DNA of 64,000 bases from Octopus sinensis (GCF_006345805.1 NC_042999.1:135284001-135348000); one strand, 5' to 3'. Positions 1 through 64,000 are shown, numbered from the stretch's first letter. The notes: generated from the letters alone by a model not told the origin. Translations and numbers: made by a program.

Positions 1-306
1 ATGCATATACCCTTATTAATACATACACACCTAATGACATACAATGAGTTTCTGCACTGATTCCATTTATGAATTTAATTCCTTAAGCATTTATCAGCCC
101 TGGGCTATAAAAAGATACATGTTTGCAAAGCAAACTTCTTAATCATACAGTCATGCCTGCACCTGATTAATGTATGAATATTTAACAATTTTAAACCTCA
201 GTTGATATATTTCTTTGATGCATATGATTTCTAAAAACCCCATGTGCAAATAAGAAAAATATATAAAGTCAATATAATAATAATAATAATAATAATTGTT
301 ATTATT

Positions 307-520
307 AAGGCAGTGAACTGGCAGAATCATTAGTATGCTGGGTAAAATGCTTAGTAGCATTTCATCTGTCTATGTTCTGAGTTCAGATTTTACTATGGTC
401 AACTTTACCTTCCATCTTTTCAAAATTGATAAAAAATGTACCAGTCAAGTACCAAGGTAGATATAATTAACTGCTCCTCTCCTGTCAAAAACTTCTAGCC
501 TAGTGTCTAAATCAGAAACC
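307..520 (+). mobile_element. SINE, family A (aaggcagtgaactggcagaa... head), after an (AAT)n/(ATT)n tract
   Basis: Same head and body as the copies at 1880, 2088 and 2305 and the inverted copies near 26600 and 47570. Confidence 0.75.
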
Positions 521-521
521 G

Positions 522-585
<64 letters not shown>

Positions 586-592
586 ATACACA

Positions 593-1529
593 ATGGGTCA
601 TCCCATAAACAAAGTGGTTTTTCCAATTGCATGAACTAAAAGTCGGAAGGGAACTACTTGCATCAACTTGCTATAACAGCAGGTAGTAATTTTACCTTGT
701 CCTTATTCTTAGTACAAGTTTTGAAGAGTGCAGTTTGATTTGAACTGTTATTGTTTCAAAGTTATAACCGAAGTGATAATGGAGCATATTCAGCATATTT
801 TGCATTATGGGTTCAATAATGTGTGCCCTTCTTTGCTGTCATATCTCATGAACGAACCTTCTTTGGACCAAATAGTGACTGGTGACGAGAAAAGGGCTCT
901 TTATAAAAATGTCAAGCAGTGAAGACAGTGGGTAGAGAGAGGAAAAACCAGGCACCCAAGGCTAAAGAAGGTCTTCACCCATGTAAGGTGTTGTTATGTG
1001 TTTGGTGGGATATAAAAGGTTTAGTCCACTTTGAACTTTTAAACCTAAACCAAACGATAACAAGAGAGATCTACTGTGAGTAGCTTGAGTGCTTAAGTCA
1101 ATGCTAGAAGGAAAATGACCATCTTTGGTTTCAAGACGAAAGGTGTTCTTCCATCAGGATAATGCTTGGCCACATACAGCGAGGACGGCATTTGAAAGGC
1201 TGGAGCAGTTTGAATGGGAAATGATGTCCTACCCACCATATTTGCTGGACATTGTCCCACCTGATTATCATTTATTCTGCAGTCTTCAAAATCATTTGGA
1301 CAGAAAAAATATCAATTCTGTAAACAAGGTTCAAGCAGTACTGGAGGAGTGTTTTTCATCAAAGACAAGTGAATTTTGGAACAGGGACCTTGCAAGTCTT
1401 CCAGATAGATGGACAAACATTGTAGAAAAGGAAGGAGAATGTACTTTAGATTAAAAAAGAACTTTGTTTATCTTAATTCTGAAAAATAGAAGTATATAAA
1501 AAAAAAAACACATTTGTGGGATGACCCAA
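593..1529 (+). mobile_element. Mariner (DD34D) transposon, internally deleted and non-autonomous
   Basis: TIRs tgggtcatcccataaa / tttgtgggatgacccaa followed by TA. Transposase fragments IVTGDEK, FHQDNAWPHT and YPPYLLDIVPPDYHLF, with 34 residues between the 2nd and 3rd D. Lacks about 320 bp relative to the copy at 15216. Confidence 0.92.
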
Positions 1530-1879
1530 TATATTTATTGAGCTAGTAGAAATATCAAAACATTGGAAAAAATTTCTTGTATTGTAGCATTTATTTTAGC
1601 TCTTTATATTCAAATGCGACTAAAATCAACTTTAATCTTTCACTCCACAAGTCAATAAGTTCTAGGCAAGTATAGGAGTTGATTGTATTGACTAACTTCT
1701 TCCCCTCAAAATTGCTAGCCATGTACCTTTATTATTAGATAAAAAGACTAATATCCCTTTTTTTTTTTCCCATATCACAATGTAAAATGTTTTGTAAGTT
1801 TCCTTATAATATTCTTATCTGCTGCTCTTACTGCAATAAAAGGATTATTATTATTATTATTACTATTATTATTATTATT

Positions 1880-2515
1880 AAGGTGGTGAGCTGGAAGAAT
1901 TGCTAGCATGCTTAGTGGCATTTTGTCCATCTTCAAATTTTGTCACGGTCGACTGTCTTTCATCCACTTGGAGTCGATAAAATAAGTAACAGCTCAGCAC
2001 TGGGGTTGATGTAATCGACTTACTTCTTCTCAAAAATTTCTGAGCTTGTGCTAAAAATCTGAAACCATTATTATTATTATTATTATTAAGGCAGTAAGCT
2101 GGCAGAATTGTGAGCACACCAGACAATATGCTTAATAGCATTTTTTCAGCTTTACATTCTAAGTTTGAATTCTGCTGAGGTCAACTTTGATTTTATTCTT
2201 TCAAAGTAAATAGAATAAACTACAAGTTGAGCACTTGGGTTGATGCAATTAACCTCTCGCCAAATTTCAGCAGTATACCTACAGTAGATAGAATTATTAT
2301 TATTAAGATGAGCTAGTTGAATCATTAGCATGCCAGACAAAATGCTTAGAGGCATTTCTTGACTTTATGTTCCGAGTTCAAATTATGCTCACATAAACTT
2401 AGCCTTTTATCCATCCTTTCAGGGTCAATAAAATAAGTACTTGTTGAACACTGGGTTGATGTAATCAACTAGTACTCTTCTCTCAAAATTTCAAACCTTG
2501 TGCTTTATAAGAATT
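1880..2515 (+). mobile_element. Three head-to-tail SINE family A copies (starts about 1880, 2088, 2305)
   Basis: Each begins aagg(t/c)(g/a)gt(g/a)agctggcagaa or a variant directly after the (ATT)n tail of the previous unit. Confidence 0.75.
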
Positions 2516-3214
2516 ATAATTATTATTGTTGTTGTTAAGCCATTTGAAATTTGAATTGTATAAAGAAACCAATGCTATTGTAAAGGAAGAATGCAATGAG
2601 TGTAGGTGTATAATGCTGAAGGATTTACAATGTAAAAATAAGAATAAATGACTTGAATATCTTCAACTGTAACTATTGAGCTTTCTAATCAGAAGGATTA
2701 ATTTCATCTAATCTAATTAATTCTATTGATTGCCTTGACTGCACAAGGGAAGCTAGCTATTTGGTTCTGCATGCCACTATATTTTTATTACAAGCAAGCC
2801 TGGCATTCTACTGTAATTTGTCTGACGAAGATGTTGAAGCAGTGAATTAAATAAAGATGGAAGCCAAATGCAGAGGAAGTGGAGTAGAGGAGGGAAGAGC
2901 CAAATTATTCTTTGGGAGATTAACTTGATTACCAATATGATATATATTTATCAGACTAAAAATCTACTAGCAAGTCCATAGAGCAAATCATATATTTATC
3001 CAAAACAGTACCAGATATAAATAGAAAAAAATATTGAATGTTTATTTCAGAGTATGAGCCAAAGGATATCAGTATTGCAGAATTCCGGGAAAAAAAAGGG
3101 AGGGGGGAGATTAAAATAGATGCTGCTTCCAATATTAGTTGAGTGGTTGTCTTTATAAAGAACATCCAATTATAAGACACAAGGTCAAAAAAATCCTTTT
3201 TCTTTTTCTTTTTT

Positions 3215-3575
3215 TTACTTGTTTCAGTCATTAGACTGTTGCCATGTTGGGACACCATCTCAAAGAATTTTTAGCTGAACAAATTAACCCCAGTACTTTT
3301 TTTTTAAAGCCTAGTACTTGTTCTATAGGCCTCTTTTGCCAAACTGCTAAGTTGCAGGGATGTAAACACACTGGCTGTTAAGTGGTGATGGGGAACAAAC
3401 ACAGACACACACAAGATGGGCTGTTTTCAGTTTCTGTCTACCAAATCCACTCACAAGGCTTTGGTCAGCCCGAGGTTAGAGTAGAAGACACTTGCCCAAA
3501 GAGCCACACAATGGGACTGGACTTGGAACCATGTGGTTTGGAAACAAACTTCTTACAACACAGCCACATTTACAC
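3215..3575 (-). mobile_element. tRNA-derived SINE, family B
   Basis: Reverse strand reads gtggctgtgttgtaagaagtttgtttccaaaccacatggttccaagtccagtccc (A/B-box-like head). Homologous copies at 10715-11310 and 12785-13170. Confidence 0.75.
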
Positions 3576-3637
3576 CTAAAAATTGTAGACCATTTCTTCA
3601 TTTCCCAGGAAGAAAAAAACCAAAAATATATAATACA

Positions 3638-4273
3638 CTAGCAGTATCGCCCGGCGTTGCTCGGGTTTGTAAGGGAAATAACTATATAAGCATTTTTAGA
3701 GAGTTATAGCAAAAAAATAGCAAAAAAATGCATTAAAATGGAAAAAATATGATGGTAAATTTTTTTTTAAATCGTTGACTCATCGTAGACTTTTTAGAGA
3801 GTTACTTCCCTATATAATAGCGAAAAATGCATTAAAATGGAAAAAAAAAACGATGGTAATTTTTTTTTTAAATCGTAGACTCATGTAGACGCTTTCTTAG
3901 CCATTTCTGTTTTGGTGTCTTCAAGCCATGAAGTCGTTGTTCTAAAAGAACACTGGTCTCCTTGACAACGCATTACGACGTTGATTTCCTTACACTCCCT
4001 TCCCCACAGGTGCAGGTGTGAGCGTGGACGCCAACTCCGCCGCCATCGACACACGAAAAATTATGCATTAAAATGGAATAAAAAATGATGTTAAATTATT
4101 TTTAAAATCGTAGACTCATCGTAGACGCGCGCTAATATTCAGACGGGCTCGATATGAATCACGACTATAAGCTACCCGAATTTGGTTAAACTGTACCGCA
4201 AAATGTGGGAGTAGTTAGGAATCTAAATCGAAGGGGACAGACACTCACACAACTACAGTTTTATATATATAGA
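3638..4273 (-). mobile_element. Non-autonomous Helitron (636 bp)
   Basis: Minus strand starts TCTATATATATAAAA and ends with hairpin CCCGAGCAACGCCGGG followed by CGATACTGCTAG. A 5' TC, 3' CTAG and subterminal hairpin with no TSD are Helitron hallmarks. Confidence 0.85.
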
Positions 4274-4294
4274 TATACATAGCGCAGTAGTGGT

Positions 4295-4634
4295 GAGATA
4301 TGACAGCAAAGAAAAGCATACATTCACTCTCTGCATGCAATTAGACTCGGAAAGTTCGTGAGGAACCCATTGACCCAATTTGCTGACTTTTCCGATAGCA
4401 CACAGGTGTCAATGAATGGTTGAATGACCAAATCCAAGCTTCTCTGCTAGTTCCTGAACAGTTACGATGATATTTTGTTCCACCAGGGTTTTCAGGATGT
4501 CCTTGTCGAGTTCTACAGATCTTTCAGGATGAGGCTCGTCTTCTAGGCTGTAGTTTATGGCTCGGGATTTCTGGAACCACCATTGACACTGCCTTACGCT
4601 TATTGTCCAATCCCCATATACTGCATTAATATTC
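4295..4634 (-). mobile_element. Mariner transposase fragment (HTH region), no TIRs
   Basis: Translates NINAVYGDWTISVRQCQWWFQK...LEDEPHPERSVELDKDILKTLVEQ...ELAEKLGFGHSTIH, colinear with 15885-16209. Confidence 0.88.
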
Positions 4635-4836
4635 TTGTACTTTGCACACATTTATATTCTGTTATTCTTTTATATGTTTCAGCCTTGAGGTTGTGGCCAT
4701 GCTGGATCATGTGTGTGTGTGTGTGTTGTGTGTCTATCTGTCTGTCTGTCTGTATGTATATATGTATATGTATGTGTGTGAACAATAATATTTTCAACAG
4801 ATGTGTTGCAAATGTATCTGATTGTTCTCAAGCTTC

Positions 4837-5026
<190 letters not shown>

Positions 5027-5194
5027 GAGTGTATGTTTACTTTATTACTAATTACTCTCTTCCAAGAACATTTTCACTCACTCTTAGCTTCCCATACATT
5101 TTACTCATGTATCTATCAGCGTCATAGACGAATACTTTCACTTTAGTCTTCCTCAAATCACTCTGTCGCTATTACTTTCATTTTATTCGTTGCC

Positions 5195-5442
5195 CACTGT
5201 GTGTGTGCGTTTGCGTGTGGTGTAAACCAGACTAAGAAAAGCATTTGACACACACACCAGAATGTGAGTTTTCTGTAAATTTTGCTTAATTGGAGTTTAA
5301 ATTTTAAAAACTGGACCTGGCATGACGCGATGCATTGTACTCTTAAAACTGCTAGGTAAATTGTAATTGAAGAAATCCTATATTGTAGATTTGTATAACT
5401 CCCAAAGGGAGGCAGATAAAATCTGCCTTTTATAATAAGAGA
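5195..5442 (-). mobile_element. Helitron 5'-end fragment (near-identical to 6597-6844)
   Basis: Minus strand starts TCTCTTATTATAAAAGGCAGATTTTATCTGCC; similarity stops at the (GT)n tract. Confidence 0.8.
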
Positions 5443-5735
5443 TATATATATATACTAGCAGTATCGCCCGGCGTTGCTCGGGTTTGTAAGGGAAATAACT
5501 ATATAAGCATTTTTAGAGAGTTATAGCCAAAAAATAGCAAAAAAATGCATTAAAAATTGAAAAAAAATTAAGGTAAATTTTTCTTTAAATCGTTGACACA
5601 TCGTAGATATTTTTAGAGAGTTACTTCCCTTATATAAAAGCGAAAAAAATGCATTAAAATGGAAAAAATATGATCGTAATTTTTTTTTAAATCGTAGACT
5701 CATCGTAGACGCGCGCTAATACCCTGAAGGGCTCG

Positions 5736-6223
5736 TTTGTTATTCTGGGTAACTTTCTGTAAAATTATTAAAATTTTGTTCAAACATCGCTATAGAAAAT
5801 GGGTTATTAGCTAATATTCAATTGGGTATACAACAAAATTTTACGATAGAATTTGTTATTCTGGGTAACATTCTGTAAAATTATTAAAATTTTGTTCAAA
5901 CATCGCTATAGAAAATGTGTTATTAGCTAATATTCAATTGGGTATACAACAAAATTTTACGATAGAATTTGTTATTCTGGGTAACATTCTGTAAAATTAT
6001 TAAAATTTTGTTCAAACATCGCTATAGAAAATGGGTTATTAGCTAATATTCAATTGGGTATACAACAAAATTTTACGATAGAATTTGTTATTCTGGGTAA
6101 CTTTCTGTAAAATTATTAAAATTTTGTTCAAACATCGCTATAGAAAATGGGTTATTAGCTAATATTCAATTGGGTATACAACAAAATTTTACGATAGAAT
6201 TTGTTATTCTGGGTAACTTTCTG
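5736..6223. repeat. 116-bp tandem repeat, about 4.2 near-identical copies
   Basis: Unit tttgttattctgggtaac...ttttacgatagaa starts at 5736, 5852, 5968, 6084 and 6200. Confidence 0.95.
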
Positions 6224-6530
6224 ATACCCATAATAATATTTATGGTAAAATAGGCCTTAATTTCATTTAAGGTTGTGGGAAATAACAAGCTATCGTTTCT
6301 TTCGTTTTGTTTACGTTTAGCGTAACAGTTCGTTTCTGCCGTAATGATTTCAAATGGGCTCATTCGAAAAAGTAATAGAAATAGTGTAAGGCTTTACTCT
6401 TCTGGGAAAGTCTGTGGCTTGGTGCAGTTTCTTCAGAAAAATCACCGAAAGAAACAGTTTTTAAATTTTCACTCCATTCAGGTGCTAATTCGTGTTCTTA
6501 ATCGCTGTCGGATTCACTGTTTTCACTTTA
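6200..6530 (-). pseudogene. piggyBac-type (PGBD / DDE_Tnp_1_7-like) transposase N-terminal fragment
   Basis: Reads ENSESDSD*EHELAPEWSENLKTVSFGDFSEETAP...ALHYFYYFF, then a frameshift, then FEIITAETNCYAK...FPTTLNEIKAYFTINIIMGIRKLPRI. This matches the piggyBac acidic N-terminus, W, F-x4-GP, F-x2-FF, TN-x-YA and T-x2-EIKA...MG-x3-LP pattern. Recognised by eye. Confidence 0.75.
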
Positions 6531-6926
6531 ATAGCTGCCAACTTGCAAAGACAAAGGAGGAGAAAGGTGATAGCGTCAGTGAAACAATTCGCTCCTTTGT
6601 GTGTGTGTGCGTTTGCGTGTGGTGTAAACCAGACTAAGAAAAGCGTTTGACACACACACCAGAATGTGAGTTTTCTGTAAATTTTGCTTAATTGGAGTTT
6701 AAATTTTAAAAACTGGACCTGGCATGACGCGATGCATTGTACTCTTAAAATTGCTAGGTAAATTGTAATTGAAGAAATCCTATATTGTAGATTTCTATAA
6801 CTCCCAAAGGGAGGCAGATAAAATCTGCCTTTTATAATAAGAGATAAATCTCTTTAACCACAGTTAATTCTGAGAGAAAATGGCTACGCATGAATTAAAG
6901 TATTTTATAGACAACAGAGCTGGTTT

Positions 6927-7335
6927 CATCATCATCATCATCATCGTTTAACGTCCGTTCTCCATGCTAGCATGGGTTGGACGGTTCAACCGGGGATCTG
7001 GGAAGCCAGAAGGCTGCACCAGGCTCCAGTCTTATCTGGCAATGTTTCTACAGCTGGATGCCCTTCCTAACGCCAACCACTCCGTGAGTGTAGTGGGTGC
7101 TTTTTACGTGCCACCTGCACAGGTGCCAGGCGAGGCTGGCAACAGCCATGGTCGGATTGGTGTATTTTACGTGCCACCGGCACAGAAGCCAGTCGAGGCG
7201 GCACTGGCATCGGCCACGAGTCAGATAGTGCTTTTTACGTACCACCAGACCAAGGGTCCTGGCTGGTTCAATTCGATTTCGATTGCCCCAACATGTCTTC
7301 GCAAGCAAAGGGGGTTGGCATGGGTGCCTATGATA
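6927..7335 (-). mobile_element. SINE family C with RTE-like (GAT)n tail and internal gtggcacgtaaaaagcacc-type subrepeats
   Basis: Plus strand begins catcatcatcgtttaacgtccg. Homologues at 33681, 34510, 50295 and 52232. Confidence 0.8.
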
Positions 7336-10300
7336 TAAAGTGATCTTGGTTCTATGTATTTTGAAGATAAAATGAAAAGTAATCTGTTTAAACTTGTAGC
7401 ATTAGTTACCAAAGAGGAACAGAAATCCAAAATATTATAAAGAGATCATGTCTAATATTTCAAATCAAGTGAGATATATCCTGAGGTAAAGCAATGAGTT
7501 AATGGTTAGGATAAGGACAGAGAGTTGCTAGCATTTAGAATGAAAAAGGTTGTGTAAGTTGGTAAAGGTTAAGAGAAACAAATGCTTGAGGTTAAGAGTT
7601 TGATTGCTTTTAGGACAAGTTTCTTTGTGTTGAAAGAAAAGATGTTTTATCATTTAGTAAGTGTTGATAATTATAATTTAAAAAATTTTCTTTAATTGCT
7701 AAGGAAAATAACTAAATTAATAGCATGAATTTAGATACATTAAGGGATGAATCAATGAATGATATACACGAAAAACTCAACTGAATGAAGTTTCAACTTT
7801 TCAAGAAAGGAAACAAAAGTCAAACAACAATTATTAGGGAGACTCTAAGTGGAGATAATGTCAAATAACAGTAAATTCCACAAAATAATTTACATGCTTA
7901 GGAATCCCACCACAAAAAACTAATATTCGTTAGCAGGGTAAAAGGAACTGCAGAAATATTTCTGTGTTACTGGAGTTTGACAGTGAAGCATAGTTAATGT
8001 CAAGTCTAATCAGCTGGCAAAGTCTTTTTTTTTAAAGTAAAAAGAATTATAAACATTTCTGGCTTGTGGTAAGTTTCCATAATTAGAAAAATATAGATAA
8101 TGGAGGTGGAGGCATATACCTTCATAAAAGCATATGGCTAATATACTCTTGTTAAGCCTGTCTGCTCTTTGGTAACCTCTTCTTTTTATCACTAATTTGT
8201 CACTAATACACTCTCAGATACCTCCTCATCTCTATCAGCAACACTAACTCTCAACCCACTGAACTTCTCCCCTGTCATGATATTTTCTCCATTATACACT
8301 TGTTCGAGCACTGAACTATTTCTACCACTCCCCATTCTACCACTGTTTCCTCATCACACTCTTGCTCCCTACTTCCTGGTCACATTACATTGACTGAGTA
8401 GAGACATTATAGAAGTGATGATCCTTTAATCATGTGAGTGAGAAGGCAACCTCATTAGTGTTGATGTCAAGATAAAATGCACTCAGTATCACTCTAAAGT
8501 GATTAGAAAACAAGCAGAGACTATGTAGGATTGAGAATATCCTTTAATCTGTCTGAAGACACAAGCACTGCTACCATGGGCATCTAGCCACAGAAATGGA
8601 ATGCTCTAATTAAGACATTGTCCTCTGACCAATCTAGGAGGGCAGTAACTAAATAATTGTACAGAAAGTGGATATAAAATCATGATACTCATTATCTATT
8701 ACTATTTCATATATTTGGTGTTTATTACTTATATGGACTTCTTGGTACATTTAATATTACAACAGAAATACAAACACACAGTGATAGAAGTGAAAGATTT
8801 TACACTCCTAATTATGCACTCAAACTATACAGTTTTCTATGCTGAGGATCATGGTAGTAGAATGGCAACATGATGTTTTGCTACAGCAAAAATAATAGAA
8901 TAATGGAGACACTTAAGACAACACTTACAGAATTTGAGTTAAAATAATTGGGTGATAAATGAGAGACATACCAGAAAATGCGTTTCCATCAAAACGATCA
9001 AGCCAGGAAAGTAAGGGGACAAAGGATTTAGAAGTTTTTAAGAACAGCAGGTTGGAGTTCATGTTCATGAAGAGACAGGGCTTAATAATACATACAAAAA
9101 GACCATTGCACAAAAAATGCCAGAGGATTATGGAAACAAAATATTGAAATAAAATGCTTTCTAATATTGCTAAGCTGGTATTGTTTTCTTTTGTGATATT
9201 TTGCAAATGTATTTATGCATGGCATGATATTTTCACTTTAAATGCCTGTCATTCATGTTGGACTTTTGTATCTATGTTCAACTATACTGGTATTTTGTGT
9301 AAAATATTTTTTCTGCTTTAGCTGAGTTGTTTTTATCTTATTATTGCATTCATGTATGATATTTTCACCTTAAATGACTCATCTTGATTTATTATAGCGT
9401 GTTATAAAATGTGTTCAGTCATAGCTAAGCTGCTTGTTTTCTCTTGTAAAGTTTTGCCCTTGATAAGAAAATTAATAAGCAGTATCTCCATGGGCAGCTA
9501 ATAAAGGTATGCAGTTGCTAATGAAATCTCAACAAAGGATTAGAACTACCCCAACTGATCCCTCTTTTTCTATCCATGAAAATACAGCAAGTAAACACAA
9601 GTTATTTACATCTGTTCATTGCATAGTATAGGTTAAAATCTACAGATATACTCTATACTATTTAATATTAATGCAATCAGTAATTGATTATTTGAACTGG
9701 CTGCGAAGAATATGTTATGTATGGAAATTGGTTAGTTCAGTTTTTTTTAGCCCTCAGTAATAATGGGGTTTATAATGTCCTTGAAGATACTTATATAAAG
9801 TGTTTACATCTGTCTATTATATAGTGTTGGCTAAAATCTATACTCTAAAATAAAATATAGGTTTGAAATTACAGTTGTATTATTAAAAACAAAAATCCTG
9901 ATATCCTAGTTGTATGTTTTGTCCAAGTTTTTCAACTTTAATGTAGCTACATATTTAGGAATCCCACCCCAAAAAAACGAAAAAAAAAAACCAAAACAAT
10001 TTCAGTCTGAAATTGGATGCATTTCTGTGTGGTATAGAGATGGAGGAATCTTATATGCTTGTGAGCTTCACATGCCATCAAATACAATATTTTCTAATTT
10101 TGGAGAGCAAACAAATTAACATAGTTAAATAAATACTAAACATGTGATGTCATCCTAAAGACTTAATGTTTATAGAGTTTGAGTATTTTAATTGCTTTTC
10201 ATGAGTAGAGAGGGTAAGGTATTGGATATGTTTTTGCGATGTTTGTGCAAGATCTTTGACTGGAGGTGTTTCCACTTTAGTTGTTGAAATATATATTGTT

Positions 10301-10714
10301 TGCAGTCTTCAATTACTTTTTCCTCCAGCAACAACTGGCAATTAGTGTCAAATGCCATTTTATATTCCAAGTTCTACTCACAACTAGCTCCTTATGCAAT
10401 ATACAAAAAAACTTCATCACATTTATCAATACTGCTATATTGGTCAGTCCACTGAACTCAAAGATTTTGTTTACTTCCTTGTTATAATAATTTAATTTTT
10501 ATTTTATTAGCTGTTGCCATTAAGGTGGGTCTAGCAAACAAGACTGAAAGAACTGCAGGTGAGAAAAAAGTTAATCACTGGTGTTATTGTGTCAGCTTGC
10601 TTGAGTGACTAATGATGAGTTGCTAATTCATTAATCTGTAATTTAATTTAATTTATGGAGTGTAGTATAAAATGCTGCATTATTAGATATAACTGTAAAA
10701 TACAAATTCTTGAA

Positions 10715-11310
10715 ACTTTTATCTTATCTTTTACTGGTTTCATTCATTGGACTGTGGCCATACTGGGGCACTGACTAGAAAGGTTTTAGCTAAATGACCC
10801 CAGTATTTACTTTTTTAACCCTTTAGCATTTAAACAAGCTTTATCTGACCAAAATATTCTACCTGTTTTATGCTCAAACTGGCCAAATCCAGGCTCTCTC
10901 ACCTACCCTATTGTAAAAATAAATAATCACATTATTGAAATCTTGAAGCTACCAAATAATGCATGATTAATTCAAAACAATGTGAATAAATAAGCCTTAC
11001 ATTTAACAGAGTAATCTGAATGCTGAAGGATATTTAGTGGTTTGGCATAATATTATTGAAAGATTAAGTTATAGGAATGTAACCAAACCAACACCAGTTG
11101 TCAAACAGTGGCAGGGGAACACAAAAACATACATATATTGACATATGCATTTATGATAGGCTTCTTTCAGTTTCTGTCTACTTAATCCATTTGCAAACCT
11201 TTGGTTGGCCAAGGGCTGTAGTAGATGATGCTCATCCAAGATGCCATGTAGTGGGACTGAACCTAGAACCATGTGGTTGGAAAGTAAATGTCTTACCACA
11301 AAGCCACACC
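10715..11310 (-). mobile_element. SINE family B interrupted by a TTAA MITE
   Basis: SINE body breaks at 10815-10818 (TTAA) and resumes near 11040. Confidence 0.7.
10819..11030. mobile_element. piggyBac-type MITE (about 215 bp)
   Basis: TTAA-CCCTTTAGCATT...AATGCTGAAGGA; same family at 11458, 20141 and 58953. Confidence 0.75.
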
Positions 11311-11457
11311 ATTTTCAAATTTTATAGTAAAATTTAATGAGTTTTTATAGCATTATATTGTCGAGAAAGTCCATGTGCTAATGCCAATGTGTTTCATAGG
11401 TTCACCATAACTGGTGTAGACAAAAGAAAGAGGTGTTTTGTGGTTATCTAGCCTTAA

Positions 11458-11682
11458 CTTTTTAAGCATTTAAACTTGCCATATCTGGCTCAAATATTTT
11501 ACCAGTTTTATGCTCACACTGACGAGATTCAGCCTCTCACACTTACCCTACAATGTCATTCTAAAAATAAACAATTGCATCATTGAAATCTCAGTGCTAC
11601 AAGATAATGCATGATTAATTCAAAATAGAATAAATAAATAAATAAGCATTACATTTAATAGAGTAATATGAATGCTAAAGAG
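11458..11682. mobile_element. piggyBac-type MITE
   Basis: TTAA-ctttttaagcatt ... aatgctaaagag-ctaa. Confidence 0.72.
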
Positions 11683-12784
11683 CTAAGTCAACCATGATGA
11701 ATTAGAACAATGATCAATGAAGTGTATCTATGAGTACATTGTCAAACATAGCCTTCTATTTTTTAAAGATGGGTTGAGTGTCATTTGAAGGGATTTTGGC
11801 TGCTATTTATTGCAGGTGGAACAAGCAGATAGAAGTCCCCATTGAGCTGAAGTCAAAGCTTCACTGTTGCTACTTGAAACAACAAACATAGGTAATTACA
11901 GACCATTCCCACATAAAAGATGAAAATTAGATTATTATACTAAAAATAGCAGGCTGCACTTAAAATTGAATATAAAAACTATAATACACAACAGAATTCA
12001 TTGATACTAATAAAACTGTAGTTTTATTCACATAATACAAATGTCATGTTTATGAAAACAAACAATGGAAAAAATTCAGCCTAATAGCGATACGATTCAT
12101 ACTTTTTAAAACTAAGGATACAATAAGGTACATTGTAAATTCAGTCACATGAAACTGCTTCATTGTATTTCTCATGAAAAAGAGTATTTCAACAATTCAA
12201 TAATTATATTACAATATTCAATAATTATACTCTTTCAAAATGGATGGGACAATTATTGAATAATCATAATATTCAAAAATTGTACTAGCTATTTGAAGCT
12301 ATTCATTCCTGTACATTTCAGAGAAATTAGTCACCTGAAAAAGTGTCCTTTTTAACAAATTTAAAAAGATCTATATTTAATGATCCAGCAATAGAAAGAT
12401 TTAAATTTTCAAGTATTTCGAAAGGGAACAAAAATCTAAACCTATCAAAAACACTGCCATTATTCATAATTTTATGTTTGATCAGCCACTACTGATTTCA
12501 TTTCTAACTCTCTTCTAAATGCAAGTAGCAATGTAGTTCCCTGCTCCAAACCCTTCTTTTATACCTTAACCCTCATCTGCTAGCGTAAAGCCCCACCCCA
12601 TGGGTTTCGTAGGCTTGCAAGTTGCATGGCCCCTCACTAGTGCTGGTGGCATGAGAAAAGCACCCAGTACACACTGCAAAGTGGTCGGCATTACAAAGGG
12701 TATCCAGTCATAGAGACCAAGCCAAAGCAGACATGGGAGCACAATACAGTCCATGGACCCATCATATGAAAGATATATATATAC

Positions 12785-13170
12785 TTTTATTCTTTTATTT
12801 GTTTCAGTCATTTGACTGCAGCCATGGTGGAGCACTGTCTTAAATGGTTTTAGTCGAAGAAATCGACCTTAGGACTTATTCTTTGTAAGCCCAGTACTAC
12901 TTGTATTGGTCTCTTTTGCCAAACTGCTAAGTTACAGAGACAAAAACGCACCAACATTGGCTATCAAGTGATGGTGGCGGGGGACAAACAGAGACACAAA
13001 GACACACACATAAATATATATATGATGGGCTTCTTTCAGTTTCCATCTACCAAATTCACTCACAAGGCTTTGGTTAGCCAGAGCTATAGTAGAAGACACT
13101 TGCCCAAGGTGGTATGCAATGAGACTGGACCTGGAACCATGTGGTTGGGAAGCAAACTTCTTACCACACA
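12785..13170 (-). mobile_element. tRNA-derived SINE, family B
   Basis: Colinear with 3215-3575. Confidence 0.75.
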
Positions 13171-13176
13171 TCATGT

Positions 13177-13227
<51 letters not shown>

Positions 13228-13230
<3 letters not shown>

Positions 13231-14454
13231 GGATTGGACAAAATAATGGAAACACCTAGCATCATAATTTTGAAATATCTATAAAACCGTAAAAAGCTTG
13301 TTTGTTTTTATGTTTTTTGATTTATTATTAGTGTTGCTTAATATGTTTTGCTAAATTGCTGTTTCTTTTCAGATACCATCGGAAAAAGGTAATTGAAATT
13401 CATTAAAATGACAGATCTATCGGACTTTCAAAGACGTCAAATTGTTGGTGCTTGTGTGGCAGGTGTTAGCGTAATGAAAACAGCTGAAATGTTTGGTGTA
13501 TCACAAAGTACTGTCTTGAAAGTAATGACAGACTTTGAGAAAGAGGGAAAAACCGCATCGTCGAAACAAAACTCTGGACGAAAACCAAAACTTTCAGATA
13601 GGGACTGTTGTACTCTTATGCAAATTGTTAGAAAGGATCACCAAAGTACAGCTCCCAAAATTACTGTAGAGCTTAATGACCACCTCAAGAACCCAGTTTC
13701 CACAAAAACTGTTCAACGGGAGCTGCACAAAGCTAGATTTCAAGGGAGGGCTGCAATCAAAAAACCATTACTTTCAAAAACAAATGTTGCAAAGTGTTTA
13801 GGGTAGAGTAAAAACCTACAAAATTGGTCCCTAGAGCAGTGGAAGGATGTTATTTTTTTGGCTGAGTCATCCTTTGCTTTATTTCCAACCACCGGCTGAG
13901 TATACATGTGGAGACAGCCAAAAAAAGCATTTGACCCAGACTGCCTTCTTCCAACTGTTAAACATGGAGGACCTGTAATGATCTGGGGTGCTATATCTTG
14001 GAATTCCGCCGGCCCAATGGTTTCCCTTCATGGCAGAATAGTCATCATCCTATGGTTGCAGAACTGTTCCCAGAGGGTAATGCAATCTTTCAGGATGATA
14101 ATGCACCAGTTCACACAGCTGAGGTTGCTACTGAATGGCACAAGGAACATTCTAGTGAAGATGAACATCTTATCTGGCCACCACAGTTCCCAGATCTCAA
14201 TATTATTGAACATTTATTGTGCATTTTAGAAAAATAAGTAAGGAGCCGATATCCTCCACTAGCATCACTACAAGAACTAGAGACTGTTTTAGCAGAAGAA
14301 TGGACAAAAATTCCTTTGGAAACAATTCAAACTTTGTATGAGTCCATATTTCATAGAATTCAAGCTGTAATTATTGCCGAAGGCAGTCCTACCCCATATT
14401 AAAATAAATTTGTTTGAAATTTTAAAGTGTTTCTATTACTTTGTTCAACCCTTG
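13228..14454 (+). mobile_element. Tc1-like transposon, 1227 bp, DD36E spacing, defective
   Basis: 28-bp TIRs (CAGGGATTGGACAAAATAATGGAAACAC, 5 transition mismatches) flanked by TA. ORF from ATG 13408 (MTDLSDFQRRQIVG..., SGRKPKLS, GRAAIKKPLL) to ...PTPY*, with two internal stops upstream of the DDE core, a further stop after LEK and a frameshifting deletion near 14040. Confidence 0.93.
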
Positions 14455-14478
14455 TATGTGTATGTATGTATGTATGTG

Positions 14479-14538
<60 letters not shown>

Positions 14539-15215
14539 TACATGCATTACACAGAAATTTCCATGAAAAACTACAAATGTGCTTTGTTTTGGCTGAAACC
14601 TAGATTAGTTTAAAAAGTCATGTTCAGATGACCAATTTCCCTGAAAAGCGATTATATATAATCATTGAACTCTTTGTTGTAGTTCATTAAAACGTTCTTA
14701 ACAATTCAAGCTTTACTTTCTCTGGCCTCTTTCAACTGTTCATGGTTAACTCCTATTACCAGCCATTAAATATCATAATAGCACAAAAGATTCTAATTTT
14801 CTCTTACAATTAACTTTGGGGACAGGCTACCATATTGTCCAACTTACTTTGATAAACCATCATCATATTTTAGTGTGTAGGAGACACCTTTACTCTAACC
14901 ACAAGCTGTTTCTTAAAATCAAGTTAGAATTATTCTCCTCAGTGTACTATCTATAGAATCCAAGCCATACTAACATTTCCTGGAGTGCAAAATCTCCTAA
15001 GTGATGCTAACATTCTCAAAGAGATATAGCACATACCCTTGTCAGATAGGTGAACTAAAATAATGTAAAATAAATTGTCCTACAGAGAAATGCAATACAA
15101 ATAACAGATTTGAACTCCTGGTGCAGACATGGGTGAGTGAATATGGCATTTACTTCATAACTACTGGTTTAGGGGCTCCAACCTACTGCATATCATCTTA
15201 AGAAAGTTTCATCTA

Positions 15216-16470
15216 TTGGGTCATCCCATAAATAATGTGGATTTCTTTTTATGTTTCTTTTATTTTTCAAAATTAAGATAAAGTTCTTTTTTAATCTAAA
15301 ATATACTCTCCTTCACTTTCTACACTGCACTCCTGTCTATCTGGTAGCCTTGCAAGGCCCCTCTTCTAAAATTCATTTGTCTGTGATGAAAAATACTCCT
15401 CCAGTACTGTTCTGACTTTGTCTACAGAATTCATATTTTTTCTGTCCAAATGATTTTGAAGACGCCGGAATAAATGATAACCAGATGGGGCAATGTCTGA
15501 TGAATATGGTGGGTGGGGCATCATTTCAAACTGTCCAGCCTTTTAAATGTCATCTTTGCAATATGTGGCCGAACATTACCCTAAAAGAAGAATATCTTTC
15601 ATCTTGAAACCAAAGATGGTCGTTTTTCTTTTAGCGCTGACTTGAGCCGTTCAAGTTGGTCGCAGTAGATCTTTGTTATTGTTTGGTTTGGGTTTAAAAG
15701 TTCAAAGTGGACTAAATCTTTTATATCCAACCAAACAGATAACACCTTACATGGGCGAAGACCTTTAGCCTAGAGTGCCAGTGTTTCTCTTTTCCCTACC
15801 CATTGTTTTTGGTGCTTGACATTTTTATAGAGAACCCATTTCTTGTCACCAGTCACTATTTAATCCAAAAAAGGTTCAATCATGAGACATGACAGCAAAG
15901 AAGGGCACACATTCACCCTCTGTGTGTGATTAGACTCAGAAAGTTTGTGAGGAACCCATTTATCCAATTTGCTGACTTTTCTGTTGGCATGCAGGTGCCA
16001 ATGAATGGTTGAATGACCAAATCCAAGCTTCTCTGCTAGTTCCTCAACAGTTACGATGGGGCTTTGTTCCATCAGGGTTTGCAGGATGTCCTTGTCAATC
16101 TCTACAGATCTTCCAAGATGAGGCTCGTCTTCTAGGCTGTAATTTCTGGAACCATTGTTGACATGTGTTTATGCTTATTGTGCAATCCCTATAAACTGCA
16201 TTAATATTCCTCACACTTTCCATTGTGTAGTTGCCTTTATTGAACTCATAAAGCGAAATATACTGAATATGCTGCTTTGTCACTTCCATTATAGCTTTGA
16301 AAAAATAACTTAAAATCGAACTGCACTCTTCAAAGCTTACACTAAGGACAAGCACAAGGTAAAATTACTACCTACTTTTATAGTAAGTTGATGCAGGTAG
16401 TTTATCCTGTCTCCCTGTGACTTTTAGTTTATGCAATTGAAAAACCTGCATTAGTTATGGGATGACCAAA
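15216..16470 (-). mobile_element. Near full-length mariner (1255 bp), defective
   Basis: TA-TTGGGTCATCCCATAAATAATG ... TTATGGGATGACCAAA-TA. Minus-strand MEVTKQHIQYISLYEFNKG, WVPHKLS and IVTGD fragments. Same family as 593-1529. Confidence 0.93.
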
Positions 16471-19400
16471 TACTATAGCATTGGGCTGACCAATACCTTG
16501 TAAAGTAAATCAGTATACAAAAACAGTATGGAACTCTGTGTATATCTGTGTACATTGGACACACACACACAGTGCAGTGCATAAATGTCGACATTTCTGC
16601 ACCTTTGCAGAAATCAGTAAAATCAGTGATGTCATGTTTACATTCCCTGCAAACAATGCATCCTGTAGCTCTGTGCTTTTGAAGTCAAGTGGAATAAAAA
16701 AAAATCCCTTACTTGAAGAACAGGTGTGATTTGTGACAAGAAAGACTCCTAAATAAAATACTACCTCAAATAAGTATCTATCAAACTCTTGCCAACATGG
16801 AAGAAAAATGGACATAAAACAAATATGTGGGTATTATTGGCCTCCTGGCTTTACTTTAGTGTTTTGAGGACAAATAAGTATAAAATATTAAGGATATTCA
16901 ACAAACTAGATAATCCTAAATTAGTATGAATGTGTTTAATCAGGAATTAATTTGTTAACCCAATCCCTAAGTTTTTTTGGGGAGGGGGTGGAGAGAGTGA
17001 ATCACCCTGTTGAAGAAATTTACACATCAGGATTCAAATAGTACTGTTAAGTTAACTATGGCCAACTCACTGAATCTGTCTAAAGTGGTGGTCACTTTGT
17101 TTTATTTCCAGATCAACCCTACCTGGCAAAACTATGATCAAAAGACATTCTCAGTGATCAGCTTTCTCCACAAACATAGTGCCCTAAGACTACTTTATCA
17201 AAATCATTGTTTGTTTTTTTTTAAAGTGGTAAAGTTTGAATTATATTTCTAGCAGATCATTTAGGTCAAGCAACTGGCAGCACTAGGGGGCATGATTGTA
17301 TAAGATTTGAGTAGATAAAACATAAGAGTCATCAATGTGTATAGTTAAGTACTGTTGAATATGAAAAACTAACATTACAAGCAGTTTTAAATGGAGAATG
17401 TTTGATAAAAAAGATTACTATAATCTAGTCTAACAATTTCATTGTACTATAATTTTGAGAGGCCCCACACTGGGAGTCCGCAGAGATAATAGTGTGTCAG
17501 ATTAGATGTTTTGTAGAAGGCATAGCTGAGAAATTTTACCTTGTAATTAATGATATAAAAAAGATAAAAGTATTCTGAAACAGTGATACAAAAAAAATTG
17601 AAATATAAGAGGCTAAATCTGAAGTCATTCTCATTGTATCTATGCAGAAGATAAAACAGTGGGATTTAAGAATGTTGGGTATTTTGTATGTATACCTAAG
17701 GTTTTTGGAATATCGTAACCAAGAAGCTTAAAAGAAATATTTGTTTCAGTTCTTTGTTTCACATTGTTTTTTTTTTACTTCTTTATCACACCCACACTCA
17801 TGCACAGACATATAGCTATATTTACAATTTAATCTGTTATTTATTTTACATAAATATTTTGCAGAAGAGAAACTAAAAGAATGTCACAACAAAATATTTT
17901 AAATCTTGGCCCTCTAACAAATTATAATAGTTTATACATTTGATATGAAATGAAACAAAATGTTGGTGGCAGCTGCAGTTAAAATGTGTATTCTTCATGA
18001 ATAATCTAAATACAGATTGATCTGTAATCTCTAAGGATAGTGAGAGAAGGCAGAAATTCTAATTATACTATTATCCTTATGTGACCCACATAACTTCTAT
18101 TTATAAAAGCATCTGTGTTAAAAGAAATATAACATGAATATAGTAACATTAATTAGAGAAATATATTACATTTTTCAACACCAATGACTATTTTAATTCA
18201 TCAGCAAGTAAATTTAATTTTAAAATAATGATGAAAGAGAAGAGTAGTAGTAGGAGACAAGGAGAGATAAGAAAATGCAGGGTGATTGAGGAGTCTAAAT
18301 CCATACTTCAACTTGTGTAGCTTCCCTTATACAAGTTCAGTCTTAATCTTTAGCAGGTATTCAACAAAAGTACCTATTGAAGATTAGTTACTTCCCCATA
18401 AGGTGGTGGAGTTGTCTGTATGCAACCTTAGGCATAAGTTTGAAGACCTATTTTACATACACATACTATCAGTATTAATAGACCACTTGTGTCTTCAAAT
18501 ACACACAATTACATCTAATTGTATGTACTCTAAGGTTTATTACTCTTAACATATTTTCTATTCATAGCTACTCTTAATTCTAGATTCACTGCTCCAATGA
18601 ATTTTAATGTTTAAATGATTTCTTATATAGGGGTGAAGCCAGAAATTTTAAGGGAAAGTGGAATGGGGGACCAATTGATTAATTTTGACTGGTGCATTAT
18701 TTTATCAATTCAGAAATGATAAAAGGCATAGTTGACCTCTAAAGGATTTGAATTCAAAATGTAGAAATGAAAGAAATAATACCACAAGGCATTTTATCTA
18801 ACACTCAGTTCTGCTGATCACCCATTTTCATATTTAAATATAAAAAAAGTTGCTTCCAACTTGTTTTTTTTTTTTAAAGTTCATCAGGTTGATCTTTTCA
18901 ATAACTGCAACAAAAACCTCCATGTTGCAGACCCTTCTAAACAAAAAATATGTTGGGCTGATAATCATGATAGTGTAGGTTTGATTCTTGAACTGGTTAG
19001 CACATTATCCTTGAGTAAGGCATTTCATTCAACTTTGCTCTAGTTTACTCAGCTGAAAACAAATACCACTTGAGTGTTAATTCAGCCCTTTACCTGTCTC
19101 CAGTAGTCACATCCTGGATGTTTCACTGAATGAAGAATAGAAGGACTAAGGGGAGTGTCATTATATCTGCTCACAATTCTAGAGTTTCTTAAAACAGTTA
19201 GTGAAAGCTTGTTACGTGAAGTCATACTCATAAGTGACAGCTGGGACTATACACAATTTAAATTTCACACTGATTGATTTTTCATCAGTCAACATGATAT
19301 TTCTCAGTTTTAAATAATTGTAATACATATTTTTCACTAAATTACATAGGATTTCAATCCTACCAACATTAGAAAATGGTTTATCAATAAAATCTTTTAA

Positions 19401-20140
19401 AAATATATTCCTATTTTCTATAATATGATAACCAACATCAGAAATGCTATTACTTTAAATACCATTATAACTTAAAAGTTCAGAGTTGATCTTGTAATTC
19501 CATGGTAATGTGGGGGGAGAATTTTTTTTATTGTTTTAGAATGTAAATGAAAGTATATTTGATTCTGGTCAACAAATGATTAATTCTAGTTATAATAGAA
19601 ATTGGAGATTTCCTTAATATATTTATATAAAATTGCAAATGTTCAAAGCTGCCTGTGAGCTGCAAGGAAAATATTGTCCAGTAGAATAAAAAATTGTAAT
19701 AACACAAAAACAAAAATGACATCCAACAGTTGTTACATCACTGGATTAACAGTAAGCCAAAAATAGTCTTCTCAGTAATTAACATGAACTACTCAATCAA
19801 GGGGCAAGCAAAATTCTTGGACACAAGAAACACTGACCATTTGTTTATGGAAAATGACAACATCTGATTTTGTAAATCTGTATGTACTGATTTCATAGCT
19901 GCAGCATAGTCATATAGTTAAAAGTTCATTTTGCAATCACAAGATCCTGTATTTAACTCCACTGAGGGACATCTTGAGCAAGTGTCATCTATTGTAATCC
20001 CTGGTCAACCCAAGTCTTATGAATGAAATTGGGTTGAAGAAAACAGTGTGGAAGTTTGATGGATGGGTTGTACATGTAATTCAAAAGTCTAGCCTTGTTA
20101 CACACAGTATCGTGCTGATTCTGCCTAAGAATTACATTAA

Positions 20141-20350
20141 CCCTTAAGTATTCAGATTACTCTAACAAATGTAATACTTATTTATTCACATAAAAAAAAA
20201 ATAATCATGCATTATCTCATAGCTTTGAGATATTGATGATATGTTTGTTTATTTTTAGAATGACATTGTAGGGTAGGTGTGAGAAGCTAGCTCTGGTTGG
20301 TTTGAACATAAAACAGAGAATCTTTGGGCTGGATTTGGGTGGCTTAAATA
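20141..20350. mobile_element. piggyBac-type MITE, inverted relative to 10819
   Basis: TTAA-cccttaagtattcagattactc...; shares taatcatgcattatctcatagctttgaga. Confidence 0.7.
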
Positions 20351-21669
20351 TAGACATATCTAGAATGCACAGCCATTTATATGCTAACTGGATGAGCAGG
20401 TAAGTTCTTTTGATGATGGACATCATTTTCACTTTATAAAATCAGTTTACTGGAGATGTAACAGCTTCAGCACTGATGTTCCTGTACTACTTGACTAATA
20501 GGAACATTTCTCCAACAGTAAACTAAACATGACTCTTATGAAAAGCTCAACCTTAACTGAATGGATTTAGTCTACAATAAACAAAGTCTTGATCTTTCAT
20601 CAAGCTATTTTTTTCATTAAGGACTATTATCCCAGCCCCCATCAGTTATTCCTCATTCTGCTGACCTCCCACCACATTTCAGTATATGTGTCCCTATCCT
20701 TAACCCTACTGGAACCATGACAACACATTCGGACCATTTTGACATTTTCATTTTGGTTGGGGAACATGCAGCTCCTCCTCAATTTTAATACCACCAGCTG
20801 ATCTTTAGCTGACTTTAATGAAATTTCACTGTTACAAACATTGATATGGATGTAAATGTTTGAGCTAAGTGTCAGAGACATCAATCTCTTCAAACTCAGA
20901 GTACTTGCAAAGCTCATGGACAATGCCTCTTTCATACAAAAACAGAAATAAATAAATAAAATAAAAAATGTAAAATGATTGAGAGATTGAATATTGATTT
21001 CACATTTTGACAAGGCCAGCAAGCTTGGGGTGAGGGTGCAAGTCAATCACATCAACCCCAATACTCAACTGGTACTTGAAGAATTAAGAAATGTTTCAAA
21101 TTTGAATCACAATACACTCACTGTTCTACAGATAATAGTTCTCAGACTGAAAATGGGTCTAGTATTTTCAATCACTGCGTTCTTTTTCATTTCTTTTTCT
21201 ATTGTTTAGCCACAAGGGAAAGGCAGTGCCTGGGACCCTTTATAAGGACTCCAAAACTGGTGTCCTGGAAACCTTATTTCAATGCTTACAACAGAATGGA
21301 TTCCTCTAAAGGCACCAAGAGGCTAGGTGGCAATAACAAATTGGTTTATAATCTATCATCTAATAAGAAATAACTTGGCAATTGTTACTACATTATATGC
21401 TCTTAACAATGACAAAGATCCACCACCTCTGCTTGTACCTACTCATTTACCCCTCTAAAACAAAAATGGTAGAAAAGACACAAGTGAAAGATACATTGTA
21501 TGTTAATCTTAGAAGCAGATTTTGAAAATCAAATCTATTTCAGAGCCTTTCGGTGATATACGCACATACATACACTCATTTATATAGTGGATATAACTCT
21601 TAACTAATTTCAGCTTAAGAGCTATGACCATGCTGGAGCACTGCTATTAGCTTTGATACACCTTCACTA

Positions 21670-22630
21670 CTTGAAACCTCTGATATGTGGCAATTGGTGA
21701 AAGAAGTTTGATGTTGCTGCCATCATCTGCATTTCCTGCTGTGAGACAGGATCATCCAGAACACTTGACAAAAGGAGATACAGTTTTGTTTTGAAGACAC
21801 CCACATCTACCCTGTGCAAGTCTCTCAGTTATTTTGGGAAGACATACAAGAGCTGTGGGTCTTTGAAACCCAAGCTGTTACAGTATCTAGGAAGTAGTAT
21901 TAACTTTTTCAGCCTTTCCCAGTAGCTGACATGTTGCATTGAGATGATCTTTGTGTAGCTTTGTTGGATTGCTTTGAGTTCCACCTTTAATTTTACACTG
22001 TGTGGTGACCATAGTTGGGGGCAGTAGTCTAAACAGCTGAGGACATATGTTCTCCAGAGAACCATCATGGTTTCCTGTTCTCTCGTTCTGAAAGTTCTAA
22101 GGATCTATCTGGCCAGCTGTCTGCATTTTATTGCCAACTTAGTAATATACACCTGGAAGGATGCATCATTACTCATGTCAATGCCCAGGTAATACACTGA
22201 TTTTGATTCAGAGATTGCAATCTCTCCTGGGCCAGTGTATCCCGTCTGGATTTCATTTAGTGTGCTGGTAGCAGAGTTTGAATTTTTCCAGCATTAAACT
22301 GCTTGTTATATACCTCAACTAACTGGTATATTACTTCCAACTCCTGTTGCAGGTGCAGAATATCTCCATGGTTCTGTATCTTCTGCAAAGCTAGAAAAGG
22401 TAGCTAGCTGAGCAGCTGAAGGCATGACAGAGAAGGCCACTATGAATAACAGTAGCCCTGTGAGGGCCCTGTGGATCCAGTGGCCATCACTATCTGACTT
22501 CTATCTTTTAAAAAGCCATGTAGTCACTCTCCAAGTTTTCTGACTCTACCAAAATCATGCCACTTGTGACCTATCATACCATGGTCAACTTTATCAAGGA
22601 TTTTACAAAGTCAAAATATATCCATGTTGC
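21670..22630 (-). mobile_element. Decayed CR1/L2-group LINE, RT C-terminal part
   Basis: MMVLWRTYVLSCLDYCPQLWSP...YWERLKKL; colinear with 30750-31550. Confidence 0.82.
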
Positions 22631-23581
22631 TACTAATGTAACTAAGAATATACTAGGCTTCTAAGAACTGTATGGAGTTTGTTAAGGTCATAGTTGTAAA
22701 GGATTGTGGTTCATTTTTAATTTATTAGTCTTTTTTTATCAACTACCAAATCTAAGGCTAGAGGACTGTCTGTTTAGAATGGAGGGTAGGAGTGAGTTGA
22801 CAGTTTACACTTGGGTATGGTCATAAATATTGTCAGGATTTTAGGATATATATATATAAATAACTGTCTATAAAGGAGGGTGGGTAGGGGAAGACCCCAA
22901 ATTAAGATGTTAACTACCAGTTAAAGGGGCAAGATGCTAATAAAACCTATGATGTTAATACAGAGGAAATTATCATGGGGTACTATGGATGATTGTATAT
23001 AAACAATATTGTTATGTTGTATAAAGATAAAATTTAAGATTACTAAAAATGATATTATAACCAGAATAAATAAAATGCATATATATACCAATTTTCAACA
23101 TTAGAAAGGGAAGATTACATAGAATTAGTTTAATATTTATTCCTGTACTTAATTGTTTACTTATTAGGTGGTTTCTATAAAGATTGCTCTGGGTATTTAC
23201 TTATGGAATACTGGGGCAATAAATCATGCTATCTTTTTATATTAATTATAAGCTGAGAATCAAATAAAAATCAGAAAAAATAAGGTGTGCACAGATACAT
23301 ACACATATTTAACTATGAGCAAACATGCAAATATACACAAATATTTGTACTTTATTATGGGTATGTTATAATCAACTCTCATAGACTTAAGTAACTAGAA
23401 AGTTTATGTCTCTAAGAACATTAATAACTTATAAGAGACAAGAGGTAAAGGTATCAAAATAAAAAATTATAGAGAATAGTAAGATACAATTTATAACTTA
23501 TATATAATACTAGGGGGTAAATTCACATCAGATATGACACTAAAAATTAATTTCCCATATCCAGGTTCAAGTGTAGCACCT

Positions 23582-24450
23582 TTAAACGCTAATTTCGAAA
23601 ATATGACTATGTATGCATGATACCCTTAGGTCTAATCTATTGTTAATCAGATTGCTCTTGTCCCTATACTTAAAAATTTCATAAGTTTCCATAGAGCACA
23701 GCTCGCACCCATATTGATAATCTGTATAAGGCTATGCTTTCCTTATAATATCCCATTTAAGGCAAAATTCGATTCCATTTTCCTTCAGTTCCCAAAGTTT
23801 GCTAGATAAGGACATACAATTGGCCTTATGTTTGAGCCTAAAAAATGAAAAATGGTTATTAATATGTTTTTTCATATTTATTGAACATCCTATATACACA
23901 AAGTTACCAGGTACAGTTGTGATTGTACACTTATAGATTATGTTTTGGATTAGACATCAGCCTAATAACAGACAGTGGGATTTAACTCTATAATTGCAAC
24001 TAGAAGAATTACTATTATTAATATTATTGATATCTATACCATTATTATTATTAATATTACTATTAATATTAATCCTACTACTACTATTGTATGTGTTATT
24101 TTCACATCTGGCATTATCACTCCATCCTTCAATTGTAGTGTCATTCACGTTCATTCCAGCATCATCAGACATATCAGTAATCCCTGTGCTAGTATAGAGC
24201 TCAGAACTACAGTCTATGTTGTATATATTAGAAGCATTATTACCGCTGTTTCTATTTTCAGTGTCACCATTATTATTAATCACATTGTACGGGTTTAAGT
24301 TAGTGTTGACAGTAACATTATTATTATTATCAGGTCGAGATAATTTAATATTCTTTCTATTTAACCATGCTATGATAGTACCTATATTGGGGAGAGTAGA
24401 ATATGAGATTCTAATTGTCTTATGGGAAAATTCTATTCATTTATGCAGCT
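23582..24450 (-). mobile_element. Penelope-like element remnant: RT C-terminal tail, Asn-rich linker, GIY-YIG endonuclease
   Basis: One frame reads KTIRISYSTLPNIGTIIAWLNRK-(N-rich)-CNYRVKSHCLLLG*CLIQNIIYKCTITT..FVYIGCS..MKKHINNH...LSSKLWELK...W.II...CELCSME...LINNR...SCIH, with 2 internal stops and terminal TAA at 23582. Confidence 0.85.
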
Positions 24451-24596
24451 GAGGATAGCCCCGTGTTTAAATTGATGTAATGATTACCCTGTTCAAGTAA
24501 ACGGAGCCACTTGAAACGGTTGTACTGCATCACCTCTTGATATCCTGTTGCTCATTTTGATAATACATATACACATAAATACATATATACACATAC

Positions 24597-24660
<64 letters not shown>

Positions 24661-24887
24661 CACATATACATAAGTACACAGATACATATGTACACACATG
24701 CATATGTACACACATGCATACATACACACGTGCATACATACATATGCATACATACAGAGATAGGTACACACATACATACACGCATATATATGTACACAGA
24801 CTTGTACATGAATGCATACATAACAGACACATAGACATATGCATACGTACACAGACACGTATAAGTATGTATAGATACACACATATA

Positions 24888-25095
24888 CAGGGTGTCTCAG
24901 AAGTCACGCACCACCCTGGTTTTTTAAAAGAATATATCCTTACTGATTTCAAAAACACGTTATTGAAATTAATCATAACAAATGCTCAAATTGAGCACCC
25001 TCTACAATAAAACATACTGAAAAAATATAATAAAATAAAATGCTTTAATTATTTAAAATGAAAACCAGAAAGGTGCACGACTTCTGGGACACCTG
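24888..25095. mobile_element. Tc1/mariner-type MITE (208 bp) in a microsatellite
   Basis: TA-CAGGGTGTCTCAGAAGTCACGCACC ... GGTGCACGACTTCTGGGACACCTG-TA. Confidence 0.85.
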
Positions 25096-25523
25096 TATAT
25101 ACATACATATATATATATACATACACACACATATATACACATACATATATATATACATACACATACATATATATACATACACAAACATATATATACATAC
25201 ACACACATCCATACATATATACACACATAATTATACGCATACATATACATAGATATATACACACACATACATATATATATATATACATACATATACGCAT
25301 ACATATACATACATATATATATATACATACATACATAAATACATATATTTACATACATACATATACATACATACATATACATACATATATACATAAACAT
25401 ACATACATAAATCTTTTGTTAAATATATTCAAAGAGAATATTATATACTGAATTTATATTGAGTGCTCTATTGTATCAAAGTATTAAAGTATTTATATAT
25501 TTAATACGAGCAATTATATATAT

Positions 25524-26361
25524 ATATTATTATTATTAATATTAGGAAATCAATATCGAAACTCCTCAGAAAGATATACACATGTGAAAATAATTGTTGT
25601 ATTAAAAATATATGTAAATATGTATAAGTATAAATATATAATGTATATGACAGTTTAAAAGTTTTGAATTAATTATTTAAAGCATCTTACGCTCGTTTTA
25701 CAGAAGAGTTGTCCCTATAATGAAACCCTATATTGATAAGCATTTATAGACAACGCTTCTGCTCTTCAGAGATATAAAATTTGAATTCTGTATAATATAT
25801 CGAATGGTAGTTTTTTTTTCTTTTTAAATTTGAAGTAAAACTATCAAATGGTGTTTGTTTGAAAGATAAAAGATAAATCAAATATTACTGCTTTTGATGA
25901 GAGTCTTTAAATCCATTCCTTGGTTATTCTTCTGCAATAATCCATAATATTCATATGTAAAATCCTTTATATTATCTTGTATTCCAAATATAGTTCATAT
26001 ATATAACTATATATGGATTTAAAGACTCTCATCAAAAGCAGTAATTTTTAATTTTAATTTATCTTTCAAACAAACACCATTTTATATCTCAGAAGAGCAG
26101 AAGCGTTGTCTATAAATGCTTATCAATATAGGATTTCATCATAGGGACAACTCTTCTGTGAAACAATCGTAAAATGCTTTAAATATTTAATTCAAAACTT
26201 TTAAACTGCCATATACACTATATATTTATACTTATACATATTTACATATATTTTTATACCTATTTATATATCTATATATTTTTAATACAACAATTATTTT
26301 CACACGTGTATATCTTTCTGAGGAGTTTTGATATTGATTTCCTAATATTAATAATAATATA
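25524..26361. mobile_element. Fold-back element with about 350-390 bp inverted arms and a 96-bp loop
   Basis: 25524-25916 is the reverse complement of 26013-26361. The left arm has an extra about 70 bp; inner block attactgcttttgatgagagtctttaaatccat matches perfectly. Confidence 0.85.
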
Positions 26362-27152
26362 CATACACACATACAAACATATACATATATACATACATAT
26401 GCACACACACACTTATCAAACATCATGAATTTGTCCATTGTCACTTTAACTTCTGATGAAATAACTTTTAAAATACAAAATTTTGTCAAAAATGTTAAGA
26501 GTAAAGCTTGTTGTATGTGACACATGGTACCAGTATTGGAAGTTTCAAAGTGTCTAGTTAAAAAAATTAATTAAATAATCTATATGTCAAATTGAATAGA
26601 TCTGAAATGGATAAAAAGCAAAGTCGACCTTAGTGGAATTTGAGTTCAAAACATAAACACAGGCAAAATAACATTGAGCATTTCGCCTGGTGCGCTAATG
26701 TTTCTGCCAGCTCGCCGCCTCAGAATGTAAACATTCATTTTAGCAATATATTCTTTAATATTCTTATTGTTAAGTGTTACTCCCTTACATGAAATTTCGT
26801 AGTATTTCAACCCATAACTTTTATTCTACTAATTTTTGTTCAATGAGACTAATGACTCTGAATTCCTCATACACTTAAAGCCTAAGAAAAGTATACTTTT
26901 ATTTTAAAATTAAAAAGTTTATGTTCATTGAAGGTGAATAGGTGCCTTATTGCGCCCCTTGTGGTCGCAGATATTTTTATGTAACTTTTCTTCTACTGAA
27001 TAAATCTCAAACTATTTGTGCCAGTGTAGCTGAGCACGTGTCCTCTTTAAAACTGTTAACAGCTTGCAATTTAGTTGAGAATTGAATTAGTGGTGAAGCT
27101 TGGAAGCTGCTGTGATTAAGAATATATTCAACTACTATGGTGGTTGAATGAT

Positions 27153-27197
<45 letters not shown>

Positions 27198-27441
27198 TAT
27201 ACAAACACACACACACACACATGCATGCATATATATACATGCTCACACACATGCATATATACACATGCTCACACACACACACGCATATATACACATGCTC
27301 ACACACACGCATATATACACATACTAACACACACATGCATATATACACATTCTAACACACAAATGTGCATATACACACATTCTAACACACAAACGCGCAT
27401 ATATACACATTCTAACACACAAACGTGCATATATACACATA

Positions 27442-28443
27442 TGTAGCGGTATCTGACATCCTCACTGTTTGAGAGACACGGCAGGAATGATCTCGTTTGA
27501 GATTACAGCCATCTTTGGCCAAGTTGTTCCTGTTGTGTCCACTTATCTGATTGGTTGACATGTGGCGCGATTTGTCTCTACTTATTTCGCGCCACTGTCC
27601 AAAGCCAACCAATCACGGCCTTTGGTTAAGGTCCCTTTTCCTAGGCTCTGTTGAGCCACCTTTCTTGTATATAAAGGATTGTTCTCAGTATACTTGGTCT
27701 TTGACTCCAGACCTTCTAAGGTCTAGTCACTGACCACAGAGCTACTCAACATGTTTCAGTTCCAGCGACTGACGATTGCTCCTGCTACAACCAGTGACGA
27801 CGCTAACATACACCAGCACCGCAGAACGTCTTCTATCTCCGCTGCCGTCGTCACCATCATTGTACCAACTTCAAGTCGTCTCTACCATCATCCACTTTAG
27901 ATATGTACACACCAACTTCACAGACCCACGCTGTTAGAGTGAATCCCTTCACCACGTATAACAGTCCATCTGAAGAATTCTATATTAGGAGAACCAGCTC
28001 GGCGATTGAGACCACAACTGCGGCTTGACAATATTCGCCCAACCGGTCTCCGCCCGAGACACATCTTGATATGGAACTCTTACATATCGTGTACCTTATG
28101 AACTGTAAACCAATTTCCATCATTAACTCTACACTCTGTGCTTTCTGTGTCACATGCATTCACCCTCATTTGTATCTGTCACACACACGAACACACAGAC
28201 ACAAACACTTGTTGCATGCACACATACACAACACTTGCTAGCACTCACAACCCTCTAACCTTAACACCTTTTAAATAAAATCTTATCTTCTCTCAAACAG
28301 TGGAACGGCTTGTCATCACTCATCTATATTCTGTTGGCACTGCATTGTATAAATTGTATTTATGGCTTATCTTATTTCATTAGGGATGCGGCCGAGTGAC
28401 TTACCTATGTCGCCAACCTCCACATACGGTCGTATTTCCTACA
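27442..28443 (+). mobile_element. Solo LTR (1002 bp), probably Gypsy/Ty3-type
   Basis: TGTAG...CTACA termini, 4-bp TSD CATA on both sides, CCAAT at 27609, TATATAAA at 27668, AATAAA at 28274. Confidence 0.82.
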
Positions 28444-29735
28444 CATACTAACACACCCACACGCATATAAACACATACTAACACACACACGCATATATAC
28501 ACATACTAACACACTCACACACAGATACACACACACGCTCGTACCCACAGGCACAGATACAAACACACGTTCGTACTCAGATGCATAGATACATACACAC
28601 ACACGCTCGTACGCAAACACACAGATACATGTTCGTACCTAGACACACAGATGCAAACATGCTCATGCCCAAACGCACAGATACATACACACACAGATAC
28701 ACACATCTGGATATACACGCATGAATGCACACACATACATCTAGATACACACACACATCTTGATATACATGCGCATGCACATACACACACATCTAGATAT
28801 ACACGTGCATACACACATCTAGATGTACAAGCATGCATGCACACACAGATCTAGATGTATACATGTGTGCACACGCATCTAGATATAGACACGTGCATGC
28901 ACACACACACATCTAGATATAGACACGTGCACACACACACATACATCTAGATATACACACGTGCACGCACAACATACATGTAGATATACACACGCGCATG
29001 CACACATCTAGGTATACACACGCACATCTAGATACATGCAGGCGCACGCAAACACACATCTAGATACACACACACGCACGCACACTCATGTAGATACACA
29101 CGCGCGCACGCATACACTCATCTAGATACACACACGCGCACGCACACATCCAGATATACACACACGCACATCCAGATATACAAATGCACACGCACACATC
29201 AAGATATACACACGTGCACGCACACATCCAGATATACACACGCGCACGCACACATCCAGATATACACACGCACACATCCAGATATACACATGCACATGCA
29301 CTCATCTAGATGTACACAAGAGCACGCACACATCTAGATATACACATACACACACACCTAGATATATACACGCACAAACATCTAGATATGCACACACACA
29401 AACCTCTAGATATATACACGCGCAGACATCAAGATATGCACACGCACAAACACATCTAGATATCACACATGCACAGACCAAGATATTCACAAACATCTTC
29501 ATATAGACACACACATGTAGATACACACACACACACATCTAGATATATACACACAACCACACACGCACACACAGTAGATATACACACACACATGCACACA
29601 GTACATACATGTGCACACAGTCGATATACAAACATACACATGTACAGTAGATATACACACACATAAATACATATATATATACATACTTATATAAACATAT
29701 ATATATATACGTACATATATGCACATATAAAAATG

Positions 29736-29767
<32 letters not shown>

Positions 29768-30649
29768 TATAAAAAAGTATATATATATATGCACATATAT
29801 ACATGTATATATATATATGCACATATATACATGTATATATATATATGCACATATATACATATGCATATATATATGCACATATATACATATGCATATATAT
29901 ATACATACTTATCTATACATATATACATATGCATATATATATACATACTTATCTAAACATATATATATATACATACTTATGTATATATATATATACATAT
30001 GCATGTATATATACATACTTATCTATATATATATACATACTTATATATACATATATACATATGCATATATATATACATACTTATCTATACATATATACAT
30101 ATGCATATATATATATATACATACTTATCTATACATATATACATATGCATATATATATATATACATACTTATCTATACATATATACATTTGCATATATAT
30201 ATATACATACTTATCTATACATATATACATATGCATATATATATATACATACTTATCTATACATATATACATATGCATATATATATATACATACTTATCT
30301 ATACATATATACATATGCATATATATATATACATACTTATCTATACATATATACATATGCATATATATATATACATACTTATCTATACATATATACATAC
30401 TTAACTATACATATATACATATGCATATATATATATATACATACTTATCTAAACATATATACATATGCATATATATATACATACTTATATATACATATGC
30501 ATATATATATATACATACTTATCTATATATACATATATATATACATATGCATATATATATATATACATACTTATCTATACATACATATATATATACATAT
30601 ATATATACATACTTATCTATACATACATATATATATACATACTTATCTA
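28444..30649. repeat. Compound minisatellite (TCTAGA-cored about 24-30 bp units, then 40-42 bp cttatct units)
   Basis: Directly visible; cttatct recurs at 30210, 30252 and 30294. Confidence 0.93.
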
Positions 30650-30749
30650 NNNNNNNNNNNNNNNNNNNNNNNNNNNNNNNNNNNNNNNNNNNNNNNNNNN
30701 NNNNNNNNNNNNNNNNNNNNNNNNNNNNNNNNNNNNNNNNNNNNNNNNN
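30650..30749. other. Assembly gap (100 N)
   Basis: Exactly 100 N, typical placeholder for a join of unknown size. Confidence 0.99.
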
Positions 30750-32071
30750 TATGGCATGTCTTTCTCGCATACACTCTAAGGAATAGAGTCTTAATCTCTT
30801 GAGTCTTTCCCAATAGCTTATATGCTGCATAGAGGCTATCTTCTTCGTGTAGCTTCGTTGGATTGCCTCAAGTTCTGAGATTAATTTGACACTGGTTGGT
30901 GACCATAGCTGAGAGCAATAGTCAAAGTGGCTTAGGACAAGTGTCCTCCAGAGGACCATCATGGTTTCCTGGTCTCTTGTTCTAAAAGTGCTAAGAATCC
31001 ATCTGGTCAGATGCCTACATTTCATTACCAATTTAGCAACATGTACATGAAAGATTGCATCATTACTCATGTAAATACCCAGGTCTTGCACTGATTGTGC
31101 CTCTAGGATTGCAATCCCTCCAGGTCCAGTGTATTTATTGGGTATTGCATTTAGTTTTGCATGCTGATAGCATAAAGCTTGAAACTTTTCAGCATTGAAC
31201 TGCATGCTATTCTTTTCAGCCCACTTGTATATTTCGACCAGCTCACATTGCAGGTGAAGTGTCTTCAGGGTTCTGTATTACCTGTGAAACTTTTGTATCA
31301 TCTGCATAACTTGTGATCATGGCTCTCTGTGTGGCTGAGGGCATGTCTGAGAGGGTCATTATGAACAGCAGTGGTCTCAAAACAAGGCCTTGCGGAACAC
31401 CGCTCACTATTTGTGTGTTATTGGAGGTGGCCCCATTGGCTACTACCACCTGACTTCTATCCTTCAGAAAGTCATGAAGACATTCTCCCAATTTTCCAAC
31501 TATGCCAAGATCACGCAGTTTGTGACATATCATTCCATGACCGACTTTATCAAAGGCCTTTTGAGTGGTTGAGCAGTTGTTTCAGCACCCAGTCATAGTG
31601 TTGTAAGAGCTGAGTTAGGCAGCTTCTTCCTGGTCGGAAACCATGTTGGGTGTCAGGCAGCAAGTCATTTTCTTCAAGGAAGGCGATTAGTTTCCTTCTG
31701 ACTATTTGTTCCATGACCTTGCTGATGTGTGAGATCAGAGAGATAGGTCTGTAGTTCTTGGCCTCCACTCTGCTACCTCCTTTATGAATAGGGCATATTT
31801 TACCCTCCTTCAGTTTTCTTGATAGGACTCGCTTACATACTCTTAGAAGGTTTGCTGGGAATCCATTAGGGCCAGTAGCTGAGTTTGGGTTCATTTCTTC
31901 TATAGCCCTTATTACATCGTCTTCCTTTATATTGATGTAATCAATCATCATTGCCTTTGATTTTATACCTGCAGTGGTAAAGAAGTCAGTTGGATTGCTG
32001 ACTTGAAAGTGCCCTAGGGGTGGAGTGAAAATACTTTTGAATTGCTCATTTAGTATTTCACTTATCCTCAT
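30750..32071 (-). mobile_element. CR1/L2-group LINE reverse transcriptase remnant, 5'-truncated
   Basis: NYRPISLISHISKVME, QHGFRPGRSCLTQLL, SGVPQG, SYADDTKV, MQFNAEKF, DYCSQLWSP; contains frameshifts and deletions. Confidence 0.93.
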
Positions 32072-32770
32072 TATATACACATATATACACACATATATAT
32101 ATATATACACACATATATATATACACACATATATATATACACACATATATATATACACACATATATATACACACATATATATACACACACATATATATAT
32201 ATATACACACACACATACACACACATATACACACATATACATATACACACATATACATATATATACATACACACACATATACATATATACATACACACAC
32301 ACATACATATATACATACACACACACATACATATATACATACACACACATATACATATACACACACACATATACATACACACACACATATATATATATAC
32401 ATATACACACATACATATATACATATGCACACATACATATATACATATGCACACAAACATATATACATATGCACACATACATATATACATATGCACACAT
32501 ACATATATACATATGCACACATACATATATACATATGCACACATACATATACACACATACATATATACATATACACACATACATATATACATATACACAC
32601 ATACATATATACATATACACACATACATATATACATATACACATACATATACATATACACACATACATATACACACATACATATACACACATACATATAT
32701 ACATATACACACATACATATACACACATACATATACACACACACACACATACATATACACACATACATAT

Positions 32771-32803
<33 letters not shown>

Positions 32804-33680
32804 CACAGACATATATACGCATATATATACAGACATATATACGCATATATATACAGACATATATACGCATATATATACATATACACACATACGCATATAT
32901 ATACATATACACACATATATACACATATACACACATATATATATACACACACACATATATATACACACACACATATATATACACACACACACATACATAT
33001 CTATATACACACACACACATCTATATATACATACACACACATATATATATACATACACACACATATATATACATACACACACATATATATACACACACAC
33101 ATATATATATACACACACACATATATATACACACACACACATATATATACACACACACATATATATATACACACACACATATATATATACACACACACAT
33201 ATATATATACACACACACATATATATATACACACACATATATATATATACACACATATATATACACACATATATATACACACACATATATACACACACAC
33301 ATATATACACTCACACATATATACACACACATATATATACACACACATATATATACACACACATATATATATACACACACACACACATATATACATATAT
33401 GTATGCATATATGTATATATATATATGTATATATATATGTATATATATATATGTATACATATATGTATATATATATATGTATACATATATGTATATGTAT
33501 ATATATATATATGTATACATATATATGTATACATATATGTATACATATATATATACACATATATATACACATATATGTATACATATATGTATACATATAT
33601 GTATACATATATACACATATATATACACATATATATACACATATATATGTATACATATACAAATATATATGTATATACAT
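32072..33680. repeat. (AC/AT)-derived microsatellite/minisatellite block
   Basis: Directly visible. Confidence 0.95.
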
Positions 33681-34062
33681 ATCATCATCATCGTTTAGCG
33701 TCCGTTTTCCATGCTAGCATGGGTTGGACGGTTCTACTGGGGTCTGTGAAGCCGGAAGGCTTCATCAGGCCCAGTCAAATCTGGCAGTGTTTCTACGGCT
33801 GGATGCCCTTCCTAACGCCAACCACTCCGAGAGTGTAGTGGGTGCTTTTTACGTGCCACCCGCACAGGTGCCAGACAGAGCTGGCAAACGGCCACGAACG
33901 GATGGTGCTTTTTATGTGCCACCGGCACGAGGGCCAGGCGAGGCTGGCAACGGACACGAAACGGGGTGGTGCTGGCAACGGTCGCGAAACAGAAGGTTAT
34001 CTTACATGCCACCGGCACTGGTAACCCATCTGCAATTTCCATTGATCGATTTCAATTCTGAT
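33681..34062 (-). mobile_element. SINE family C
   Basis: catcatcatcgtttagcgtccg... homologous to 6927-7335. Confidence 0.8.
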
Positions 34063-34509
34063 CCATATACGTATACATATACAAATATATATGTATATAC
34101 ATATACATATATGTATACATATACAAATATATATGTATATACATATACATATACAAATATATATGTATATACATATACAAATATGTATGTATACATATAC
34201 AAATATATATGTATACATATACAAATATATATGTATACATATACAAATATATATGTATACATATACAAATATATATGTATACATATACAAATATATATGT
34301 ATATACATATACAAATATATATGTATATACATATACAAATATATATGTATACATATACAAATATATATGTATATACATATACAAATATATATGTATATAC
34401 ATATATGTATACATATACAAATATATATGTATATACATATATGTATACATATACAAATATATATGTATATACATATATGTATACATATACAAATATATAT
34501 GTATATACA

Positions 34510-34870
34510 ACATATCCGATGTCTAGCCTCATGGCACCTATGTATGTGGCACATAAAAAAAACAACATGTACCGTATGCCAGCCTCGTCTATGTCGGTAT
34601 GGCACATAAAAAAACACATCCGAGCGTGGCCGTCTGCCAGCCTCGTCTGGCACCTATGTATGCACATATAAAAACATACATCCGAGCGTATATAGCCTCG
34701 TCGGCACCGTGTCGGTGCACATATACCCAATACACTCTATGTTGTATAGGGCATCAAGCTGTAGAAATATGCCACATCTGATATGGTGCACTTAGGGCTT
34801 CCAGACAGTTGAACCGTACAACCATATAGCATGGAAACGGACGTTAAACGATATGATGATGATGATGATA
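34510..34870 (+). mobile_element. SINE family C copy, heavily corrupted, inverted relative to 33681
   Basis: Ends ggacgttaaacgatatgatgatgatg; body colinear with 52232-52580 but with many indels. Confidence 0.7.
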
Positions 34871-37100
34871 TATGATACATATACAAATATATATGTATAC
34901 AATATGTAACATATACAAATATATATGTATATACATATAGTATACATATACAAATATATTGTATACATATATGTATACATATACAAATATATATGTATAC
35001 ATATACATATACAAATATATATGTATATATATATACATATACAAATATATATGTATATATATATACATATACAAATATATATGTATATATATATACATAT
35101 ACAAATATATATGTATATATATATACATATACAAATATATATGTATATATATATACATATACAAATATATATGTATATATATATACATATACAAATATAT
35201 ATGTATATATATATACATATACAAATATATATGTAACATATATGTATACATATACAAATATATATATACATATACATATACAAATATATAGTATACATTA
35301 CATATACAAATATATATGTATACATATACATATACAAATATATATGTATACATATACATATACAAATATATATGTATATATATATATACATATACATATG
35401 TATATATATATATGTATACATATACATATGTATATACATACATATACATATGTATATACATATATGTATACATATACATATGTATATACATATATGTATA
35501 CATATACATATGTATATACATATATGCATACATATATACATATATGCATACATATACATATGTATATACATATATGCATACATATACATATGTATATACA
35601 TATATGCATACATATACATATGTATATACATATATGCATACATATGTATATACATATATGCATACATATGTATATACATATATGCATACATATATATATA
35701 CATATATGCATACATATGTATATACATATATGCATACATATATATATACATATATGCATACATATATTATACATATATGCATACATATATATATACATAT
35801 ATGCATACATATATATACATATATGCATACATATATATATATACATATATGCATACATATATATATACATATATGCATACATTATATATATACATATATG
35901 CATACATATATTATACATATATGCATACATATATATAACATATATGCATACATATATATATACATATATGCATACATATATATATACATATATGCATACA
36001 TATATATATACATATATGCATACATATATATATACATATATGCATACATATATATATACATATATGCATACATATATATATACATATATGCATACATATA
36101 TATATACATATATGCATACATATATATATACATATATGCATACATATATATATACATATATGCATACATATATATATACATATATGCATACATATATATA
36201 TACATATATGCATACATATATATATACATATATGCATACATATATGCATATATGCATACATATATATATATATACATATATGCATACATATATATATATA
36301 TACACATATATGCATACATATATATATATATATACATATATGCATACATATATATATATATACATATATGCATACATATATATATATATACATATATGCA
36401 TACATATATATATATATACATATATGCATACATATATATATATATACATATATGCATACATATATATATATATATATATATGCATACATATATATATATA
36501 TATACATACATTATGCATACATATATATATATATACATATATGCATACATATAATATATATATATATATGCATACATATATAATATACATATATGCATAC
36601 ATATATATATATATATATGCATACATATATATATATATATATATACATACATATATATATATATATATACATATATAATATATATATACATACATATATA
36701 TATATATACATACATACATATATATATATATACATACATATATATATATAATATACATACTATATATATACATACATATATATATATACATACATATATA
36801 CATACATATATATATATACATACATATATATATATACATACATATATCATACTATATACATATATGCATACATATATACATATATGCATACATATATACA
36901 TATATGCATAATATATACATATATGCATACATATATACATATATGCATACATATATACATATATGCATACATATATACATATATGCATACATATATACAT
37001 ATATGCATACATATATACATATATGCATACATATATACATACATACATATATACATACATACAGATATACATACATACATATATACATACATACATATAC

Positions 37101-37131
<31 letters not shown>

Positions 37132-37884
37132 ATACATACATATATATATACATAATATATATATACATACTATATATATACATACATATATATATACATA
37201 TATATAACATAATATATATATACATCATATATATATACATACATATATACATACATATATATATACATCATATATACATACATATATACATACATATATA
37301 TATACATACCTATAATATACATACATATATATATACATACATATATATATACATACATATATAATACATACATATATATATACACATATATTATACAACA
37401 TTATATATATACATACATATATACATACATACATACATTAACATATACATATTTGCATACATATATATATCATCATATATATATACATACATACATATAT
37501 ATACATACATACATACATATATATACATACATACATACATATATTATATACTAATACATACATAATCATTATATATATACATATATGCATACGTATATAT
37601 ACATATATGCATACATATATATATACATATATGCATACATATATATACATATATGCATACATATATATACATATATGCATACATATATATACATATATGC
37701 ATACATATATATACATATATGCATACATATATATACATATATGCATACATATATATATACATATATGCATACATGTATATATACATATATGCATACATGT
37801 ATATATACATATATGCATACATATATACATATATTTATATATATATATATATACATATATATATAATATATATAACACATATGC

Positions 37885-37931
<47 letters not shown>

Positions 37932-38037
37932 TACATATATATATACATATATATATGCATACATATATATTATACATATATATATGCATACATATATACA
38001 TATATTATATATATATATATATATATATAATATATGC

Positions 38038-38088
<51 letters not shown>

Positions 38089-38765
38089 GCATACATTATA
38101 TATATATATATATGCATACATATATATATACATATATGCATACATATATTATACAATATGCATATATATATATGCATACATATATAATAGACACATATGC
38201 ATACATATATACATATACATATATGCATACATTATATATATAATACATATATGCATACATATATATATATATATACATATATGCATACATATAATATATA
38301 ATATAACATATATGCATACATATATATATATATACATATATGCATACATATATATATATATATACATATATGCATACATATATATATATACATATATGCA
38401 TACATATATATATATACATATATGCATACATATATATATATATACATATATGCATACATATATATATATATACATATATGCATACATATATATATATACA
38501 TATATGCATACATATATATATACATATATGCATACATATATATATACACATATGTGCATACATATATATATATACACATATGTGCATACATATATATATA
38601 TACACATATGCATACATATATATATACACATATTCATACATATATATATACACATATGCATACATATATATATATACATATATGCATACATATATATATA
38701 TATATACATATATGCATACATATATATACATATATGCTTACATACATATACATATATGCATACAT
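34871..38765. repeat. Minisatellite block (30-bp unit near 35.0-35.2 kb; 24-bp CATATATGCATACATATATATATA unit near 35.9-36.2 kb)
   Basis: Periods read directly from aligned lines. Confidence 0.95.
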
Positions 38766-39678
38766 TCTTCTAGTTTTCAATTATATATTTACTTTAAGTA
38801 TAATACACAGATTGCTATTTTGAACTAATACTGCGTCTGCTGCCCAAAATTCATTTTATGCAGCCAGCCAGCTAATTCCAATATTGATATTAGCTGATTT
38901 TATTTTAGCATGATGATTGCCAGTGGACACCTGTGACTGACAAAGTCCCTAGAGGTAGAATGACACATTTCGCAATGCCGCCTCCACTACTGGATGATTA
39001 TCATCTGCTAGTGATATAGTTCTGTATTTTCTAACACTATATATGTATACTGGTACAAATTCCCCAGTTTATCTGGCTTTCAATGTTGTATCTAATTATG
39101 ATACAGAGATTGCCATATAGCATCATGTTGATCATTTAAGTCCATGTTCCATGCTGGCATGGGTTGGATGGTTTGACAGGATCTGATATGTTCAAGGGTT
39201 GGATTGTGCTCCAGTGTTGCTTTGGTATGGTTTCTATAGCCAAATCCTCTTCTTAATACCAAGCACTTTACAGTGTATACTGGCTTCTTTTTTCATGCAA
39301 CCAACACTAGTGAGGTCTCCTTGCAGCTTGCAAGTCCACAAAACCTAAGGGGAGGGGCTTTATGCTAGCAAGTGAGAGTTAAAGAAAGAAAAGAAAGAGT
39401 TGGTATAGAGTGGGTTCTTGTCGGAGGGGAGCTACTTGGCTACTTACATTTAGGAGTGAGTTAGAAATGAAACCAATACATATACATACATATATATTAC
39501 AATATATACATTTGCACTATATATATATATATGGAGAGAGAGAGAATGTTATAGGTATATATATATATGTACACACACATAAATATATAGATACATATAA
39601 ATGCAGACATTTATATGTATATTATATATCCATCCCTACCTCCCATTGTATATATGATGATAATGATGGTTATATATA

Positions 39679-41366
39679 CTAGCAAATGCACCTGTCCTTT
39701 TGACAGTGTAATTTATTATAATGGCGCACTCCTTTGGACAGTTTAAGTTGAGTTAGCCCACAGTTAGAAGTCGTTTCAAATTGATAAATGTAAAATGTAT
39801 AATTACCAATTTTATTTACAGTTTATTATATGGCATTAAGCACCCAAGGTAATGAATGAAGTTTTTTTAACACAAACTTGGCAGTTAGTAATAAATGAAA
39901 GTCCATGAAATGAGATCACAATAGCAGTAGGCATTAGGGATCCTATATCTAACCTGAAGCATTTTGTAGCATGTAGTTATTTTATTCATAATGCCCAACA
40001 CAACCGCATTGGAGTCTTTTTCAATGATAAACAAAAGCAAACATTTATAGCAAACACGCAAATAGAATAATGGCATGTACAAAAATAGATGTCAAATAGA
40101 TGTCAAAGTATGCTTATGAGTGAACAGCATGCAAGAAGTAAGAAGGGGCATTGAAGGTAATGTTCTGCTAACAGCAATCACAGAAATGAAGCAAAATATC
40201 AACGAAATGCTTGTAGGAAGTCTGACTGCTAATGGCCACAGTTTGGCGTAGATGTGAAGATCACAGTAGAGGAGTAACTACTGTAGGGGTGATTTGTAGA
40301 TGACATTTTTGGTTTTTCCTTCAGGGGCATAGATGAATAAGTTATCTGGATGGCCAACTCTGGAACAACCGACATAGGACTGTCCATGTGAAAAGCATGA
40401 TGTTCAAAGGTCCAATCTGATAACTTTCAGCGATTGACCTTGTGCTTTGTTAATTGTCATGACGAAGCTGAGTTTGAGAGGAAACTGGTGTACAGTAGGA
40501 GCAGTCTGCTAGGATGGGCGGAATTTTTGGAACAAAAATGGTATCGTTTTTGCCATGTCCTGTGATAATTTGGGCTTCAATGACATGGCCCATCATTTAT
40601 TTGACCACAAGGTGAGTTCCATTGCATAGTGTGGGTGTGTTTAGATTGCATAGGAGGATGACAGGGCAACTGACTTTTAAGTGAAGTTCATGGGGAGGGT
40701 GTCCTGGAGGATGTTGGGAGTTGAGAAATTCTGTTGGAAAGTGTGTAACCTGACAGAGGTTGGTAACAGTGTCAGCTGATCTGTAACAACATTCTCAAGA
40801 AGGCAGCTTACTGAGTAAGTTGTAGTTAAGAGTGATGACACCTGCATTTGTAGGTGCAAGAACAGCCCTGTGCTAATGTGCAAATATCGGCAGTTAGCAG
40901 TGAATGGACATTGTAAAAACTTATAATTGTCACAACTTTGTATGAGTAGAAGCAGAGAATATAATATGGATTAATGTCTGAAGGCATCTAAAAAATAATT
41001 GAAAGTTGATTTAAATTGCATGGCTACTTCAAGGAAGCACTAATGTGCAAATATTGGCAGTTTACAGTGAATGGGCATTGTAAAAACTGTAGTAGAAGAT
41101 AAAGTGAAAGTAGCATAGCTACGCCATCAAGAGTAATGTCCCTTGAAGAACGATTGTTGGTATTTGTTATTTACCTAATAGGAGTTTTCATCCCCTAGGG
41201 GCGGCATTACTCATTATGTGGAAAATTTGAAGAGTCTATGACCATCTCTCGAACGTAAGTGATGTATGCTCTCAGCGTGTGCGAAATCAGATGAAAGATA
41301 TTGATTTTAAGGAGGATCAAGAAAAAGGCCTACACACACACACCTTCCATTTTATTATATATAAGA
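39679..41366 (-). mobile_element. Helitron deletion derivative (1.69 kb) retaining a decayed PIF1-like helicase C-terminus
   Basis: 5' TCTTATATATAATAAAA; 3' hairpin CACTGTC-AAAAG-GACAGGTG followed by CATTTGCTAG. 40340-40720 reads PHELHLKVSCPVILLCNLN...LCNGTHLVVK...QFPLKLSFVMTINKAQGQSL...CFSHGQSYVGCSRVG. Confidence 0.9.
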
Positions 41367-41799
41367 TATATATGCATATTTATTTACATATATTCATACA
41401 CAATATACATATGCATGTTGCAGACACATTTTTAGGGTAAACACTTGTGTGCTGAAGATACTGCTACTCTCCTCTGATTGCAGGAGTTGATATCTCATCA
41501 GGCAGTGAAACAGCTATTTAGGTCTTTTGACCCCTTCCATTGCAACATCAGAGGTGCTTGGGGATCACCCACCAATGTAAATGACATGACTGACACAACA
41601 GCATGAACTTTATTGATGGAGATGATTGAGCCAGATGTTTCTGTCATCTGACCCAGACACACACACACAAACATGTAAAGATGATCAACTCATGCTAGCA
41701 TGAATGACAGATGCAATACACACTCTTAATATTGTCTCTCTCTCTCTCACCTCTTATTCTCAATTGATCACCTGACGAGGCACAGAAAAAAACACAATA

Positions 41800-42330
41800 C
41801 TGTCCCTTCCATCTTATTGATCCCCTTTGTAAAGTGATTAGATATCCCTCCTTCCCTCTTTACACCCATACCTCATTCTTATGTCCTGTCAACAAGAACC
41901 CTCATTTTTGCTTGCCTCTGGCTACATTCACCTCTATGTACTTTTGCCCTGCTTTACCCCTATCAGCTTGTCTCTCCCCCACCACACAGTCTTGTAACTT
42001 TTACCTCCCACTTTCACTTACCTCCCCCTACCTCATTCTGGCCCTGTCAACAGTTTTATTTTGCTGCTTTTCACCTTTTCAGTATTGTGAATCATAACAT
42101 CCTCTCTTCTGACCCACTTCCTTACCACCTCTCCCAATTCATATTTATTAATGACCACCCTCCACTCTTTTTAACTATTTCTCCCGGCTTTTCCCACACT
42201 CTTACAATTTTCACCATCAACCCTTCCTGATCTTGTCTCCAGTCTCTCTCTTTTATTCATTCCTGCTGTACCTTGAGGGTATGCCGACACCATCTTTATC
42301 TCTTTATTTCACCACCATCTTTATCTCTCT
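41800..42330 (-). mobile_element. Possible very decayed RTE-like endonuclease region
   Basis: Purine-rich minus strand like the RTE at 60.4 kb; only a short MVSAYPQG motif recognised. Confidence 0.3.
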
Positions 42331-42794
42331 TTTTGGCATCACCCCAATAACTCCCACCCACCCTTAACGTGGGGTAATCACATTGTTTCTGTTCCGCTTT
42401 CATTCTTTAATTATCAATATCTTGCGTATAGTTGCCTCCTTCTCTTCTGTACTCCCTCTCAGTTAAGGGGATATTTTAGTCTAATGGGTTACATAGCAAA
42501 TTCATACCCTGTACATTCTGTAAAGTGGTTGGCGTTAGGAAGAGCTTTCTGCCATAGAAACCATGCCAAAACAAACTCCAGAGCACGATGCAGTCCTCTG
42601 ACTCATCAGACATTGTCGAACCGTCTAACCAATACCAGCATGGAAGACGAACGTTAAATGATGGTACACATCCATATTAGAAATATTCACATACACACAT
42701 ATGTATATACAAATATATGTACATACACACACATTGGAACACATGCATTTTTAAAATAATATATATATTGTTTTAGTATTAAATATATAATACA

Positions 42795-42853
<59 letters not shown>

Positions 42854-43110
42854 TTAGTATTAATATATAATTCACGATATATATATATATATATATATAT
42901 GTCGCTAGATAGATGCGTGTATTATAATTATATAACATATATTATGCGTGCCTATGTACATCTAGTTTCGTATGGCTACATAATATACGACATTGATTTT
43001 TCAAGGTTACAAGGAAAAGACTCTGGAACTGATCTGACATCAGAAAACATAAATGAGTACACTGATACACATATATTAATATACATATAATATATACGTG
43101 GACACACATC

Positions 43111-43144
<34 letters not shown>

Positions 43145-45699
43145 ATGGGGTATGTCTATTCGTATTTCCCAATGTAGTAGTCATGTAACTAACAATTCCA
43201 CTACTTGGTAAATCGCTACAGCCGAAGTCTTCATATGTTGTAATTACTGTTAATTATTGTAATTATCCAACTACGCCTCGCATCAGAGAAAGAGAAAATA
43301 CGTTCAGATCAAACATTCGTAAAGCAATATTGGGATTTGGAAATCTATAATAAAATCATAAACAGGAATGTAATCAGGCATAAGGAAGACACCAAAGGAA
43401 GTGGGTTATTCAATGAAGAAAGGAAGGGGAGGAATGATTATAATAAATCGAACGGCTGAAATGACGTGTGAGTGAGTGAGTGTGTGTGTGTGTGTGTGTG
43501 TCTGTGTGACAGAGAGAGGGGGATAGAGAGGGAGGGAGAGAAATCTTTGGGACAAGCAATTACATAATAAGTATGCATAAATTCGATGATAGGATTAAAA
43601 AAAAACGATAGAAAAAAAAAACGGCAAAATAAATTTTTCAGTGAATTCGAACTCCGACAATTTGATTAAATGGAAAGGGCCACAGTTATAAAATATATAA
43701 CAATTTAATAAATTCTAGAATGTCTAGTATCTCCTTGGTACTCAATAATAGAGGAAATGACATTTTAAAAAGAATAAAAGAGAGAAAAAAAAATTGAAAA
43801 CTAGGCGTATTAAATTCACAGCTACCACTAAACATCCTACTTTGACTGGGTGTTGGGAGTGTTCTAAAATTTTAGAAGCGAAATAAAAACACATTTGGTT
43901 ATGAAACAATGACCACTAACTAAAACAGACATTAAATCATTCTGCATTTTTTTCATTGCCAGTAAGCCACATTATGACTTTATATGCGTGTGTATGTGTG
44001 TATTATAACACCTACACAGGATCTATCTATCCTTCCATCTTTCTATCATATATACATACACAAAATACCTAACACTGTTACAATTTGCACTGATCACCAG
44101 TTGGAAAGGTGAACAGATGGGAAAATGATCGGTTGAGGAATTTAGGTTTGTGCTGTAGCAGCAGCGATTAACAGGCAGAGAAGCAAAAGTGAAAGTACGA
44201 CACCAGAAGCAGCGGTGGTAGTAGTAGTAGTGGTGGTGGTGGCGGCGGCGGCGGAGGCAGCTGCTTGTACTAAATAGTAGTAGCATTAGCAAACAGTAGG
44301 ATTTCTCCGCTGCAAAAGGTGGGTGGTTGGGCTAATAAAACATTATAATACTTCCACATTCCACAATTTGCATAGTCGCATACTGATTGCTCATATATCA
44401 AAGACAAAATTAAAATCGGGGGATTTCGATAGGACAAAAAAATCTGTAAGGGTGACTGGCAAAACTGTAGATGTATGTATGGCAAAGATAAAAAACAGAA
44501 ATAGAATAGTCATTAGTGACAACAGTATTTTAGTTCACAATAAATGTATTGTAATTTCGTCTATCTGCAACTAAAAAGATAAAATATATCAACCAGTGGG
44601 AATAAACTAGAAAGTGTAGCAACAGATAAGCTGGGATGGTGTAACCTTGCAGGACACACACACAGACACACATTCTTTATTTCTGCCATAATAAAGATAT
44701 TTTGATACCTATGCTATGATAAATTAGTAATTTAACATAACTACTTCACGCATTTAGTTCTATTTCAATACTGGTCCACTTGATTTTTGAAGTAATGCGT
44801 GTATGTGTTTTCAGAGCTTGTAAAAGTTAAAGAAAAAAAATACGCTTCTAAATTCTGAAAACTCAGATGAGCAATTAAATGAAATTTATTAATTCATAGA
44901 ACAAAAACAGGTGTCCAATCGCACGAGAAATTAAGATTACGTAAATAGAGTCAATTCGACAATAAAATAGCTTCAAATGAAATAAACAGAAAATAAATGG
45001 TTAAATGGAATCGAAGTTTTGATTGTGTAGAATCTAATGTTGGATTTGGTTGAATCTAGTTACCGAAAATTATCTTTTTTAATAGTAAACAAGGCATGTT
45101 AACAGTAAATGAAAGAAATAATGAATGCAACAGCGTTAAGTAGTGAAATAGCTGTCTTGATATATTTTTGGTCCTTCGATTCGTGTCTCAATGAATATAT
45201 AATTAGGAGAGCCTCTGCTACTTTCTCTTTCTATTCAATAAAAGATGGTTTCATTTTTTAAAGAATTAATGATAAAAAGGAGCTAAATGTTTTAGTTAGG
45301 CATAAGACATGATTTTGGAAAGAAGAAACATATCTGTACAAAAATTATATTTGTAAGAGAAAGATAAAAGTTACTTAATAAAATGTTGCTGTAACAAGAT
45401 AAAAAAAAAAATAGAACGGACCAAATGAAATTAAAGTGTGATCGACTGAAGAATCAATCGATCAACATAAAAGACGAGAAAAATGCATAATTTACAGAAG
45501 GAATTTAGCTATTAACAATAGTAAGCAGTTAATTATAAACTATCTGGACCGCCGATCTTTGACAGATCGATGTGTAGCTGATTAGGTGGTAACATTAGGT
45601 AGATTATATGAGGTGGAAAGAAGGTTTGAAAGAGGCGACAGTAGAGAAAACAGAATAAGTAACCGTGTGAGGAAATGAGAGTAAAACACAACCACATAC

Positions 45700-45801
45700 C
45701 CAACTAATTATCCGAATAATAACTTGTGGCCGTTGGAAGAATACCAGAGGGTCGAATGCAACACCAGCTTTGCCAGCACCATAAGCACCTCCACTCGACA
45801 T
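45700..45801 (-). CDS. SYNGR: Synaptogyrin, coding exon 1 (34 aa)
   Basis: MSSGGAYGAGKAGVAFDPLVFFQRPQVIIRIISW matches the synaptogyrin N-terminus (GAYGAGKAG.AFDP). The phase-0 donor TGG|GTATGT falls where vertebrate SYNGR exon 1 ends. Confidence 0.93.
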
Positions 45802-46207
45802 CTTGGATTTGTTTCAATAACTACGCAAAACACTGTGACGTCAACAATTATGTGCAATAAATTAAGAACTCAAGCCGAGACGCAATACGTCAAAGTTAAA
45901 ATTGTTTATTTTTTTTTTTATTGTATTGAAAATTGATTATTTTTAAATATAAATTACATTTAGACAAATAATTTAAAAAAGTAAAGTAATATTTTATTCG
46001 GATGATTTCGCCTCAAGAGAAATGTTTGTGTTGCCACGTAATACTCGCATAGTTATGATGTAGTATTCATACTTGGCATACTATTCCCTCTTTAGCTTGT
46101 GTCGGTTTGGCACAAACTTCAGCCTGCTTCAAGGTTTCTTTATTACAAAAACACCATTAAAGTAGTTTTTTAAAAAATTGATTTGGCAGTTTTATTAACT
46201 GTTGGCT
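45802..46207. promoter_or_regulatory. Shared divergent promoter / 5' UTR region (406 nt)
   Basis: Lies between two divergent ATGs, is repeat-free and locally CpG-retaining; TGACGTCA at 45836-45843, TACGTCA at 45886-45892, GCCACGTA at 46033-46040. Confidence 0.7.
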
Positions 46208-46366
46208 ATGGAAGGGGAAGAAAATATTTGTGTTGTCTGCAGCGATGAGATAACCATTTTTGCTGTAGGTGTCTGCGATCATCCCATCTGCTACAAGTGC
46301 TCCACACGACTGAGAGTCTTATGTATGGAGAATTACTGCCCCACATGTCGTTCAAATCTTCCTGAA
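46208..46366 (+). CDS. ZNF598: ZNF598 exon 1, C3HC4 RING
   Basis: MEGEENICVVC...VCDHPICYKCSTRLRVLCMENYCPTCRSNLPE; donor GAA|GTGAGT, phase 0. Confidence 0.95.
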
Positions 46367-48899
46367 GTGAGTTTTGTCATTACTTTCTCTTTTTGCAATC
46401 CTCCAATTTAGATTTCATTCCTATGGCACAACCTATCCCATTTCATTTTGGTTTATCGCCTGCATCTAACAAGGATTACATTCAAATTAAAGCAATCCTC
46501 CTGGTTCTTTACCGAAGCCACTTAACCGAAAACATTCATGACTATCAATAAAAAAAACTCTTTATTTCTTTGGCCTATCATTAAGTTTATAACTTTAAGA
46601 AAGTTCACTGAAGTTATCTTTTAATCATATTTCTTATAGATTAAAGAACAGTTTTACTTCCCTTTCCTGTAAAATTTTGTTTTTGTTTAATTGAAATTTA
46701 AAATGATTTCACTTTTATTTTTCATTATTTGAATTCAAAAAGGAACTCGTTAAAAATTTGAAATTGTCTCGTGAAAACTCCAAGTTTGTTTCTATACGGC
46801 ATTTGTCTTGTACATAGTTTGATAATTGTGTTGCTAGCATATTTTTTGTTAAGGGATCTGGGCGATTTTACTCCGTTTTATATAGATATTTTTATTAATC
46901 AATACGATTACTATTCATAATTAGATATTAATTGCTTCTGAAATAATTTAGAAATATTTTAAATTATTTATGAGATAGAATCCTTACATAATTCCTTTCT
47001 CTTTGTAAGCAGTTTACTGTCTTTAACGAATGTGTTCGTAATCACGTATATGTATTATTAAACCCTGCCGAGGACTACTTAGTCTATTATCCTACCTGTT
47101 TCGATAAAATAAAATACCAGTAAAATACTAGGGTTGATATATTCGACAGTTCCCTCTCACCAAATATCTGGTCTTGCGCCCACGTAAGAAAATATTATTA
47201 TTATTATTGCTATTGTGTGTACGTGGCTTGTACGTTATCACAAAAGACACTTTCACAATATTAAATGGTATGTCGCAATCAGGTGCTCTGGTTTCCATCC
47301 TCTTATATGTCATTGCTTTTCCATTTCGATAAGTCAATATATTTTTCTGAATTTTCAAATCCCCGTGAAATTTTTTATTATGTTAGTTTATAACCCAGAC
47401 GTGCAATATATTTTTGCTAAGTCCGTTTAAATATTTAGGACATTATCATTAGTTTTAATTATATTTCTGTTCTGTAACTTTAATGGTATAAACTTAATTA
47501 TTAATGTCAGTAACGATTTCATATACTGTGACATGGCCACACATTTTAGGGAACGCAACACAGTCTATTAAATAAATCCAGTCTGGTACTCATTTTATTG
47601 ACCCCATAAGGAGGAAAGGCAAGGTCAACTTCGGCGGGATTTAAACTCGGGCAGTAAAAGGATGTTACTAAATACGGTTAAGGCCTTCTATCTGGAGCTC
47701 TACGGTTACTGCTAAATTTAATATCAGATGTTATGTAAACGATATCATTAGATGTAATATGTGAATAATACAAAATCTAAGTAAACAATCTTTTAAAGCT
47801 GTAGAGTACATAGACAGTTTAATCTATAACGAATTGAATTGCTAGCCAGCATTGTGACATTTAAGAACTGTGTCTCGAAATATGTTGGACTTATGAATTA
47901 GTTGAGAGTCGGAAGTGATTCAGAGATGGTGGCTCAACTCCTGCAGCAAACAAGCTTTGCATCATTTTCGTTAGATAAGGATTCTACAAGCTGCAAACTG
48001 AAGTATTGAATAATCTCTATACTACTTCAGATTTACCTATCAGGAAACTGAGCCCCAATTTATGGAGAAAGACATATGCATACACACCGGGGTTCTTAAT
48101 ATATGCACTCTTAAGTTTTCACTATAATGTAAATGAGAAAACGAAAGCAAATTATGGATAAACTCTGCCCTGCTTCAGATTTACTAGACAAGAAATTGGG
48201 AACCGGTTTATTCGTGAAGATATATATACACAATAAAGTTCGCCGTACCGCACTCTTAAGGTGTCGCTATTACATTAAATGAAAGTGAAAGTAAATGAAG
48301 GCTACGTAATTATTTTAACATGTATGGATTAGGTTTATAATAGTAAAAATTTCCGCAAATAACAATGTATCTCAAAGTCACTGCGCCGCTGCTACGTTCT
48401 TAAAGTTTCTTGATTATCCTTCCATTTGCTGTAGTATTCTTCTTTAAGCATTGTATGCTTTCGTCTTTGCACTGAATACTCTGCTAGTGTCCTTATATTT
48501 ACTATATTGCTGCGGAAAGAATGTCTTTGATGTCAAATTATGTGGATTTACTTCTATTTGACTTCAGTTGTCTTCACTTTTTTCACTAGCCTTGGCATCT
48601 TGTTTACACCACAGTCCCTAGTTACTGTCTACTGTCCATAATCACAGCTAGTAACTATGGTATTAAATATCCTTCTTGTCTGATTTTACAAACCCTAGTC
48701 ACTAAACTGCCAGTCATACACTGAGTCTGATATAACTATCTGATTACTAGTTGTGATCGGTTTATCTGGTTTAAACAATACCTATTTGCTAGTTGTCTCT
48801 TACAAATAGGTATTGTTTCTAGTCCATCCAAGTTGTGTCCTTTGTTTCCAATCTCTAAGAAACATGTCTAACGATGGGGGAAAACTTATCTTGTTTGGA

Positions 48900-50210
48900 A
48901 ATAGATGAGAATTGGCAACAAGAAAGGATTCAGTCTTCAATTCACTATCTACTCTATGAAAAAATGGATGAGAGAAGGCAGCCCTGATTGATTCCTATGG
49001 TATTATTGAACCACCCTTATGAATACTGCCCTAGCTGTTGAATAATACCTTAGTTTCTGTTCCCATGTTGTTCTCATTAGGGACCATACAGCATCATGCC
49101 AAACTCTTATCTAACACTTTTTTAAAATCTGCAAAGACAGTAAAGCCTTTTTTTTTTTTGGTGGTGTTTCACACACAGGCTGAAGATCTGCTCAGTGGTT
49201 CTGCTACTTTTACAGAAGCCCTCTCGTTCCTCAGCTATATGTTCTTCCTAGATCTCAGTCTATTCAGATTATCTCAGCATTACTTAGCTTACATAGCTGA
49301 TCTTCAAGATGGTGTGATAATTCTGCCTTTCTTGAGAAGCATTATGATCAGTGACTGAGTCTATGGTGTTAGCCATTCACCAGTATGCCATATTTTATTG
49401 CAGGTTGCCATAAAAATGTCGTTTCTTTTCTGTGCTTTATCAGTTCAGCTGGGATGTTGTCAACTCCTATTGATTTTCCATCTTTCGGGAACCTTACTGC
49501 AGCTTTAACTTGATCTTGCATGATTAGGTAGTCATTGCCATACAAAGACTCCTGTATGCTGGCACACTTAGATCTTCACTGCTCTGGTAGCTCTGTAGAG
49601 TTCTGAGCTGTACTCTGCCCAGCTTTCTGTTTCCTTCTTCTTTTCCTTTTTTCTTTCTTTCTTTTTTTTTTTGTTCTGTAAGCTTTTTACTATATTAGCT
49701 TATGATGGCAATTGCTGCTGGCTTATTTCTTTCTTTTGGGGAACTCTTTTACTAAATGGAATGCTTTTTTGTGTTGTTGCCAGGAGGTTACCTTCAATAT
49801 CCTTTTGTTGTTCAGTTACCCATTTTTGTTCTGCTTCACTTGCTCATTTCTTAATTTCCTTGTTGATGTCATATATTTTGTTCTTTGTTCTTTTGTGTTG
49901 TTATCCTTCTTTAGTTTCCTCCTTTTGAAACACATGTCCAATATTTTGTTTATAACCTATAGTTTGGATTTGCAATGGCTTTTTGCCAGAATCTCACATA
50001 AAGTCATCTTCAAGGAGGAGCAGGGGTGAAAATTTTCCATCAGGTGTTGCTTGAAATTCTTCAGTGATAGCAGGGTCTTTAAGCTTAGTGAGGTCACATC
50101 TCAGCCAACAGTCCTTGAGTTCATTTATTCTTTTCAAGTACACTCTGAAGTTCATCATGACCTGATCATGGTCCCTACCTATGACATCTCTTAGGAATGT
50201 TCTTTTGTAT
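48900..50210 (-). mobile_element. Decayed RTE (BovB-like) LINE fragment in ZNF598 intron 1
   Basis: Minus strand gives DHDQVMMNFRVYLK..LKDPAITEEFQAT.GKFSPL, QVKAAVR.PKDGKSIGVDNIPAELIK, CNKIWHTGEW, EGF...RTTEQIFSL and VFADFKK. Confidence 0.78.
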
Positions 50211-50294
50211 ATATGTGTATGTGTGTACAGTGCATTGTGAAAGTGATGTGTAAATTCTCATAGTCTGGCTGATCACGTTATACATACGGACATG

Positions 50295-50797
50295 TGTGCG
50301 AAGACCTGTTGATGCAAGTGAAATCGAAATTGAACCAAATTCGATGACTGGCACCTGTACCAGTGCAGCGCTGACAGCTCCATCTGAGCGGGATCACTGC
50401 CAGAGCAGCTGTCTGGCTTCTGTGCCGGTGGCATGTAAAAAGCACCATTTGAGCATGATCGTTACCAGCGTCGCCTCACTGGTACTTGTGCTGGTGGCAC
50501 GTGAACAAAACATTCAAGCGAGGCCATTGCCAGTTCTGCTGGACTGTCTCCTGTGCAAGTGGCATGTAAAAAACACCATTTGAGCGTGGCCGTTGCCAGT
50601 ACCACCAGACTGGCCCTTGTACTGGTGGCATGTAAAAGCACCCACTATACTCTCAGAGTGGTTGGCGTTAGGAATGGCATCCAACTGTAGAAACTCTGCC
50701 ATATCAGATTGGAGTCTTAGTACAGCCATCTGGTTCGCCAGTCCTCAGTCAAATCGTCCAACTCATGCTACCATGGAAAGTGGATGTTAAATGATGA

Positions 50798-50800
<3 letters not shown>
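50295..50800 (+). mobile_element. SINE family C
   Basis: Subrepeats ggtggcatgtaaaaagcacc; tail gttaaatgatgatgat. Confidence 0.8.
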
Positions 50801-50846
<46 letters not shown>

Positions 50847-51235
50847 CACACATAATGCATCCAACTATAATTGGCTTCCTCAAAGTTAGTCAGTTCCACT
50901 GACAAAGTATTGGTCAAGCAAAGGCTACAATAGAAGTCATTTGTCCAAGGTGCTATGCATTGATATTGAACCTAGAGCCAGATGGTTGTAAACCAAACTC
51001 CTTTACCCTATTACTATGTATTTACATTACTGCTTGGTTAGTTGATTTCTGTAAAAAAATAACACATATTTTAAATAAAAAATGAAATAATTTTATTCGC
51101 TAATTCCATTAATTTATCATATGACATCAATAATAGTATTAAATAATTGGTCATAGTACCAAATTGATATAGTTAACAAAAATGCACACTATATTTTGTT
51201 ATTTCTCATATGTTTCAATCTTTTTCATATTGCAG

Positions 51236-51484
51236 GTCGCTTTTATACAAAAATTGGCAAAGTTTGAAGATATACCAAACAAAAACAAGATGTTGGTCAA
51301 TTCACAGTTCAACCTACTTTTTGAAAATTCTGAGATAGAGAAACGGTTCAACCAGCTAATTGAGCATCGATGTCCGTCTTGCCTGCCTAATAAACAAACG
51401 GAATATAAGTTTAGCATGCTTCGTTCACATCTTAGAAACGTACACAAACTTTATTATTGTGATCTGTGTGTGCAACATTTAAAA
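51236..51484 (+). CDS. ZNF598: ZNF598 exon 2 (83 aa, includes a C2H2 finger)
   Basis: ttgcag|GTC...HRCPSC...LRSHLRNVHKLYYCDLCVQHLK|gtatga; phase 0-0. Confidence 0.93.
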
Positions 51485-52231
51485 GTATGACTCCTTTTAT
51501 TCAAATCTTTCTTATTTATTTATTTATCAAAAGCAAAACTGATTCTAAATTATTTTGTATGGATTTTTCAAGACTTAGGAGAATGATCCTACTTTTGTAA
51601 TATATATATAATACTTTTAGATGAATGTTTACTTGTTAATCTGTCTGCTTTTCTATAGTATTGTGGGTTAGCTGGGTCCACTATACAGTACCTTAACATC
51701 TATCTTAATCCAGTATTATTTTATGAAAAGCATAACAGTCTGACTATGTGTCCAAATCTTTCTTGGTCAACTATCTTAAATAACCCATGTCATCATCTTA
51801 TGAGATTTCTTCACTCAGTATATGCTGTTTATTGATATTGTGTGAGCAACACATTGGAATATATTGATCAGTGGTTTTTATATTTATTCAACTTGTTTTT
51901 ACTTGTTTAAGTCCAATGTGAAAATCTTCCCTGGTGTGCTTTTATTGTTAAAATTCTGCTGTCATGTAACATCACAAATAATAATAATATGGATGGATCT
52001 TAGAGTGCAAAAACCTTTAGTAACTGATGGAAGTAGCCATTTTAAACTTTAGACTCTATACTAGTGCTTCTCAAAATGAGTGGTGCTACTCCCAGAGGAA
52101 CAATGAGAATATTTTATGTGGACACTGGGGACAAAAGAAACTGTTGGGCAGGAGGCAAATGGTATATCTATACAGTTTTTTTTTGTGTGTGTTTATCTCC
52201 ATATTTTATATATGAGCACTAAGAGCACCAT

Positions 52232-52580
52232 CCGTGTGTGATCGTTGCCAGAGCAACAAACTGGCTTCCGTGCCAGCGGCATGTAAAAAGCACCGTTTGG
52301 GCATTACAGTTACCAGTGTCACCTTACTGGCACTTGTGCTGGTGGGGCATGTAAAAACATTCGAGCGAGGTTGTTGCCAGTGCTACTGGACTGGTTCCTG
52401 TGCAGGTGGCATGTAAAAGCACCCACTACACTCGGAGTGGTTGGCATTAGGAAGGGCATCCAGCTGTAGAAACTCTGCCAGATCACATTGGAGCCTGGTG
52501 CAGCCATCTGGTTCACCAGTCCTCAGTCAAATCATCCAACCCATGCTAGCATGGAAAGCAGCCGTTAAACGATGATGATA
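52232..52580 (+). mobile_element. SINE family C
   Basis: Colinear with 50440-50800; tail gttaaacgatgatgat. Confidence 0.8.
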
Positions 52581-53396
52581 TATATATATTGTGATTCAGG
52601 TAAACAAGCAATTTATCATAATTTAAAAAAAAAATTATATATATATATATATATATATAATTTTTTAGAAAAATTATATATATATATATATAATTTTTTT
52701 AAAAAATTATGATAAATTGCTTGTTTACCTGAATCACAATACTGACACAAGCTATAATAATGACAATATCAACAATAATAATAAACTGTGAAATATGCAT
52801 AAGTAATAAACAAAATTGAATATATGTAATGTATACATGTAAATTAAAAACAATAAACTAAAATACTATTTTCAAATCATTGTTAAAATTTGTGGGTAAT
52901 TCCATACATGCAGTAGAGATGGCCACCACGCCTGTAGTATTAGATAATATCCTAAATTTGGTATGGATATGTATGTGCTTGAATTTTGTCACTGCTAGCT
53001 ACAAGTGCCATCTGTTAATCTCATAATCTGCTCACATGTATTAAACAGACATGTGTAAACTTGGCAATTTAAATGTAAACAGAGAAATCAATATTTGTGT
53101 GAGCATTGAGAAAATTGAACTATAAATCAGAATATAAAGATAACTTTTAACTGGTAGCTATGAGGGTGTATATATGAAGCAGAAAGAATATATTATTGAC
53201 TTTGGCTGAAACAACACTCTGAAGCTTGGGTCAGTAATTGAAGTCAAGTACTGATGCATCAAATATTTACTTGTAGTGGGATGGTGATGTGGTAAGTTAT
53301 CCCTCTCTTAAACTAGTATCCAGAACCAAATTACTCTGGCTTGATATTATATATATGTATATTAAAAATGGTGAAGGAAGGTCATTGAAAAAAAGG

Positions 53397-53806
53397 GGAT
53401 CTTTTCGGTTTGAACGGCAGTTTTTTCTAGTGGTGTCATACGAAATTTTCACCCATAATTATGACCCTAGTATCGATCTGTTGCATTTCAATCTGTTTTA
53501 GGGTTAGGGGTGGGGGGAAGGGTGTCTTTTTTTCTTCAGAAATGTAAATAAACCCAATCTGTTTCTTAAACGAGGGACATATTCATATGGCACAAAATGT
53601 TTTCACTTCAATAGACGTCATTGATTGGTTGAAATTGCAGAAATTGAAGAAAAAAACAACAAATATCTTACAAACTATAGAATTTTCTCAATAAAGCCAA
53701 GAGAAAAATATGTTTTATAAACACATTCTACCAATATACGAAGTTTCAAAGTGTTTAGTTACCAGGAAATTATTTTAAAAAACTGCCGTTCAAACTGAAA
53801 AGATCC
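53397..53806. mobile_element. 410-bp MITE with 30-bp TIRs and 8-bp TSD
   Basis: AAAAAAGG-GGATCTTTTCGGTTTGAACGGCAGTTTTTT ... AAAAAACTGCCGTTCAAACTGAAAAGATCC-AAAAAAGG. Confidence 0.88.
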
Positions 53807-56800
53807 AAAAAAGGTGTTAGTAAAAGAACAGGGATGATAGTTTAAAAAGTTTGAGAAGCACTGCTCCAAGTTATTGTTATCTTTAATTCTAGAAGTCATT
53901 GTGTCCTTAAGTACTTTTATAATGAGCTACCTTTTGGTTAGCTCATTATAAAAGCTCTTCAGTTTTCAATTTTATTCAAATGCATGTAAAACTCTCAACT
54001 TTTTGTTCTCTGACAGTTTATTCAAGGTGTCACTTCATCCTTTATATACTAGCAGTATAATATTGCATTGTTGCCTGCTTATATCCCTTGAATAAATCTT
54101 AACCATTTCTATAAAACCCTCATCCTTTTGGTGTTATCTTCAAGGAATGAAGACTACTGAAAAATACTGTTAAACATCTACTTTTATTTTAATCTTCTCA
54201 CTGAGGACATTGACTCTTCTGTGCATTCCAGCAATACATAGTTTTCCCATTAACTCCTGGATGAAAGAAAGCGAGTTTACATTGAAAGTTGTTTTTATAT
54301 CCATGAATGCTTGAGTTCCTTCTGGAATATTCTCTCTAAAATGCTATATCTATATTTGTAGCAGATGATCAGAGTTCTGCAATAGTAATCAATAGAATAT
54401 ACTCTTTGTATAGAACTTGATAAGCAAAGCATGTTATTAACATGGAAAGCTTTCAACATCTTGTACACTATCTCAGAGTTCTTCTCTACATTTTTTTTCT
54501 TATTTCAAAGACGTTTTCTTTATTCACAGGTTTCTCTGTTGGCTATTTGTACTCATTATTTGGTAATCTATCATAGTCAGATTGTCACTGTGAGTTAGGT
54601 ATTTTCATACCATTTGGACATCCCTTTTTTCATTCTGTTAAACAGATATACTGTTTTGTTATTCAAAGCACTTTCTCATTCTGTCATCAAAACATTAATT
54701 TCAAATACTGGTACAAAGTCACACATTTTGGTGGGAGAGTGTACTTTATTTTATTGATTCTAGAGATGAAAGCAAAGTTGACTTCCATAGAATTCAGAAA
54801 GTAGAGTGCATTAACTAAGTATCATGTCATTTTGTTCAGTTTTCTATTGAATCTGCTTATTTCATTAATAAAATATTGGTAGTTTGTACTGTGTACCAAT
54901 TCCACTTTTGTTTTTTACAGTCAGCTCCATAATGTTGCACTGTCACCTTGCTACTTAGATCTGTGTACCTCTTCTGTGACTATAGAGCTATTTGAATTCT
55001 TACAAAAAGCTGTTCATTTACAATTGTTCAGCTGTTTTCCTCATTGAATTCTTTATCTGTCCCTTTTTCATATAAACATCTGTCAGTGTGAAGACTAGTC
55101 ATTATTGAAATATTTTAGCATCAGGAACATTTGCTTCATCCACTACAACTTGTAAAGTGGTGGTAATAGGAAAGACATTCAAACATAAAAACAGTGCTAA
55201 AAATAAAATCTATGAATGACACTAGACTCTGCACACCCAAACATAAATTATCTTACTGTACAATAACTTTGAATAAGAGTCAATACAGAGCAGAGGGGAC
55301 TCCTTAGTCCTCTCATATAGCACAACACTCTCTAGGTCTTCTAACATAATAAAATGTATCTAGTCCACTATAAGATAAACATAATAATAAAGTTGACTGT
55401 TACACTGTGTGTACCTGCATAGAAAAGTGGACCTAAAATGATAATGGGGTCAAATTTTCACCTTGAGTCTTCACATCCTGGTAACACTTGGGAAAATTTA
55501 GCTGCTTATCGTCATTGCATTCCTGGGCTTCAAGGTTTGTTTTGATTTTACGCATCACCAGTCATTGTTGGGTGTCATATAAGCAAATATTTGTCAGCTT
55601 GTGACACTAACCAAAATTAGAGTAGAGTTGAGGAGACATATTTGACATAAAATGGGATGTTTAGCAGAGTTCCAATTATATAAATGACTAAGTGTTATCC
55701 ACATATCTTTGTTGTCGTTTAACACTGGTCAGTCTTAATGAAGCAGACCTGACCTATGCTGTGTAAGCATAATTAGCCATATAACTATGATCCACAGATC
55801 CAGTACCGCAGATATACTATGCCTCCAACTTTTTTGAAGATCATTCATAAATTTGAACAGACTGTTTTGAATAATGTAGCCTTTTGGGCATATTGTACTT
55901 ACATCACCCTCCGGTTTGTCCTGGTTACTTGGTCAGAGCACAAATAGATGCTGTCCCTCTGTACTTTGAGATACTCACAACCAGAGTTAATTATAACTCT
56001 GGTTATATCTCAAAGTAGTCTTCAGTGCTAATTATGTTATTGATGCTTCTCTTGTTTTTGTTTGTACTGTGTGTGTTTTTTTTTATGCAGATTGAGTTTG
56101 AAAGTTTATGTTCATTCTTAGGATGACATTGTTGTGATCATTCAAATTGCTAGAATTAGCAGCCATATTTCTTTTAGTCTATCTTTACTGTGTTGAAATA
56201 TTCCACATAAATGGACTGAATAACCATGGATGGAACATTGGTTGAATGATTACAAAAATCCCCTATTCTTGTTGTTGATTACAATTGAGTGAATCTAGGT
56301 AAGGTTATAGCGAATACATACCTTAATTATGATGATGGTGCTCTCTCATGCCTGTCTCTTTCCAATTTCCAGATATATTAGATGATTGAATACTTTGAGG
56401 CAAGTTAACCTGAAAGTAAAAACATTCAAAGGCAAGGTCTTATCAGCTGGTTTTACAACTGGGTTAAAGTGGGTTTCTTTATTTGGGCTTTTCTTGCCTA
56501 TTGACTGATCTGTCCAACAATATAACTGAGAAGTACATTAACTTAACTCCTACTGCTTTTGAGATTGTTGCTTGATCTCTAGGAAATCAAACTTTGCATA
56601 ATGATTTATGTGATGCCACTACTATTTGTATCTAACACCCACTAGTCCTATTGGTTTGGTCATTCTTGTCAACATTCTCCAGAAATGAAATTGTTTTAAG
56701 TATTAGATGAATGCTGATGCAAATACAATTCACTTCTCAATTCCTTATCCTCTTGATTGGCTTTTTAATAAAGTCATTGCTTTTAAACTGTGTTGAGTAG

Positions 56801-57110
56801 CACCTCTCTCTTTCATTCACTTTTTAACTCTCTCCGTCCATATTTCCTGGTTGTTGATTCACAATACATTGTATAGTCCCAGATTTATTTATTCCTCGCT
56901 TATTATTTTGGTTACAACCTTCTGGTATGGATTTTTAAGATATCTGCTACAATGCCAATATCCTTTAATGAAATGTCTGGATGTGGTTTTCATTGAGATT
57001 TCATAGAATTGTTAATCCTTTTCGTGAAGTTAACTTATTGATATTAAACTATCAAGCATAATAGCATGCGTACATTTTTGCACTTTTACTTGGGAAATGG
57101 ATAATGACAT

Positions 57111-57478
57111 TCTATACTAGCTCAGTGGTTGGAGCATCTATACTATATAGCTCAGTGGTTAGAGCGTCGAGCTTACAATCATGAGGTTGTGAGCTCGACT
57201 CCCAGACTGGGCTGCGTATTGTGTTCTTGAGCAAGACACTTTATTTCACGTTGTTCCAGTTCACTCAGCTGTAGAAATGAGTTGCGACGTCACAGGTGTC
57301 AAGCTGTATCGGCCTTTGCCTTTCCCTTGGATAACACTGATAGCGTGGAGAGGGAAGGCCGGTATGAATGGGCAACTGCTGGTCTTCCATAAACAACCTT
57401 GCCTGGACTTGTGCCTGGGAGGGTAACTTTCTAGGTGCAATCCCATGGTCTGTGTTGTGACCGAAGGGGGTCTCAGAC
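57111..57478 (+). mobile_element. tRNA-derived SINE family D with duplicated A-box start
   Basis: TAGCTCAGTGGTT occurs twice (57118, 57148); B-box-like GAGCTCGACTCC; then a CORE/V-like tgtgttcttgagcaagacact segment. Confidence 0.8.
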
Positions 57479-57633
57479 TAGACATATCAGTGTGAAGAGG
57501 TATTAATGATGTCCAATTAATTGTAACCCTTTGGATTATTTAACTATTTTTGCCATGTGTATTTTAATATTTAGTTCCATTTATTGCCTTATGCTAACTC
57601 AGTGTTAAATTATCATTTTAATTTATTTTGTAG

Positions 57634-57848
57634 ATCTTTACGTCAGAAAGAAAGCTTTACACTCAAGCTGAACTTGCTCATCATCGTAGTGTAGGGGATC
57701 CCGATGATTCTTCCTATCGAGGTCATCCACTATGTCAGTTTTGTCAAAAGCGTTACATGGATATTGATGATCTCTATCGGCATTTGCGTAAAGATCACTT
57801 GTTCTGCCATTTTTGTGATGCAGACAACATCTCTAATCAATACTACGA
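57634..57848 (+). CDS. ZNF598: ZNF598 exon 3 (C2H2 fingers)
   Basis: ttgtag|IFTSERKLYT...GDPDDSSYRGHPLCQFCQKRY...LYRHLRKDHLFCHFCD...QYY GA|gtaagt; phase 0-2. Confidence 0.95.
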
Positions 57849-57954
57849 GTAAGTCTATTATTATTTTGATTTCAATTTGATTTTTCCAATGTTATTGAGC
57901 TTTCAAGTAAGTACCTTATTTTTTGATAAGATCCTTAATTTATGTCCTAACGAA

Positions 57955-58290
57955 AGTGCGTAACTCAGTAGTTAGTGTCAGGCTCACAACCATGAGGTTG
58001 TGTGTTCGATTCCTGGACTGGGCTGTGTGTTGTGTTTGTTGAGCAACACACTTTATTTCACGTTACTCCTGTTCACTCAGTTGTAGAACTGAGTTGTGAC
58101 ATTGCTGGTGCCAAGCTGTATCGGCCTTTGCTTTTCCCTTGGATAACATCAGTGTTGTGGAGAGAGGAGGCTGGTATGTATGTGCGACTGCTGGTCTTCC
58201 ATAAACAACCTTGCCTGGATTGATGCCTTAGAGTGTAACTTTCTAGGTGCAATCCTATGGTCATTCAAGACCAAAGAGGGTCTTTACCCT
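57955..58290 (+). mobile_element. tRNA-derived SINE family D
   Basis: Colinear with 57148-57478. Confidence 0.8.
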
Positions 58291-58379
58291 TTTAATGTAG
58301 CCTGTCATCAAAAGTAAATGTCAAATTTATAAATGTCCTTATGGTATTAGTTGATATTAAGGACAGCAATATCTGCATT

Positions 58380-58580
58380 GACAGGGTATGGGCAAGGTGT
58401 GATTGTCTTAATTTGACTGAGGTGTGAAGGTGAGCAGGAATGAGAGAAAAACTAACAACCAAAATGGATAAATGAATGTTGAGGTGGTTTGGCTACATGG
58501 AGGAGATGAATGAGGAGCAGATGGTAAGGAGTGTGATGAAGGCAGAAGTGGCAGGCAACAGAACCAGAGGCAGACCTCAG
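58380..58580 (+). mobile_element. RTE LINE C-terminal fragment
   Basis: MLRWFGYMEEMNEEQMVRSVMKAEVAGNRTRGRP. Confidence 0.7.
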
Positions 58581-58582
58581 AT

Positions 58583-59560
58583 CCCCATAAGTAATGTTTA
58601 AATATTGAGTAAGAAGGAAAGATCTCTAAATTTCAAAATTAGAATTCAATCATTAACCTAATTATGAACATTTTCACTGACTTCTTTCCAATGATTTAAG
58701 TTTTTTAATATCATTTGTGTAAAGAATGTAGAGTAAGTAGTTTCTATTTCTTCATGTTTCAAGAATTAGTCCATCAAGGTAATCTTATAAACTTCAGAAT
58801 AGGTAGTATTCAAATAGATTAAGAGGATATGGAAAGTTTTCAATCTTTTCAGAAGTGGTCTTTGCTGTATGGAATCATGCATTATCATGATGGAACACCA
58901 CTTCTTTGCATTTCACTAAAGTAGATCTCTTTTCTTTCAAAGAAGTGTTTAACCTTTTAGCAGTCAGCTTACTCTGTCAAGTGTAATGTTTATTTATTCA
59001 CATTGCTTTGACTTAATCATGCATTATCTCATAGCTTTGATATTTTGATGGTTTACTTTTAGAAATACATTGTAAGATAGATGTGAGATGCCAGATCTGG
59101 CTAGTTTGAACATTAAACAGGTACAATACTTGGGCTAGATATGGCTGGTTTAGATGCCAAAAGGTTAAACATTCTAACTATTGACAGTAAATATCTGCTG
59201 TAATTGTTTCATTAACTGGCTGCAATTCAAAATGGATCACACCAACACAGTCCCACCCGACACTAAACAATGTTTTTCTTGGCTGGAGGTCTCTTGGATT
59301 GTGGTTTAGCCAGTTTGCCTTCAGTGAACCATTGTTTGTGTCACTTAACAATCTTGTAAAAGATTCACTTTTCATCATTACTTGCTAATCTTTTAAAAAT
59401 GGTGATATGTGTTCATGAATGTGTAGAGAAGTGCAGATATCCATTTGTAATATGTGTCGTTTTCTGTCAAATTATGGGAACTCATTTTCCAAGCTGTTGC
59501 AGAAGCCAAACTATTGAATGACTTGAATTCAGCTTCTAGGTTGCTTCAACCATAACAGCA
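58583..59560 (-). mobile_element. Old mariner relic interrupted by a TTAA MITE
   Basis: LQPRKTLFSVGWDCVGVIHFELQPVNETITADIYCQ and VFHHDNA on the minus strand; partial TIR ccccataagtaatg. Confidence 0.75.
58953..59164. mobile_element. piggyBac-type MITE with both TTAA copies intact
   Basis: TTAA-CCTTTTAGCA ... TGCCAAAAGG-TTAA. Confidence 0.82.
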
Positions 59561-59764
59561 ATGTTTTGATAAAGTTTTCACAAAAGTAGATTTTCATTAA
59601 ACTTAACCAGACAGCCTTAAACAACTTAGGTGACCTAAATGAAATTTCTGTAAATTTTGTTTCAACTGGAAGAGTATGTTGTTTTGTACATTTACACATT
59701 AACAAGTATGTTGTTGAGTATGTTTCATTTACCAGTTTATGAAGACTTTCTTTCTCTCTTTTAG

Positions 59765-59982
59765 TGAATACAGCGTGTTAAAGGAACATTTTCGAAAGGA
59801 ACATTATTTATGTGAAGAGCCCGAGTGTGCCAATGCACAATTCACTCATGCATTTCGCACTGATATTGACCTTAAAAAACATATCACTCAGGAACATGGG
59901 CAAAATCTTACCAAGGCCCAAGCACGACAGGCACGCACTATTGATTTAGATTTCCAACTGCCTCCACGCATCAGAGCTAGAG
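59765..59982 (+). CDS. ZNF598: ZNF598 exon 4
   Basis: ttttag|T EYSVLKEHFRKEHYLCEEPEC...FTHAFRTDIDLKKHITQEH...ARQARTIDLDFQ...AR G|gtaaga; phase 2-1, in frame with exon 3. Confidence 0.95.
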
Positions 59983-60399
59983 GTAAGACTTAAATTTTCA
60001 AATATAACAGTTTACTAATATGTATTGAAGTTTACTTTAATTAATATATCATTTGTTAATAATTAATTTAATAATTTGCTTTGTCTGTATTTATCACACT
60101 ATTATACGTTTCTAAGCCATGATAATTCTGTTTATAGATTTTGGCTTGTAATGTTGGTTATAAAAGATGAACTGATTCTTTCTATAATGTATCAGTTTCT
60201 CATTTTTAACTTTCTGTAGATAGCAAAATACTTATTTCATCCAAGCCAGCATGGAAAATAGACAGCCTCTTCAGACACATAAATGATGTGTCTGAAGAGA
60301 CTGAATGTGGCTCATATGGAAATATGAGTAAAAGAATAATGTAGTTCCCCGACAAATATAGTTTCAGGTTATGTGATCATTATTGTGGGATATCCTACT

Positions 60400-63335
60400 T
60401 ATATGATAGGGGAGCTCCAAAAGGGGTCTCAGGGAGTAGTGTCCCTGCCTTTCCGAGCTAGTTTTCCATCACATTTCTTAAAAATCATGGTAGAGCCCTT
60501 GGTCTCAGGACTACTCATGTCTAGAAACTGAGGTTGAGGATAAGCAAGGGCATGCTCCCTGCGGAAAATCCAGCTCCAAAAAAGCCTCATGACAACAGCA
60601 AAGAAGCATGGGTACCAGCCAGCCCAAAGGTTGGGGTGGGCTGCACCTGCCTACCTCAAAAAGGAAGGTACAAACCCTATCTTGGCTCATGCAAGCATGA
60701 CTTGCCTTATGATGTCCGATAGCCTGAGTAGAAACTTGGAGTGAGGTTTGGAAGTTAGGAAGTGGGCAGTCTGTGTGGAAGGGGGACTGAGGTGTGTGAG
60801 GAAGAGGAAGGTGGATGTGTGCAGAAGGCTTGGTGACCAGGATGCAAGATTTGTGGGGGTCAAGGGAAGAAGGTACATGTTGTGGTCAGGAAATGGCAAG
60901 GGGACTGGAGGTGTGGGAGTTTTGGTGAAGGAAGAAATCTGTGTCAAGGTAGTGGAGGTTAGGAGAAAGAGTGACAGTGTTGAGGGTGATTTGTGGGTAT
61001 GGTCTGCAAAGAAGAATCGCTGATTAAGTGCATAAGATAGATGAATTGGTTTGGGGCATGGGTGATTTTAATGGACATGTTGGGAAATGGATTCAGGAAT
61101 TTGAGGGTGTGCATGGGGGAAACAGAATTGGGGAGAGAAATATAGAAGGAAGGATGCTGTTGGAGTTTTGCAATGAGGAGGAGTTGTGTGTGGCAAACAC
61201 ATGGTTTAGGAAAATGGAGAAAAGGAAAGTGACTTTCAGTGCAGGAGGGAATGAGACAGATTGATTTCGTGTTGGTTGGCATGGAAAACAGAAAGTATCT
61301 GAAAGATGTGAAGACAATACAAAGGGAGTTGCAGCACAGGTTGGTGGTTTCTGACTTGGATAAGAAGAAAGTTAAAAACTCTGTAAGAAAGGGAACACTA
61401 GAGCAGAGAAAGGTGTGGAAACTGAAGGAAGAGGAAACAAGAGCAAAGTTTGAGGAGAGAGTTGGGGAGTTGGTAAGCATTGGTGCACTGGATTTGTGGA
61501 AGTCTTTTAAAGAAGGGATACTAAACGCATGTAACAAAGTGTGTGGAAGGATGAAAAGTAGAAGAGATCTAGGAGATATGTAGTGGTGGAACGAGGAGGT
61601 GAGGGATGTGATAATGAAGGAGGCGCACAAGGCTCTATGTTATAATGGGACTGAGCAAATGAAAGCCAGTTATAATGACATGAAGAATTGTGCAGAGAGG
61701 GTGGTTGCGAGATCTATGAGGAAGGAGACTGAGGAGAAGTTGAGCAGGCTGGATGAGAACCCAGAGAGAGTGTTTAGGTTTAGAAATTAATGAAAAAAAG
61801 ATGGAAGAGATGTTGAAGGAGGGAGATGTATGAGGGGGAGTGATGGAAGGTTGAATTTTAGTGAGAAGGGCAGGGGATGAGTTTGGAAAGAGCATATGGA
61901 GGGAATTATGAATGAGGAGAATGAATGGAATCAGAAGTTTTGGGAGCATGCAATGAAGATCGCGGAAAGGATGTTGGAGAGGAGAATTCAGAAAACGGTA
62001 GATGTGGACATGATGCAATTTGGTTTTATGCCAGGAAAGGGGACAATAGATACAGTCTTCATTGTAAAGAGATTGCAAGAGAAATGCTGATATAAGGAGT
62101 GGTACATGTGCTTCGTTGATCTAGAGAAGGCATTTGATAGGGTTCCAAGGAAGGTGATTGAGTGGACATTGAGGAAGAGAGGTGTACTAGAGGTAATAGT
62201 GAGGGCAGTGATGAGTTTGTATGAGGGGGGTAAAGACGAGTTAAAGTTGGATCAGAGCTGTCGGAGGAGTTTATGGTGAAAGTTGGTGTGCATCAGGGAT
62301 CTGTGTTGTCACTGTTGTTGTTTGCAATAGTGGTTGATGTGGTGATGGAGAGTGCAAGAGAGGGATTGATAATGGGGATACTGTATGCGGATGGCTTTGT
62401 TCTGATGAGTGAGACGATGGAGGGATTGAGGGAGAAGTTTTGGAAATGGAAGGAGGCGTTTGAAAGTAAACCTCGGGAAGACAAAGGTGATGGTGAGCGG
62501 GGTGGAAGAAGTTTTAGTGTGGTGTGTGTGGGAGGAGGGTAATGGCAAATGTGGTGTTGTGTATGATATGTGGGAAATGGATTCATGGTAGATGTATGAA
62601 AATGAAGGTGACCTCAAGACTGGCAAGAGAGTTTGTTTGTGGAAGATGTGAGAAAGGAGGTGGAGGGCTGGTGAAACCAGTGGAAACGCTATGTGATGAG
62701 GTAGAAGTGGTGAGAGGATTTTATTATTTGAGAGATAGGGTAGATGTAAGTGGTAGATGTGAAGCATCTGTGGCAGCAAGAGCAAGACTTGGCTGGGTGA
62801 AGTTCAGGGAATGTGGAGCATTATTATATGGGAAAAGGTTCACTTTGAAGATGAAAGGAAGGGTTTATCGGAGTTGCGTGAGATCTGCAGTGCTGCATGG
62901 GAGTGAGACATGGTGTCTGAGGGAAAGCGAAATGGCAGTTTTGAGGACTGAGAGAGCAATGTGTGATGTGAAACTATTGGATAAAAGGAGGGCTGAGGAC
63001 TTGATAGGGATGCTGGGGCTGGAAGAATCGGTGGAACAGCTGGTAAAGACAGATGGAGTTTGGTGGTATGGACATGTGTTGAGGAGGGATGAGGTTCATG
63101 TTCTGAAGAGAGTGCTTGAGTTTAAAGTGAATGAACTGTGAAAGCAAGGTCAACCAAAAAACAACGTGGAGGAGCAGATTGGGAGGGTTGGCTTGAGGAG
63201 AGAGGACACCTAAAACTAGGCTGGATGGTGTGAGAGTGGTTGCTGTAAGAGTGAGGTAGACCTGACACCCCCGCCTATTAACAGGGGGGACAAACCCGGA
63301 TTTAAAATATTGGAATTCATCTTCATCATCACCAT
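60400..63335 (+). mobile_element. Near full-length decayed RTE-clade LINE in ZNF598 intron 4
   Basis: APE motifs GGVGVLV, GDFNGHVG, ANTWF, IDFVLV; RT motifs [36 protein letters not shown]; (CAT)-like tail; many stops and frameshifts. Confidence 0.92.
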
Positions 63336-63635
63336 GGTCATTGTTCAAAGAATTTGGTACCAGCCAAAAGACTGATAACAAATTCCTCAAAATAGCTACC
63401 ATAATTGTTGCGAAAATTTAATCAAAAGCTATTTCAGTTTAATAAAATTTGTAAATTCAAATAAGATGTGAATTCTAATGTTTCAGGCAGACCTGTTCTT
63501 GTTTTCTTTCAATTCTTTATTACATGTTGATCACTAAGTAAAAATAGTAATCTTAGATATTGCTCAGGACTTTTAGCTGTTAAGGAATTTTATTTAACTG
63601 TAAAAGAAATTTACATGAAAATCTGAATGTTGCAG

Positions 63636-63726
63636 ATATTGGTGGTCGTCCAGACTACAGAAATGAAGCAAGTTCTCGTGGAAGATATTCTAAAGCTCAA
63701 AAAGGAAGGGCATATTTTGATGGAAG
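63636..63726 (+). CDS. ZNF598: ZNF598 probable exon 5 (R/G-rich linker)
   Basis: ttgcag|AT...DIGGRPDYRNEASSRGRYSKAQKGRAYFDG AG|gtaaac; phase 1 start continues exon 4 with an open frame. Low sequence conservation, so the support is mainly splice and frame logic. Confidence 0.72.
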
Positions 63727-64000
63727 GTAAACATCTATTTACATTTTCTTCAATAGTTATATGCACTAATGTATTTGTAATGTTTTATTTATTGGAATAT
63801 AAACGTTCAGATTGAATGAAATTTTGTCATAATTTTTTTCAAGAGATCCACTTAGTGAAAGTAAGTGATGTTATTGCAGAGTTGGTCAATACATTTTCTA
63901 GAAGCTAAGAATCTGAACAATATTTTTGTAATAAACTTCAAACCTGTGATCTTTGTTCTATTTATCATGACACATAGAACACAGCTCTTCAATAGTTTCC

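What the first reader, a model, noticed from the sequence alone, without database searches (positions are those of the whole stretch)
45700..46366. Synaptogyrin and ZNF598 are head-to-head neighbours, echoing the human SYNGR3-ZNF598 adjacency
Seen: divergent ATGs 406 nt apart. Known: SYNGR3 and ZNF598 are adjacent on human 16p13.3 (GFER-SYNGR3-ZNF598-NPW), there tail-to-tail, and coleoid genomes are heavily rearranged. Inference: an ancient bilaterian micro-linkage that survived with a local inversion, now placing a synaptic-vesicle gene and the ribosome-collision sensor on one promoter. That could couple ribosome quality control to neuronal expression.
Basis: partly seen in the sequence, partly recalled or inferred. 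Interest (0 to 1): 0.75.

Follow-up and report, generated by a model that had tools for sequence, protein, structure and literature searches.

The report
Ancient synaptogyrin–ZNF598 head-to-head gene pair
In this octopus sequence the first exons of a synaptic-vesicle gene (synaptogyrin) and the ribosome-collision sensor ZNF598 point away from each other across 406 bases; clams, abalone, cuttlefish and an acorn worm have the same arrangement, so it is an old, ordinary conserved divergent gene pair, not a new octopus inversion.

Summary
Synaptogyrin exon 1 lies at 45801..45700 (- strand) and ZNF598 exon 1 at 46208..46366 (+ strand), with 406 nt between the ATGs. The window is Octopus vulgaris or a very close relative.

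- **Linkage is ancient.** The same head-to-head pair, 365-406 nt ATG to ATG, occurs in Argonauta, a cuttlefish, the clam Mercenaria and the abalone Haliotis. It also occurs head-to-head, 4.7 kb apart, in the hemichordate Ptychodera.
- **Mammals differ.** A whale has SYNGR3 tail-to-tail with ZNF598, and the human order is GFER-SYNGR3-ZNF598-NPW.
- **Polarity is reversed.** Head-to-head is the likely ancestral state and the mammalian arrangement is derived. No single inversion converts one into the other.
- **The pair is dispensable.** It is absent within 10 kb in amphioxus, a nemertean, Priapulus and Tribolium.

The mollusc spacer carries an invariant palindromic CRE (TGACGTCA) 25-35 nt from the synaptogyrin ATG. 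In octopods the spacer is about as conserved as the exons (82% against about 53% for introns).

Best reading: a conserved ancestral microsyntenic pair held together by a compact divergent promoter. Start sites, co-expression and any coupling of ribosome quality control to neurons are untested. It is a new member of a known kind, of moderate interest.

The parts
45700..45801 (-). Synaptogyrin exon 1: ATG at 45801-45799, 34 codons, phase 0, GTATGT donor at 45699
   Evidence: PDB 8a6m_A Synaptogyrin-1 E=1.1e-8. 100% identical to P0121 and P0122. The exon-1 boundary is the same in cuttlefish, clam, abalone and Ptychodera.
45802..46207 (.). 406-nt spacer between the two ATGs; candidate compact divergent promoter
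   Evidence: Octopus-Argonauta identity is 82% here, against 52-61% in the flanking introns and 53% for shuffled sequence. The spacer is 365-406 nt in five molluscs. Local CpG o/e is about 1 against 0.38 for the whole window. There is no Rfam family and no RNA-structure signal.
45836..45843 (.). Full palindromic cAMP-response element TGACGTCA, 35 nt from the synaptogyrin ATG and 372 nt from the ZNF598 ATG
   Evidence: It is the only copy in the 64 kb window. It is invariant and in register (25-35 nt from the ATG) in Octopus, Argonauta, Acanthosepion, Mercenaria and Haliotis.
45855..45864 (.). AT-rich TATA-like element (CAATAAATTA) 12 nt from the CRE
   Evidence: ATAAAT(T/A)A follows the CRE in cephalopods and the clam, and TATAAAT follows 36 nt after it in abalone. 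The Octopus-cuttlefish blastn match runs from exon 1 only as far as 45864. Its orientation and use are not known.
46031..46050 (.). Second conserved block (TTGCCACGTAATACTCGCAT) with an ACGT core, 177 nt upstream of the ZNF598 ATG; candidate ZNF598-proximal element
   Evidence: It aligns with TGACGTATTAC in cuttlefish and TGATGACGTTT in clam and abalone. Clam and abalone also share TTGCACAAC and a downstream TATAAAA. The cephalopod-to-clam/abalone correspondence is only moderately significant.
46208..46366 (+). ZNF598 exon 1 (53 codons, start of the RING finger), GTGAGT donor
   Evidence: Pfam PF25447 E=1e-26. 100% identical to P0001.
51236..51484 (+). ZNF598 exon 2
   Evidence: AG/GT boundaries. 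The spliced translation equals P0001.
57634..57848 (+). ZNF598 exon 3
59765..59982 (+). ZNF598 exon 4
63636..63726 (+). ZNF598 exon 5. The last large exon lies beyond the window end.
   Evidence: In L001 the final exon starts about 4 kb further on.
1..45699 (-). Synaptogyrin intron 1 (partial, longer than 45.7 kb), filled with microsatellites and transposon remnants
   Evidence: tblastn with P0121-P0123 finds no synaptogyrin exon. Tandem repeats and a gap are present. Transposon domains are present.
42966..45279 (.). Four non-coding blocks conserved between Octopus and Argonauta in the promoter-proximal part of synaptogyrin intron 1 (42966-43028, 43241-43472, 44054-44417, 45184-45279); candidate enhancers
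   Evidence: blastn of the window against L002. No comparable blocks occur in ZNF598 introns.

Best explanation
The locus is a conserved ancestral microsyntenic pair in 5'-5' (head-to-head) orientation. The single invertebrate synaptogyrin gene and the single-copy ZNF598 gene have sat back-to-back since at least the last common ancestor of molluscs and hemichordates, that is, the bilaterian ancestor.

In molluscs the two start codons stay only 365-406 nt apart. That spacer behaves as one constrained regulatory unit. It holds an invariant palindromic CRE with a TATA-like element next to the synaptogyrin start. A second ACGT-core block lies about 200 nt away, nearer ZNF598.

The most likely mechanism is two back-to-back core promoters inside one short, probably nucleosome-free, region (inferred). 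Their elements are shared or interleaved, so any breakpoint or insertion between the genes damages at least one of them. That would preserve both adjacency and spacing, even through the coleoid genome reshuffling.

The neuron-enriched expression of synaptogyrin would then come from extra elements, for example the conserved blocks in its very long first intron. ZNF598 would stay broadly expressed (inferred).

The mammalian tail-to-tail SYNGR3-ZNF598 arrangement is a derived remnant of the same linkage. It could arise by two single-gene inversions, or by tandem duplication of the pair followed by loss of the outer copies (inferred).

Shown: the gene identities, the arrangement, its phylogenetic spread, and the sequence conservation of the spacer and the CRE. 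Inferred: start sites inside the spacer, CREB/ATF binding, shared regulation, and selection as the cause of retention.
For: - **Head-to-head pairs and ATG-to-ATG gaps:** Octopus window 406 nt; O. vulgaris assembly 405 nt; Argonauta hians 401 nt; Acanthosepion pharaonis 374 nt; Mercenaria mercenaria 365 nt; Haliotis asinina 394 nt. All the flanking ATGs were verified.
- **The neighbours are true synaptogyrins** with the same exon structure.
- **Hemichordate:** Ptychodera flava has the pair head-to-head 4.7 kb apart, and its neighbour begins MDGGGAYGAGKAG....
- **Mammal:** in the fin whale, SYNGR3 exons lie on the opposite strand 3.6-4.4 kb beyond the ZNF598 stop, which is tail-to-tail. Human order is in PMC7170856.
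- **Same scaffold or chromosome by contig-length fingerprint**: Aplysia (568 kb), Elysia (105 kb), Patella, Gigantopelta, the chiton Liolophura, Mya, Pinctada, and Sinanodonta with consecutive locus tags 035001/035002.
- **CRE:** TGACGTCA is invariant and in register in all five molluscs. It occurs once in the 64 kb window and only 1-3 times per 27-77 kb mollusc locus. Chance placement within +/-10 nt in both clam and abalone is of order 4e-6 (inference).
- **Spacer constraint:** 82% identical between Octopus and Argonauta, while the introns are at the shuffled baseline.
- **Framework:** conserved pairs are enriched for 5'-5' orientation and spacers under 1 kb, explained by shared cis-regulation (Irimia et al. 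2012, PMC3514665).
- **Copy number:** only one synaptogyrin cluster was found for cephalopods.
Against: - No transcription-start, chromatin or expression data were available, so 'one promoter' is not shown.
- The AT-rich spacer does not allow the TATA-like elements to be oriented.
- The CRE-then-TATA order would fit rightward (ZNF598) transcription as well as, or better than, synaptogyrin transcription.
- The pair is not essential. It is absent within 10 kb in Tribolium, amphioxus, the nemertean Tubulanus and Priapulus. In mammals the genes do not share a promoter at all.
- A 400-nt spacer is a very small target for breakpoints, so adjacency alone could persist passively.
- The ancestral-orientation claim rests on a single deuterostome lineage whose spacer is ten times longer.
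- The two proteins have no known functional link.
Confidence: 0.65

Rival explanations
1. Passive retention. The two genes simply have abutting but independent promoters. The pair survives because a 400-nt spacer is almost never hit by a rearrangement breakpoint, not because the genes are co-regulated. The CRE serves synaptogyrin alone.
For: Several lineages lost the pair without obvious harm, and mammals run both genes from separate promoters. In Ptychodera the spacer has grown to 4.7 kb and holds a foldback or MITE-like insertion. The most conserved part of the spacer, the only part alignable between octopus and cuttlefish, hugs the synaptogyrin ATG. Synaptogyrin is neuron-enriched in squid (PMC9839350), whereas ZNF598 is a general translation factor (established knowledge).
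Against: Passive retention does not explain why the spacer stayed at 365-406 nt for over 500 My while neighbouring introns grew to 45 kb and more and filled with repeats. It also does not explain why the whole spacer is as conserved as coding sequence between octopods. A second block is conserved between clam and abalone near ZNF598, so both sides are constrained within one short interval.
Confidence: 0.28
2. One reading: an ancient linkage that a local inversion in the coleoid lineage turned head-to-head. This newly placed both genes on one promoter and coupled ribosome quality control to neuronal expression.
For: The genes are adjacent in both octopus and human or whale. Coleoid genomes are heavily reorganised (PMC9023564). 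The spacer is short enough to be a bidirectional promoter.
Against: The same orientation and spacing occur in a bivalve and a gastropod and the same orientation in a hemichordate, so nothing was inverted in coleoids. A single inversion cannot interconvert head-to-head and tail-to-tail (logic). There is no evidence of any kind for neuronal regulation of ZNF598.
Confidence: 0.05
3. Coincidence: the adjacency in cephalopods and in vertebrates arose independently, by chance.
For: About two of roughly 20,000 neighbouring pairs would be expected to coincide between two shuffled genomes (rough inference). Amphioxus, a nemertean, a priapulid and a beetle lack the pair.
Against: The pair occurs in three mollusc classes with conserved spacing and a conserved CRE, and also in a hemichordate and a mammal. 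Both genes share a chromosome or scaffold even where they are not adjacent: Tubulanus, the crinoid Antedon and the millipede Chamberlinius.
Confidence: 0.02

Closest known systems
Conserved ancestral microsyntenic pairs (CAMPs) in 5'-5' orientation, e.g. HSPD1-HSPE1 (Irimia et al. 2012, PMC3514665)
   Same: Two non-paralogous genes, head-to-head, with a spacer under 1 kb. Both adjacency and orientation are kept across phyla, and the explanation is shared cis-regulation that makes breakpoints harmful.
   Different: HSPD1 and HSPE1 are functional partners with an experimentally shown bidirectional promoter and high co-expression. Synaptogyrin and ZNF598 have no known functional link, and neither their promoter nor their co-expression has been tested. 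Their pair was also lost in several lineages and re-oriented in mammals. The pair is not named in the main text of that paper, and its supplementary lists could not be read.
Human 16p13.3 GFER-SYNGR3-ZNF598-NPW neighbourhood
   Same: The same two gene families are immediate neighbours (PMC7170856; fin whale locus).
   Different: The orientation is tail-to-tail (shown in the whale; for human it is from my own knowledge), so no promoter is shared. SYNGR3 is one of four vertebrate paralogues, whereas the octopus gene is the single pro-orthologue.
CRE-plus-TATA proximal promoters of CREB/ATF target genes (e.g. somatostatin, c-fos; established knowledge, recalled)
   Same: A full palindromic TGACGTCA lies about 12 nt from a TATA-like element and close to a coding start. 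It is conserved far beyond the surrounding sequence.
   Different: No binding, inducibility or start-site data exist here. The element sits between two divergent genes, and which of them it serves, if not both, is unknown.
Metazoan microsyntenies retained in coleoid cephalopods (Schmidbaur et al. 2022, PMC9023564)
   Same: An ancient linkage that survived the coleoid genome reorganisation. That paper reports retained ancient blocks as co-expressed and enriched for synaptic-vesicle functions.
   Different: Those are larger multi-gene blocks. Neither ZNF598 nor synaptogyrin appears in that paper's text or in its held supplements.

Membership tests
ZNF598/Hel2 E3 ubiquitin ligases | N-terminal ZNF598-type RING finger | tested here: met
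   PF25447 RING_ZNF598 E=1e-26, 93.5 bits against a cut-off of 27, residues 5-92 of the spliced exon 1-4 product.
ZNF598/Hel2 E3 ubiquitin ligases | C2H2 zinc fingers after the RING, and a C-terminal PAH_ZNF598 region | tested here: met
   PF23230 zf-C2H2_13 scores 32 bits against a cut-off of 27 within the window-encoded part. PF23202 PAH_ZNF598 is recorded for the full annotated protein P0001, whose last exon lies outside the window.
ZNF598/Hel2 E3 ubiquitin ligases | Ubiquitination of 40S proteins on collided ribosomes | not testable with these tools
   This is a biochemical property. It is inferred only from orthology: 46-57% identity over 280 aa to arthropod, mollusc and deuterostome ZNF598.
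Synaptogyrin (MARVEL-domain tetraspan vesicle proteins) | Conserved cytoplasmic N-terminus GGAYGAGKAG-FDP leading into the first transmembrane helix | tested here: met
   PDB 8a6m_A Synaptogyrin-1, E=1.1e-8, query residues 3-34. 100% identical to annotated cephalopod synaptogyrins.
Synaptogyrin (MARVEL-domain tetraspan vesicle proteins) | MARVEL domain with four transmembrane helices (PF01284) | tested here: inconclusive
   The window holds only exon 1, and the 34-residue piece gives no Pfam hit. PF01284 is recorded for the gene's annotated product and for the 219-aa orthologues. The exons that encode it lie more than 45 kb away, outside the window.
Bidirectional (divergent) promoter gene pair | Head-to-head orientation with less than 1 kb between the genes | tested here: met
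   406 nt between the ATGs and 365-405 nt in four other molluscs.
Bidirectional (divergent) promoter gene pair | Both transcription start sites inside the spacer, less than 1 kb apart | not testable with these tools
   No 5'-end data could be reached. The one transcript contig fetched (L004, cuttlefish) starts 2 nt before the ATG and is uninformative.
Bidirectional (divergent) promoter gene pair | Co-expression, or elements that act in both directions | not testable with these tools
   There is no expression resource among the tools. The literature says only that squid synaptogyrin is neuron-enriched yet detectable in all clusters (PMC9839350).
Conserved ancestral microsyntenic pair (Irimia et al. 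2012) | Adjacency of non-paralogous genes shared by distant metazoan clades | tested here: met
   Mollusca in three classes, Hemichordata and Mammalia.
Conserved ancestral microsyntenic pair (Irimia et al. 2012) | Conserved relative orientation | tested here: inconclusive
   Head-to-head in molluscs and Ptychodera but tail-to-tail in the whale. The pair is absent in four other lineages.
cAMP-response element (CREB/ATF site) | Palindrome TGACGTCA in a promoter-proximal position, conserved across species | tested here: met
   Window 45836-45843, the only copy in 64 kb, invariant in five molluscs.
cAMP-response element (CREB/ATF site) | Occupancy by CREB/ATF and cAMP- or activity-dependent transcription | not testable with these tools
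   This needs ChIP or CUT&RUN and reporter or induction assays.

The most novel reading that the evidence does not exclude
The CRE-bearing 400-nt spacer is a truly shared, activity-responsive (cAMP/CREB) bidirectional promoter. It has co-regulated a synaptic-vesicle protein and the ribosome-collision sensor since the bilaterian ancestor. Neurons that raise vesicle-protein output after activity would then raise translation-surveillance capacity at the same time. Vertebrates uncoupled this link when the pair was re-oriented.
Probability: 0.08. Interest if true: 0.7.

Novelty: new member of a known kind. Interest (0 to 1): 0.4.

Why it matters
This is a clean, datable example of a two-gene linkage that outlived more than 500 million years of change and the coleoid genome reshuffle. 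Its spacer is small enough (about 400 nt, with one invariant CRE) to dissect completely by experiment.

It corrects the polarity of the event. The octopus keeps the ancestral state and mammals carry the rearranged one.

It gives a compact test case for a general question: are head-to-head pairs kept because they share regulation, or merely because a short spacer is a small target for breakpoints?

It does not by itself show any functional tie between ribosome quality control and synapses.

Tried and rejected
- **Synaptogyrin exons 2-4 in the window.** tblastn with a recalled SYNGR1 sequence and with P0121-P0123 found nothing. I conclude that intron 1 is longer than 45.7 kb, not that the gene is broken.
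- **Pfam on the 34-aa exon.** No hit, because the piece is too short.
- **PDB search with the ZNF598 N-terminus.** No relative.
- **Length filter of the homologue search.** A partial product does not find full-length relatives, so I padded the partial proteins with X and scored only the real residues.
- **Chiton look-up.** P0043 was not on record. Only same-chromosome evidence exists for the chiton.
- **Whale annotation.** It lists no neighbour. SYNGR3 exons were found by tblastn between N-runs, so only two exons are seen.
- **Non-coding RNA or structured 5' UTR as the cause of spacer conservation.** No Rfam family comes near its gathering score; the miRNA-like hits at 42.7-43.2 kb are simple-repeat palindromes. 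The fold z-score is -0.37. Rejected.
- **Orienting the TATA-like elements to assign start sites.** Abandoned, because the AT-rich sequence reads as TATA-like on both strands.
- **A possible tiny 5'-UTR intron in ZNF598** (GGT at -78, CAG at -21). Too weak to claim.
- **Literature.** No paper pairs ZNF598 with microsynteny, or synaptogyrin with microsynteny or bidirectional promoter. The ZNF598 plus 'bidirectional promoter' hits concern reporter plasmids.
- **Bacterial promoter/terminator scan.** Not used, as it does not apply to an animal genome.

Full report
**What is in the window.**

On the minus strand an ATG at 45801-45799 opens 34 codons (MSSGGAYGAGKAGVAFDPLVFFQRPQVIIRIISW). They end at 45700 in front of a GTATGT donor. 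The piece matches the N-terminus of human Synaptogyrin-1 in PDB entry 8a6m (E=1.1e-8). It is identical to the first 34 residues of the annotated synaptogyrins of Octopus vulgaris (P0121) and Argonauta hians (P0122).

On the plus strand an ATG at 46208 opens 53 codons that end at 46366 before GTGAGT. With exons 51236-51484, 57634-57848, 59765-59982 and 63636-63726 it gives a product with these properties:
- it carries the Pfam ZNF598 RING finger (PF25447, E=1e-26);
- its first 280 residues (exons 1-4) are 100% identical to 'E3 ubiquitin-protein ligase ZNF598 [Octopus vulgaris]' (P0001);
- exon 5 also matches P0001 at 100%.

The window is 99.1% identical over its best 21 kb, and 97.4% over a further 5 kb, to O. 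vulgaris chromosome OX597816.1. It differs by small indels, one of them a single T in the spacer, so it is another assembly or a very close relative.

Only exon 1 of synaptogyrin lies in the window. The remaining 45.7 kb on that side is intron 1. In cuttlefish this intron is 48.4 kb.

**Is the adjacency old?**

I anchored on ZNF598 orthologues and read 10 kb on each side of the gene in annotated genomes.

| Species | Group | Arrangement | ATG-to-ATG gap or note |
|---|---|---|---|
| Octopus (window) | cephalopod | head-to-head | 406 nt |
| O. vulgaris assembly | cephalopod | head-to-head | 405 nt |
| Argonauta hians | cephalopod | head-to-head | 401 nt |
| Acanthosepion pharaonis | cephalopod | head-to-head | 374 nt |
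| Mercenaria mercenaria | bivalve | head-to-head | 365 nt |
| Haliotis asinina | gastropod | head-to-head | 394 nt |
| Ptychodera flava | hemichordate | head-to-head | 4.7 kb |
| Fin whale | mammal | tail-to-tail | SYNGR3 exons 3.6-4.4 kb past the ZNF598 stop |
| Tribolium | beetle | no synaptogyrin within 10 kb | neighbours CIP2A and prominin |
| Amphioxus | cephalochordate | no synaptogyrin within 10 kb | NPHP3 is the divergent neighbour |
| Tubulanus | nemertean | no synaptogyrin within 10 kb | |
| Priapulus | priapulid | no synaptogyrin within 10 kb | locus contains many N |

All flanking ATGs were checked. The mollusc neighbours are true synaptogyrins with the same four-exon structure. 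The Ptychodera synaptogyrin begins MDGGGAYGAGKAG and has the same exon-1 boundary.

In the whale, two exons nearly identical to my recalled human SYNGR3 lie on the opposite strand. Their order points toward the 3' end of ZNF598. A clinical deletion report lists the human order GFER, SYNGR3, ZNF598, NPW (PMC7170856).

A cruder test compares the length of the contig that carries each gene.
- **Same scaffold or chromosome:** Aplysia (568 kb), Elysia (105 kb), Patella, Gigantopelta, the chiton Liolophura, Mya, Pinctada, and Sinanodonta (consecutive locus tags 035001/035002). Also Tubulanus, the crinoid Antedon and a millipede (8.6 Mb scaffold).
- **Different scaffolds:** Lymnaea and Priapulus.

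The linkage is ancient, as proposed. The polarity, however, is the reverse of what was implied. Head-to-head is shared by three mollusc classes and a deuterostome. It is therefore the best candidate for the ancestral bilaterian state, and the octopus has simply kept it. The mammalian tail-to-tail state is derived.

A single inversion cannot link the two states. Inverting one gene gives a tandem pair, and inverting both gives a divergent pair again. Two single-gene inversions would do it. So would a tandem duplication of the pair followed by loss of the outer copies (inference).

Only one synaptogyrin cluster was found for cephalopods. The octopus gene is thus the pro-orthologue of all four vertebrate paralogues, of which only SYNGR3 kept ZNF598 beside it.

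**The spacer.**

Between Octopus and Argonauta the 406-nt spacer is 82% identical, close to the two first exons at 89% and 93%. The adjoining introns are at 52-61%, no better than shuffled sequence at 53%. One continuous 912-nt alignment spans the spacer and both exons.

Across all five molluscs one element is invariant and in register. It is the full palindromic cAMP-response element TGACGTCA, 25-35 nt from the synaptogyrin ATG (window 45836-45843). It is the only copy in the 64 kb window, and each 27-77 kb mollusc locus has only one to three. Its landing within about 10 nt of the same place in clam and abalone by chance is of order 4e-6 (inference).

An AT-rich TATA-like element follows about 12 nt further on in cephalopods and the clam. 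The octopus-cuttlefish match ends just after it.

About 200 nt away, nearer ZNF598, lies a second block with an ACGT core (window 46031-46050). Clam and abalone share an identical TGATGACGTTT, a TTGCACAAC and a TATAAAA there. The cephalopod match to this block is weaker.

Local CpG observed/expected is about 1.0 from 44.75 to 47.5 kb, against 0.38 for the window. This is weak support for a promoter-type region, because simple repeats lower the background. No Rfam family and no unusual RNA fold explain the conservation.

**Most likely mechanism, and its limits.**

The pattern has four parts: divergent orientation, a spacer under 1 kb, kept orientation, and a highly conserved spacer. Irimia et al. 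(2012) describe this pattern for conserved ancestral microsyntenic pairs held together by shared cis-regulation, with HSPD1-HSPE1 as the classic case (PMC3514665).

I therefore read the locus as two back-to-back core promoters in one short regulatory region. Their elements are shared or interleaved, so breaks and insertions are selected against. This would explain why the spacer stayed near 400 nt while the neighbouring intron grew beyond 45 kb and filled with microsatellites and transposons.

The four blocks conserved between Octopus and Argonauta in the promoter-proximal part of synaptogyrin intron 1 are candidates for the neuron-specific input. Squid single-cell data describe synaptogyrin as a neuronal marker that is nevertheless detectable in all clusters (PMC9839350).

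None of the following is shown here: start sites, CREB/ATF binding, or co-expression.

The main rival is passive retention, meaning abutting but independent promoters and a tiny target for breakpoints. It is favoured by the repeated loss of the pair, by its re-orientation in mammals, and by the 4.7 kb spacer in Ptychodera, which carries a foldback or MITE-like insertion.

**Known or new.**

No searchable paper names this pair. It is absent from the text and held supplements of the cephalopod microsynteny study. The supplementary lists of Irimia et al. could not be read, so it may already be catalogued there. In kind it is a further member of a well-described class.

**Verdict.**

- Interest is moderate. 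This is a neat and experimentally tractable example, not a surprise.

Noticed in passing
window 28933-38765: Synaptogyrin intron 1 holds very long AT/AC-rich microsatellite arrays. The largest is 34868-38765, period 12 (ATATATATACAT), about 326 copies. GC falls to 15% with a strong GC skew. A 100-N assembly gap lies at 30650-30749.
   Followed up: partly
window 60745-63140 (+): A LINE-like retrotransposon sits in ZNF598 intron 4. It has interrupted ORFs with a reverse-transcriptase match (RVT_1, 4e-6) and a C-terminal PHD finger (9e-7), plus high GC and GC skew. Further RT fragments lie on the minus strand at 31246-32080.
   Followed up: partly
window 15376-16364 (-) and 4256-4651 (-): Two decayed mariner/Mos1-type transposase remnants lie in synaptogyrin intron 1 (HTH_48, E=3e-13 and 3.5e-6).
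   Followed up: partly
window 50254-50800, 52215-52578 (+); 6938-7303, 33685-33928 (-): An interspersed repeat family with internal subrepeats of about 65 nt. Copies occur in introns of both genes, and related copies occur in Argonauta introns (L002). No tRNA-like part was detected.
   Followed up: partly
window 42966-43028, 43241-43472, 44054-44417, 45184-45279: Non-coding blocks conserved between Octopus and Argonauta (71-84% identity) in the first 3 kb of synaptogyrin intron 1. ZNF598 introns show none. They are candidate enhancers or an alternative promoter.
   Followed up: no
L001 1-9595 (O. vulgaris GCA_951406725.2); protein P0121: The public O. vulgaris gene model for synaptogyrin gives a 123-aa product with a spurious tail (…GCSHFFGCSEVPFGCR). 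Argonauta and cuttlefish give 219 aa, so the last exons are missed or mis-called in that annotation.
   Followed up: partly
L005 about 9826-9855 and L006 about 9802-9830 (spacer positions 191-220 and 196-224): Clam and abalone share an identical TGATGACGTTT followed 8-9 nt later by TTGCACAAC, then a TATAAAA. This lies 175-200 nt upstream of the ZNF598 ATG and looks like an ATF/C-EBP-type composite site. Cephalopods keep only an ACGT-core remnant (window 46031-46050).
   Followed up: no
L011 5272-10150 (Ptychodera flava): The 4.7 kb spacer contains long inverted repeats (7589-7781 against 8597-8814), suggesting a foldback or MITE-type insertion. The annotated ZNF598 start is probably about 50 codons too early, because the conserved MSKTTDNIQSTCVVCC start lies downstream.
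   Followed up: partly
L009 1-10001 (amphioxus): In amphioxus the divergent neighbour of ZNF598, about 0.9 kb away, is NPHP3 rather than synaptogyrin. The head-to-head slot has been taken by another gene.
   Followed up: no
window 46130-46199: A GGT at -78 and a CAG at -21 relative to the ZNF598 ATG are partly conserved (CAGTTTTAT is shared with the clam). They could bound a very short 5'-UTR intron or just be conserved 5'-UTR sequence. Unexplained.
   Followed up: no
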